A stretch of 64,000 nt of DNA from Selaginella moellendorffii. Lineage: Eukaryota; Plantae; Lycopodiophyta. Of this stretch, positions 1 to 64,000 are shown in pieces. The DNA lies in NCBI RefSeq assembly GCF_000143415.4, contig NW_003314325.1, forward strand, positions 1,024,086-1,088,085. The letters are read 5' to 3'. Made by a program: the position numbers and the translations under genes. The notes beneath the pieces are model-generated. The model was not told the origin of the DNA, did not search any database, and saw only the letters and a list, made by a program, of their open reading frames with translations. Position 1 is the first letter of the stretch. Every line of letters starts with the position of its first letter.

Positions 1-904
1 ATTGATTGAGTTGTTGAACCAAGTTGTATTGTCATTTCGAGTGCGTGAGTGCCAAACAAGTGTTGCAAGATCATCACTATAATGTTGGCAGATGTCATCA
101 TCACTCAAGTTTGCTAAAAATCAAAGTTGCTCGATGTCATAGACAAGGTTTTGCTTTTGAACAACAAATTGCCCAAGCCTACATTTAAACACGACAAAAC
201 AAGTTAAAGTGGGGTTAGAGGTAAACTTATAAAACTTACGCATTGATCTTTTGGCAGGCCAAGATAAGTCTGTTGACATCCAAAAGTCCCCTCGCATAGA
301 CACGGTTGACTGGAATGTTGATATGGTAGATGGGATCATCGTGAAAATGATCGTCAATACACATCATCCAAGTCTCATATTGGTGGTTACTGTCAATAAT
401 TTAGAATATTGTCCCCATAAGCTGTCGAATCTCAGGATGTCTAATAAGTATGTTATCAAATTTCAAGGACTTCTTCCTCCAAATAGGATCCTAGCTATTC
501 ACAATCTCGGGTGTGATGGTAACGATCTCCGTTATTCCTGACTTGCAAAAAGAGACTAAAAACATACCGATATTTGTCGCAAGGCCATTTTATTTGAACA
601 AACTGTATATATCTGGGTTGACATACTTGGATGCTGTGTAGACAAGGTTTGTCTGCTGCAAACAGCAAAGGGGGATTTTTCTGATCAAGTCATAAGGGCT
701 TGGCCATTTAAACACCTCAAGTGTTTGGTGAATTGCTTTTTCTCTTGTCTGCATAACAGTCTTTTAGAAGTGTTTGTCCACCATGTTGTCAGGAAGGTCT
801 GCAACTCTTTCAATTCTAGGTTGTTCCTCAAGCTCCCTATTGTGAACACCACTAGATTGCCCAACTTCAGGGATTTATGCCAGTGGTGGGCCAGTGAGGA
901 GTAA

Positions 905-1102
905 AGATGGAGGTGGTAGTGGTGATGGTGGGGGTGGTGGTGGTGGCGGTGGGGGCGGAGGCAATAGTGGCAGTGGTGGTGGCAATGGTGGCAGTGGTGG
1001 TGGCGGTGGCAGTGGTGGTGGTGGTGGTGGAGATGGTGATGGTGGTGGTAATGGTGGTGGTGGGGGTGGTGATGGCGGAGGTGATGGTGGTGGAAGAGGT
1101 GG
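905..1102. repeat. (GGT/GGC)n trinucleotide tract encoding poly-proline on the minus strand
   Basis: Directly visible; counterpart at 13315-13471. Confidence 0.9.
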
Positions 1103-1428
1103 AATTCTACGTAAATGTGTTTCTGTTGATGTGCCAATGGACATGTCAATTATGATGTCATCGTCAATGCTGAATTGAACTTCTCATGTTTTCTTGGCTC
1201 TAACATCCTTTTTATATGGTATAATTTTCCTTTTTTGAAAAAGAATTTTTTTTTAGTTAAAATAAATAAAGATAATAAGAAATTCAAACAATCAAAGAGA
1301 GAAAAAAAATAAATCAAGTGGGCCTAAACTCCACCTTGGGCACTTTGGTTGCCCAAGGGGCTGACAGCCACCGAAGTGCCCGAGGTGGCGAGCCCGGGCT
1401 GGACCTTGGGCAATTTGGCCACCTGAAA

Positions 1429-1558
1429 GGGCTGAGGTTATTCAAATAACCTAGGCCCCTTAGGCAGCCAAACTACCCAAGGTGGCTGGCCTGGGCTGGA
1501 CTTCAGGTAGTTTGGCCACCCGAGGGGCCGAGGTTATTCAAATAACTTCGGCCCCTCG
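1429..1558. repeat. Two copies of the palindrome GGGCCGAGGTTATT-CA-AATAACCTCGGCCC (copy A, intron 1)
   Basis: Copies at 1429-1458 and 1521-1558, each with 1-2 mismatches. Confidence 0.85.
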
Positions 1559-2762
1559 AGCGGCCAAACTGCCTGAGGTAGCTGGCCCTAAAGAAGCGAT
1601 CAAGAAAGAAGCAAAGAGAAGAAAATGGAAGTGGAAGCAATTAAATCAAAACTCACCTTTAGTGGCATCTTTCCTTCTCGATTTCTCGATCGTGCTGGAT
1701 TTCTCGCACTCTCTCACTCTCTCACTCTCTCACTCTCAATCTCAACTCGTGTTCATACTGGCGCACTCTATCTCCTACACTCTCCCACACTAGATCTCTC
1801 CCACTCGTGCACTCAATCTCTCAATCTCTTGCGCACTCAATTGCTCGATCTCTTGCGCGCTTAATCCCTCGATCTCCTTTGCGCTCAATCCCTTGATCTC
1901 TCATGTGCTTCACTCACAGTGCGAACAGTAACCTAATCAACCAATCTCTCATCCTGGCCGTTCATTCTGAATAACCTAAATCTCAACCATCATAATATCT
2001 TCAATCTTATTTTATATTATCATTATTATTATATATGAATTATGCTTCTTTATTTTGTATATTTTAATGATGATATAACTAGCATCTATCAGCATTTTTG
2101 TTATTAGAGATATGATATTAGTTTTTATAAATTATCTAGAAAAGATGCATTCTCATCAATATTTTGTACATATTTTGGAATCGTTACAAGAACTTTAAAG
2201 AGTATAAATAAGGCATGTTAAAATATGTTGTACTTTATCCATCTATGAATGGATGAATCCTCATCCAAAAATTTATTTTGTGTTGTATTAGATCCTAAAC
2301 AATAGGCACGTGCTTTCAATGTCATTGAGCAATATTCACAATTATGGATAAAACTTGAGTTGTACTATGAATCAAATTTGTCATTGAAGAATAAGATTTG
2401 ACAAGATTTATTATCATCTACCACTTAAAATTTGACAATTTAACATATCACATGCGCTAATAGTCAGATTGAATGTGTTGGTTTGACACGCTATAGTAAA
2501 ATGTCATTACTGGTATCATTATTAACTATCAAACTTCACTTGCTAAAAATCTTTTCTTGGATCTATGTGTATACATGCATCAGAAATCATAATAGATAAC
2601 AGTAATATTAATACTGTCACACTTGCATATGTTAAATTTGCTATAGAATTTAAATTCATTTTATACATTGTTGATATTCTTCTTATTGCTCTATTTAAAT
2701 TTCAATTATATTTCACTATAGATTTTTATAAGTAGCATAAAGAGAAAGAACTCCAAAACTTA

Positions 2763-5700
2763 TTGAGAAGGATGGAGAGGTTTCTTCTTAATTTTCGAAA
2801 TCACCCAGCTCTTTCATTCTCCCAGAGTATTGTTTTTGAAAGTTTTTTATGTCGGTGTTTTAATCTTCATCTTGGCTCTATTGCTTTAAAGGTTGTGATT
2901 CGCAACGACACTGGTATAGTTGTATACTCGAAGTTTCTTCTTTCTAGTGTGGCAAAGATGAATAATGGGATTTATAGAATTCTAAGTCGAAGGAGATTCA
3001 AGTTTTTGGATCTTTAGCTAAAGTGCCAAAATGCGCTCCAGCCAAAGTGAATGTGAAGCAAGAGTCAGTCGTTATCCTCTCATCCTTTTTTAGTTCAAGT
3101 GGAGAAATCATGCTAATGTCAATGCCAAATTCACCAGCGCTAGCTCCAGCTTCAACTCCAACTTCAGCAATATTCAAAGCCATTAGCAATGCTTTCCAGT
3201 TTTCGTGCCTCTCAATCGATGTGCACTTGTTTTTGTATAGGCTTGTGAACGAACTTCCATCCTTCTACAACAACAATATTTTCTTTGAGCTACCACCTTT
3301 TGTTAGCAGCATAGGTTCCAAACAAAAGGGGATGAAAACTAAGCAGAATGTCCACAATTGATGCAAAATCAAAACCACACACTTCCAATATTTTGAAGGC
3401 ACAGTGTTTATAGTTTATTGTGGTGGGCATTTAGATTGTGTGGATGAAGTATATAATCAAGAAATTCTAAATTTTCAAAGGGTCTACAGCCAATCCTCCA
3501 GCCTATGACACCATTGCTATTGGATTCAAGTGTCAATTCTGCAAAAATGCTCCTCTATGTCGTGCTATCTACGAGGCCAAAATGTACTACTTTTTTCCAC
3601 GGGATGGAGTGGCTAGAAGAGCTGCAATGCATGTTAGCACACACATGCATCTAATGCAAGAAGGGATACAAAGGAGTTCTCTCAACTGTTTTAAAGACGT
3701 TGTGCGGGAAGAGACTATGAGAAACTCATTTGCAACTCCAAAGCATGTTCAGAAGACCGTCCTCAAGGATTTTATTGCAAACACCTTACTCAATCCAAAT
3801 TGCCAAAAGACTCAACTAAAGAAGGCTAACTTGCGGGACTTACTACGAGGAGTACAACCTGCTACTAGCCTAAGGAGGTACATCCGTTATATTTCATATG
3901 TGATTCTTTTTTTTACATTATATTGTTTAGGATAAAATCTTGTATGTGTAAATCTTGAGAGGGGAAGTTGCAATAAAAAATTGACTCCATCCTTGAATTG
4001 AAACGGACCTGTCCATACGAGTTCATCCACATAAGTTTGTTTCCAGACCAAGTTGTGAATGAGCAAGAGCACCCCTTCGTCTTCAAAATATCTATCATAG
4101 GCCCTGCCTTTGGTGTAAATCTTATCCCAAATAGACATGTTTGGGTCTAGTGACCTTGCAAATACATGAGTTTATTTTGACCATATGAAATGCATATCAA
4201 GTTGGACAACCATGGGAGCTCATGTGTATGATCCAAGGTAATTTTTATTCTTATTATATTGAAATTGTTGTAATATTTGTGTTTTCACAGGCTACGTTGT
4301 AACTTGACAATTGCAACAGTAGAGTTTAAAGTACAAGACTAAACAGCCCAAGAAATATTTTAGAAGTCCCTCTCTGATATTGTCAAAAAGCGGACTGGTA
4401 AGCCTGCAAACTTTCACGATTTCATGGCAGATAGGGCTAGTGCAAACTGGAATGGTGTATGAACAGTTTTTGGGAATGGTCAATCATTAGAAGGTCATGA
4501 GAGGACTTATGAGTTCCATTAGACTCAAAGCCTAAACCAGCACTGCCACCTTATTAAGTCAAAGTTTCAATCAATGTTCAAAGAGTTGTGTAAACAATGG
4601 TAGGTTGCACCTTTTGAAGAAGAGCATGAGGCAAAAGCAAACAAGATCTAAATGTGGTGGTGTGAAGATGGCCATACAAATGTAAGTTGCGTACCACAAC
4701 TTGAGTCATGGTTAGGGTGGTGGGAAGTTAGGATGTTTTAATGGGGACATCACTCTTTTCAAGTTGGTTTCTATTTTTTCTTCTCATTTTATTACTTCTT
4801 AATATTGCTTTTTCCATTAGGATCAACCACTTGAGGACCTTGCATACATCCCAACTATGAATCTGTTTGAAAGTAAGCATTGGAGTTGGCATTCCTCTAA
4901 GGCAAGGAAAGGGAAGATGAGTCTATATGAAGTCTGTCTATTAGATTTGATACACGCTATAGAGCAATTTTCAAAAACACTGGCATTCAAGGAAGGAAGA
5001 TACATGGGAACAGGGCCTTCTGTTGAGATGTTACATGATAGGATGAAGAGAAAATTAACTCCACCCACTTGAATAGTGGCAACTGCAATTGAGGAAATGG
5101 TTTGTGGCACATCTATGGAGTACACTCTCTAGACTTCTATTAGTGATATGAAGATTGTCCACTCAAAGCGTTGTTTTTCCTTTGTTGGTGAAGATGTTGA
5201 TATGGAACTTGGAGCGAAAAGCTCTCACAAGCCTGATATCGAGTACCATTCTGTTCCAAGACACTACTCTTAGACCGAGCCACCTCAAGTAGCTAATGAA
5301 GAGAGTGCATCCCAACAGGTTGAAATTGCTTACTGTAGTGTGGAGTCGAAGCAATGGGCAATCTAACGCATGCCAGCAAAATCAAATGTAAGGTGTGGGG
5401 ATGCTTCCGAGGAGCAAGTGTTGGGCCTGGATTCATAGTGATAAATTTGCTTCTATTCCAAGCCCATGTTTCTATGGGGAACAAAAACAAGCAAGATTTT
5501 AGAGATGGTGCTAGCTGTATTGTTGTAACACTGACACTAACCATATGAAGCAGCTTGAAGACACTATAGTGACTAAACTTAATGTAGTACCTAAAACATG
5601 GCTGATTGCTAATGGAGTTATGTTCACCTTGGATGAGATTGAAAACCTTAAGAAATCTGGTTTCAATCTTAAGAGGAGAGTTGGAGACATGAGCGACAGA

Positions 5701-6094
5701 ACCAAAACTATTCCTACAAAGATGCACAGAGGCCAGCAAGAAAAGGTAAGGCAATTAAATTATTGGTACTGTCTCCAAGCAGAAGCAGAGTAAAATAAAC
5801 TTGGCTCAAACACTTGAGTGTGAGATTCTCTCCACAAAGTACATCACTACACTTGCAAAGGAGTACATAGTCAAAATAGAAGGTGCAGAGTACACAATTG
5901 CCATTCAAGACTTTCCTTCTTGCATATATCTAAACTTTATGAAGCGCGAGGAACATGGGAAGGCATATGCTTTTTGCAAGCATATGTACTACATCTTCAT
6001 CAACATCTTGCACTAGGATCCTAAAATGGATATTCATATACACCAAACAAGCCTTACTATTGCAGAGTTGCAAAAAACTTTTGGAGCTAATTAG
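2763..6094 (+). pseudogene. MULE transposase with GCM-like N-terminal Zn domain and C-terminal SWIM finger, copy A
   Basis: Uninterrupted homolog of 15180-17860 + 41071-41754; many premature stops; SWIM remnant FPSCIYLNF..CKHMYY. Confidence 0.75.
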
Positions 6095-6224
6095 ATTTCT
6101 CCAACACTATCGATGTTTATTCTCTATCAATAATATAAACTTATTATACTTTATATAATTAATAAAAAACATTTTTTCATTTCACTTTTCATTTTATATA
6201 CTTTTAAGTGTTCTTTTTGTAGTA

Positions 6225-6473
6225 CTACCCATAGTACTCGTGTGTCTCCATTTCTATCTTTACCATCTCAAAAAAAATTTCATGGTAGTTTTTTGGATGG
6301 GTGATGTTACAGTGTGTTGTGAGAGCATATATACCATCATACTGATCATCACCATTGTTTCCACCAGATGCTAGAAAACATATAGAGCATTTCTTGAAAA
6401 TGGTAGAATTGCACTTTTTCAAAACAAATAAGAAGGCATTCTTTTTCACCCAATTTGTTGCACCCTTTGTCAT
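6225..6473 (-). CDS. Small zinc-finger ORF at the right end of the element, copy A
   Basis: KCSICF..HCNITH; homolog of 41846-42145. Confidence 0.45.
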   Translation of the reverse strand: MTKGATNWVKKNAFLFVLKKCNSTIFKKCSICFLASGGNNGDDQYDGIYALTTHCNITHPKNYHEIFFEMVKIEMETHEYYG

Positions 6474-7132
6474 TGCATTTATCTCAAACTTATGATCACT
6501 ATCCTCACTATCCTCTCTTTCATTCTCTTATGTGGTTTGGTTATGCTATGCAATAGGATAATTATTGCATCTCCTAGCCTTTGAACCTTGAGAAGAAAAA
6601 TTGTGAGAGTTAAAATTACCAACACTAGAACCCATAAACATTTATGTGTATTTCCCTTTTTTCGAATGAAAGTGTAAATGAAGATCTATAAATTTTAGAC
6701 AGTATGCTATGACAAACCCCTCAAAAATGTATTCTAGAAAAGAACTAAGTCTTTCTTTTATATGCAATAAGCTTATATTAATGGTTATTTTTATTCCTTT
6801 CAAATGGTTATATGGTTTTATATAGAATCTTATTCCAAATTTAATAATTTTTTAATACTGACAAACCTGATATTTACTAGCTAGAAAGCACATTGTACAG
6901 ATTTAAGGAAGTGACAAGAATACTTTTTTTGCAAACATCTTATTTTATATTGTAACAAACATCCCTATTATGGCATGTAGTAAATATTTAAATTGTTAGA
7001 ATAAGAAGTGTCCTTTAGAACATTTTTGTCTATATAATATGTAGAGATTTATAAAATTATTAAGTTCACCATAACCTTAATATTCACTATAAGCTCAACT
7101 CTTCAACTCATGAGTTCAAATATGGTCTACAC

Positions 7133-7970
7133 TCCCACTATCTTTACTATACATGTAAAACCCCCCACAATGCCCCCTTCCCCCCCCCCTTTTGAAGAAC
7201 ACACACTTTGGACTTTCACCCCTTGTCACCTTTAATACCAAAAGTTAGTCTCTAGAACAAGCATGAAAGTTATTAAATATGGAATGGTGTTAAATTGTGA
7301 GTTTGGATATGAGATCAACACCATTGTGTTTACTACAATCTTTACATTTTATAAATATACCAAATTTGCAAATTTACACACTTTCTATAAATAGTAATTG
7401 GGACCGAATAATACCAATATATGTCGCATAATAGCAAACGTGTTTGGCAAATATGGTAAACTATCATTTGGTGATATTAAGGGATCAAGCTCAATATTAT
7501 AGGGGTTCCTAATACTATACAAGCCAACATATGAGCTTCTCATACTAAGCCGAGTATGCTCAATAAGAAACACATAGAAGTTCCTACTTTATGTTTATCC
7601 AACATAAGTATATACATGATGACCAATTTCTCAACTAACTTAAATGGAAATTGATAAAGGGTGTAGCAATACTGACTTCTTTCCGTTATGACAGTAAGGA
7701 AAAAATATCTAAAAGGACTAGTTGACAAATAACTTTTAATACCCACAATCACATTTGTAACATATGCTCAACAAGAAACATATAGAAGTGTTTCTACCTT
7801 ATATTTATTCAGCATAAGTATATACATAATGACCAATTTCTCAACTAACTTAAGTGGAGACTGATAAATAATCTAGCAATACCAACCTCTTGCCATCATA
7901 ATAGTAAGGAAAGAATATTTAAAAAGACTTCCTAATAAGTAACTTTCGATACCCACAATTACATTCATGA
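7133..7970 (-). repeat. Inverted, decayed LTR fragment of the 57176 family with a tandem duplication of its ~200-bp terminus
   Basis: 7133-7762 is the reverse complement of ~57176-57815; ~7555-7762 is repeated at ~7767-7970. Confidence 0.8.
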
Positions 7971-9415
7971 TAACTTGAGCTCATGGGTGAAGCACATGGG
8001 GATGGTCCAAAGTTGAGTTGAGCTCAATTCAACACAAGTCAACTCAAATCAACATAGTCAATAAGAAATATTACAAAGGAGATCTAAATTGAATAAATGA
8101 AGGTTCTAGCAAACTTTAAAATATTAAAATACTTAAATATCTAAGTTAAAAGTTTCTATAAGATTGAATTGTTTAAAAAAGACAAAGTTCATAAGAACCT
8201 ATCTTTTATAAAACTATATTATTTTATTATGACAACTCTTACAGCTGTCATATTTGATTTGACTACTTAATATTTTGAATACTTTTATAGCTGTAGATAC
8301 TATTCCTTCATTCAAAAGATTTTTTAGGGTTCTTGAGAAGATGGGAAGCAAGGAAAATACAAGATTTGTGAGTAAGAGTTGTAGTGCAAAGGAATGTGAG
8401 AATGTTAATTTTGTTTTACTACCACAATCTCTATATTACACTCTTGGTCCTTATTACCCATCTGGGAATGTGGAGACCACTATCACAATTGATAAAAATG
8501 CTTCTGGTACTTCTGAAACAACAGTCGAGAGCAAGAGAAATGAAAAAATGAATAGCACAGCGGAAAGCACCAAGAAATCTACTCCATAAAACTTTCCATG
8601 ACATTTTTAATTTACATATTAATTCATATTAAAAACTCTATTGCTTGCCTATATTGCAATCCTCTCATAAGGTATATTTTGCAGTGAATCCTCATTAAAA
8701 GTTTTTGGGAATTGTTTGTAAATAATGATAAAAGAAATCAAAATCTTTCGAAAGACTCAAAAGTAATATCACATCAAAGAATCAACTTTATCTACATTTC
8801 CAAGACTGAAAGGCAATCTCACATGAGAGAATGGTAGCATGCCAACGTGCTCTGCCACTATAATGTGGTCTATATTTCCTTGCAATTTATTTCCCTAGAC
8901 ATTTGGCATGTGTAGAAAAGAATATATGTGTAGTAAAGTAGGATTCATCATAATGATAGAGCATGAGTATACACGATAATCTAAAATTCTAGAAGCTCTT
9001 ATGTTTACAAGAAAGCTATGATTATGAAACCCCATTTCCAAGACTGACATTTAAAGAATTTGAGTATTGTCAGTGTCATAATAAATAAACCTCATTCCCA
9101 AGACTAAAACTTAATATATAAACTATCTAGAAAAGTTATAGTCATTGTAGGTTTTTTGTTCTCCTTGAGCTCCTTAGAAGTTTACATTGAAATGGCTCAA
9201 AGGAGACTCATTGCTACTCATACTTGGCCCCCTAGCAGTTCATATCAATCTCCACCTCCATCCCCAAGTTCTACCAACATTCCACCTTCACTCCACATAA
9301 CAATCTTTTTTCTGCTGAGGGCTCTAGTGAAGCTGAACTAGAGCTCCCTATATGTGAAATTCCGGATCTTGCTACTAGAGAGGGATTGCCTCCAACGCTT
9401 CAAGAGCAATGATAT

Positions 9416-9736
9416 ATGTTTTTGCAAGATCTTGCTCCTGACATGGCGGGACTACTTGAAAGCATAGAACGCTATTACATTCGGTGTCCAATATGCTACT
9501 TTTTCTTGGACAAGACAAATGGCTCTATGGGTTTACAAACATTTCTTGAGCATTGTAGGAATTGCCCAACGGCAGGTCTAGAAAATGTGCACGTGTGGAT
9601 GTACAATAGATTCAAGAATGAGTTACAGACACATACCCACTATCGCTTCATGGTGAGGAACAACATCCCTTTGGGAAACACTACATTGGCTAGTGCAAAA
9701 TATGGGGTTTTTAGGCCACCCTACAGTGGAATGTAA
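9416..9736 (+). CDS. Small zinc-finger ORF near the left end (reading probably began near ATG 9192)
   Basis: RCPICYFF..HCRNC..FKNELQTHTHY; resembles the right-end ORF. Confidence 0.45.
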   Translation: MFLQDLAPDMAGLLESIERYYIRCPICYFFLDKTNGSMGLQTFLEHCRNCPTAGLENVHVWMYNRFKNELQTHTHYRFMVRNNIPLGNTTLASAKYGVFRPPYSGM

Positions 9737-10028
9737 GATCTAGATTACTTTACTATACTATAGTATTGTCACTATTAAAAGAAAAAATATAATAAAATGA
9801 TATTAGTTGTAGGTAACATACCTTGTTCTAGAAGATGCTATCATATCACATACAATTGTTTACAAAATGTTGAAGGAGGAGATGGCAACACACAAGCACT
9901 ACAAAGTGATGGTGATAGGTGAGAATGATAATCTATAATTATGGTATCTGACATTGACACTGACATCTAACAATTTTACTGACATCTGACACTTTCACTG
10001 ACATCTAACATATAACAAGCTTTCCATT

Positions 10029-13000
10029 TTATGTAAGGATGCAATTAACTTTCTTCTGCCTCATCATCAACATAATGATTTCTTTTATACTTCCTCTTAT
10101 ATTGGTATTGTGGGGAAGATTCACCTTGCATATGTTGAGCCATGGCTTCTGCATAGTTAGGGAGACTTCCAAAGCCTCCAATTCTAGAAACTCTAGGTGA
10201 CTGTGATCTATAAAATAGAATGAAATATATATTGAAATTTTAATAAACATAATTTACCTCCTTGAGGTTGAAGGCAACTCACGAAATCCTCTGAGCCGGT
10301 GTTTGAAGAAATGATGCTCTTCAATAGCAAACACCAACTTACCAGAGTCACGTGCTGCCTCCACCATAGAACCGCTACCTCCTGTGCAATCAATCACAAC
10401 ACCATCTGGTGGGCAATAGAGCTCAAGCAAGACTTGCATTGCCGATGGAGTTTGGAATCGGTACTCTGGAAACGTGTTGCGGTTCTGCTCATCCACAAGG
10501 TTGGGTATGATGTTAGTGGAACTGTCGTACCCAGGCAAAACATGTGCTGCACGTTCGCTATCACGAAACCCATCATGTGTGTTTTTGCAGAAGGCATGAT
10601 AGGTCCACATCATAACCTGGAAAATAAAAATGTTTAGAAATTAGATAAAAATATAAAATACATACTCACCTTTTCAGACTTCCCTTGGACACCCCTCGTA
10701 TCGATGCCAATAGGATCCATGATGCACCCGGAAGAGAATGACTTGAAATGAACTTCTGCTGCACACGTCATAAGCTTATACATCCAGTTGGGGTCATTCG
10801 GTAGAATGAAGATGACATAGCCAGCTTTGAGCATAAGTGCTTTGGACAATAGGAATGCATCGCGCAAGTGGTCAGGTGTGAGAAAGTTCCAATCCTCAAC
10901 TTTTCTATTGATATCTGAAAGACCATCGGAAAGTCGAAGAGAATGAAGTCCGCAACTGAGAGCAAGGGCCTTTGTATCTTTCGACACCAACAGTTGAACT
11001 GGCGCCGTATATCCATGTTGATGTCGTCTTCCGTGAAAGATGTCAATAATCTACTATAAGAGCCAATGAAGATACCCACAATGCCTTGTTGTGTTATTGG
11101 GGACACAGGACGGACGTATAAAAGAGTTAAGTGAATGAAAAAAGTAATAAATAGTATGCTACCGTTATATGGCATGTTGTCGATAAGAGTTCCTCCAACT
11201 CCTCTTCACGAGCATCTCGTCGAGCTAGAATGAAATTACTACCAATAATAATTGCTGCAAAAAACATGTATTACCACCTTTAGTTTGTAAAATTTACTTT
11301 TGCTTACCTCGAGGTTGACGTGATATTCTGTGAACCACTTGATCATCGTTATTTACTGGTAGAACCTGATCCGAATCTTGGTTGTTTGATGGTTGAATTG
11401 GAGCCTGTTCCTGACTGTCTGGTGGTGGAATACGAACTTGATCTGGAGCTTCCGCATCCTCGTCTCTATCGTCACTTGCATTGCCATCGTTGCTAGCATT
11501 GATAATTTCCTCGCGATCTAGTGTAGAGGTCTCCTTCCCTAGGAGCTCCAACTCCCAAGGGCATTCTATCTTCCGTGCCTTCGGAACTCTCGCAAACATT
11601 GTTGGGTACATTCCTCCATCTCTTACACCCTTTGCAACAAGTCGAGTGCAAACTGGTGCCTCAAATGGCATGCCTTTATATCGAAGATACCTGTAAACAA
11701 TATATATTAAAACACAGTCTTAGAAATCATATTATACCTATAAGTTGCACGCGCATGAAATAAGGTTGACCATGTTGGCAATTATAAGTTATTGTGCTTG
11801 TAGACTTCTCTGGCAGCCACCCCTCTTCGATCCCTTCCAATGATGTGTTGATGTAGGTGTCAAAAGACATGAATATGCCATCTGGATCGTCACCAATGTG
11901 TGGTGCCAAAAACTTCTCACCTTCACTTATAGTTTGCATGATGTAAATAGCCCTTCTCGTCATGTTCTCAAATAGTTTCGGCAGTCCTTTCTCTCTGTTC
12001 ATCAAGAAGACATTGAGGAACTCCAGAGTCTCTATCTGTTGCTTATATGGAAGCTTCGATTTTGCGATATTGTAAATCATGTCATCTGGAGTTTTGTTCA
12101 CTGCAAAAGTAACATATGCATAATTAAGAAAAATGGTGTGATAAGAAACTTATATTCATGAGAAGAAATTTTGGCTATAGTCTCTAGCCACTCCTTCGGC
12201 TTGCGATTGTTTGCAATGCATACTAGTTTCTTCAACTTTGAGGACTTTGCATGCTAAATTTTGTGCTCAATTTGTACAAACTCAGCTGAGAGCTCTTCCT
12301 GACTCTTCTCCGGATATGCAAGTTCGTAAGCATCTTGCTTGACCTTCACCAAAGGCTAAAAACCAAAACAATTAAAAGAGGCTTTTATAAAATAAAAGGG
12401 AAAGACATACCTTACACCACATAGCGAGCATAAAACTGATTGGGTTGTTGAACCAAGTTGTACCGTCATTTTGAGTGCGTGAGTGCCGAACAAGTGTTGC
12501 GAGATTATCACCATAATGTTGGCAGATGTCATCCTCACTCAAGTCTGCCAAAAATCAAAGTTGCTCAATGTCATGGACAAGGTTTTGTTTTTGAACAGCA
12601 AACTGCCCAAGTCTACATTTAAACACAACAAAACAAGTTAAAGTGGAGTTAGAGGTAAAATTATAAAACTTACACATTAATCTTTTGGTAGGCCAAGATA
12701 AGTCTATTGACATCCAAAGGTCCCCTCGCGTAGACATGGCTGACTAGAACGTTGATATGGTAGACGGGATCATCGTGAAAATGATCGTCGATACACTTCA
12801 TCCAAGCTCCATATCGGTGGTTACCGTCAATAATTTGGAACATTGTCCCCATAAGTTGTCGAGTCTCAGGATGTTTGATAAGCACATCATCAAATTCTAG
12901 GGACTTCCTCCTCCAAATAGGATCCCAGCTATTCACAATCTCAGGTGTGACAGTAATGATTTCTGTTGTTCTTGGTTTGCAAAAAGAGACTAGAAACATA

Positions 13001-13990
13001 CCAATATTTATTGCAAGGCCATTATGTTTGAATAAGCTGTATATATCCGGGTTGACATACTTGGATGCTGTGCGGACAAGGTTCGTCTACTGCAAACGGC
13101 AAAAAGGGATTTCTCTGATCAAGTCACAAGGGCCTAGCCACTTGAGTGCCTCAAGTGTTTGGTGAACTGCTTTTTCCCTTGTCCACATAACAGTCTCTTG
13201 GAAGCGCTTGTCCACCACATTGTCAGGAAGGTCTGCAACTCTTTCAACTCCAAGCTGTTCCTCAGGTTCCCTATTGTGAACACCACTAGATTACCCAACT
13301 TCAGGGATTTGCGTTGGTGGTGGTGGCAGTGGTGGCGGTAGAGGCAATAGTGGCAGTGGTGGTGGCAATGGCGATGGCGGTGGTGGAGGTGGTGATGGAG
13401 GTGGTGGAGGTGGCGATGGCGGTGGTGGAGGTGGTGATGGTGGAGGTGGAGGTGATGGTGGTGGAGGTGGTGAATCTCTAACTAAATGTGTCTCTGTTGT
13501 GCAAATGGATATGTCGATCGTGATGTCGTCGTCAGTGCCGAATTGAACTTCTCGTGTCTTCTTGGCTCCAACAACCTTTTTATGTGTTACAATTTTCCTT
13601 TTTTGCAAGAGAAAAAATTTTGTTAGTCAAACTAAATAAAGATAATGAGAAATTCAAACAGTCAAAGAGAAAAAAAAATCAAGTGGGCCTAGACTCCACC
13701 TCGGGCACTTTTGTTGCCCAGTGGGCCGAGGTTATTCAAATAACCTCGGCCCCTCGGGTGGCCAAACTACCCGAGGTCGAGCTCGGGTAGCTTGGCCACT
13801 CGAGAGGCCAAGGTTATTTGAATAATCTCAGCCCCTTGACGAGCAAAACTCCCCGAGGTCAAGCTCGGGCCGGCCACCTCAGGCAACAAAAAAGCAATCA
13901 AGAAATAAAAAGGGAAGCAATGGAATGGAAGCAATGGAATCAAAAAATGGAAGTGGAAGCAATCAAATCGAAACTCACCCTTGGTGGCAT
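10029..13990 (-). pseudogene. Multi-exon gene: NLS + Pro-rich + ParB/Srx-like domain + beta-class N6-adenine/N4-cytosine DNA methyltransferase-like domain
   Basis: Micro-exon ATGCCACCAAGG|GTGAG (13990-13979) giving MPPR-KRK; FQIIDGNHRYGAW (12670-12999 ORF); ADFILFDFP(x)G at ~10921-10953 with a 1-nt frameshift; FQTPSAMQVLLELYCPPDGVVIDCTGGSGSMVEAARDSGKLVFAIE (10254-10613 ORF); short AT-rich introns between exons. Confidence 0.75.
13723..13834. repeat. Nested palindromes in intron 1 of the ParB-MTase gene (copy B)
   Basis: Perfect 14-bp-arm palindrome at 13723-13752 and a degenerate second copy at ~13805-13834; the whole block is a ~110-bp inverted repeat. Confidence 0.85.
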
Positions 13991-14029
13991 CTTTCCTCCC
14001 AAGATTTCTTCATTGTGCTGAATTTCTTG

Positions 14030-14312
14030 TGCGCTCAATCTTTCCCGCTCACACACTCAATCTCTCCCGCTCGTGCACTCAATCTCTGCCGCTCACGCAC
14101 TCAATCTCTCCTGCTCGCGCGCTAAATCTCTCTGGCTCGCATGCTCAAACTCTCCCACTCGCGCGCTCAATCTCTCCCGCTCATGCGCTCGATCTCTCGA
14201 TCTCTTGCATGTTGAATTGCTCAATCTCCTTCGCACTCAATCCTTCGATCTCCTTCGCGCTCAATCCTTCGATCTCCTTCGTGCTCAATCTCTCGATCTC
14301 TCGCGTGCTCCA
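14030..14312. repeat. CT-rich ~20-bp tandem repeats (gcgctcaatctctcccgct-like) upstream of the ParB-MTase ATG
   Basis: Visible tandem array; counterpart at ~1700-1910. Confidence 0.75.
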
Positions 14313-15179
14313 ATCATGGTGCGAACAATAACCTAATCTTGGAAGCTACCCTAACCCTAATCCTAAAGGCTGCCCTAACCCTAACCAATCTCTAATCCTG
14401 GCCGTTCATTCCGAATAACCTAAATCTCAACCATCATTGATCTTATTTTATCTTATCATTATTATTATATGTAAATTATGCTTCTTTATTTTGTATATTT
14501 TAATGATGGTATAACTAGCACCTATCAACATTTCTATTATTAGAGATATGATATTATATTTTACAAATTATCTAGAAAGGATGCATTCTCATCAATATTT
14601 TGGAATCATTACAAGAACTTTAAAGAGTATAAATAAGGCATGTTAAAATATGTTGTACTATATCCATCTATGAATGGATGAATCCTCATCCAAAAATTTA
14701 TTTTGTGTTGTATTAGATCCTAAACAATAGGCACGTGCTTTAAATGTCATTGAGTAGTGTTCACAATTATGGATAAAACTTAAGTTGTACTACGAATCAA
14801 ATCTGTCATTGAAGAATAAGATTTGACAAGATTTATTATCATCTACCACTTAAAATTTGACAACTTGACATATCACATATGCTGATAGTTAGATTGGATC
14901 TTTTGGTTTGACACGTTATAGCAGAATGTCATTACTGGTATCATTATTAACTATCAAACTTCACGTGCTGAAAATCTTTCCTTGGATCTATGTGTATACA
15001 TGCATTAGACATCATAATAGATGATAGTAACATTAATACTGTCACACTTACACATGTTAAATTTTCTATAGAATTTAAATTCATTTTGTACGTTGTCTTC
15101 TTCTACTCTATTTAAATTTCAATTATGTTTCACTATAGATTTTTACAAATAGCATAAAGAGAGAGAACTCCAAAACCTA

Positions 15180-17860
15180 TTGAGAAGGATGGAGAGGTTT
15201 CTTCTTCATTTTTGAGATCACCCACCTCTTTCATTCTCTCAGAATATTGTTTTTGAAAGTTTTTTATGTCGGCGTTTTGATCTTCGTCTTGGCTCTATTT
15301 CTTTAGAGGTTGTGATCCGCAACGACACCAGTATAGTTGCATACTCGAAGTTTCTTCTTTCTGGTGTGGGCAAGGGTGGACAACAATGGGATTTACAAAA
15401 TTCCAAGTCGAAGGAGATTTGAGTGTTTGGATCTCCAGTCAAAATGCCAAAATGCGCTCCAGCCATAGTGAATGTGAAGCAAGAGTTAGTCGTTATCCTC
15501 TCGTCCTCTTCTAGTTCAAGTGGAGATGTCATGCTAGTGTCGGCGCCAAATTCACTAGCTCCAGCTCTAGCTTCAGCTCCAACTTCAACAATATTTAAAG
15601 CCGTTAGCAATGCTTTCCAATTTTCACACCTCTCAATCAACATGCACTTGTTTTTGTATAATCTTGTGAGTGAGCTTCCATCCTCCTATAACGGCAACAT
15701 TTTCTTCGAGCTACCACCTCTTGTCAGCAGCACAGGTTCCAAACTGAAGGGGATGGAAACAAAGCAGGATGTCCACAATTGGTGCAAGATCAAGACCACA
15801 CACTTCCAACATTTTGAAGGCACAGTGTCTATAGTTCATTGTGGCGGGCATTTAGATTGTGTGGATGAAGCATGTAATCAATACTGCTCTAGAAACTCTA
15901 TATTTTTCGAAGGGTCTGCAGTCAATCCTCCAGCCTGTGACACCATTGCTGTTGGATTCAAATGTCAATTCTGCAAAAATGCTCCTCTATATCGTGCTAT
16001 TTGTGAGGCCAAGATGTACTACTTTCTTCCATGGGATGGAGTGGCTGGAAGAGCTATAATGCATGTTGGCACACATATGCATCTAATGTAGGAAGGGATA
16101 CAAAGGAGTTCTCTCAACCGTTTCAAAGATGCTGTACAGGAAGAGACTATGAAAAACTCATCTGCAACTCCGAAGCATGTTCAGAAGACAGTCCTCAAGG
16201 ATTTTATTGCAAATACCTTACTCAATCCAGGTTGCCAAAAGACTCAACTAAACGAGGTTACCTTGCGGGACTTACTATGAGGAGTACAACCTACTACTAG
16301 CCTAAGAAGGTACATTCGTTATTTTTCATACATTATAATAATAATTTTTTCTTACATTATATTGTTTAGGATAAAATCTTGGATGTGTGAATCTCGAGAA
16401 GGGAAGTTGCAATCAAAAATTGACTCCATCCTTGAATTGAAACGGACCTGTCTATACGAGTTCATCCATGGAAGTTTGTTTCCAGACCAAGTTGTGAATG
16501 AGCAAGAGCGCCCCTTCGTCTTCAAAATGTCTACCATGGGCCCTGCCTCTAGTGTAGATCTTGTCTCCCGAATAGACATGTTTGGGTCCAATGACCTTGC
16601 AAATGCATGGGTACATTTTAACCATATGGAGCGTGTATCCGATTGGACAACCATGGGAGCTCATGTGTATGATCCAAGGTAATTTTTATTCTCATTATAT
16701 TGAAATTGTTATAATATTTATGTTTTCATAGGCTACGTTGTAACTTAACAATTGCGACAGTAGAGTTTAAAGTACAAGACCAGACAGCACAGGAAATATT
16801 TTGGAAGTCCCTCTCTAATATTGTCCCAAAGCGGATTGGTAAGCCTGCAAACTTTCGTGGTTTCATGGCAGATGAGGCTAGTGCAAACTGGAATGGTATC
16901 CGAGCAATTTTTGAGAATTGTGAACCATTCGAAGGTCGTGAGAGGACCTGTGAGTTCCATTGGGCTCAAAGCCTAAACCAGCACTGCCACTTTATCAAGC
17001 CAGAGTTTCAATCAATATTTAAGGAGTTGTGCAAACAATGGCAGGTTGCACCTTCTGAAGAAGAGCATGAGGCAAAAGCAAATGAGATCTGAATGTGGTG
17101 GCGTGAAGATGGCCATACAGACGTAAGTTGCCTACCACAACTTGAGCCATGGTTAGGATGGTGGGAAGTTAGGATGTTCCAGTGGGGACATCACTCTTTT
17201 CATGTTAGTTTATATTTTTTCTTCTCCTTTTATTGCCTCTTAATATTGCCTTTTCCATTAGGATCAACCACTTGAGGACCTCGCATACACCCCAACTGTG
17301 AATCTCTCTGAAAGTAAGTATTAGAGTTGGCGTTCCTCTGAGGCAGGGAAAGGGAAGATGAGTCTATACGAAACTTGTCTATCAGATTTGATACGTGCTA
17401 TAGAGCAATCTTCAAAAACACTGGCATTCCAGGAAGGAAGATACATGGGAACAGGGCCTTCTATTGAGATGTTACATGATAAGATGAAGAGAAAATTAAC
17501 TCCACCCGCTCGAACAGTGGCAACTGCAGTTGAGGAAGTGGTCCGTGGAACATTTATGAAGTACACTCCCTAAGCTTCTATTGGTGATATGAAGACTGTC
17601 CGTTCAAAGCATCGTTTTTCCTTTGCTGGGGAAGATATTGGTACGGACCTTGGAGCAAAAAGCTCTCACAGGCCTGATGTCGAATACCATTCTGCTCCAA
17701 GACACCACTCTCAAACTGAGCCACCTCAAGTGGCTGATGAAGAGAGTGCATCGCAATAGGTTGAAATTGCTTACTGTAGCGTGGAGCCGAAGCAATGGGA
17801 AATTCAACGCGTGCCAGCAAAATCAAATGTAAGGTGTGTGGGGATGCTTCCGAGGGGCAA
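15180..17860 (+). pseudogene. MULE DDE transposase with GCM-like Zn domain (5' part, copy B)
   Basis: WCKIKTT..CGGHLDC..C..CQFC..CEAK..HVGTH; WVHF(N/D)H..; GFMADEASAN..CEFHWAQSL (Mutator CxxH); GT-AG introns at ~16310-16369, 16679-16731 and 17204-17261. Confidence 0.8.
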
Positions 17861-19505
17861 TGTAAGCAACTAATTTTTCCATTCTACTTTAGTCACTTAA
17901 CCACACCTCCGACCACTTGGAGGAGTCTCATTCACAACCTCCATAAGTCCAATCTAGGACTTGGGACTTGCTAGCCCCAAGAATGGCATCCATGCCACTC
18001 AACCCTTGCACTTGGTCCAAGTGCTCCACGTGTCCGATCCCATGCCCAACACTCAAAGGTACCACTGACATAGCAACCTATTACGCTAAGGCCATGCCCA
18101 TTCACCTTGGTCACACTGGTGGTCCGACACCACCTCCATCACAGTCCCATCTCTCAAGGATTGAGCCGTTTGTTCATGAGTGATCATCCCAGATCCACTC
18201 CTTAGCATCCTTAGGATGCCCATAGACATGGGGAATAGCCTTTCCCAATATCCCCTTTTTGGTCTCCACCAAGTCCCTTTCTACCCATGGCCGTGTTTGC
18301 CAACACTGCCACTGGATCAAGGCTCACAGGCCCGATCACTAAGTCCCACGGTCCTCTGGGACTTCCTCACCACTCGACTGTATCTTTGGTCACTACACTA
18401 GAGGACTACTCCTCTTCCTTTCCACAGTCTGGGCCCTTTCGACAACATTTCGGAACACCGTGGCCCTACACGGGCCTCATGGGTACTCTCCCTGCCTTCC
18501 GCCTTTGGGTGCTCTAGCCATGGGCTTAGAGTGAGGTTCTGTTGAGCCACGCCAGGTATCCAAGTAGGTAGTGCCACCCACACTTGGACTGGGAGCATCG
18601 GCCAGTCGATCTCCCGGGGGAACTAGAGCTAGCTCTTGAACACTTCACCAAGCTACCCCGCTTGTCAGTCTGTATTCACTCTAGTCTTGAACTTCCTAGT
18701 GGTCAGTTCATCACCCAACACTGGGCATGGCCTTCCTGGGCCAAACTGGCCTTTCCTGGGCCAAACTAGCTCCACTGGGCTCCAACCCCCACACTCTCCC
18801 TACTATACTTTTGGAACCCCCCGCAGCGCCCCCCCCCCCTGGGGGACGATCGCTTTGGGCTTTCACCCAACTGCCTATATTAGTATTCGGACTCGGACTT
18901 GGACTCGGACTCAGACTTGGGCTAGGTCTCGACCTTGGCCTCGGTATCGGTATCGGTCTCGGTCTCGGTCTCGGTCTCGGTCCCAGTCTCGGTCTCGACC
19001 TCAGACTCCATCTCGGGTCCTTCTCGAACTCCATCTCGGATTCCATCTCGGGTCCATCTCGGAATCCATCTTGGACTCCGTCTCGGTCCATCTGAAACTC
19101 CATCTCGGACTCCGTCTTGGTCCATCTCGGAATCCACCTCGGAATCCATCTCGGACTCCACCTCGGACTCCAACTCGGGTCCATCTCGGACTCCACCTCG
19201 GACTCCATCTCGGACTCCATCTCAGACTCCAACTCAGGTCCATCTCAGACTCCATCTTGGTCCATCTCGGACTCCTCCATGTGTCATGTGTTGGTCCTTT
19301 TTGGGTCCCTTTTTGGAGCCTTGCTTATTGGTTTCCTCGTGCTCGCTCCTCAAGCACTTTGTTGGGAGTTCCACTCCCGCTCTCGACCTTCCAAATCAGA
19401 GCTTTTAGTCCAAACGTGTTATGCTCGTTTGGCTTTCGCTTCGGCCACTACCACGTGGCACCCTTCCTGGTTCCACTTTGGGGCCTAGGGATTTTGTGTC
19501 TCACA
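17861..19505 (-). repeat. 3' LTR of the outer element (contains GGTCTC and GGACTCCATCTC tandem arrays at ~18890-19276)
   Basis: High identity to 38950-39929 + 40416-41070. Confidence 0.9.
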
Positions 19506-20975
19506 ACTCCACCACCCATAGACGAAGTTGGATGTCCTCATCAAACGGTAAACCCTTTTATAAAGTAACACCCGTAGCTATTACCATTTCCATCCTTGGC
19601 ACCTAGCCAATATTTGTCTATGGTTTGACCCCGAAAGCTCACCATGCCTTGTCCATCCTCTAAGGAGCATAGTCTCTCCAACCTAGAGACTCACTTGACC
19701 ACCTGGGGTAGTTTGCTCCCTTTTATTGGTTCAGTTCTCGCTATACCTGTTAGAGACACCCTCTCTAACTCAATTCCACTACTCATTCTTGAGTAGTCTT
19801 AGATTCCATTGACCTAACCTTTGCACTTTAGAACTTTTAATTTTGACTTCTCAGAGTCAATTTCCTAGGTGTTTCCGACACCTTACGTTGCACATGGTGC
19901 AACTCCACTTCCCTATCCTAGGAAGTTCTTTACTTGAGGGTACTATCATCCTCTCTTAAACATCGTGCCACCTTTGGCACTAAGTTTTAGTTATCATAAT
20001 TGGTATTAGGGCTGCCCCACGGCCCTACTATTTGGCTACTTTACCGCTCCCCCCTTTGGAGCAACCACTTTCGCCAAATCGGAGCGGTTGGGAATCCATC
20101 CTTGGGGAAACATTGCCTTTCCCACAATCCGTTAGCACCCAACACATTAGTGTTCTCGGCTTAACTTTGCCATTTGGATTCTTTCCTATGATTCCCATGG
20201 CTTTTTTCTTAGCCACTAGTCTTTTGTTTTTATCCATTGATTGTTGCACTAAGCAACATAGGATCATTACCTCCATTCTCGAGGTATCCTTTTGGTTCCA
20301 TGGCAAAGGCTCTACTTTGCTAAGTCCAGCGGGTGCTCACCCCTAGTAGGTCTCTTTAGCAATTTCTGCTACGGGCTTCATCCTCGGCCCAACTTTGCGA
20401 CCCTCCTATGGGTCTCTCCCCGAGACTACTTTCTTGGACTTACTATACCATCGTATTGGCACAACTGATTTCCCTTTAGGTGTCCTTCCCACTTGGTCAC
20501 CTTGACCAAGCCACACCATTATCGAAAGTTCAAATCAACACTTTGAACTGGGAATCATATTCCTTAACCCAAACAAAGACCTTGTCTTTGTTTAACCACA
20601 AGATCACCTAGTGATCTCATCTTGACCCCTTAACAGGTCTACCAATAGGAACTAAGTTTTCCAGACCCTTTTAAATCGTTGACTATAACCCCAGGGGCAT
20701 CCCCCACACTTGGCGGTGTGCCCAAGCAAGCCCTTCCGGCCAAGGATTCATAGCAACTAAAACTGGGTGTCCCCATCTCATTCACCACGTCCTTGGTGCC
20801 TTTTGCACCAAAGTGTTCAAATTAGATATGCTGAGTTTTCACTCTAAGCAATCTAACCATGCATCACAACTCCGAGGCATCCCTCGCTTAGCGGTGTGCC
20901 CAAACCAGTCTCCTCACTAAGAGTCCATGACCACCGAAATATGAGTGTCTTCATATTCTAAACCATCACCACACC

Positions 20976-21030
20976 CTAGTGATTTGGGACTCGAACCCAA
21001 GCACTAGAGGGTTGGGACTCGAACCCAACC
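20976..21030 (-). other. Tandem tRNA T-arm/B-box-like hairpins in the 3' region of the outer element
   Basis: GGGTTCGAGTCCC twice on the minus strand, each within a stem; homolog at 25058-25125. Confidence 0.6.
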
Positions 21031-23024
21031 TTTGTATATGCATCTATAGACGGCATCACCCTAGATGCCTGGTGTGACTCCCCACGCCGGTGCACCAACT
21101 TATACTTAAAGCACGCTATAGATCACAGCTTAGGAACCAAGTTCCTCCACACTGCCAAGTCCTCTCACTTGACATGTCTGTGATCATGCATGGACTCCTC
21201 CACGCTTGGCACCATGGCCCCCTTTATGAAGTTATCACCTTCAATTAGGGTATTTGTTCCCCCGACTTGCCAATCTCGCTTGGCAAGTCCTCCGACCACC
21301 ATAACATGGTTCCTGCATAAGCGTAAAAGTTCTTGACCATCGACTTTCGTTCAAAGCCTTCTCTTTGAACACTCGGGAACTACTTCCCTAACCTTGATAG
21401 CCTTGCCTCCTGGCAAGCTTCAAGACCACGCTTCTGTTGCGCCACTCTGGTTTCGCGCGTTCCATGAACCATTTACACTTTGGCCTTTCTAGGTACTAAG
21501 CTACCTAGAATTGTCTTTGGGAACCTTGAAGGGACTCTATCCCTTAGCTTGCCTAGGCCTTCTTTTTCGCAAACTTTCTAGTTGCCATATAGTCTAACAT
21601 GGACAATTCCATATTTTAGACTCTCCATGGCATCAAGGTTGCTAGTAACAACATCCTCGAGCCCCCACTTGATTCTCCACTCCCAACTGGCATAACCAAC
21701 CTTAGTCATGCCCTTCAATTCCTACGGTTCGGTTCTATCCCCTTACTACTTGTTTTTGGCTTCACACCTTTCCTTCGGTCATTCTCCTCCAGACTAGGAG
21801 GATAGCTTTGCACTTTCTATCATGCCTTAGCAAGTATTCTTAGGGATGAACCTACTTGATAGCCTAGGGAGTGGTTCCTCAATCTAGATATGCTCACCTT
21901 ATAATCCCACACACCAGGATTAACATTGCTACTCATGTGCCTTCACTATCCTTGCCAAAATTCCATTTTTGGCTTTGTCCAATTCGGGTAGATAGTCTTC
22001 TCCCATCTTCGCAACTTTGGACATTTGGATAGCACTTTCTATCCATCATTCGCTAGGGACTTAGTCCCTTGGGCCTTATCTATTGCCCTCGCGACACACC
22101 ACCTCCTGGTGTTCCAAAGTGTTTGGGTGTCACAATGATGGTCTCCTTGACAATGAGCATTTCCTTTTATGACATTAACTCACTATATCGCAACATAAGC
22201 AATTTATCCCCTATAAGGGTATATCTAACTTCCTTAGAAGCCTTAGGTAGTTACCTTCTACCAATTTAACCAATTATTTCGCACCTTTTGCTTAGTTGCC
22301 TCATAGTTATCCAAGTCCTACAACTCATTGCTGGTGCTTCCACACCTCCATCATTATTTAGGTCACCACACTCTAACCGCATGCCTTCCAGCTTAGGCTA
22401 TGCCATTCCCATTTCCATTGGGATTCCTTTGGAAGGGGTTCTCATGAACCCGCCAACTTAACCTCAAGGTATAACACTTTGGCACATTTGGTGTCTTCAC
22501 ACTACCGGCTCGTGTCTAGGTCTTTTGCCAAGACTAACACAGTCATTTCTCATGCCAACTATCCGTTGGCACTTCATCACAGTGTTCTCACACAACTCTA
22601 CACCAAAGTTGCTTTCTTTTGGGAACACCTTTCCCACGACTTTAGTATGGCACATTCTGCCATCGAGGAGATACCCTCTGTTCTCAATTTTGGATCCTAT
22701 GATCCCCCCATCCTTCGTGGGGTATAACACACCTCAGTCCAAATGTTTCTATCAATCCTTTAGGATTATTCTTTGACTCCATTTGAGTCATCCAGCTTTT
22801 TGGACTTTGTCATCTGACGACCCGTGAGGTTCTACCTTTGAGGTGCTAGCTCACTAAAATACAACTTCTTGTATTCAAGTCTTACTCATAAGGACCATCT
22901 TTGCAAGTGTTACTCCGACACTTGATTTGTTCTCTTGGGGCAACCTTTTGCCCCTTACGACCACTTGTCCATGTGATGAGAATACCAACTCATCCTCTAA
23001 GTACATCCTCAACTCCTTAGGTTG

Positions 23025-24016
23025 TGTAAGCTCCTGAGTTTGGACTTCCCGGGAGGTCACCCAGCCCAGTACTATTCAAACCCAAGGACGCTTAACTCCA
23101 AATATCCCAAGACCCTTAACCAATTGGAAAAGGGGGTGCACTCTTTTTCATGGGCCCTTTCCCTCTATATTTGAACCCCATGGACCGTCTCTCGAGTCGT
23201 TCCCTTTGGTTGCTTACAATCCACCACGCTTCCCTGCAAGTTCACGCCCTCGTGAACGGAAGCTGAGAGCCGCAGCTCTCCCGAGAGCCCCGCTCTCTTG
23301 ACACCCTACCCCTCGGGTCGAGCCCAGTGGGAGCAAACTGGACCAGCCAGATGTCAATCAACATGTGGTGTGATTCCCTTAGCCAACCAACAGAGTCGGA
23401 CCCGAGACCTCTCTGATACCAAATGTAAGCTCCTGAGTTTGGACTTCCCGGGAGGTCACCCAGCCCAGTACTATTCAAACCCAAGGACGCTTAACTCCAA
23501 ATATCCCAAGACCCTTAACCAATTGGAAAAGGGGGTGCACTCTTGTTCATGGGCCCTTTCCCTCTATATTTGAACCCCATGGACCGTCTCTCGAGTCGTT
23601 CCCTTTGGTTGCTTACAATCCACCACGCTTCCCTGCAAGTTCACGCCCTCGTGAACGGAAGCTGAGAGCCGCAGCTCTCCCGAGAGCCCCGCTCTCTTGA
23701 CACCCTACCCCTCGGGTCGAGCCCAGTGGGAGCAAACTGGACCAGCCAGATGTCAATCAACATGTGGTGTGATTCCCTTAGCCAACCAACAGAGTCGGAC
23801 CCGAGACCTCTCTGATACCAAATGTAAGCTCCTGAGTTTGGACTTCCCGGGAGGTCACCCAGCCCAGTACTATTCAAACCCAAGGACGCTTAACTCCAAA
23901 TATCCCAAGACCCTTAACCAATTGGAAAAGGGGGTGCACTCTTTTTCATGGGCCCTTTCCCTCTATATTTGAACCCCATGGACCGTCTCTCGAGTCGTTC
24001 CCTTTGGTTGCTTACA
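23025..24016 (-). repeat. TRIM-like tandem array of 399-bp units (LTR-A + 205-bp internal)
   Basis: Near-identical units starting at 23025 and 23424, closed by LTR 23823-24016; the same unit recurs at 29369-29767. Confidence 0.9.
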
Positions 24017-24020
24017 ATCG

Positions 24021-24602
24021 CCCCACAAAATTATCCGAAGCACCCGTGTCAATAAGGATCTTAACAAAGCTACCTCCGAGCTTCCCTCGGAGGGCTAGTA
24101 GATGTCGCGAACGACTCTCTACCAAAGTTGCTCGTGTAATGAGTAACTTTGAGTTAGGGACTGGATCACATACCTCATTTTGGACTTCGCCCGACTTGAT
24201 GGCCATATTGGCTCTGGCCTTCTTCGGGTAGGGACATTCCCTTGAAAAGTGTCCCGCTTCACCGCAGTTATAGCATACGTTGTTTCCCACGCTGCTATAT
24301 GACTTGACCTTCTTATCCGTGGGTTTGTCTCTTTTCGCTTGACTCCCCCACGTACTTGCTCGCTGGCCACCGGATTTGCCTTTCCGAAATCCCGAGGACT
24401 CATTCTTAGAGAAACTCTTCTTGAATTTCCCCCTGCTATATGTTCCCCTCGGTTTGGCCCCTTTGTGAAATGTGGATCCCGACCCCGTCGTGTTCCCCTT
24501 TCACAGGTTATCGTTGAAATGCACCTTGATGGCCGCATCCAACGCTTCCTTGTAGTTGGTCGGGTTCCAGCGCATCACCTCACCGCGAGCCCAGGTTTGC
24601 AA
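24021..24602 (-). pseudogene. Duplicated gag zinc knuckle/protease N-terminal fragment
   Basis: Near-identical to ~28701-29281 ([21 protein letters not shown]). Confidence 0.9.
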
Positions 24603-25017
24603 ACCGGACCAGCCAGATGTCAATCAACATGTGGTGTGATTCCCTTAGCCAACCAACAGAGTCGGACCCGAGACCTCTCTGATACCAAATGTAAGCTCCT
24701 GAGTTTGGACTTCCTGGGAGGTCACCCAACCCAGTACTATTCAAACCCAAGGACGCTTAACCCCAAGTATCCCAAGACCCTTAACCGATTGGAAAAGGGG
24801 GTGCACTCTTTGTCACTTCGGTCAAGCTTTTGGGGATCCTTTAGCCTACGACATCTCGGGGAGTCGGTTCCTTACAACTCCACCACCCATAGAAGAAGTT
24901 CGATGCCCACATCGAACGTCTCGTTTTATCCTACGACTTGTTGTCCATGTCTCCGGGGGCATCCCCCCACTTAGCGGTGTGCCTAAGTTAGCCTCCCCGG
25001 CCAAGAGCCCATGACAA

Positions 25018-25142
25018 CGGAATATAGGTGTCCCTATATTCCTCACCTCACCACGCCCTAGTATAGGGTCGGGACTTGAACCCAGCCTTGCTTTACTAGG
25101 GGGTTGGGACTCGAACCCAACCTCCGTAGAATACGTCTACGG
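25018..25142 (-). other. Structured RNA module (multiple hairpins, two T-loop/B-box motifs) in the chromovirus 3' UTR
   Basis: Stems GGAATATAGG/CCTATATTCC, CTAGTA/TACTAG, GGTTGGG/CCCAACC, CCGTAGA/TCTACGG. Confidence 0.6.
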
Positions 25143-25279
25143 ATTCGACATCCCCGCAGGGAGTCGGGCGTAGTGCCCTACGCCTGGTCGACCTATCCAA
25201 CCCATGCTAATTAGCTTACCTTTGGCGCACCTTCGGGTCCCAACATATGCCATTTGCTCAACTTTGCAAATTGATATTT

Positions 25280-28200
25280 TTAATTGAATTTTGCATAAGT
25301 ACATAAAGTTCTGCCTTGCAGAAATTCCTCCACTAGATCTCGAGCGTTCGCTAGGTTCTCCTCCGGTTCCCATGTTGCTTCGCAGTGTGGAAATCCTTTC
25401 CACTTCACATGGAACTCTCTCACCTCGCGTCCTTGTCGCTTGCTCTTGCGCGCATTGAGGATGGCCTCGACTTCGTATTCCTCTTCCCCTTGGATAACCT
25501 CAGGTAAAGGTCTCACTTGGTCCTTGCGAAGTGGATCCTCAAAGTACGGCTTGAGTAAGTTCACGTGGAACACTGGGTGCATCTTCCCCATCTCTCGAGG
25601 AAGTCGGAGTCGGTAAGCCACTTTACCGATTCGTGCCTCAATTTCATAAGGCCCCGCGAACCTGCTTAAGGAACTCAAGATCAATTCATTTACAGGAATA
25701 CATGCGTCTTTACCTTTGGGTCAACTTTCGGCTGATCCAGCTTGGTAGTCTGAGGTTCTTGGTGTTCAGCCACACCTTCTCCCCAGCTTGGAACTCCACA
25801 TCCCGACGCTTTTGGTTCGCGTACTTAGTTTGCCTTTGTTGAGCCCGTTCCAAGGAATCCCTCACTAGATTCCAAATGTTGAGTCTTTCCGCCGTGAATG
25901 CCTCCACTGCGGGTAACTCTCCATGATACTCGGCCACGCCGAGTTCCACAGGACCTTCAATAGCTCGCCCATTGATGACTTCCCATGGACTCACCCCGAT
26001 GCTTGAGTGTGGTGAGTTGTTATAACACATTTCCGCAAGTCCCAAATGACTTACCCAGTCGGTCTGGTCTCCCGAGACATAGCATCGCAAATAATCCTCC
26101 AGCTGCCTATTCACCCTTTCCGTTTGTCCGTCTGTCAAGAAGTGTTAGTGCCATCAATCTTGACTTAATACCCATTACCTGTCTGTGGGTGATAGGCTGT
26201 GCTGAATTTCAATTTGGTGCGATACTGTTCTAGGAGTGTCCTCCAGAACCTACTAGTGAAGATCTTATCTCGATCTGAGATAATCTCTTCCGGCCTTCCC
26301 CGCACTCGAACCACTTGTTCAAAGAACAGCTTCGCCACACCTTCCGCATCCACGTCCGTTGTGGTGGGTATGAAATGTGCCATCTTTGAAAATCGGTCCA
26401 CCACCACGAATATCGCATCAAACCCCTCGCTTGGGGGTAGTCCCGTGATGAAGTCCATCGTAAGGCATTTCCACGGGCGATCTGGAATTGGGATGCTTTG
26501 CAACAAGCCCCCACTAGCCTTAGTCACGGCTTTGACCTGCTGACATGTTGGACATGTCTTTACATAGTCTTGGACGTCCTTAGCCATATCTGGCCAATGG
26601 TACTTCCTCTTGAGTAAGCCCATCGTCTTGGGCACTCCGCCGTGTCCCGCAAGAGGTCCGTCATGACACTCTTCTAAGGCCACCTTCCTTAGTTCCCCTT
26701 CTAGAACATACACCCTCGTTTGCTTGTAATAAATGAGTCCGTTGCGTTCCGCATAGCCCGTTTTCTCTTCCGTTGGCAGCTCACCTCTCTGGTGAGCTTC
26801 CCGCGCCTCTAGATTCCTCAGCAACACTTCTTGTGCTAGACCATCGTTCTCATATGCTGTCCGCACATCGTCCCAGAAGGTTGCTGTTGCGCTGGATATT
26901 GCCAACTTCAAGCTCGCTTTTCGACTTAGCGCATCCGCCACGATGTTGCTCTTCCCAGGCTTGTACAGAATTTCGCAATCAAACTCGGCCAAGGCATTGG
27001 CCCACCGACCTTGTTTCCCTCTTAGGTCGGGCTGTGACAAGAAGTGTTTCGTCGCCACATTGTCCGTGTAAACCTTGAAGTGTCTCCCAAGGTAGTGTCG
27101 CCACTCCTTGAGTGCCTTGACCACCGCAAACAATTCTTTCTCATGGGCAGGCCACTTCCGTTGAGCCTTGTCCAGCTTCTTCGAGAAGAACGCTACCGGA
27201 TGGTTGTCTTGCTTCAGAACTGCGCCCAACGCAAAGTCCGAAGCATCCGTTTCTACCTCAAAGTCCTTACCAAAGTCTGGCAATGCCAATACGGGAGCCT
27301 TCCTCAACTTCCCTTTGAGGTGGACGAATGCCGCCTCGCATTCTGCTGTCCATACCATCTTCCCTTTTCCTGTTTGGTCCGTTAAGGGCAGGGCTACTCT
27401 CGAATAGTGTCTGATAAACTTTCGATAGTAGTTGCATAGCCCCAGGAACGCCCTCAACTCATGTACATTCGATGGTCACTCCCATTCCTGGATCGCTTGG
27501 ACCTTCTCCGGGTCCACCTTGAGCCCGTCCTGGCCCACCACATGCCCGAGAAACTTTACCTCTTGTTGAGCAAAGTCACATTTGCTCTCTTTAGCATACA
27601 GCTTGTGTTCCCTTAGTTTCTCAAACACCTTCGCCAAGTGTTCGGCATGCTCTTCTAGCGTCTCGCTATAGATCAGGATGTCGTCGATATAGACGACCAC
27701 GAAGTGATCCAGATAGGGTACAAAGACGTGGTTCATTAGCGCCGAAAACGTTGCCGGCGCATTACATAGCCCGAAGGGCATCACCAGAAACTCAAAGCTC
27801 CTATACCTCGTTCGACAGGTTGTCTTCTCGACATCTTCCTCGGCTACCCTGATCTGGTAGTATCCTGACCTTAGGTCAATCCTCGAGAAGTATTTTGCCT
27901 TTCCCAACCTATCGAACAGGTCCTCAATCCTTGGCAAAGGGTACTTGTTCTTCTTTGTATACTTGTTGAGCAAGCGGTAGTCTATGCACATGCGCATAGA
28001 TCCATCTTTCTTTTTCACAAATAACACCGGCGCCCGATACGGCGACTTGCTCAACCTAACATACCCTTTGTCCACCAACTCCTCTAGTTGGCACTTGAGC
28101 TCCTTGAGTTCTTTTTCGTTCAAACGATAAGGGGGACGAACCACTGCCTCAGCACCCTCGACCAGCTCAATCTTATGTTCTATCGGTCGTGCTGGGGGCA

Positions 28201-29281
28201 GCCCCGCCGGTAGCTCCTCCGGCATGGTATCCTGGAATTGGTCCAACACCCGCTGGATCACTAAAGGCACTTCTTCCGTTCTTGTCTTTTTGTCACTCTT
28301 CACCGAGAGTAAGCACAAAAAGGCTGCCTTAGTTCCTTTAGTGAGTTGTCCTCTCGTGGACACCAGGTTTAAGCAGGATTCTTTGGCCTTGCTTTGCCCT
28401 ACCTTTAGATCCTGGGCTTCCACCCTAGATCTTCTTCCTTGGGCATTCGCCAGTACCACAAGGTTCCTACCTTGTCCATGTAGGGCTACCACGAACCGAT
28501 TGAACCAATCCATTCCGAAGATCACGTCAAATCCCGCCATGTCCAACACGGTGAAATCCATGTCTACCTTCCAAGTCCCTACTTCGACTTTCGCTTGTCG
28601 AAGTACCTCATCGGTGCTTTGGCTACCTTGAACAAACTCTATAGTCCTTGGTTCGCCTAGCCGCTGCACCGTTAGTCCGGCTTGCCGGACTATGTCTGCA
28701 GCCACAAAATTATCCGAAGCACCCGTGTCAATAAGGATCTTAACAAAGCTACCTCCGAGCTTCCCTCGGAGGGCTAGTAGATGTCGCGAACGACTCTCTA
28801 CCAAAGTTGCTCGTGTAATGAGTAACTTTGAGTTAGGGACTGGATCACATACCTCATTTTGGACTTCGCCCGACTTGATGGCCATATTGGCTCTGGCCTT
28901 CTTCGGGTAGGGACATTCCCTTGAAAAGTGTCCCGCTTCACCGCAGTTATAGCATACGTTGTTTCCCACGCTGCTATATGACTTGACCTTCTTATCCGTG
29001 GGTTTGTCTCTTTTCGCTTGACTCCCCCACGTACTTGCTCGCTGGCCACCGGATTTGCCTTTCCGAAATCCCGAGGACTCATTCTTAGAGAAACTCTTCT
29101 TGAATTTCCCCCTGCTATATGTTCCCCTCGGTTTGGCCCCTTTGTGAAATGTGGATCCCGACCCCGTCGTGTTCCCCTTTCGCAGGTTATCGTTGAAATG
29201 CACCTTGATGGCCGCATCCAACGCTTCCTTGTAGTTGGTCGGGTTCCAGCGCATCACCTCACCGCGAGCCCAGGTTTGCAA
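25280..29281 (-). pseudogene. Chromovirus gag(C-terminal)-PR-RT-RNaseH-IN-chromodomain polyprotein with two introns and one premature stop
   Basis: CCHC knuckle, DTGAS, YIDDIL, ETDAS, HHCC, MDFITGLP, HPQTDGQTE (after splicing), GPY, chromodomain YEVEAIL..KWKGF..TWEP; in-frame TGA at 27476-27478; introns 26132-26178 and 25662-25713. Confidence 0.93.
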
Positions 29282-30624
29282 ACCGGACTAGCCAGATGTC
29301 AATCAACATGTGGTGTGATTCCCTTAGCCAACCAACAGAGTCGGACCCGAGACCGCTCCGATACCAAATGTAAGCTCCTGAGTTTGGACTTCCCGGGAGG
29401 TCACCCAGCCCAGTACTATTCAAACCCAAGGACGCTTAACTCCAAATATCCCAAGACCCTTAACCAATTGGAAAAGGGGGTGCACTCTTTTTCATGGGCC
29501 CTTTCCCTCTATATTTGAACCCCATGGACCGTCTCTCGAGTCGTTCCCTTTGGTTGCTTACAATCCACCACGCTTCCCTGCAAGTTCACGCCCTCGTGAA
29601 CGGAAGCTGAGAGCCGCAGCTCTCCCGAGAGCCCCGCTCTCTTGACACCCTACCCCTCGGGTCGAGCCCAGTGGGAGCAAACTGGACCAGCCAGATGTCA
29701 ATCAACATGTGGTGTGATTCCCTTAGCCAACCAACAGAGTCGGACCCGAGACCGCTCCGATACCAAATGTAAGCTCCTGAGTTTGGACTTCCCGGGAGGT
29801 CACCCAGCCCAGTACTATTCAAACCCAAGGACGCTTAACCCCAAGTATCCCAAGACCCTTAACCGATTGGAAAAGGGGGTGCACTCTTTGTCACTTCGGT
29901 CAAGCTTTTGGGGATCCTTTAGCCTACGACATCTCGGGGAGTCGGTTCCTTACAGGTTGTTCCAGCATTTATCAAGGGTAGCCTCGGCTACCATTTCGAG
30001 GACTTGTGTCCTCTCCTGTATTTAACCTCCCATGGTCATCAATTCCGGTCTCAAAGTTATGAGCACCAGCCTCAACTATATGAGGGACTCCTTTATTGTT
30101 TTGGAGTCTGCATCTTTCCCGTGATCCCACTATAGTTTTTTACCACAACTATGTTAGCCCGTTTGCTACGTCAAATGCTCATAAGCTCTATTTCGTTAAA
30201 GTGGGAATTGTCATTATCCCACTTGTAAAATAAGGTTTCCAAACCTTTATATAGTATATAAATATAATAAAATTCAACTGCATTGAGGCACATGCCATTT
30301 TATTTTAAACAAGGAAATGTCTACTCAATCACTTCTCCTCCCCCTGCCACTACTTCACCTCTCTCTTCTCTTTGTCATCGTTGTCCAATTTCTTTCCATC
30401 CTTTTAATATTGGCTCAATTGCTCTGAGTCTAGGTGGAGCCCAAGTCCCCATTCAATCTTTACTTTCCCCTTATTAATAAAACAACTTCGTAGACTTCCA
30501 ATAACATGCTGTAACACTTCTAGTATAATGAAAATCCTCTCAAAGAATTGTCTTTTAATATTAATACAATGGCATGGAACACCATGCCATAATAAGTTAC
30601 ATTTTTAAATAAATACATGCCATC

Positions 30625-32210
30625 TCAGACTGTTATTTTTTGCCTCCAACGCCTATACAATAATCTTGGAATTTCATCACTCTCCACACTATCAGGATTT
30701 AAACCCAATAGTAATGCCATCTCTTCTCTAATACGTCCACGCTCATGTTCAGTGGTCGAAGAACCCATCCGCAAGGCGTTGAGCTTCAAATCATTGGGCT
30801 TCCGGCCGTCCTCCACACCCATTGAGTTTAGCAACTCCCCGTCATGGTACCTCCTCAGCACATCTACCCATTTGTCAAAAACAACTTTTGTCGCGAGTAG
30901 AATGTTATGGATGCTGAGTGTGTCATTGACCCCCAGTGTTTTCGAGAGAAGACTCGAGAATTCTTGCAATGGAAATGGCGTGAGGCCACATGCTATGCCA
31001 CATGCAACGAGGCTTACCTGCCAGGCGCTAGTTGCTAGTGCACGTCCTTGTCCTGGTTTTTGTGGCTTCTTTAGTTGAACCCAGAGCTTCCGTGTTCGTG
31101 CCAATGTCTCGTGCAGACCCGATTTGTAGCACGTTTCTTGCTTGACATTCTGCGCGTGGGAGATGTATATGATAGATCGGAGGGGCGAGTTGCCTTTTAT
31201 CAGGCGGACAACTCTTGTCTTGAAGACTTTCTTCACCTCCTCGCCCACCATAATATCCACAACTATCTCTTGCATCGCCAAGCTAGAATGCTGCCCGGAG
31301 ACGGCATAGAACCGGATGTTCTGATCATCCAACACCTTCCTATTGATCAAGTCTGGAAACCTCGTATAACCCTTCATTGTTCAGTAGTAGGGGATCACGT
31401 CTGCGATGTCGGGTGTTACTAGACTTGCCAGCATCTTCTGCTTCAGTTTCTCCACCCACTCATCAGATACTAGCCTGTGGTTGTATTTGCTTTGGATGTC
31501 GATATGGCTCACGTCGATTGTATATACTTTGTTGGAATAGTAACAAGTACTATTATCTGCGATGATTTTTGCTGCCTCTTCTTGCTCTTTCTGCTCTTTG
31601 CGGCTCTTCTTTTTGGTGGGTGTAGTGTTCGAACCCGAGGCAATGGCATCACCGAGTAGCTTCTTTTTTGGAGTAGGAACGTCGGCTTGAGCTTGACCAC
31701 CCTTTTCTGCTTCGGGGTAGTTTCCAGATCGACCCCCTTCCCCTTCGCTTCGCAAACTGGAGGCACTCTCAACGGCTCAATGTTGGAATATAGTTTTTGA
31801 ACATCGCCGTAGGTGAGGTCCGTGGATTCCATGTGATCTTTATAGACCCGCAGCGTCTTTGAAATTGTGGGCCTCCTGGACAACCTCTCCCTAGCTCCCT
31901 CTAGGAATTCCTCATAGCCGCTGCCCCCCTCCGGGAAGCCGCTAGGATGTGCAAGGTGGATCTTGAAGGCAGACATTGTCTCTACCACAAGTGCCAGTCC
32001 ATATTCTTGCATGGAACTGCATGGATTATCTGTCACTTGGATGAGGATCCCCATGCATTCTTTTCTCCCACCATCTGTGTTGTACAGCCTTAGATCCTCG
32101 CCTTCCATCCCGAAAGTCCAACTAGTGAGCTCCTCCCCCTTCTCTGCATCCAGATTGACAGTGGCCGGAAGAAGAACGCAATTCCTCGCCTGTTCAGAAA
32201 TGCACAACAA
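30625..32210 (-). pseudogene. Spliced gene with a ParB/Srx-like domain (frameshifted)
   Basis: VYTIDVSHIDIQSKYNHRLVSDEWVEKLKQKM..FYAVSGQHSSLAM..RVVRLI; basic NLS-like stretch; in-frame 54-nt GTAAGC..AG intron at ~30964-31017. Confidence 0.6.
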
Positions 32211-33016
32211 TTAGAGCTGACAGATGAAAAGCTAGCAGCTGGAAATAACGTGAAGCCACACACCATTCACCACTGCATCAGATGTCTTGAGGCTGCATCC
32301 TAAGATGGCGTGAGGCTACACGCCATCTGTAACCGGATTGCACTCGAGAGCCCAATCGGTGCATGCCAATGTTGCTATTGAATGGCATGTGGCCTCATGC
32401 CATTTTCTACTTGGCCTAAAAGACTTACCATTTGAAGCCGAATGGAGGCGTGACAATCGAGGCCGGATTCGCTGGCGAATGTGCATTGTGTGTGTAGCGG
32501 ATCGTAGCAGCAAGGCTACTCTGCCACTTACAGTTGGAGAGTGGCACTAAAATCTCCCGGGACGCCAAGTGGGCTGCGTGTGGGTGGCGGACTGGGCGGC
32601 AGAGTTGGCGGCGAAGTTACAAACTAGGTGTGTCTTGAAGCGGACGCCGATGCACACGAGTGCGATGCGAGCGCGAGTGTGATGCAAGCGCGAGTGGACG
32701 CCAATGCACACGAGAAACCTGTAGAGAAGGTAGATGAGTGTGAATGTGAGCGTGATCGCCAGTGGGAGCGCGATGTGAGCGCGAGTACGATGCAAAACCT
32801 AACCTCACACGCGCAAAATGTCACGACGGTTGGTAATCCCGCAACGTCATTATTCCTCGGATTTGGGCGCCACTATTAATTTATGGATCGCCGCGCGCAT
32901 GCATGCACGTGAAATCCAAAAGAAATCCGCAACATCATCATTCCTCGGACTGCATGCATGCGAAATCCAAAAGAAAGATCATGATTGGGATATCATTTAA
33001 TATGCCGAGCAGTTAT

Positions 33017-34487
33017 ACGGCGAATAATCTTGGTGCGGATCGCTGACATGGCATGGCAAAGTTTGAATCACTGACATGGCACAGCTGGATCGAGGCAAGG
33101 ACATGATGTGACAAAGTTCAACGTCCGACAACAAAGTCTAGAAGCTAGTCAGTTTGAAATTTGTTCAGAGGAATTATAAGATCTGGTTTGTCAGAGGATT
33201 TGATGTGACGTTCAAGCGTGTGGGCTCATGCAATTTTGATCCCAAAAAATGCACCGAGAAATGCTCGGCGTCATCTGGCGTTATCTCTTGAATGGCGTGG
33301 GGCCGCATGCCATTTTCAAGGGCACATAGGAGTATATTCTTAGAATATTCTGACACGTGCGAGATTTGTTTGACTTTTCTGGAGATCCAACCGTTAGATC
33401 ACAACTAGATTTTACAGAATGGTATACAATGTCTTTCTTGATGACCCTGCAAAGAAGCATCTCGATCAGACACCACATGAGACCACACGAGCCTTACAAT
33501 GTTTCAGAGGCATTTGCCATAGATCCGACTGTTATTTTGCTCCAAGATTTTACAGTTTGGTGTGCATTGACCTTTCCATCGACACTGCAAAGGGACATCA
33601 CAATCAGATGCGGGATCACAAGAAACTAACTTCACTAACTCTGGTTTCACCAAGATCTACGTAAGGAGTTATGAAATGAAATGACTTTCTCTATTGAAAT
33701 GTGTTTATGGTCCTAGGGGCATTGTGACATATCAAAGGATTTTGCATCAAGTTCTGTATTTGCATGTTTATCAAGCTACTGAATTGCTAAACCCTAAACC
33801 CTAAACCCTAAACATGTGGCAAATGCTGCGTAAAGAAAGATGCCCTTTCTGGGCAAATGCTGTAAGAGGCAGATGCCGAGCAAATGTATCTCAGGCTAGC
33901 GAAGGGGACATACGAAAGCTAGCTATAAACATGACGGGATGCAAATAGATTACTAGGCTGGTCCTGCGAAAATCAAAAACCATAATTGAAAACATTGAAA
34001 ATGCAAAAAGAAAGGTTTATAATATTTTTGAATTTTAAACAACCAAAAGAATGTAAGTAGAGCATGTGTTTGTAAGTTTAAAAATGCCTAAACCACTTAA
34101 ATTCCCAAGTAAATAAAGCTGTTTCTATTTTTGGTACAGGTAAACTTTATAGCGTGTGGGCTCATGCAATTTTGAACCAAAAAATGCACCAAAAAATGCT
34201 CGACTAGCATTATTCTTTGAATGGCATGTGGCCTTATATTGCCATAAATGGACGTACACACACAGCATAATTATTCCTTTACACGGCAAATAATCTTGGC
34301 GCGGATCGCTGACATGGCATGGCAAAGTTCAAATCACTGACATGGCACAGCTGGATCGAGGCAAGGACATGATGTGACAAAGTTCAACCTCCGACAGCAA
34401 AGTCTAGAAGCTACTCAGTTTGAAATTTGTCAGAGGAATCATAAGATCTGGTTTGTCAGAGGATTTGATGTGACGTTCAAGCGTGTG
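33017..34487. repeat. Permuted direct repeats (X-Y ... Y-X) flanking a spacer with (CTAAACC)n
   Basis: X ~33017-33222 = ~34283-34487; Y ~33215-33315 = ~34151-34247; telomere-type repeat at 33787-33813. Confidence 0.8.
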
Positions 34488-35107
34488 TTATTTTTGAATT
34501 CTCGAATTCATTCCTAGGTCTATCATTTTTGTGCGCCGTGTTCTTGGTTCCGCTGAGCGCAGTGAGCGCTGCTTGTGTAAGCGGCGTTGTGAGCTGTGGT
34601 TTATGCGTCTACGAGCGGTTGCGGCATTGCGAGCGCCATTGCGAGCGGCAGTTTATACGAGTGGCAGTTTGTGCGAGCTGCGCTACGAGCAGTTGCGGTG
34701 TTGCGAGTGGCGCTACGAGTAGTTGCGGTGTTGCGAGCGGCACTGTCTTTGGTGTGGCTACCGCTTCCTCTTGATATTCGGCACTTGTGCTTCCTGGTAT
34801 GTTCACCATGGAATGGCTTAGGACCACATTTAGAAATGGCATGAGGCCACATGCCATCTTGGGCCCTTGCAATTTCATGGCTACCATATTGTCATGTATG
34901 TTTTTACTTATGTGTGTCGACGTCCGTGACTAAATGGCATGAGGGCTCATGCCAATTTTGTGAATGCGAAATTTCACGTGGGTGTCAATAGCATGTTTGA
35001 ATAATGGCATGTGGCCTCATGCTATTGAGGTTGTTTGGTATGTTATGATTTAGGCCATTCTCCAATCATTTTTTGTATGGTCTTAACTTCTTTTCTGCAC
35101 TTTCAGA

Positions 35108-37943
35108 ATGGCCTCCGCAAGTGCGACGCATGTTCCCTCCGTGGATCTTAAGAACCGTGCTACATGGATTCAGGCAAAGGTGTTTCTAAACAACCCCGAG
35201 GGGGAGGTGGTAGCTGAGGGCTTAGCCACAGTTATTGATCTAAGAGATGCGGTTGCTAATCAAGAATTGGGCTGGGATGATATTAGAGTTGCGATTTTAG
35301 AGGTTGTTGATACAGAAGAAAACAGTCTGAATATTGGAAGCATTGTGCGGTGGAAATTGAGGCACTTAGTGTTTGAGAATGTGAAGGATTCACAATCAAA
35401 CACCACTACAACTGATGACAGAACATCTCTTCATGGGAAAAGAAAGTACACCTTCCTAAAGCGCAGCCAAAGGGATCTGAGCAACGAACCGAAAAGGCAG
35501 AAAATGGCAATGGAGGTTCGAATGGTCTCGACAGTTGCTTGTTGCAAGAGGAGGTGCTGTCAACATGCTGATTGGGATGCTATTGAAGAGGAGAGAGCAA
35601 GATACAAGACATTGTCCTGGAAGGCAGCTCGCAATTTTGTGTATGAGGCATTACGGTCATCTGTTGATGCTTCAGAACATCAGGTGGGGGGCATGGTCTT
35701 CCAGAGGGGTTTGGTCTGCATGAAGGCATGGAGAATCATTTATGGAGTCCCTCGAACCACATTCTACAGAATCAAAACTGAGTTCGAGGAACAAAGGGTT
35801 CAACAGGCAGTCCATGGGAACGATGGTACTCACAAAACCAGGGGTCATGTTGTATATGGAGAGGCAATCTTCAAAAGGTTTGTCGAAACATGTAGCGAGT
35901 AGCAACCACATAAAACCCGCCTCTCGGAAGATGGAACTCGAGACACCCAACGAGTTCTCCCTTCCATGTATACCAAGGGGGCCATATTGGAAGATGTGAA
36001 TCGGGAACTCCAGAGTAATGGCTACAGGAAGCTGAGCCAATCTAGATTTAGTAGATTGTGGAGCAACAGGTTCAGAGATGTGAGTATAGGAAAGTACTCC
36101 AGCTTTTCAAAGTGTGACGAGTGCACTGCTATCAAAATGGCTTTGTCGAAGAATTCTTGCATCGCTCAAGAGCGAGAGACGTTGGTTAGAAGGCGGCTCG
36201 ACCACAACATCGAGCTGAGAAGCTGCAGGATTGCATATTATCATAACAAGATTCTCTCCATGGAGAGACCTGACTCTTACCTCTGCATCATCCACGACAA
36301 AATGGACCAGAAAAAGACGTGCTTACCTCGACTCAATCCTGCCCCCAAGGCAATCTCTTCATCCATGCAGCTGCCTGTGTCTCTGTTTGGCATAATCGCT
36401 CATGGGCATGGTGCCCAGAACTATGGGAACTTCTTTATACCTCTATGGGGTGGCGGGGGTGCAAACATGATGATTGCGTCTCTAGCAAAACACTTCTCTG
36501 CAAAGTGCGCAGACTGAGCTGAATGGCCAACCCTTGCATAAGGCCCTTGTCGATCGAACCCCATACAGGGTTCAGCTGGAGGAGGAGCAAAGGCTTGCAG
36601 TATCGCATGGGGCCCCATGCCATCCCAGTGAATATGTTGGCTGTCAGATTGTAGGGTTATCATGTGAGGCCTCATGCCATTCTGACGAGGCTGGTCGCCC
36701 GGTGAATGCACAGCCTCATCCAAACGAAGCAGAATCTCAAGGAAGTTCTTGTGGCCGATGTGGCCTTCCACCCCATCTTCTGCTCCAAACAGACAATGCT
36801 GGCAGTGAGAACAAAAACATGTACGTCTTCGCGTACTTGGCGATGCTTGTTGCCAAAGGCATATTTGAAACGGTTACACTTGGCTTTCTCATGCTTGGGC
36901 ACACTCATGAAGACGTCGATGCCATGTTCAGTCACCTGGCAGAGTCCCTTCGGCGATCCAATGTCCTCACCCTCCCACAACTCTACGATGAATTCCAAAA
37001 TTGCATCAAAGGCACTGTTGAAGCTGCACTTGTGACAGAGGTTCCAGACTTTAAGGGGTTTGTAAGAGGCTACATCAGGGACAGATTCGAAACGCTGATT
37101 GGCCACTCCAAGCCTCTTCAATTTCATTTCAGCATGCGTAACGGTGCTCCAGATATGAGGTACAAGATGAGAGAATGGGACATAGTGTGGCTGCCAGTGG
37201 ATGGCATTGAACTCTTCAAGAGAGATCCCATAACTGGGGAACCTATGATTCCTCAGGGTTCCCCACGGCCGATGCACCCGGATGGACTCAAAGACCAGGA
37301 AAGTATAGTGGCCGGGATTAGACAGCATATTGCCTTCTGGAAGAGGGGGTTGGTGTTTGGTGGAGAATCCTATTTTCAGAGGTGCAAGCCTTTGCTCGAA
37401 TACTGGGAGAAGATTATATCTGCTATCCAAAATGGGCCGGTTGTATATGAAGAATTGGAAGAGTCTTTTTGGCCAGAACCCAGAGCACCAGATAGTAGCG
37501 GAACAATGTCCTCTGGAAATGCAGTGACAGATAACGATGTTGAGGATCACTATTGTGGGCCGAGGAACAAGAAGCCGGATTCAGCATTCAATCTAGTACA
37601 GGTCTGCAAAGGAATGGTCGTGCTTGTCAAACCCAGTAATAAAAAACAAATGATATGGGTGGGGCGCTGCATCACTGATGCAGAGGAGGACGCGGAAACT
37701 AACTCCTTCAATGTAACTGTGGAGTGGTTCAAGCCAAGTTCTGGATATACGAAGGATTGCCTAGAAAAGAGATGGGTGTTGAATCCAAGGGATCCCAGCA
37801 TGAGTATATCGGTGGATAATATTGTGCATGGTTGGATGCGGAAGCAGAGTGCCACCATCACCTTGCCAGACCATGCAAGAGATGCAGCAAGAGCATTCAT
37901 AACCCGGGTTCAAGGTGAGATTATGTATTTTATTTCAAGGTGA
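35108..37943 (+). pseudogene. Sola-like DDE transposase (in-frame stop at 35900-35902, disruption near 36517)
   Basis: FSKCDEC, IIHDKMDQ, LLLQTDNAGSENKN, FLMLGHTHEDVDAMFS; N-terminal VVAEG..VRW domain; C-terminal beta-rich domain. Confidence 0.8.
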
Positions 37944-38949
37944 ACAATCCGAATCTAAATCAGAGGAGGCGTGATGGCATGGCGTGATGGCGTGAGGCGT
38001 GACACCAAAAAGGAGGTGTCCACTAGTGCTTAGGCTTATAATGGCGTGTGCCCTCATGCCATTTACTTGATCACCAAATACCTTTTTCGCTTTGCACTAG
38101 TATATCTTAATACCGGTCTGAGAAATAGAATGGCATGTGCCCTCAGGCCTTTTACTAAATCACCTTTAAAAGAAATGCAAGCCTCTATGTCGTAAAAAAA
38201 AGGTACTAGAGAAATTCCTTAATAATATGAATGTTATTTAGTTTCATGAAAATACACTAAGGGTCAAATGAGTTAAATGGCTTCTCCAGACTAGCAATGC
38301 CTCTTGCTACACCTTCACAATTAGATTCCTTAGAAAAAAATAACATTGAATAATATCTAAATGTTCTCACCATTAAGTTATATGTCTGGCTAATAGGAAT
38401 GACGTTCATCTTGGAAAGCTCACCACACGCTCAATGAACAAACAAATAGTGTGTGCGCGCATGCCATCGCTCTTCTAGCTTCAGATTCGGTTTGTTCACC
38501 TTGACAATGAGATTTATTATACAACCAGATGGACTCAGTCTTGACACAAAGTCACCGCGCTAGTCACCATGCCCCAGATATGTCTAGCCCCTGGACAAAA
38601 AACATATAATTTCACGTCATTTTCAAATACTTGAAAATTTGTACCTAGTCCCATTTTACTGAATAAATCCCACTTTAATGAAATAAAGCATTCATCTGGA
38701 TTATATCCTCACTCAATGAGAAAAGCCTTACACTGTTCCCAAGATTCTAAAGTCGTTCCATTATTGGCCCTTTTCTATACACCACCTTGCCTACAAGTTC
38801 ACACGTGAACTGTAGTGGAGAGCCATGTCTTCCTGATTTGCTACTCCTCAAGGATAGACCCACTCCTAGGACCTTCCAATGCCAACACTAGTCGTGATAT
38901 ACTTCAGCACCAATAAGAGTCGGACTAAGGAATAGCTCCGATACCAAAT

Positions 38950-41070
38950 TGTAAGTGATTAATTTTTCCATTCTACTTTAGTCACTTAACCACACCTCCG
39001 ACCACTTGGAGGAGTCTCATTCACAACCTCCATAAGTCCAATCCAGGACTTGGGACTTGCTAGCCCCAAGAATGGCATCCATGCCACTCAACCCTTGCAC
39101 CTGGTCCAAGTGCTCCACGTGTCCGATCCCATGACCAACACTCAAAGGTACCATTGACATAGCAACCTATTACGCTAAGGCCATGCCCATTCACCTTGGT
39201 CACACCGATGGTCCAACACCACCTCCATCACAGTCCCATCTCTCAAGGATTGGGCCGTCTGTTCATGAGTGATCATCCCAGATCCACTCCTTAGAATCCT
39301 TAGGATGCCCATAGACATGGGGAATAGCCTTTCCCAATATCCCCTTTCTGGTCTCCACCAAGTCCCTTTCTGCCCATGGCTGTGTTTGCCAACACTGCCA
39401 CTGGATCAAGGCTCATAGGCCCGACCACTAAGTCCCACGGTCCTCTAGGACTTCCTCACCACTCGACTATATCCTTGGTCACTACACTAGAGGACTACTC
39501 CTCTTCCTTTCCACAGTCTGGGCCCTTAGGGAAACATTTCGGAACACCATGGCCCTACGCAGGCCTTATGGGTACTCTCACTACCTTCTGCCTTTGGGTG
39601 CTCTAGCCATGGGCTTAGAGCGAGGTTCCGTTGAGCCATGCTAGGTATCCAAGTAGGTAGTACCACCCACATTTGGACTGGGAGCATCGACCAGTCGATC
39701 TCCCGGGGGAACTAGAGCCAGCTCTTGAACATTTCACCAAGCTACCCCATTTGTCAGTCTGTATTCACTCTAGTCTTGGACTTCCCAGTGGTCAGTTCAT
39801 CACCCAACACTGGGCATGGCCTTCCTGGGCCAAACTGGCCTTTCTTGGGCCAAATTGGCCTTTCCTGGCCAAACTGGCTCCACTAGGCTCTAACCCCACA
39901 CTCTCCTTACTATACTTTTGGAACCCCCTGCAAGAGCATTCATAACCCGGGTTCAAGGTGAGATTATGTATTTTATTTCAAGGTGAACAATCCGAATCTG
40001 AATCAGAGGAGGCGTGATGGCATGGCGTGATGGCGTGAGGCGTGACACCAAAAAGGAGGTGTCCACTAGCGCTTAGGCTTATAATGGCGTGTGCCCTCAT
40101 GCCATTTACTTGATCACCAAATACCTTTTTCGCTTTGCACTAGTATATCTTAATACCGGTCTGAGAAATAGAATGGCATGTGCCCTCAGGCCTTTTACTA
40201 AATCACCTTTAAAAGAAATGCAAGCCTCTATGTCGTAAAAAAAAGGTACTAGAGAAATTCCTTAATAATATGAATGTTATTTAGTTTCATGAAAATACAC
40301 TAAGGGTCAAATGAGTTAAATGGCTTCTCCAGACTAGCAATGCCTCTTGCTACACCTTCACAATTAGATTCCTTAGAAAAAGATAACATTGAATAATATC
40401 TTAGAAAAAGATAACATTGCTTTGGGCTTTCACCCAACTGCCTGTATTAGTATTCAGACTCGGACTCGGACTCGGACTCGGACTCGGACTCAGGCTAGGT
40501 CTCGGCTTTGGCCTCGGTCTCGGTCTCGGTCTCGGTCTCGATCTTGGTCTCGGTCCTGGTCCCGGTCTCGGTCCCGGTCTCGGTCTCGACCTCGGACTCC
40601 ATCTCGGGTCCTTCTCGGACTCCATCTCGGATTCCATCTCGGGTCCATCTCGGACTCCATCTCGGACTCCATCTCGAACTCCATCTGGGTCCATCTCGAA
40701 CTCCATCTCGGACTCCGTCTCGGTCCATCTCGGACTTCATCTCAGACTCCGTCTCGGTCCATCTTGGACTCCATCTCGGACTCCACCTCGGACTCCAACT
40801 CGGGTCCATCTCGGACTCTATCTTGGTCTATCTCAGACTCCTCCACGTGTCATGTGTTGGTCCTTTTTGGGTCCCTTTTTGGAGCCTTGCTTATTGGTTG
40901 CCTCGTGCTCGTTCCTTGAGCACTTTGTTGGGAGTTCCACTCCTGCTCTCGACCTTTCAAGTCGGAGTTTTTAGTCCAAACGTGTTATGCTCGTTTGGCT
41001 TTCGCTTCGGCCACTACCACGTGGCACCTTTCCCAGCTCCACTTTGGGCCTAGGGATTTTGTGTCTCACA
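38950..41070 (-). repeat. 5' LTR of the outer element, with a ~490-bp foreign insertion
   Basis: Matches 17861-19505 except for 39930-40415. Confidence 0.9.
39930..40415 (+). repeat. Templated duplication of 37887-~38358 inside the LTR
   Basis: Near-identical copy plus a 20-bp filler duplication (40372-40391 = 40400-40419). Confidence 0.92.
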
Positions 41071-41754
41071 AGCAAGTGTTAGGCTTGGATTCGTGGTGAA
41101 AAATTTGCTTCTGTTCCAGCCCCATGTTTCTATGGGGAACGAAAACAAGCATTATTTTCAAGATGGTGCTAGCTATATTGTTGCAACACCGATGCCAACC
41201 ATATGAAGTGGCTTGAAGACACTATAGTGACTAAACCTGATACAGTACCTAAAGAATGGCCGGTTGCTAATGGGGTCGCGCTCACCTCGGATGAGATTGA
41301 AAACCTTGAGAAATCTGGTTTTAATCTTGAGAAGAGAGTTGGAGACATGAGTGACAAAACCAAGACTATTCCTACAAAAATGCATAGGAGGCCAGCACGA
41401 AAAGGTAAGGCAGTTAAATTTATTGCTACCATCTCCAAGCAGAAGCAAGGTAAAATAAACTTGGCTCAAACACTTGAGTGTGAGATTCTCTCCATGAAGG
41501 ACATCACTGCGCTTGCAAAGGAGTACATAGTCAAAATAGAAGGTGGAGAGTACACAATTGCCATTCATGACTTTCCTTCTTGCACATGTCCAAACTTTAC
41601 GAAGCACGAGGAACATGGGAAGGCATATGCTCTTTGCAAGCATATGTACTACATCTTCATCAACATCTTGCACCAAGATCCTAAAGTAGATATTCATATA
41701 CACCAAGCAAGCCTTACTATTGCTGAGTTGCAGAAAACTTTTGGAGCTAATTAG
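41071..41754 (+). pseudogene. 3' part of the MULE transposase gene with SWIM zinc finger (copy B)
   Basis: YTIAIHDFPSCTCPNF..CKHMYY (CxCx(n)CxH); continuous with 17860 in copy A. Confidence 0.8.
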
Positions 41755-41845
41755 ATTTCTCCAACACTATTGATGTTTATTCTCTATCAATAAAACTTAT
41801 TATACTTTACATAATTAATAAAAATGTGCTTTTTCATTTCACTTT

Positions 41846-42145
41846 TCATTTTATATGCTTCCGAGTGTTCTTTTCGCAATACTGCCCATAGTACTCGTGT
41901 GTCTCCATTTCTGTCTTTACCATTTCAAAAAAGATTTCATGGTAGTCTTTCGGGTGCGTGATGTTGCAGTGTGTCGCAAGGGTATATATACTATTATATT
42001 GATCATTGCCATTATTTCCATCAGATGCTAAAAAACATATAGGGCACTTCTTGAAAGTGGCAGAATTGCACTTTTCTAAAACAAGTAAGAGGGCATTCTT
42101 TTTCACCCAATTTGTTGCACCCTTTGTCATTGCATTTATCTCCAA
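41846..42145 (-). CDS. Small zinc-finger ORF at the right end of the element (copy B)
   Basis: KCPICF..HCNITH..EMETHEYY; open in both copies. Confidence 0.5.
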   Translation of the reverse strand: MEINAMTKGATNWVKKNALLLVLEKCNSATFKKCPICFLASDGNNGNDQYNSIYTLATHCNITHPKDYHEIFFEMVKTEMETHEYYGQYCEKNTRKHIK

Positions 42146-42840
42146 CTCATGATCACTATCCTCACTATCCTCTCTTTCATTCTCTTGTGTGATTTGGTTA
42201 TGCTGTGCAATGGGATAATTATTTCATCTCCTAGCCCTTGAACCCTAGGAAAAAAGATTGTGAGAGTTAAAATTACCAACACTAGAACCCATAGATATTT
42301 ATGGGTGTATTTCCCTTTTTTCGAATGAGAGTGTGAATGAAGATCTATAAATTCTAGACAATATGTTACGACAAACCCCTCAAGAATGTATTCTACAAAG
42401 AACCAAGTCTTTCTTTTATATGCAATAAGCTTACATCAATGGTTATATTTTTTTCCTTTCAAACAGTTATATGGTTTTATATAGAATCTTATTTCAAATT
42501 TAATAATTTTTTAATACTGACAAACTTGACATTTACTAGCCAGAAAGCATAGAGTACAAATTTAAAGAAGTGACAAGAATACTCTTTTTGCAAACATTTT
42601 ATTTTATGTTCTAACAAATGTCCCTATCATTGCATGTAGTAAATATTTAAATTATTAGAACAAAAAGTGTTCTTTAGAACATTTTTATCTATATAATATA
42701 TAGAGAGTTATTAAATTATTAGATTCGCCATAACCTTAAAATTTTAAAATTTATAATGTTTGTACTAAATTACAATTGAAAATTGAGCTCAATTCATGAG
42801 CTCAACTCTTCAACTCGTGAGCTCAAGTATGGTCCGCACC

Positions 42841-43450
42841 TAAGCACATTAACAACTTAAAATTACAATTTGAGTTAGTAAAAATTGGTAATCTGTTAGT
42901 GGTTATTATGAGTTATTACCATGTTACTATGGGTAAAAGTAAACCTCTATGAGTTTGCTATGAGTAGCAAATAAGTTGGTCTATAATTGTTTAGCATAGC
43001 ACTAGTGGATCCTTACTATACATGATTATAAATTAATCAATCAAGATTGTAGGGATTAATTTATTGAATCAAGTAATCATTGTCGTCCTCTCTTATAAAC
43101 TTATATTACATTTATTTGAAGATACTGCAAATATAAGCTTAAGGTTTAGTTAATTTGAGTCAGAAAAAATAGTTATTAAGGATGAAGTATTAAACATGTA
43201 AATCATCTTCTTTTCTTTGAGAAATGATTTACAATAAAGTGTGATTTTATTTTTTATATTCACATCATATAATTGAAAGGCACTATTTTGATTCATGTTA
43301 GTTATAGTGGTTTTACAAATGCTGTGTTGTGGGATGGATAATGCTGAAGAGGCAAACCATTTATTTAGATTTACCATCAAAAGGCTTGGGTTATATTATT
43401 CAATTCTTTTTTAAAGAGCTTCATTATTGCTAAATTAGTTTTGAGTTTAG
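42841..43450 (+). repeat. Decayed fragment of the internal region of the 57176 LTR family
   Basis: Aligns to ~58570-59200 (e.g. gcactagtggatcc, gtaaatcatcttc, caattctttttt). Confidence 0.8.
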
Positions 43451-45029
43451 TTGGAAAAAAATTCCTTACACTCAAAGGGCTTTAGAAGATGAAAAGGTGA
43501 TAACAATAAATCATCTAGAATATTTAGGGGTTGTGTTAAGTGATTATATATTGTTATAAAAACTTGAAACCACCAATATAATTATTAATAACCATAATAG
43601 AAACAAAACCAAAACCATAGCATAGATATCAATCCATTATGAATTCTGAATGAATTAGTTGCAACTCCATATATAGCTGCCAAATATTTGAATCATTCAA
43701 TGCTATTTAACACTTGAAATCTATAGAATAAATCACTCTATTTAAGCTCCTTAGCCTGGAGTTTTAAAGTTTTAGGATTAAGGAAAAACCATGTAGGGAA
43801 ACTTGATCACAAAACTGAAAACTCAACCCATCAATTAGAATTAAAAGAGGCACTATGAATTGGGGAAAAAATTCAAGACTTATAGTCACAAATATTTTGA
43901 GATGATAAATGGATATAGTTGAATGGTTATGGATGGTCATGTAAGGTTACATGGCACATAATGACCATTAGATTCTTGGGAGTATTCTTTTAAAATCTAG
44001 TAGGCGCGGGGAGTATCCAATTTTATGCATAGAATATTCTTCCAAGACCAATAACGGAATGCCACATGTCCTGTTTATGACAGACTTTGATATACTTCTA
44101 CAAGTGGGAGAGAGGGAAAAAGGAGTGAGATGACAGCAGAATAGGATGAACGAATCTGAAGGGGAAGCCCAGCTACTATGACTGAAATGTGCTGTTTGGG
44201 CAGGGTGACTGAGTTCCAATTGACTCTGGCCCCAAACATGTGTCTTAATGATTTGTTCATTTCCTCAATGGATCGCTTGTCCATGTTCTAGCACACGGCA
44301 AGGAACCAGATTGCTCAACTTATAATCTTTGTGAAAAGAAGATCAGTGTTTACGATCACACTTGAGGCATCACTACTGATGGGGACACCAGAATGTTGAC
44401 AGTGGGGTTTAGAACATGTTTTCTAGTCATCACGCAGCAGCTCCATGGAACAATTGGGACAAGCAAGACTTGTGACGGCTTTGAGTCTTTCAACCCTGGC
44501 CCAGGGAGAGGTCGTGTATAAGTAGTCTATAAGGCTTTTTTGTAATGACAGTATGGAGCTCTATGTTGGGATTTGGAGAAATCTTTTTGTTGCTCACTAC
44601 ACCTGGGCCACATCATCAAAGCCCAAATGCCATTGCTGAAATGACCATGAAGGCCAAAGGCATAGCATGTAGCTTTAGAAATACTATGAACTCTCCGGAA
44701 AGACAACTCTTTCAATTTACTCTCTGTGATATGAGCTCATGACCCTTCTAATATTGCTCATGATAAGCACTTCCTTCATCAAAGTCCAAGCCCATACCCG
44801 ATCAACAAACATGATCCTTTGGCATTTTTTGGTTTCAGAGCTGAAAATAAAAAAGAAAAAATGTTTGTAAAGAATGTTTTACCAAAAAGGATTTCCATAT
44901 CTAAGATGGTAACGCCCCAAGAGTATGGTTATATTTTGTTCCTTCCAGCAACTTGGAGATCACAAGCCCGAGGACAATCCACTGGGGAGCGAGGCGGAAA
45001 AGATGAAAGCCCGATGAAAACGGCGTTTC

Positions 45030-47351
45030 ATGCGCAGGATTACTGGCGCCCAATGGGTGATCAACCTGGTGCGCTCCTGCGCCTCGAGGAAGGATCTAGC
45101 AGAGGCGCGGCGGATCCACGCCCAGATCCTCGACAGCGATCCACTGCGGCGGGACAAGCGCGTGGCCGATCAGCTGGTGCTCATGTACAGCAAATGCGGC
45201 AGCCTGGCGGAGGCTTGCGATGTGTTCCACACTATGATCGAGCTGCCAGATCTCTACAGTTGGAACGTCTTGGCTCTAGCTTATGCCCACCACGGGCACG
45301 CCGCGGGAGCCAAGGCCACCTTCGATCAAATGCCCCAGAGAAACCACGTATCGTGGCATTCGATCATCTCGGCTCACAGCATTCTCGGCCAGGCCGAGGA
45401 GGCCAAGCGCGTTCTTGACAGGATGCCGGCAGCGGATCTTCTCTCGTGGAACATCGTCATCGCAGTGTTTGCCCAGAAGCGGTATTTTCATGGGACGAAG
45501 CAAACGTTTGATTTTATGCCTGTTCTTGACATTGTCTCTTGGAATTGCCTTGTCACCACCTTTGCGCACAAAGGGGGGATTGATCAAACTTGCAAGTGCT
45601 TTTTTCTAATGCCGCAGTGGGATGCGGTGGCTTCAACTGCGATGGTCCAAGCATTTGCCCAGTTCGGGCATATGGAGGAATCGAAAGCCGTGTTTGATCA
45701 GTCCATGGATCGAGGAGCTGTCTTGTGGACAATCCTTCTCGTGGCATACACTCACAAAAATCTCATTGCCGAGGCAAGCGAGATCTTTGATCGGATGCCT
45801 GCGAGAGACGTGGTGGTGTGGACGGCAATTGTGTTGGCTCTGGGACAGAACGGCGAGTTCGACCGAGCGGCGGTGCTGTTCCACGCCATGCCGGAGAGAA
45901 ACATCATCTCCTGGAACACGATGCTAGCCGCGAGCGCGATCAACAGGAGCGCGGAGGAGACCACGGCCATGTTTGAGGCACTGGACGAGCGAAACCTGGT
46001 GTCATGGAACATCCTGCTCGATTCCTATGCACGGAATGGCGCGCTGGATCGAGCCATGCACGCGTTTGATCTCATGCCGGCGTGGGAGAGCGTCGCTTGG
46101 AACACGCTCATCGCTGGGTTGGGTCTGCGATCGCGGATCTCCGAGGCAAAGTCACTGTTTGATCGAATGCCCGCAACGAAGAACATCATCTCGTGGACGT
46201 CGATGATCCAGGGATTCGTCGAGACAGGCAGCGTGGATGATGCTAAAGAGCTCTTCGATCTCATGCCTGGATGGGATCCAGCGTCTTGGAACTTGGTTCT
46301 CCAGGCGTATGCCCGGAGCGGGCATACCGAGAGCGTCAAGAGCGTGTTCCAGGAGATGCCCGAGAAATCTCTCCTCGCCCACGTCTTCCTCATCGCGGCA
46401 TTCGCGCAGGGAGGCCAGATCGCGGAGGCCAAGAGCGCGTTCGATCGGATGATCCGGCTGGACATCACGGCCTGGAACACGATCATCGCTGCCTACTGCG
46501 GAGATCACGATCCAGGCTTGAAGAACGCGCGCAGGGGATTCGATCGGGCTCCCAAGCGCGACATCGTGTCGTGGAACACGATCATCAGTGGCTACGTCCA
46601 GCGCGAGAATCTGGAGGAGGCCAAGCTCCTGTTTGATTCCATGCCCGAGAAGAACAGAGTCTCTTGCAACGCGATGCTCGCTGGCTACTCCAATCGATGC
46701 CTCGCGGACGAGGCCGCGGATCTCTTCCACTCCATGACTCAATCCGCGATCACGCAGCCGGATCGGCTGTCCCTCACGGCGATGATCAACGTCTACTCCA
46801 AGACCGGGCAGCTCCAGCGAGCGCGGGATCTCTTCTCCAGCATCGCCAATCCGGACGTGACGCTCTGGAACGCGATGATCGCCGGCCACTCCAACAGCGG
46901 CGATCTGGATCACGGCATCCAGCTGCTGCGCTCGATGTGGATCGCAGGAGTGGACCCCGACGGCGTGACGCTCCTCACCGTCCTCGCGACTTGCGCACAA
47001 AAGGGTCTGATTGATGAGAGCTGCCACCACTTCCAGTCGCTGCTCGCGGATCACGGCGTCCGGACTGAGCGATCACACTTCTCGTGCATGGTGGATCTCC
47101 TGGCGCGGATCGGCCGGCTGGGCGACGCGATCGATCTGGCGATGAGCATGCCGTTCGTCCCGGACGAAGTGGAGCTCGCATCTTTGCTCAGTGCTTGCGG
47201 TTTACATCGTGACGCCGACCAGGCCGCACGGGCAGCCATGGATCTGGGGAGCGTATCTCCCACGCGATCCTCGCCGTACGTGCTCCTCTCCAATGCTTTT
47301 GTACAGGAGGTAACGCCGTTCTTGGCACCAGGTAATTACGCTACACTATAG
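45030..47351 (+). CDS. PLS-class pentatricopeptide repeat protein with E domain, no DYW
   Basis: 773-aa intronless ORF; ~31-aa repeats (FDxMPxRDxxSWN); terminal FSCMVDLLARIG..MPFVPD..SLLSAC..PYVLLSN. Confidence 0.92.
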   Translation: MRRITGAQWVINLVRSCASRKDLAEARRIHAQILDSDPLRRDKRVADQLVLMYSKCGSLAEACDVFHTMIELPDLYSWNVLALAYAHHGHAAGAKATFDQMPQRNHVSWHSIISAHSILGQAEEAKRVLDRMPAADLLSWNIVIAVFAQKRYFHGTKQTFDFMPVLDIVSWNCLVTTFAHKGGIDQTCKCFFLMPQWDAVASTAMVQAFAQFGHMEESKAVFDQSMDRGAVLWTILLVAYTHKNLIAEASEIFDRMPARDVVVWTAIVLALGQNGEFDRAAVLFHAMPERNIISWNTMLAASAINRSAEETTAMFEALDERNLVSWNILLDSYARNGALDRAMHAFDLMPAWESVAWNTLIAGLGLRSRISEAKSLFDRMPATKNIISWTSMIQGFVETGSVDDAKELFDLMPGWDPASWNLVLQAYARSGHTESVKSVFQEMPEKSLLAHVFLIAAFAQGGQIAEAKSAFDRMIRLDITAWNTIIAAYCGDHDPGLKNARRGFDRAPKRDIVSWNTIISGYVQRENLEEAKLLFDSMPEKNRVSCNAMLAGYSNRCLADEAADLFHSMTQSAITQPDRLSLTAMINVYSKTGQLQRARDLFSSIANPDVTLWNAMIAGHSNSGDLDHGIQLLRSMWIAGVDPDGVTLLTVLATCAQKGLIDESCHHFQSLLADHGVRTERSHFSCMVDLLARIGRLGDAIDLAMSMPFVPDEVELASLLSACGLHRDADQAARAAMDLGSVSPTRSSPYVLLSNAFVQEVTPFLAPGNYATL

Positions 47352-49555
47352 CTGACGCAAATGGCTTTCGAGTTCTTCTCCATATACCCAAACTGGGCAT
47401 ACTTCTATATCGAAAGGTTGCATGGCTGTGATATTCCATTTGCTTGCAGCGCCAGCTTGATTGAAGCTGCCAACCTCTTGGAGAATGTGTATGAAGAATT
47501 ATCTGTTCACTGACACATTTATCTCTTGTGAAGTGGGCAAAGTGTGGCTTCTTATTATTTTGATCCAAAACTTCTACCTGTGCATTCAATCTTGTGTGAC
47601 ACTTTTTAATACGTTCTAGATGGTAAAAACAGGAGAAAGCCCATTATTCAAGTGATGGTCAGGATGTTTAAAATTCTGTGCGGCAAGCAGGCTTTCCATG
47701 GAGAGCTTGGGTGGCTGCTACGGATCTCCTCCAGAAATCGGACGAGTGAAAGGCTGAGCGAAGGCTGGGCTTTTACGTAAGGTGCCTTTCTGGTATATCT
47801 TCATCTGCTTTTCAAGTCGATCAATCACTCAAACTTGATTCAAGATGCAGGAAAAGCTGGGGAAAAGCTACAGAAAAATGCAGCTTGGGTCCTAGAATGA
47901 ATAAAGCACTGATCTGATCGCTTCTCCAGCATCGCCGAATCTACTCCAACGAAGTGGAGCTCGCATCTTTGCTAAGTGCGTGTCGTGGGCCGGGCACCGT
48001 ATCACGCGATTGTCAAATGCCTTCGTACAAGAGGTGAGACAACGAGAGAAAGAACTTAAAGCAACATGGCTTTTGGTGGACCTTCAACGTAGAAAGTAGA
48101 TCACAAATGGGCATATCCAAGCTTTATGATTCCCACATTGTCCTGTGGAATTCATAGCGCATCTTGTGATCTCAAGACTTTAGGGTTCTTGCTTAACTTG
48201 CAAGAGTGTTTTGGAGGGCTAAGCTAAGTACATTGAACCTATCGCCGACCGGATTATCAGCCGGCATCATTGTATATACGATAAAGTCTCCTGGCTAACA
48301 AGCCCTTGTCTCCTTTCTAATGTCTTTCCTTACGTGCAATTGATTGCGCAGGCGATTCAGTCGCGCCTCAAGGTTGACGGACGAAGACGATTCGGTTCGC
48401 AGCTCTGGCATTGGTGGTAGCACACTTGTTTTTTGTTTATGGGCGCCATTGGATGCCCTCCCGGCGCGAGATATTCCACGCCAAAGGCGCTGGCTTTGAG
48501 ACTAATCTGGCCCATTTACAATACAATATTGGAGACAGCACATGACTAAGCGGTCATGAGAGCTCAATCATAGGCGCGCGCCAGAGGGTTTTGGATTGAT
48601 CAAACCAAAATATTGGCCAGCTTCTCGCCCATAAACCCTAAATTATGAGCTTTCGTTGTATGTTGCATGGGGACGTCCCCATCAGGCCCCTGTCAGGCGG
48701 CCCATTTAAGGGCAAAGCCAGAGGAAAATAAATGGCGGCCAAAGGAGAGAAAGGAAAGATGCCATACCAAAGGCTTTGCCACGTCTTTAAGGACAGGTCC
48801 TTGCCAAGGACACATAAAAGGACACACCAGGGGCGCCAGCTTGCCTGTTGGCGCAAGGCAAGGACCACCCGTGCGCATTTACACCGGAGGGGTTAAGGAT
48901 ACAACGCCCCCCCCGGATGATGCCCAACGCTGGCTACTATCGTTGTTACCTGGCCGCTAAAAAGGGGGGGCCACCGGCCGGAGCCACTTTCCGACAGGCC
49001 CTTTCGTGGAAGTGTCAGTCCGTACGGGCTCCGTAGGCTGAGGCCGACCGTCGGATGGATCGGAATCGGCGGTGAGAGAATTAATGAACGGACGGCGGAT
49101 TGGTTGTTACACGTGGTTTTCCAGTCCAGCAGGGCCGTCCGATTACGACACTGGAGCGTGGTCCTTTATTTCTTTGAGGTTTTTAGCGGAGGCCGGATTG
49201 TTGGCGCTACCAAGAACCCTGATCCAGGGAGCGCGAAATCTCTCTCGGCGGCATCAATGAGAGTGTGATTCCAGGTATGAATCGCGCGGTGCTCGCGACG
49301 CGCCAGCGATCTTTCCCCTCCTCTGCTCCTCGTCCTGCCTGGCCCGCGCGAAATTCAATCTCCCGGCCATTGATTGCAAGTCTTGCGTGGGATTCGTGTC
49401 TCCATTCCGAGCCAGCGCCTAGCTCGCCCCGACTTGCATTCCGCTCAATCCCTCCATCAAAGCCCTCCCCTATCCACATCGCCAGGAATTTGGTCTGAAT
49501 TTCTTGCTGACCGCAGGTAACGCGAGAGCTTCCACATTCCGGGAGCTGATCGGCC

Positions 49556-52500
49556 ATGCCAAGGAGGAGAAAGACGCCCAGAGAGGATGAGAAAGGATCT
49601 TCTCCACCTTCGTCGAGCGGAGCTTCTCCACAGCCGCCGCCCCGTGCCGCCGCGAGCTCCAGCTCAACGCCACCGCAAGCTTCACAAGGGGCTTTAGCCA
49701 TGGCCAGGCATCCACAATACTCGCAGCATTACCAAGTAGGAGGAACTAGTGGTGGAAGGAGTGGAGGCCAGTATAGTCAATCACGTAGTGGCCGTGGAGG
49801 AGGAGGAACGGGAGGATATCATGGGCAGCAGCAGCCACAGCAGCAGCAACAGCCGCGACAAGCTCCAGCAGTGAGCGCAGTGGTTGAGCAATTTTCTGGA
49901 TTGGGTGTGGAAGTTTCAGTTCCTGCGCAACCAGCGCCACCGCAGCCGAGCGTCGTAGCTCCTCCAGCGTCTAGCAAGGCCTTGAGATTTCCGCTGAGGC
50001 CCGGACGCGGCCAAACGGGGGTTAAGTGCATTGTCAAGGTGAATCATTTCTTTGCAGAGCTACCAGACAAGGATCTACACCACTATGATGTAAGTTTCTT
50101 CTTGTCACGAGCTAGTGTTTGCATCCAATTGGCTTGTTTTGCTTGCGCAGGTGACGATCACTCCCGAGGTGACATCGCGTGGTGTGAATCGAGCGGTCAT
50201 GGAGCAGCTGGTTAAGCTTCACAGGGATTCGAGTTTGGGTCACAGGCTCCCAGTGTATGATGGCCGGAAAAGCCTGTACACTGCTGGGCCTTTACCCTTC
50301 CATTATAAGGACTTTCAGGTAAGTCTGCCGGAGGAAGATGATGGATGTGGTACACCGAGGTGAGTGTAGCTTAGTTTTTCTTTACTCTTTTACAGCATAC
50401 TGAAGAAAAGCATAAAATATCTTTCAGGAGAGATCGGCAGTTCAAGGTGGTCATCAAGTTCGCTGCTCGTGCTGATCTGCATCATCTTGGCCAGTTTCTG
50501 GCCGGGAGGCAAGCAGATGCTCCCCAAGAGGCCTTGCAAGTGCTGGACATAGTGCTGCGAGAGCTTCCTACCCATAGGTTCGCTCCTCTTTTCTTTGGTA
50601 TCGGGTTTTTATGTGTTTCTTTTGAGTTCTTCCAGGTATTCGCCTGTTGGACGATCGTTTTATTCACCAGACTTAGGACGTAGACAACCCCTCGGTGACG
50701 GCTTAGAAAGCTGGCGAGGGTTCTACCAGAGTATAAGGCCCACGCAAATGGGTCTTTCTCTGAATATTGGTAAGGATTATGAAATGTGATGGTATGTGTT
50801 CTGATCTATTGTTGAAGACATGTCATCTACTGCTTTCATTGAGCCGCTGCCCGTGGTGGACTTTGTTGGCAAACTCCTTAACAAGGACATAAGCAGGCCA
50901 CTTTCGGACGCTGACCGCATCAAGGTAAAGTCCCAGCTTGGTTTGCGAAGAGCGATTTTAAGATAGATCTGATTTTCTGTGCCAGATCAAAAAAGCTCTG
51001 AGAGGAGTCAAAGTGGAAGTTACACATCGCGGAACCATGCGACGAAAATACAGGATTTCTGGCTTAACTTCTCAGCCTACTCAAGAACTAATGTAAGTGT
51101 TTCTGATTGTTTGTGATGTGTCTTATTTTGGGTTTGCAGGTTTCCTGTTGATGATAGAGGTACAATGAAATCGGTAATGGAGTATTTCCGAGATACATAT
51201 CACTACACTATACGAAGCCCATCTTTACCTTGTTTACAAGTTGGAAATCAAGAAAGACCAAATTATCTGCCAATGGAGGTGTGCAGTTTTCGTAGGCATG
51301 CAACGAACTAAGTTCATTTTTGGCTGATTAACAGGTCTGCAAGATTGTGGAAGGACAAAGGTATACTAAACGTCTCAACGAGCGTCAAGTGACAGCCCTT
51401 CTAAAAGTAACATGCCAACGGCCCAGGGAAAGAGAACTCGATATTTTGCAAGTAGGATAAGAATCTTTTCCCGTTTTTGTCTCTATTTTTATTTAACTGT
51501 TCTTATGTTTTGTGCTAGACTGTTTATCATAATGCATATAATCAGGACCCATACGCCCAGGAGTTTGGGATACGTATCAGTGACAGACTGGCTCTCGTGG
51601 AAGCTAGAATACTGCCTGCCCCATGGGTTTGTGTTTCTTCTCTTTTGTTGTCATACAATGTTCTTTAAAAATGCGGGTTTGCAGCTGAAATATCATGAAA
51701 CGGGTAGAGAAAAGGATTGCTTGCCTCAAGACGGGACCTGGAATATGATGAACAAGGTAAGCGTGCTTGGAAGAAAACTGTTCTTTTTTAATTCATATGT
51801 CTCCAGAAAATGGTCGATGGAGGGACAGTGAACTACTGGGCATGCGTCAATTTCTCTCGTACTGTTCAAGATAATATAGCTCGGGGATTTTGTAACGACC
51901 TTGCTCAGATGTGTCTTATTTCCGGAATGGTACGGCTTTAAGAATGATCTTCAGTTTACTAATCGTATATGACATGCAGGCGTTTGCTGCTGAACCTATC
52001 ATTCCAGTTCATGCTGCACGCCCAGACCAGGTAGAACGTGCTCTGAAGTCGGTATATCGTGAAGTTCAAAGCAAGGTCAAAGGAAAGGAATTAGAGTTAC
52101 TAATTGCCATATTACCCGACAACAATGGCTCACTTTATGGTAAGAGACTTGGTTTTTTACAGATTTGCTGATAAGTTTTATTCCAGGCGACTTGAAACGA
52201 ATCTGCGAAACAGACCTGGGATTGGTTTCTCAATGCTGCTTGACAAAGCATGTCTTTAAGAGAGGAAAGCAGTATCTTGCTAATGTTGCGTTGAAAATCA
52301 ATGTCAAGGTAGGGCGCTTCATGCACGATGTTCGTGAATAAGCTCAACAAGTTTGTTGTAAGGTCGGAGGCAGAAACACTGTCTTGGTGGATGCACTATC
52401 ACGGAGGCTTCCTTTAGTAAGTGATACACCAACAATTATATTTGGAGCGGATGTTACGCATCCTCATCCTGGAGAAGATTCGAGTCCCTCGATTGCAGCG

Positions 52501-53648
52501 GTAAGTGTACGATTTTTCTTTTCGTGTGTCTCTAAATAAGCTGTGCCTGTTACAGGTTGTCGCTTCTCAGGATTGGCCAGAAGTCACGAAATACGCAGGT
52601 CTAGTGTGCGCTCAAGCTCACAGACAAGAGTTGATCCAAGATCTGTATAAAACATGGGTTGATCCTCAGAAGGGAACCATGAATGGCGGTATGATAAGGT
52701 TAGTAGCGGTGAGTTTTTGTTTTACTTATTGTGCTAACATACGCAAACTTTAGAGAGCTTTTAATTTCTTTCCGAAGTGCCTCTGGATACAAACCTGGAA
52801 GAATCATCTTCTACAGAGATGGTGTGAGCGAAGGACAGTTCTACCAAGTTCTCCTTCACGAGCTGGATGCAATTAGAAAGGTATAGTATGGAAAGACTTG
52901 GCACATTGACTGATTCAGCTCTTCGTTTTGGACAGGCTTGCGCGTCACTCGAGCCGAACTATCAGCCTCTCGTGACGTTCGTTGTGGTCCAGAAACGGCA
53001 CCACACCCGGCTATTTGCTAACGATCACGACGATACAAGAACCACTGATAAGAGTGGAAATATCCTGCCAGGTGCTGTTGCCGTCAATAAGTGGCGAATT
53101 TAGATAACTAATGAGAGACCGTTTTCCTTCACAGGCACTGTGGTGGATTCGAAGATTTGCCATCCAACGGAGTTTGACTTCTACCTTTGCAGCCATGCCG
53201 GCATTCAGGTAACTTGATGGAGCCCTGGCCTTTGTAGCTTTGCTCATACGACGAGACTATGTTACAGGGAACAAGCAGACCAGCTCACTATCACGTACTT
53301 TGGGACGAGAACAAGTTCACTGCCGATGGCTTGCAGTCCCTCACCAACAGCCTGTGCTACACTTACGCTCGCTGCACACGCTCAGTCTCGATAGGTAAAG
53401 ACCATAGCTCTTTCCCATAGGCTTTGACAACTAAAGCACAAAGCAATCGTCCTTTTCTTTCAGTACCACCTGCATACTACGCTCACCTGGCTGCGTTCCG
53501 CGCGAGATTCTACATGGAGCCGGACGCGTCCGAGGCTGGCTCCGTCCACCGGAACACTGCTCCCCGAGCTGGTAATCGCCAGGATGGCTCCATCCGGCCG
53601 CTGCCCGCGTTGAAGGACAAGGTTAAGAAGGTCATGTTCTACTGCTAG
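49556..53648 (+). CDS. AGO1: Argonaute, AGO1 clade; about 20 coding exons
   Basis: G/Q-rich N-terminus, [26 protein letters not shown] with D(GADVTH)-E(RQEL)-D(RDGVSEGQF)-H(YYAHLAA), C-terminal VMFYC; 19 GT-AG introns of ~45-70 nt; probable 5'UTR intron ~49274-49516. Confidence 0.95.
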
Positions 53649-53959
53649 TCAGTATGCTACTACTCTCTTTTGCTTTTATCTCGCGTTTTTAATCTATCTG
53701 ACTCCTGTTGCTTTCGCATACTTAGTGTCTCACTAGGGGGACCTCGTTGTCAAAGTCGCGCCTTGTTTTTACTCCTGGTGGTTTACTCCATTTCGGATTC
53801 TACACTTCCACTACTGCTTCCAGCGGCAGTCCTCGAGCGCCCAGGCTCAATGATGAAACCACCATGAAGTAGCAACAAACAAAGGAGGATCCTTGAAATC
53901 CAACACCATAAATGCCGAGCCAGGGCGCTGCAAATTGCTAACAACAAAACGCAGTCTGG

Positions 53960-53996
53960 TGCAGCAGCAGCAGCAGCAGCGCAGCGCGCAGCAGTC
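53960..53996. repeat. (CAG)n microsatellite downstream of AGO
   Basis: Directly visible. Confidence 0.8.
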
Positions 53997-55399
53997 GAAC
54001 AACAGAGGATTGTCTTCACTCTCCTGGCAAAACGGTACTGCTTTCTTTCGCTTCGTTTCCATCTCTATGGCGTGCAATTTGTAAAAGGGTGGATATTACA
54101 ACGGTGGATTTCACTCACACCACATGTATGCCAGCTATTGGTCTACGTGTATTATGAGTGAAAATAACACAGGCATAGAATATTTTACGAATATCCAATC
54201 CTTATGCCCCGGATGGGGCATCATGCCCATAGCAATGACCCATGCTATGTGCGGAATGGAGCCATTCATGGGCCATAGAACCATTCATCCTATCCATTCT
54301 GGCAAGTTGTTAATGTTGCAAATCAAATGGACAATTGACTAAATTGCATACTATATTACTTTATCTAGAGCATTATGTTTTCACTTCTTGCTCTTGGTGC
54401 TCATGGCAAAAGAACTAAATTATCATTTCTTGGCACACCTCTTTTAACATAGTGTTCATAGCAAGTGTAAGTGAACTCCATCTAACTCCATTGCAAAGCC
54501 ATGGATATATATTGTTTGGAGTCATATCTCTAATGCATCCCATTGAGTTTATCCTTCGTTGCCATTGATTTCCAATGTAACTCTCTCAATGCTTTAGTTT
54601 TGTACCATGATGCTTAGAAGATTTGCGTATGACTCAAAAGTAGGTTAATTCCATGAATTGGTGGGGCTCATACTTCGATTGTGTACTACACAAGGGTGCA
54701 TAGTGTTGATGTTTGGACCTCGAGTTCTCTCAAGAGTAGCATGCTGAAGGAGATTTGAGAATATGGAAGTTGCAATTGCATGCAGTAACATTCAGGTGAG
54801 AAGAGCAATAATAATAGACACTTTCAACATTTTCCAATCATAACTATTTCAAATTTTGAAATTTGTAAAAAGGGTTTTCAAGCATGGGGCAAAACTATTC
54901 AATATATGCTATGCGCTACAGCTGAAGAACTAGAGTTTTCAAGGATTGGAAGCTCGTGCTCACTTTAGTAAGAGTAGATTTATGATAATTTCCTATATGC
55001 TCTAACCTTGTTACAATGTTTGAGGTTTCTAGGTTTCCTCTTGACATGGCAAATTGGAGAGGATTTTATGACTTCTTTGAGGCACAACAATGGATCCAAC
55101 AAAGCATAAAATTGAGGGTTTTATATGATGCCTCCTCCTTCAAGGCTCAGCAATCTCCAACAAAGCAGCCTAGAATATTTTGAATATTCTTACCTTTAGC
55201 TTTGCTAATGAACTAAGTTGAATTGGAAAGAGTGTGAAGAAATCATATATTTCAAGACAATTATCTATTTTTTTTGTGAAAGTGTCTAGATTATGGTACT
55301 TCCACAACATCAGCCCAATCCATACAAGCTCTCTAGATTCTAAAGTGCCTAGTGGATCTTGTGTTTGGTCCACTCCATTGACGAGTATGTTAAAGGGAA

Positions 55400-57170
55400 G
55401 AAAACTTCTCATGTGCATGTGGAGAACCTAGGAAATCAAGTAAATGATGTACCCTATCTCTCAACTTGGATCCAAATAGGCCCTCCCGGTTGGATCTGGA
55501 GAATCAACTATGAAGTGATGGAACTTGGATAACTCTTTCAGGCTCATATTTATAAAATGCTCAAACATACAAGAGATTTGAAAGTAAATAATTACATTGG
55601 ATGATATCCATAATCCAGCTGTGGAAGTTCTCTCCAAAGTCCTGATTAAAGACTACGCAATTGATGAACTCCACTGGAGGAATGATCGTCCTTATTCAGA
55701 AGACTTATAACAAAGCATCTGTCCTAATGAGTGAAAGCCCACTTAGCAATGCTAGACTCTTGTAATGCTTCTAACAAGCTTCCATGCACAATGAGTGTTA
55801 GAAGCCATCTTGGAGTAAGTCTCCCACTACATTTGGCTTGATGAATAGGTAATGCCGAACCACCATAGCCACGCATGCCTCCACAATCTGCTTATAACTT
55901 TCATCAAGTTTAGTGAGTCTAAACTCAAGCGTTGTAATCGTCCTGTGTGGGGAGAGTTTCTTCCAACAATGGAAGAATGTCCTTTTCATCCACAAAGTCT
56001 TCTTTTTCATTATTCTCATCTTGGTTTGGTTTCTATACAGCTAGCCTCAAGAGAAATGGCTCTATCACCAAGGGATCATCATTTGCAGTTAAAGCATTTG
56101 TAGTAGCTACAACTGCAAAGACCACAACATATATTTGTGAGGAAGGAATTTAAAAAAAATAATGACTTACATTCATGAACATCCTTCTCCTCAAGTCCTC
56201 AAACTTGCTTTTGATAACTTAGCCAATGTTTGTTAGTAAGATGCTCTATAACATTGTAGGTATATTACTATTGCTCAGTTGCCATTGGCCTTGTTTGCTT
56301 TGGCTCCTTATGATGTTTGAGGAGGATAGTAACAAGGCTGGATAGAGTTGAGGCCAAATTTTGCAGATTCGGCATGGACCTCACCACCATTAGATTGCCT
56401 TGCACACTGAACAAATGCTCCTAGGTTAGTCATGGATGAAAGTTGGATTTTTGAGGCTTGGAGTGATAGTAGAATCACATGTTGGGTTGTGCCAGGTTGG
56501 AAAGGAATACTAGAGTATAAGCCACCCCATATGAGACACTCAAGGAGGTCCATTGCCAACTTATCAAGTTCCGTCACCTTCACCAATAACTCTCTTTTCC
56601 GCCCATACAAGTGTACATGCCAAGTCTTCGGGATTGCAATCCACTTGGTGACAAGGACTATGCTGAATAGTCTAGGGACTAAGGGTGTCATAGATGACAT
56701 CCCACCAATGACTTTGGATCGACTACCATAACATCCATGATGACAAGATAAGGATTGCCAATTGTTATCGGCATAGGTGTGCATTGCAACCACAAGTGGT
56801 GAGAGAGTCTACCATAGTGAAATGAAAATGAGTCAAATAAATCCAAAGAAAAAAAATGAAGAGTGTTATACTTGTGATGTTATACTTGTGGCTCACATGG
56901 CAGCCCACTGCCTTGAGGGTCAACTTGAATATATCTAGGTGTCAAAGCTTTATTAGATGACGATGTCAATCCTTGGGAGTAGTTGTGGAATGCTAATAGG
57001 GAACTATGAGGTCGTTGGTGTGGCAGCATTGTCAACTCACCATATGCAAAAAAACACATGGAAAAAAGACAGGTACAAATGAAAAAACTTACCAAGCTAG
57101 ACCACTTGTTGCTTTAAGAGGTAGATGGCCAGGTATTGGCACTTGTATTGGTAGATGAAGTTTTGAGAGT
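55400..57170 (-). pseudogene. Unidentified decayed, possibly spliced coding remnant
   Basis: Minus-strand ORF fragments (55798-56019, 56308-56793, 56880-57095) bounded by GTAAG-like donors at ~56169 and ~57092; no motif recognised. Confidence 0.25.
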
Positions 57171-57175
57171 TGTAG

Positions 57176-60100
57176 TGTTGCGAATGTGACTTTGGGTATC
57201 GAAACTTACTTGTCAGCTAGTCCTTTTAGATATTCTTTCCTTACTGCCACAATGGCAAGGTGTCGGTATTGTTGGACCCGTTATCAGCCTCCGCTTGAGC
57301 TAGTTGAGAAACTGGTCTTCATGTGTGCACTTGACCAAATGAGCATAAGGACGGAATTCCTAAGTGCTATTAGTCAAACATACTTAACCTAGTTAGAGAA
57401 ATTCATTTGTTGACTTGCACTTACTAGTGTAAGGAACCCCTGTGATATTGAGCTTGGTCCCTCAATATTCACTAAATGATAGCTTACCGTGTCTGCCAAA
57501 CACCCTCGCTATCATGCACCTTATGTTAGTACCATTTGGTCCTAATTGTTATTTATGGAAAGTGTCTAGATTTGCTAATTTGGTATATTTACGGAATGTA
57601 GAGATTGTCCTGAACACAATAGTGTTCGTATCGTGTCCAAATTCGCAATCTAAAGACATTCCATATTTAGTAAGTTTCGAGTTAGTCCCAAAGACTAACT
57701 CCTGGTACTAAGGGAGTAAGGGAGGCTTGGGGTGAAAGCCCAAAGCATGTGTTCCTCAAGGGGGAAGGGGGGGGTTTGTGGGGGGTTTTAAATGTATAGT
57801 AGGGATAGTGGGTAGTTAGGCATGGCTAATCAACTTGAGGCATAGTCTAGCTCTCACTTGCATGTCTGTCTTTGTTTTGTGTCCGGCTTGGGTCTAATCC
57901 TAAGTTCCATTCCATGCTAGCTGGTGGAGTACCCATGTCCTTACATTAGGCCACCGGTATGTTAAAACAGCGCCAAACTTCGTTTGGCTCCGTTTTATGT
58001 GCTGGTCCTGGCATTGAGATGCTGGATACTCTAGGACTGTTCCAAGTCGCTCCATGCTCCTGTCCCTTCGCTCGTTGGGCTACATGCTCGAGAGTCATTC
58101 TATGCTTCAGTGCCTTTGCTTCTTGGGTTCCATGCTTGAGAGTTTGGCACCATTCCTTCATTCAGTGGCCCAAGGCCCTGAAACTTGAGTTCCACACCAC
58201 TGTCTTTTGGACACACATGTGACATGTGACATATGGAGGGTTTAGGTTTTGCTTCGTGGTTATCCTATAGTAAATCACCATAGGATAAAGGGTAAAAACC
58301 ACGTGTGTTACATTTGGTATCAAAGAATACGTCTCAGCGAGTACTATCCAATGAGAATGGGCAACTAGTCTTGCTGCATATGGAGAGATGAAAATGATGA
58401 TTCAAGTGGGTATATGTTTGGGTGCTAAAACTTCGCATTGGTTCCTTGAGTATGGATTTTGGTTATCTGTTGGTTACCTATTGTACCTTATTGTGTGAGC
58501 TTGTGCTTGGGCTCATAAGATGAATGTGAGATGTTTCGTTTGTATGAGTTTATGCTTGGGCTCGTGAGTGAGGCACATTAGCAACTCAAGGTTACACTTT
58601 GAGTTGGCAAAATTAATATTAGCCTATCGTTAGTTCCATGAGTTGTTCCATGTACCATAGGTGAAAGTAAACCTCCCCTGGGTTTGCTATGAGTGGCAAA
58701 TAGGCTGGCCTATAGCTGTTTAGCACGGCACTAGTGGATCCTTCTTAGGCATGATTATAAGTGGATTAATTAAGACTATAGGGATTAGTCTATTGGTTCA
58801 AGTAATCATTGCTGTGCTCTCTCATAAACTTTTCTTGGATTGGACTGAAAGCAGTGCGAAAGCAAGCTTAAGGTTAAGTCAAAGTTAAGACCAAAAAACG
58901 AGTCGTGCGGGAGGACGGATTACACACGTAAATCATCTTCTGTTCTTGGAGAAATGATTCACAACGAATGTGTTAACTCATTGATCGTGTTCACATTATG
59001 CAATCAAGAATCCCTACCTTGATGCATATTGATTATGATGGTCCTACAATGGTGAGTCATAGGATGGATAGCAGTGAAGTGCTATACCATTTTGTCTAAG
59101 CTTGTTATTGAAGACTTAGGTTGCAATGCTCAATTCTTTTTTGGAGAACCTTACTATTGCTCCTTGAGTAGCTTGGTGATGGATTAGTTTTGAGTTTGGT
59201 CAAAAAGAGAGTGTTATGAACTTGTCCATGTTGTGAACAAAAATTAGTGGTGTTAAATATTGTAAATCTTTATCGGTGGGGTGTGGCATTTATATTGCAT
59301 TTTATCAAATTGAGTTAGCACTTGATATTCATATAACCTTTGTAGTAGTGATATAAGCATTGCTCATGGTGTTGCTCAATTGATGATCAAGTTATTATGA
59401 TTTTATATCATATCCATGTGATAATGAGTAATGTGTTTACAAAGTTGCTTGGTTAAATGATGATCAACCCTGAAGTGGTTGATAGTGAAGCTAGTCTATT
59501 TATAATTAGTAGCATTGTAGTAGCTTTTGACTAAGTTCTCAATGGTGGTCCATTATATGTTAAGTTGATACCTTGTTTCCTTGAGGGTTTGCCCATTGAG
59601 GTGTTGGAAAATGATTGTAGCATTTATTTGCTATAGCTTATCAAATGATTTGCTAACATTTAGAGTAGATTGTTGGATGGAGAAGATGTGTAGTTGAAGC
59701 ATTAACATCGCTAGCATTTGTGTTAGTGGAAGTGGCATTGTTATTTTGAGTGATGAGGAATTTTCCTTAGACATTGATTTTTCATATCATTTTTCTTGTT
59801 AGTGTTTTAATTTCATATTGAATCTTGAAAGTGATTGAAGAAAAGTGTTAATGCGACATGGATATCCGAAGATATAGTTTTCGTGATCAAGCCTTGGATG
59901 TTCACTTTGCATTTTGCAGATGTCGGTTATATGGGCAAAGATGTTTGATGCTTAAACTAACTATAGGTCATGAGAATTAGTGTTGAGGTGAATCTATATG
60001 AAGTTGTAGGTAAGAGGAAGTTGGTTGAGTCTTGAAAGTTTGCATTCCTAAACTAAAAGTCATTCTTTCTTTAGGATGGAAAATTTTCCACAAATTTTCT

Positions 60101-63100
60101 TAGACTTTTCCAATGGCTGATCTATTGATCACTTTACCCAAAAACCATTTCATTTTCGTAAGCCAATACAAACTAGTGAAAGGGTTAGAGTTGACTTTGG
60201 TTAATTTAGACATTAGTAGGTAGTTTGTATGATGTGACCTGAAAGGGATACTGACTTTGGGGCTAAGGCAATTGAGTTGGATAGAGTCTGGAGTCAATGT
60301 AGAAAAGTGATTGTTGCACTTTTCTAAGAAGGGTGACCCTTTATGCCTTTCTTTGTAATGTTATGCTAGGTGGCAGGTTGCACCTTGCATTTCATTAGAC
60401 TCTATAAAAGTAATGAGCTCTCACTGATTCTGACTTGGTCTTGGTGGTCTTGTGCCTTTGCTGAGGATAGTGATGTTCAATTTAGTTGTTTGAGGTTGAG
60501 ATGTTGGTACCCATATTATAGCTTTATCTATGAGGAGGTTGTGTATCAATATAAGCCATTTTATGGTCTTCACTTTAGTTTCGACTAAGTGTTGATTATG
60601 TATAACTAACCTCTTCAAGGCATGCTCAGAGTTATTGGCTAAATGCATTAGTAAACTTATTGCAGTTGAGTTGGATTCAAGTGGTCATTTGGTTAGTGTT
60701 TGTCCATGAACCTTTATCTTGTATCTGGGGTATTATGTTCATGTTAGACAAGTATGTGACTCGATGGCATGAGTTTGGTGTTTGGTTCTTATGAAGGCAA
60801 GTTGAAGAATGATTGTTAATTGATTGGCAACTAGTGATTGCTTGTAGACTTCGTCAAGGACTGTTGACACTTGCTTTACTCGATGAAAATTTATCAGTGA
60901 TGGGTTTGCTTTACCAAATAGTGTTACGAAGGATCGTGTCATGGGCTTGCATAAGTTTTCCATGTTGGTATATCGATTCCTTTGTCAATGTCATTTAGTT
61001 ATATTTAGTCCGTGGTGTTAGATTTCATGGAATCTTGGATGTGGTGAATTACTCCTTGATGATGTGTTATCTATAACTAAGTTTTGCTGAAGGATTAATC
61101 TCAGATACTGACTAAGGTATTTTCGACTTTAGTTAGTTTGGTTGCTAGAGAGCTTTGAGTGGTGATTCACTCTTGCTTTCTATTAACTTTGTTTTGGTGT
61201 TGATAGCATTGAAGTGATGCTTTGACGTTGACATTGTTGATGTTAAGATTTAAGTGAGATGAAATGTTTCTCCTTAGGATTGACATTGAGTTTCATTAGT
61301 CTCGATGCAATTAGTGTTGATGCTTGGGTTGTAGCTTTATGTTATTGGCATTTGTATAATTACTAAGTAGCAACTGTATTGACGTTCAAACGAGCTGAGT
61401 GGCAAGTTTGAGTTAGTTGTGTTCTAGATAAAATTATTTAGTAAAAGTTGAACTTTGGCTTTTTCTTGAAAAGTGATTTAGTCATGGGCGACGCTAACTC
61501 TACGAGAGGAAAAGTTAGTGATTGATATTAGAATATTTGAATCCTTGTTGGATTTGAGTTAGGATATATCGATTATTGATGATTTTTCTTATGCTTATTA
61601 CAAAGTGAGTTACGTCTTGCTAAAGATGGATTCATGGAGGATCGTTTGGTGATCACTTGTTGAGCATAACTTTATTGTGTTTAGTTTTTGGATTGATGCA
61701 GAAATGCTCTTCATTAGCTTTGCATTATGAAGTTTAGCTTATGGATGTGTTGAGGAGGATATTAATGGTTGTACCATGATTTCTTCTTTAGCATTGAAAT
61801 TAGTTCATGCGAGACTCATGATCATTGTTAGGTAAGACTTGGCTATATGTTTCTTCAAGCTTTTGGTTCCTTGAGTTTTCATGTTTATGGTCCATTTGTT
61901 AGAAGTTGTTGAGGAAGGCATTTTGGCTTATTAACTTCGATGTTGAAGTTAGTATTTGCATCTAGCAATCATTAGTGATGATTGACTATCATTTGGGGTA
62001 GTTGATTATCCTTATCAAAGGTTTTGTTTGATTATTGTTGATATAGAATGATTTACCGTTCTTCGAGATGGTTGATTATTTCTTCAATAATGATTATGCA
62101 TCTCTCTAATGATGGGATGATTGATGATCTTTTTTGATAGTTAGTTGTTCTCTTTTATAGCTTTTGGCTTTTTGCAATACCACATATTCTTTATGATTTA
62201 CTCTGGATTGGTTTCTTAGGTTTGAGACATCAATAGAATGTTGCTGACGCTTGCTAAAGCAACTTGGGTTCCTTCATATTGTTGATTGAGATCTATTTAG
62301 ATTGACTAGTGCAATAGTTGGCATAAGTGTTTGTTAGTCTTACCGCATTCATTCTATTCTGTTGATTATTGCTCGAGTTAGCTTTAATAGATTAGGATGT
62401 TATTTCCTTCGGGTATACATTTGCGAGTATTGTGCTTGCCAGTTAATGATACTTTGTGTTCTTTGAGTTCTTTTTGGTAAGTTGTTTGGCATATTGTCTA
62501 CAATTTTCGGTAGTTAAGTTTTATCATTAAGTTTTCTCGATGATACACTTGCTATTGAATTTTGTTCGATGGTGAATCCTATATTTTCCAGTGATAGTGA
62601 TCTTGGTGGTTCCTATATGCTAATACTAGTTTATCAGATGATAACTTACTTGAAATACTTTTGTGTTTTAATCTAAGCTTTATTCACTAATAATTAAGTC
62701 TTTAAGATATCATTGTTTATGACTTTGATATTGTCCATCTATTGATCTTTAAGTTTGGGCCAGTATAGGTAGACTAGCTTTAGCACTTCGTATGCATGGT
62801 GAAATCTCTAGTCATGGGGTAGCTACTATCGACTAGTCATATAACCTGCCTCTATGTTGATGTTCTTTATTCCGTAAAAAGGGTGTGACTATGTAAACAA
62901 CTCTAACTACCTATTTACAGTAGTCTATCTAAACCTTACTGACGGGTTTGGTTTCTTTGCTCATGAGAGTTGGGGTCTCTGGCTTCTCTCTCTATGTCCC
63001 TACGGGCAGGGGCATATCACACTTTTGTAAGCTAGGTGACACCCAAAGTAGCAAGGGTGGCTAACTCCATTGGTCATTTCTTTGTCGGTGACGGTCAAAA

Positions 63101-64000
63101 GGTGTTAGATAAAGAGGTTACCCCTAACTCATTTAAGTTAGTGCATTTCTCACATAGTGTGAACACTATAAACTTTTTCTGGAATTGTTTCCTTAGCGGT
63201 GGTCTAGACTAGAGTATGCATCGACGAGGACGTCAATCTTCCCTAAGGGGGGGAGAGTGTCGTGAATGTGACTTTGGGTATCGAAACTTACCTATTGGCT
63301 AGTCCTTTCAAATATTCTTTCCTTACTGCCACGACGGCAGAAAGTCGGTATTACTGGACCCGTTATTAGTCTCCGCCTGAGCTAGTTGAGAAATTGGTCT
63401 TCACGTGTGCGCTTGACCAAATGAGCATAAAGACTGAATTTCTAAGTGCTATTAGTCAAGCATACTTGACTTGGTTAGAGAAACTCATTCGTTGACTTGC
63501 ACTTGCTAGTGTTGGGAACCCCCGTGATATTGAGCTTGGTTCCTCAATATTCACTAAATGATAACTTACTGTGTCTGCCAAACACCCTTCCTATCATGCA
63601 CCTTGTATTAGTACAATTCGGTCCCAATTGTTATTTATGGAAAGTGTCTAGATTTGCTCATTTGGTATATCTACGGAATGTAGAGATTGTCCTGAACACA
63701 ATAGTGTTCGTATCGTGTCCAAATTCGCAATCTAAAAACATTCCATATTTAGTAAGTTTCGAATTAGTCCCAAAGACTAACTCCTGGTACTAAGGGAGGC
63801 TTGGGGTGAAAGCTCGGGGGGGGGGGGGGGGGGGGGGGGGTTTTTTGGGGGTTTTAAAATTTTAATAAGGGAAATGGGGGATTTAGGATTGGTTAACCAC
63901 CTTGGGGAAAAACCAACCCCCCCCTTCAGGGTTGTCCCTTTTTTTTGGCCCGGCTGGGGCCAAACCCAAAGTTCCTTTCCTTGTAACCGGGGGGAAACCC
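57176..64000 (+). mobile_element. Non-autonomous gypsy-type LTR element (LARD-like); the 3' LTR runs off the window
   Basis: 5' LTR TGT..ACA 57176-58312; PBS TGGTATCAAAG at 58315; PPT A2G7AGAG at 63245-63257; 3' LTR from 63258; no gag/pol recognisable. Confidence 0.88.

Follow-up and report, generated by a model that had tools for sequence, protein, structure and literature searches.

Two short introns within the integrase gene of an SM1-Galahad-like chromovirus interior in Selaginella moellendorffii

An integrase gene of an LTR retrotransposon in Selaginella moellendorffii is interrupted by two introns of about 50 nt, which are spliced out of transcript-like contigs and retained in genomic DNA. 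The window analyzed here is the whole 64,000-nt stretch of contig NW_003314325.1 (assembly GCF_000143415.4, positions 1,024,086 to 1,088,085 of the forward strand), and all coordinates below refer to it. On the sequence evidence, both gaps were confirmed as spliceosomal GT-AG introns, as an earlier note on this DNA had held. It is probable that the family maintains two RNA pools, with a spliced mRNA that would yield the integrase and an unspliced RNA that would serve as the genome, the spliced form being barred from reverse transcription.

Coding unit and intron structure

The coding unit consists of three exons on the minus strand (Table 1). In Pfam searches, the upstream piece matched a zinc knuckle, protease, RT, RNase H and the integrase zinc finger and core, and the last piece matched a Tf2-type SH3 domain and a chromodomain. 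This is the PR-RT-RH-IN order with C-terminal chromodomain of Ty3/gypsy chromoviruses. TG..CA LTRs, a PBS, a PPT and a 5-bp target duplication, likewise features of Ty3/gypsy elements, were all found, with terminal LTRs that differ in their 5' part.

Table 1. Features of the 5S-bearing LTR array and its coding unit in the window.
Feature	Position	Strand	Description
Whole array	23020..29959	minus	6.9 kb, matching 5-bp CAACC flanks (target-site duplication)
Array tail	23025..24689	minus	Partial second coding unit (to ~24023), three type B LTRs, two mini-element interiors
LTR type A	24690..24876	minus	187 bp, TG..CA, 5S rRNA-like segment, directly after the PPT
PPT	24877..24888	minus	392 nt beyond the stop codon
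AT-rich stretch	25314-25262	minus	53 nt, 75% AT, GC..AG ends; contains the stop codon and AATTAAA
Stop codon of exon 3	25282-25280	minus	
Exon 3	25280..25661	minus	GPY/SH3-like part and chromodomain; 309-nt ATG frame
Intron 2	25713-25662	minus	52 nt, GTAAAG...GCAG, phase 2, directly upstream of the GPY motif
Exon 2	25714..26131	minus	Remaining integrase core with catalytic E; 318-nt ATG frame
Intron 1	26178-26132	minus	47 nt, GTAATG...CTAAC...TTGACAG, phase 1
Exon 1	26179..29254	minus	Zinc knuckle, protease, RT, RNase H, integrase zinc finger, first two catalytic D
PBS for tRNA-Met	29366	minus	Follows the type B LTR 29369..29562
LTR type B	29369..29562	minus	194 bp, 5S-like, upstream of the coding unit
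Mini-element interior	29563..29767	minus	Non-coding, PBS and ~200 nt
LTR type A	29768..29954	minus	First LTR of the array

The coordinates, lengths and GT..AG ends of the two gaps were exactly those that the earlier note had given. Neither length is a multiple of three, also as claimed, the remainders being 2 for intron 1 and 1 for intron 2. The GC-content is 37-38% in the introns and 51-52% in the exons. CTAAC lies 17 nt upstream of the 3' end of intron 1, and TTGAT is the sole branch-like word in intron 2. Both introns thus have the GT..AG ends, the lower GC-content and the branch-like word of U2-type introns; exact removal in RNA combined with presence in DNA was also observed, in contigs from runs whose type was guessed.

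Removal of the gaps had been proposed to restore HPQT/DGQTE and KLTQR/FAGPY (slash, splice junction), and the frames are indeed open on both sides of the introns and fit these joints. In an alignment with Ty3 Gag-Pol (PDB 7q5b), the last residue covered by exon 1 is 1267 and the first covered by exon 2 is 1269, leaving one residue for the split codon. Among 94 homologues with HP[QE][TS], 74 run straight on into DG[QL][TS]E, and the remaining 20 either stop at that point or carry substitutions.

The catalytic triad of integrases follows the spacing rule D,D(35)E. Within the integrase core, intron 1 falls after the second D and before the E, and the D-to-E spacing is 35 once it is removed; the third catalytic residue is therefore split off from the first and second. 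In unspliced RNA, a stop codon occurs four codons inside intron 1, and Pol made from this RNA is cut before the catalytic E, the GPY motif and the chromodomain. Splicing is thus required for a complete integrase with chromodomain, in agreement with the original suggestion. The junction duplications described earlier are present as a 5-nt slide at intron 1 and a 4-nt slide at intron 2. They consist mostly of the ordinary AG/GT and CAG/ consensus of splice sites; intron 1 has two bases beyond it.

Splicing in transcript-like contigs

Seven of the 24 sequencing runs listed were examined, as contigs and not as reads. The "RNA" labels of the runs are guesses, and the runs were judged by their behaviour. 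Runs X1 and X4, from one sample, were DNA-like, and runs X2, X3, X5, X18 and X19, from three studies, were RNA-like. X2 and X3 gave one contig each at a depth of ~10, compared with 32,179 contigs in X1 and 15,105 in X4, and therefore behave as RNA.

Intron 1 was skipped exactly in four of the five RNA-like runs (X2, X3, X18 and X19, representing two studies). Intron 2 was skipped exactly in three of the five (X2, X3 and X18), firmly in one study only. Split RNA-seq reads at these junctions were the check that the earlier note had named, and contigs split in this way were found at both. The skipped stretches are precisely the introns, with CT..AC ends on the plus strand. In X2 (record 17), a single contig skips both introns exactly, its three pieces following one another without a break in the record; besides the two skips, it differs in 10 other letters in 2,069. 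According to the complete eight-row joint table, the short sides of the 47-nt joint are 92 letters in X3, 92 in X18 and 30 in X19, and those of the 52-nt joint are 255 letters in X3 and 27 in X18.

Only the unspliced form was assembled in X5, both forms in X18 and X19, and only the spliced form in X2 and X3. The unspliced contigs could be DNA carry-over. Different alleles occur among the spliced contigs, indicating splicing in more than one copy. Most DNA copies differ from the window copy at 24 listed exon sites; the spliced contig of X2 (25333-27500) agrees with the window copy at 19 of these and with the majority at the other 5. The expressed copy is a close sister or an allele of the window copy.

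The best matches of a first protein search stood at 48-51%, and database proteins that include exon 2 in a longer product reached at most 48% identity (68 hits of 236 candidates). An annotated spliced model was thus not found, which is weak evidence.

Two further forms were seen at these sites. A variant intron 1 (X19, record 10) carries changes at 26134, 26158, 26174 and 26175. Donor positions +4/+5 and acceptor position -3 are altered and the intron is 1 nt shorter, with GT and AG kept; this variant accounts for 0.7-12.5% of the DNA depth in X4. In X18, a divergent unspliced contig has a loose end at 25710, where it closes in an A-run on the plus strand that may represent an antisense poly(A) tail or neighbouring genomic DNA.

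Retention in genomic DNA

In DNA run X4, none of the 15,105 contigs skips intron 1 or intron 2 in the complete eight-row joint table, although contigs drop rare variants and rare intron-free DNA copies are therefore possible. The same table contains six unrelated one-contig joints at depths of 7.75-12.2. The summed depth at listed sites in X4 was 13,529-60,350 in the introns versus 6,573-79,142 in the exons, contig depth not being equivalent to copy number. In DNA run X1, neither exact skip was among the 15 of 43 joints listed, and depth through both introns was ~0.5-1 million. It is clear that the family is highly abundant and carries the introns. The earlier note had allowed that the insertions might be unique to this copy and never spliced; neither holds, as the family carries them and spliced contigs exist.

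Selection on the exons and origin of the introns

Differences among DNA copies were scored at the 34 best-supported sites. In exons 2-3, 16 of the 18 left the protein unchanged, as did 15 of the 16 in exon 1, compared with ~34% expected for transitions. The 16 of 18 silent differences point to purifying selection on the protein in the spliced frame. By this measure, the parts of the exons that translation reaches only through splicing are under purifying selection.

The introns were sought in 78 related loci with 40-54% identity, of which 72 were scorable at junction 1 and 31 at junction 2. An insert of more than 1 nt was absent from all 72 and all 31, respectively. As no scorable relative carries an insert, both introns were likely gained in this lineage.

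The junction duplications had been taken earlier as resembling introner/protosplice intron gain. An introner origin was unsupported, since neither intron has terminal inverted repeats (longest, 2-3 nt), the likeness between the two introns is no greater than that of shuffles, and no second copy of either was found in the window or the 78 loci. Membership in an introner family, that is, a family of introns derived from a DNA transposon, was therefore rejected on both counts, inverted repeats and recurrence, within the window and the 78 loci.

Identity of the element

The anatomy of the coding unit matches that in the published description of SM1-Galahad. SM1-Galahad is a Galadriel-related chromovirus of S. 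moellendorffii present in hundreds of copies (Novikov et al. 2012, PMC3350952). Its consensus is described there as a 3,885-bp ORF that lacks a chromodomain and two shorter downstream ORFs (316 and 309 bp), the second of which encodes the chromodomain. The corresponding frames here are 318 and 309 nt, again with the chromodomain in the last, and the tRNA-Met PBS and the hundreds of copies are common to both.

The interior here (4,492 bp) and the main frame (3,090 bp) are each ~0.8 kb shorter than in SM1-Galahad. This shortfall fits a gag deletion with loss of the capsid region; Pfam gave no capsid domain match in the shortened gag of exon 1. Exon 1 also contains one in-frame stop at 27478-27476. 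With neither a complete gag nor an open pol, which an autonomous copy would have, the window copy is defective as judged from its sequence. The published LTRs of SM1-Galahad are longer than 1 kb and contain poly-G, whereas those here are of 187 and 194 bp, carry 5S sequence and have no poly-G. Because the published LTRs are absent, the element was filed as an SM1-Galahad-like interior and not as a plain member.

PMC3350952 nowhere speaks of introns or splicing, and the literature found on Galahad in Selaginella contains no mention of element introns. Our reading corrects the published annotation in that the three ORFs of SM1-Galahad are one spliced gene.

A young array with 5S-bearing LTRs

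The coding unit is part of an array in the order A, mini-element, B, coding unit, A, partial coding unit, B, mini-element, B, mini-element, B, where A and B denote the LTR types. The two A LTRs are identical at 185 of 187 positions and the four B LTRs at 193-194 of 194, which indicates that the array is young. Since the terminal LTRs are unlike in their 5' part, the array did not arise from one simple round of copying.

All six LTRs contain a 5S rRNA-like segment, with Rfam scores of 34.1-37.1 bits (gathering score 38) and E-values of 0.0002-0.001. Each of them also has the succession of box A, 18 nt and box C, a pattern taken from PMC7215508, with 2 mismatches; 0.01 matches are expected by chance. 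In the mini units, these boxes in the LTR are followed by the tRNA-Met PBS and by a short non-coding interior, and the units form tandem arrays with a 399-bp repeat unit. The same box arrangement, PBS and LTR-sharing tandem arrays are described for Cassandra TRIMs (PMC7215508, PMC10886601, bioRxiv 10.1101/2023.07.14.548913). In the parts of these three sources consulted, the hosts named are ferns and flowering plants, not lycophytes. Cassandra TRIMs are non-coding and have no known helper, the helper being stated as unknown by Kojima 2024 and Kalendar 2020, whereas here the 5S-bearing LTRs flank a pol-coding unit. The direct flanking of a coding chromovirus interior by Cassandra-type LTRs suggests co-packaging and template switching, and the window copy is a defective chimera.

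The interior of the mini-element (29563-29753) aligns with the 5' leader of an enclosing LTR element (38700-38934, minus strand) at 112 of 146 aligned bases, with a score of 64 compared with a maximum of 32 in 2000 shuffles. From this homology, the mini-element was likely derived from a Galahad-type leader. A Selaginella TRIM paired with a Ty3 helper (Gao et al. 2016) was considered and set aside as a different element, its LTRs being 104 bp long.

Proposed sorting of spliced and unspliced RNA

In the proposed arrangement, the spliced mRNA would make the complete integrase with chromodomain, and the unspliced RNA would be the likely sole template for reverse transcription. We infer that spliced RNA is barred from this step because even modest use of it would fill the genome with intron-free copies. 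Selective use of the unspliced form, which the earlier note had raised, is a sound supposition. The window copy itself would need Gag and enzymes in trans.

One place where sorting might occur is the AT-rich stretch at the end of the gene, which the earlier note had offered as a third intron at ~25262-25315. The stretch is as AT-rich as described, but its splicing was not borne out: no joint across 25314-25262 is found in the complete joint table (from 25220) or in the rows listed of the other table, and a contig of X5 reads through it. In one DNA contig, the sequence here is replaced in a different and inexact way. The X2 and X3 contigs that lack the introns run up to the margin of the stretch, to 25333 and 25323 respectively, and have no loose end there, although both runs belong to one study and contigs cannot show RNA ends. 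Contigs of X5 and X18 are present further downstream (25096-25424). The stretch is thus a candidate early 3'-end signal, but these contig ends hint at it weakly at best. Among the sorters, we favour one in which splicing is coupled, as in EVD, to 3'-end formation at this place, although we hold it less likely than not. Such an end, 0.4 kb before the PPT, would leave the spliced mRNA without PPT and 3' LTR. The probability left over by the particular sorters considered here goes to selective export or packaging.

The sorter could also act at the other end of the RNA, through a leader intron whose removal takes the PBS out of spliced RNA and so prevents priming. Candidate sites are present, a GT within the PBS (29364) and a TAG at 29288 on the minus strand, 77 nt apart. 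However, the leader of the window copy contains some mini-element sequence and may be atypical of the family, and its splicing would need tight coupling to splices 3 kb away. We consider this sorter unlikely.

It is less probable still that a distinct RNA without a cap, which avoids the spliceosome, serves as the genome, whether initiated at a second Pol II start, as in BARE, or at the 5S Pol III promoter that LTRs of this subfamily carry. The RNA pool that BARE packages is neither capped nor polyadenylated (PMC3735527), and the boxes described above in all six LTRs would suit Pol III. Runs of four or more T in the coding pieces number 5, versus 10.4 under synonymous shuffling (p = 0.024), and there is no T6. 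Yet the 4.8-kb span still contains five T4 runs and one T5, and 2 of 19 control ORFs are equally poor in T-runs, so this signal is weak and not specific. Moreover, the LTRs published for the family exceed 1 kb and are not described with 5S sequence in the sections of PMC3350952 consulted, and Pol III therefore cannot explain retention throughout the family. Kojima has also argued that the processivity of Pol III is too low for autonomous elements.

Alternatively, there may be no sorting, if splicing is rare where transposition occurs, so that most templates simply remain unspliced and a small spliced fraction provides the integrase. Unspliced contigs in three of the five RNA-like runs agree with this, but X2 and X3 assembled the spliced form alone. 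Any leak should also fix intron-free copies, which need no splicing, and none was seen among the 15,105 DNA contigs. This explanation is improbable.

We give even less credence to the element being a passenger, in which the integrase was broken by the inserts, splicing is a by-product and the enzyme comes from a relative that lacks introns, such as SM2-Galahad. SM2-Galahad is reported with a single intact ORF and hundreds of copies, and an intact SM1-Galahad was not found (PMC3350952); the defective window copy would fit as well. Against it stand the purifying selection on exons 2-3 in the spliced frame (16 of 18 differences silent) and the variant intron 1, which retains GT and AG despite its changed donor, acceptor and length. 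That the gapped contigs are rare intron-free DNA copies or assembly artefacts is scarcely credible: although the label "RNA?" was given by guess, X2 and X3 hold one contig each at a depth of ~10 versus 15,105-32,179 in the DNA runs, and the skips match the GT..AG ends exactly in four runs and in none of the DNA.

Returning to the two RNA pools, we put forward a more far-reaching version tentatively. In it, splicing would be an obligatory switch, by which the spliceosome assembles the catalytic triad and at the same time unfits the RNA for reverse transcription. The same family would be the helper of the 5S-bearing Cassandra-type mini-elements and would recombine with them into arrays. If this is true, gene-like introns survive hundreds of RNA-based copyings.

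Comparison with known systems

Intron loss is the classic proof of retrotransposition (PMC12786077), and a 2025 review, in the part consulted, names Ogre and EVD alone as intron-bearing plant LTR elements. In Ogre, as here, the full polyprotein is obtained only after some of the transcripts are spliced, and genomic copies retain the intron (PMC6317226). Ogre has one intron of ~270 bp between two ORFs, which gates RT, RH and IN together, whereas the two ~50-nt introns described here lie inside the integrase, one of them within the catalytic triad, and gate only the integrase and chromodomain.

In EVD and other Arabidopsis Ty1/copia elements, splicing likewise yields a dedicated mRNA and the full-length RNA retains the intron (PMC5580714). 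Their spliced RNA gives Gag alone and their unspliced RNA the enzymes, a division that is reversed here for the integrase. Splicing there is coupled to early termination, which is only hinted at in our data. BARE1/BARE2 are similar in having separate RNA pools for translation and packaging (PMC3735527). Those pools were shown experimentally, in the copia superfamily and with an intron that favours Gag, whereas the pools here are proposed.

Outside plants' LTR elements, foamy viruses make integrase solely from spliced RNA and have an unspliced genome (PMC7828637). There a long splice removes gag and the enzyme coding sequence is uninterrupted, unlike the present case. Penelope-like elements also keep spliceosomal introns after retrotransposition (PMC8557442), but they use a non-LTR mechanism and their introns are mostly in the 5' UTR.

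No earlier description of integrase introns was found in the literature searched, a search whose scope excluded subscription journals, Repbase and Dfam, and the part of PMC5718144 consulted held nothing relevant to them. The two-intron integrase is a new variant of the two-RNA strategy of Ogre, BARE and EVD. It would mean that the mRNA of an LTR element can be kept almost wholly separate from the genomic RNA, and the 47- and 52-nt differences provide a built-in tag for which RNA gets packaged. Elements in compact genomes that are regarded as "frameshifted" may be intact. The chimera with 5S-bearing LTRs offers a lead on the unknown Cassandra helper.

Genomic surroundings of the array

The array lies within a non-coding LTR element (17861-41070, minus strand) that has long LTRs with tandem repeats and a poly-G at 18839. 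This enclosing element has a tRNA-Met PBS at 38946, the same PPT and flanks that match at 4 of 5 positions. It shows a 70% match to the 3' UTR of the inner element, of which it is a decayed relative, and its poly-G LTRs resemble those published for SM1-Galahad. A probable DNA transposon lies inside it at ~30200-38400, with ORFs at 35087-37940 and a Pfam DUF7869 match. The 472 bp at 37887-38358 are found again, with 99.4% identity, in the 5' LTR of the enclosing element (39930-40401). The insertion site of the enclosing element is an older duplicated repeat with 82-89% identity (3-5417, 12437-17860 and 41071-42743).

Two ORFs on the plus strand lie beyond this repeat cluster. The first, of 777 aa at 45018-47348, contains PPR repeats and is consistent with a land-plant host. 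The second, at 49550-50212, has a weak match to the Argonaute N-terminal domain (E = 0.00085, below the cut-off) and possibly represents exon 1 of an Argonaute gene beside the repeat cluster.
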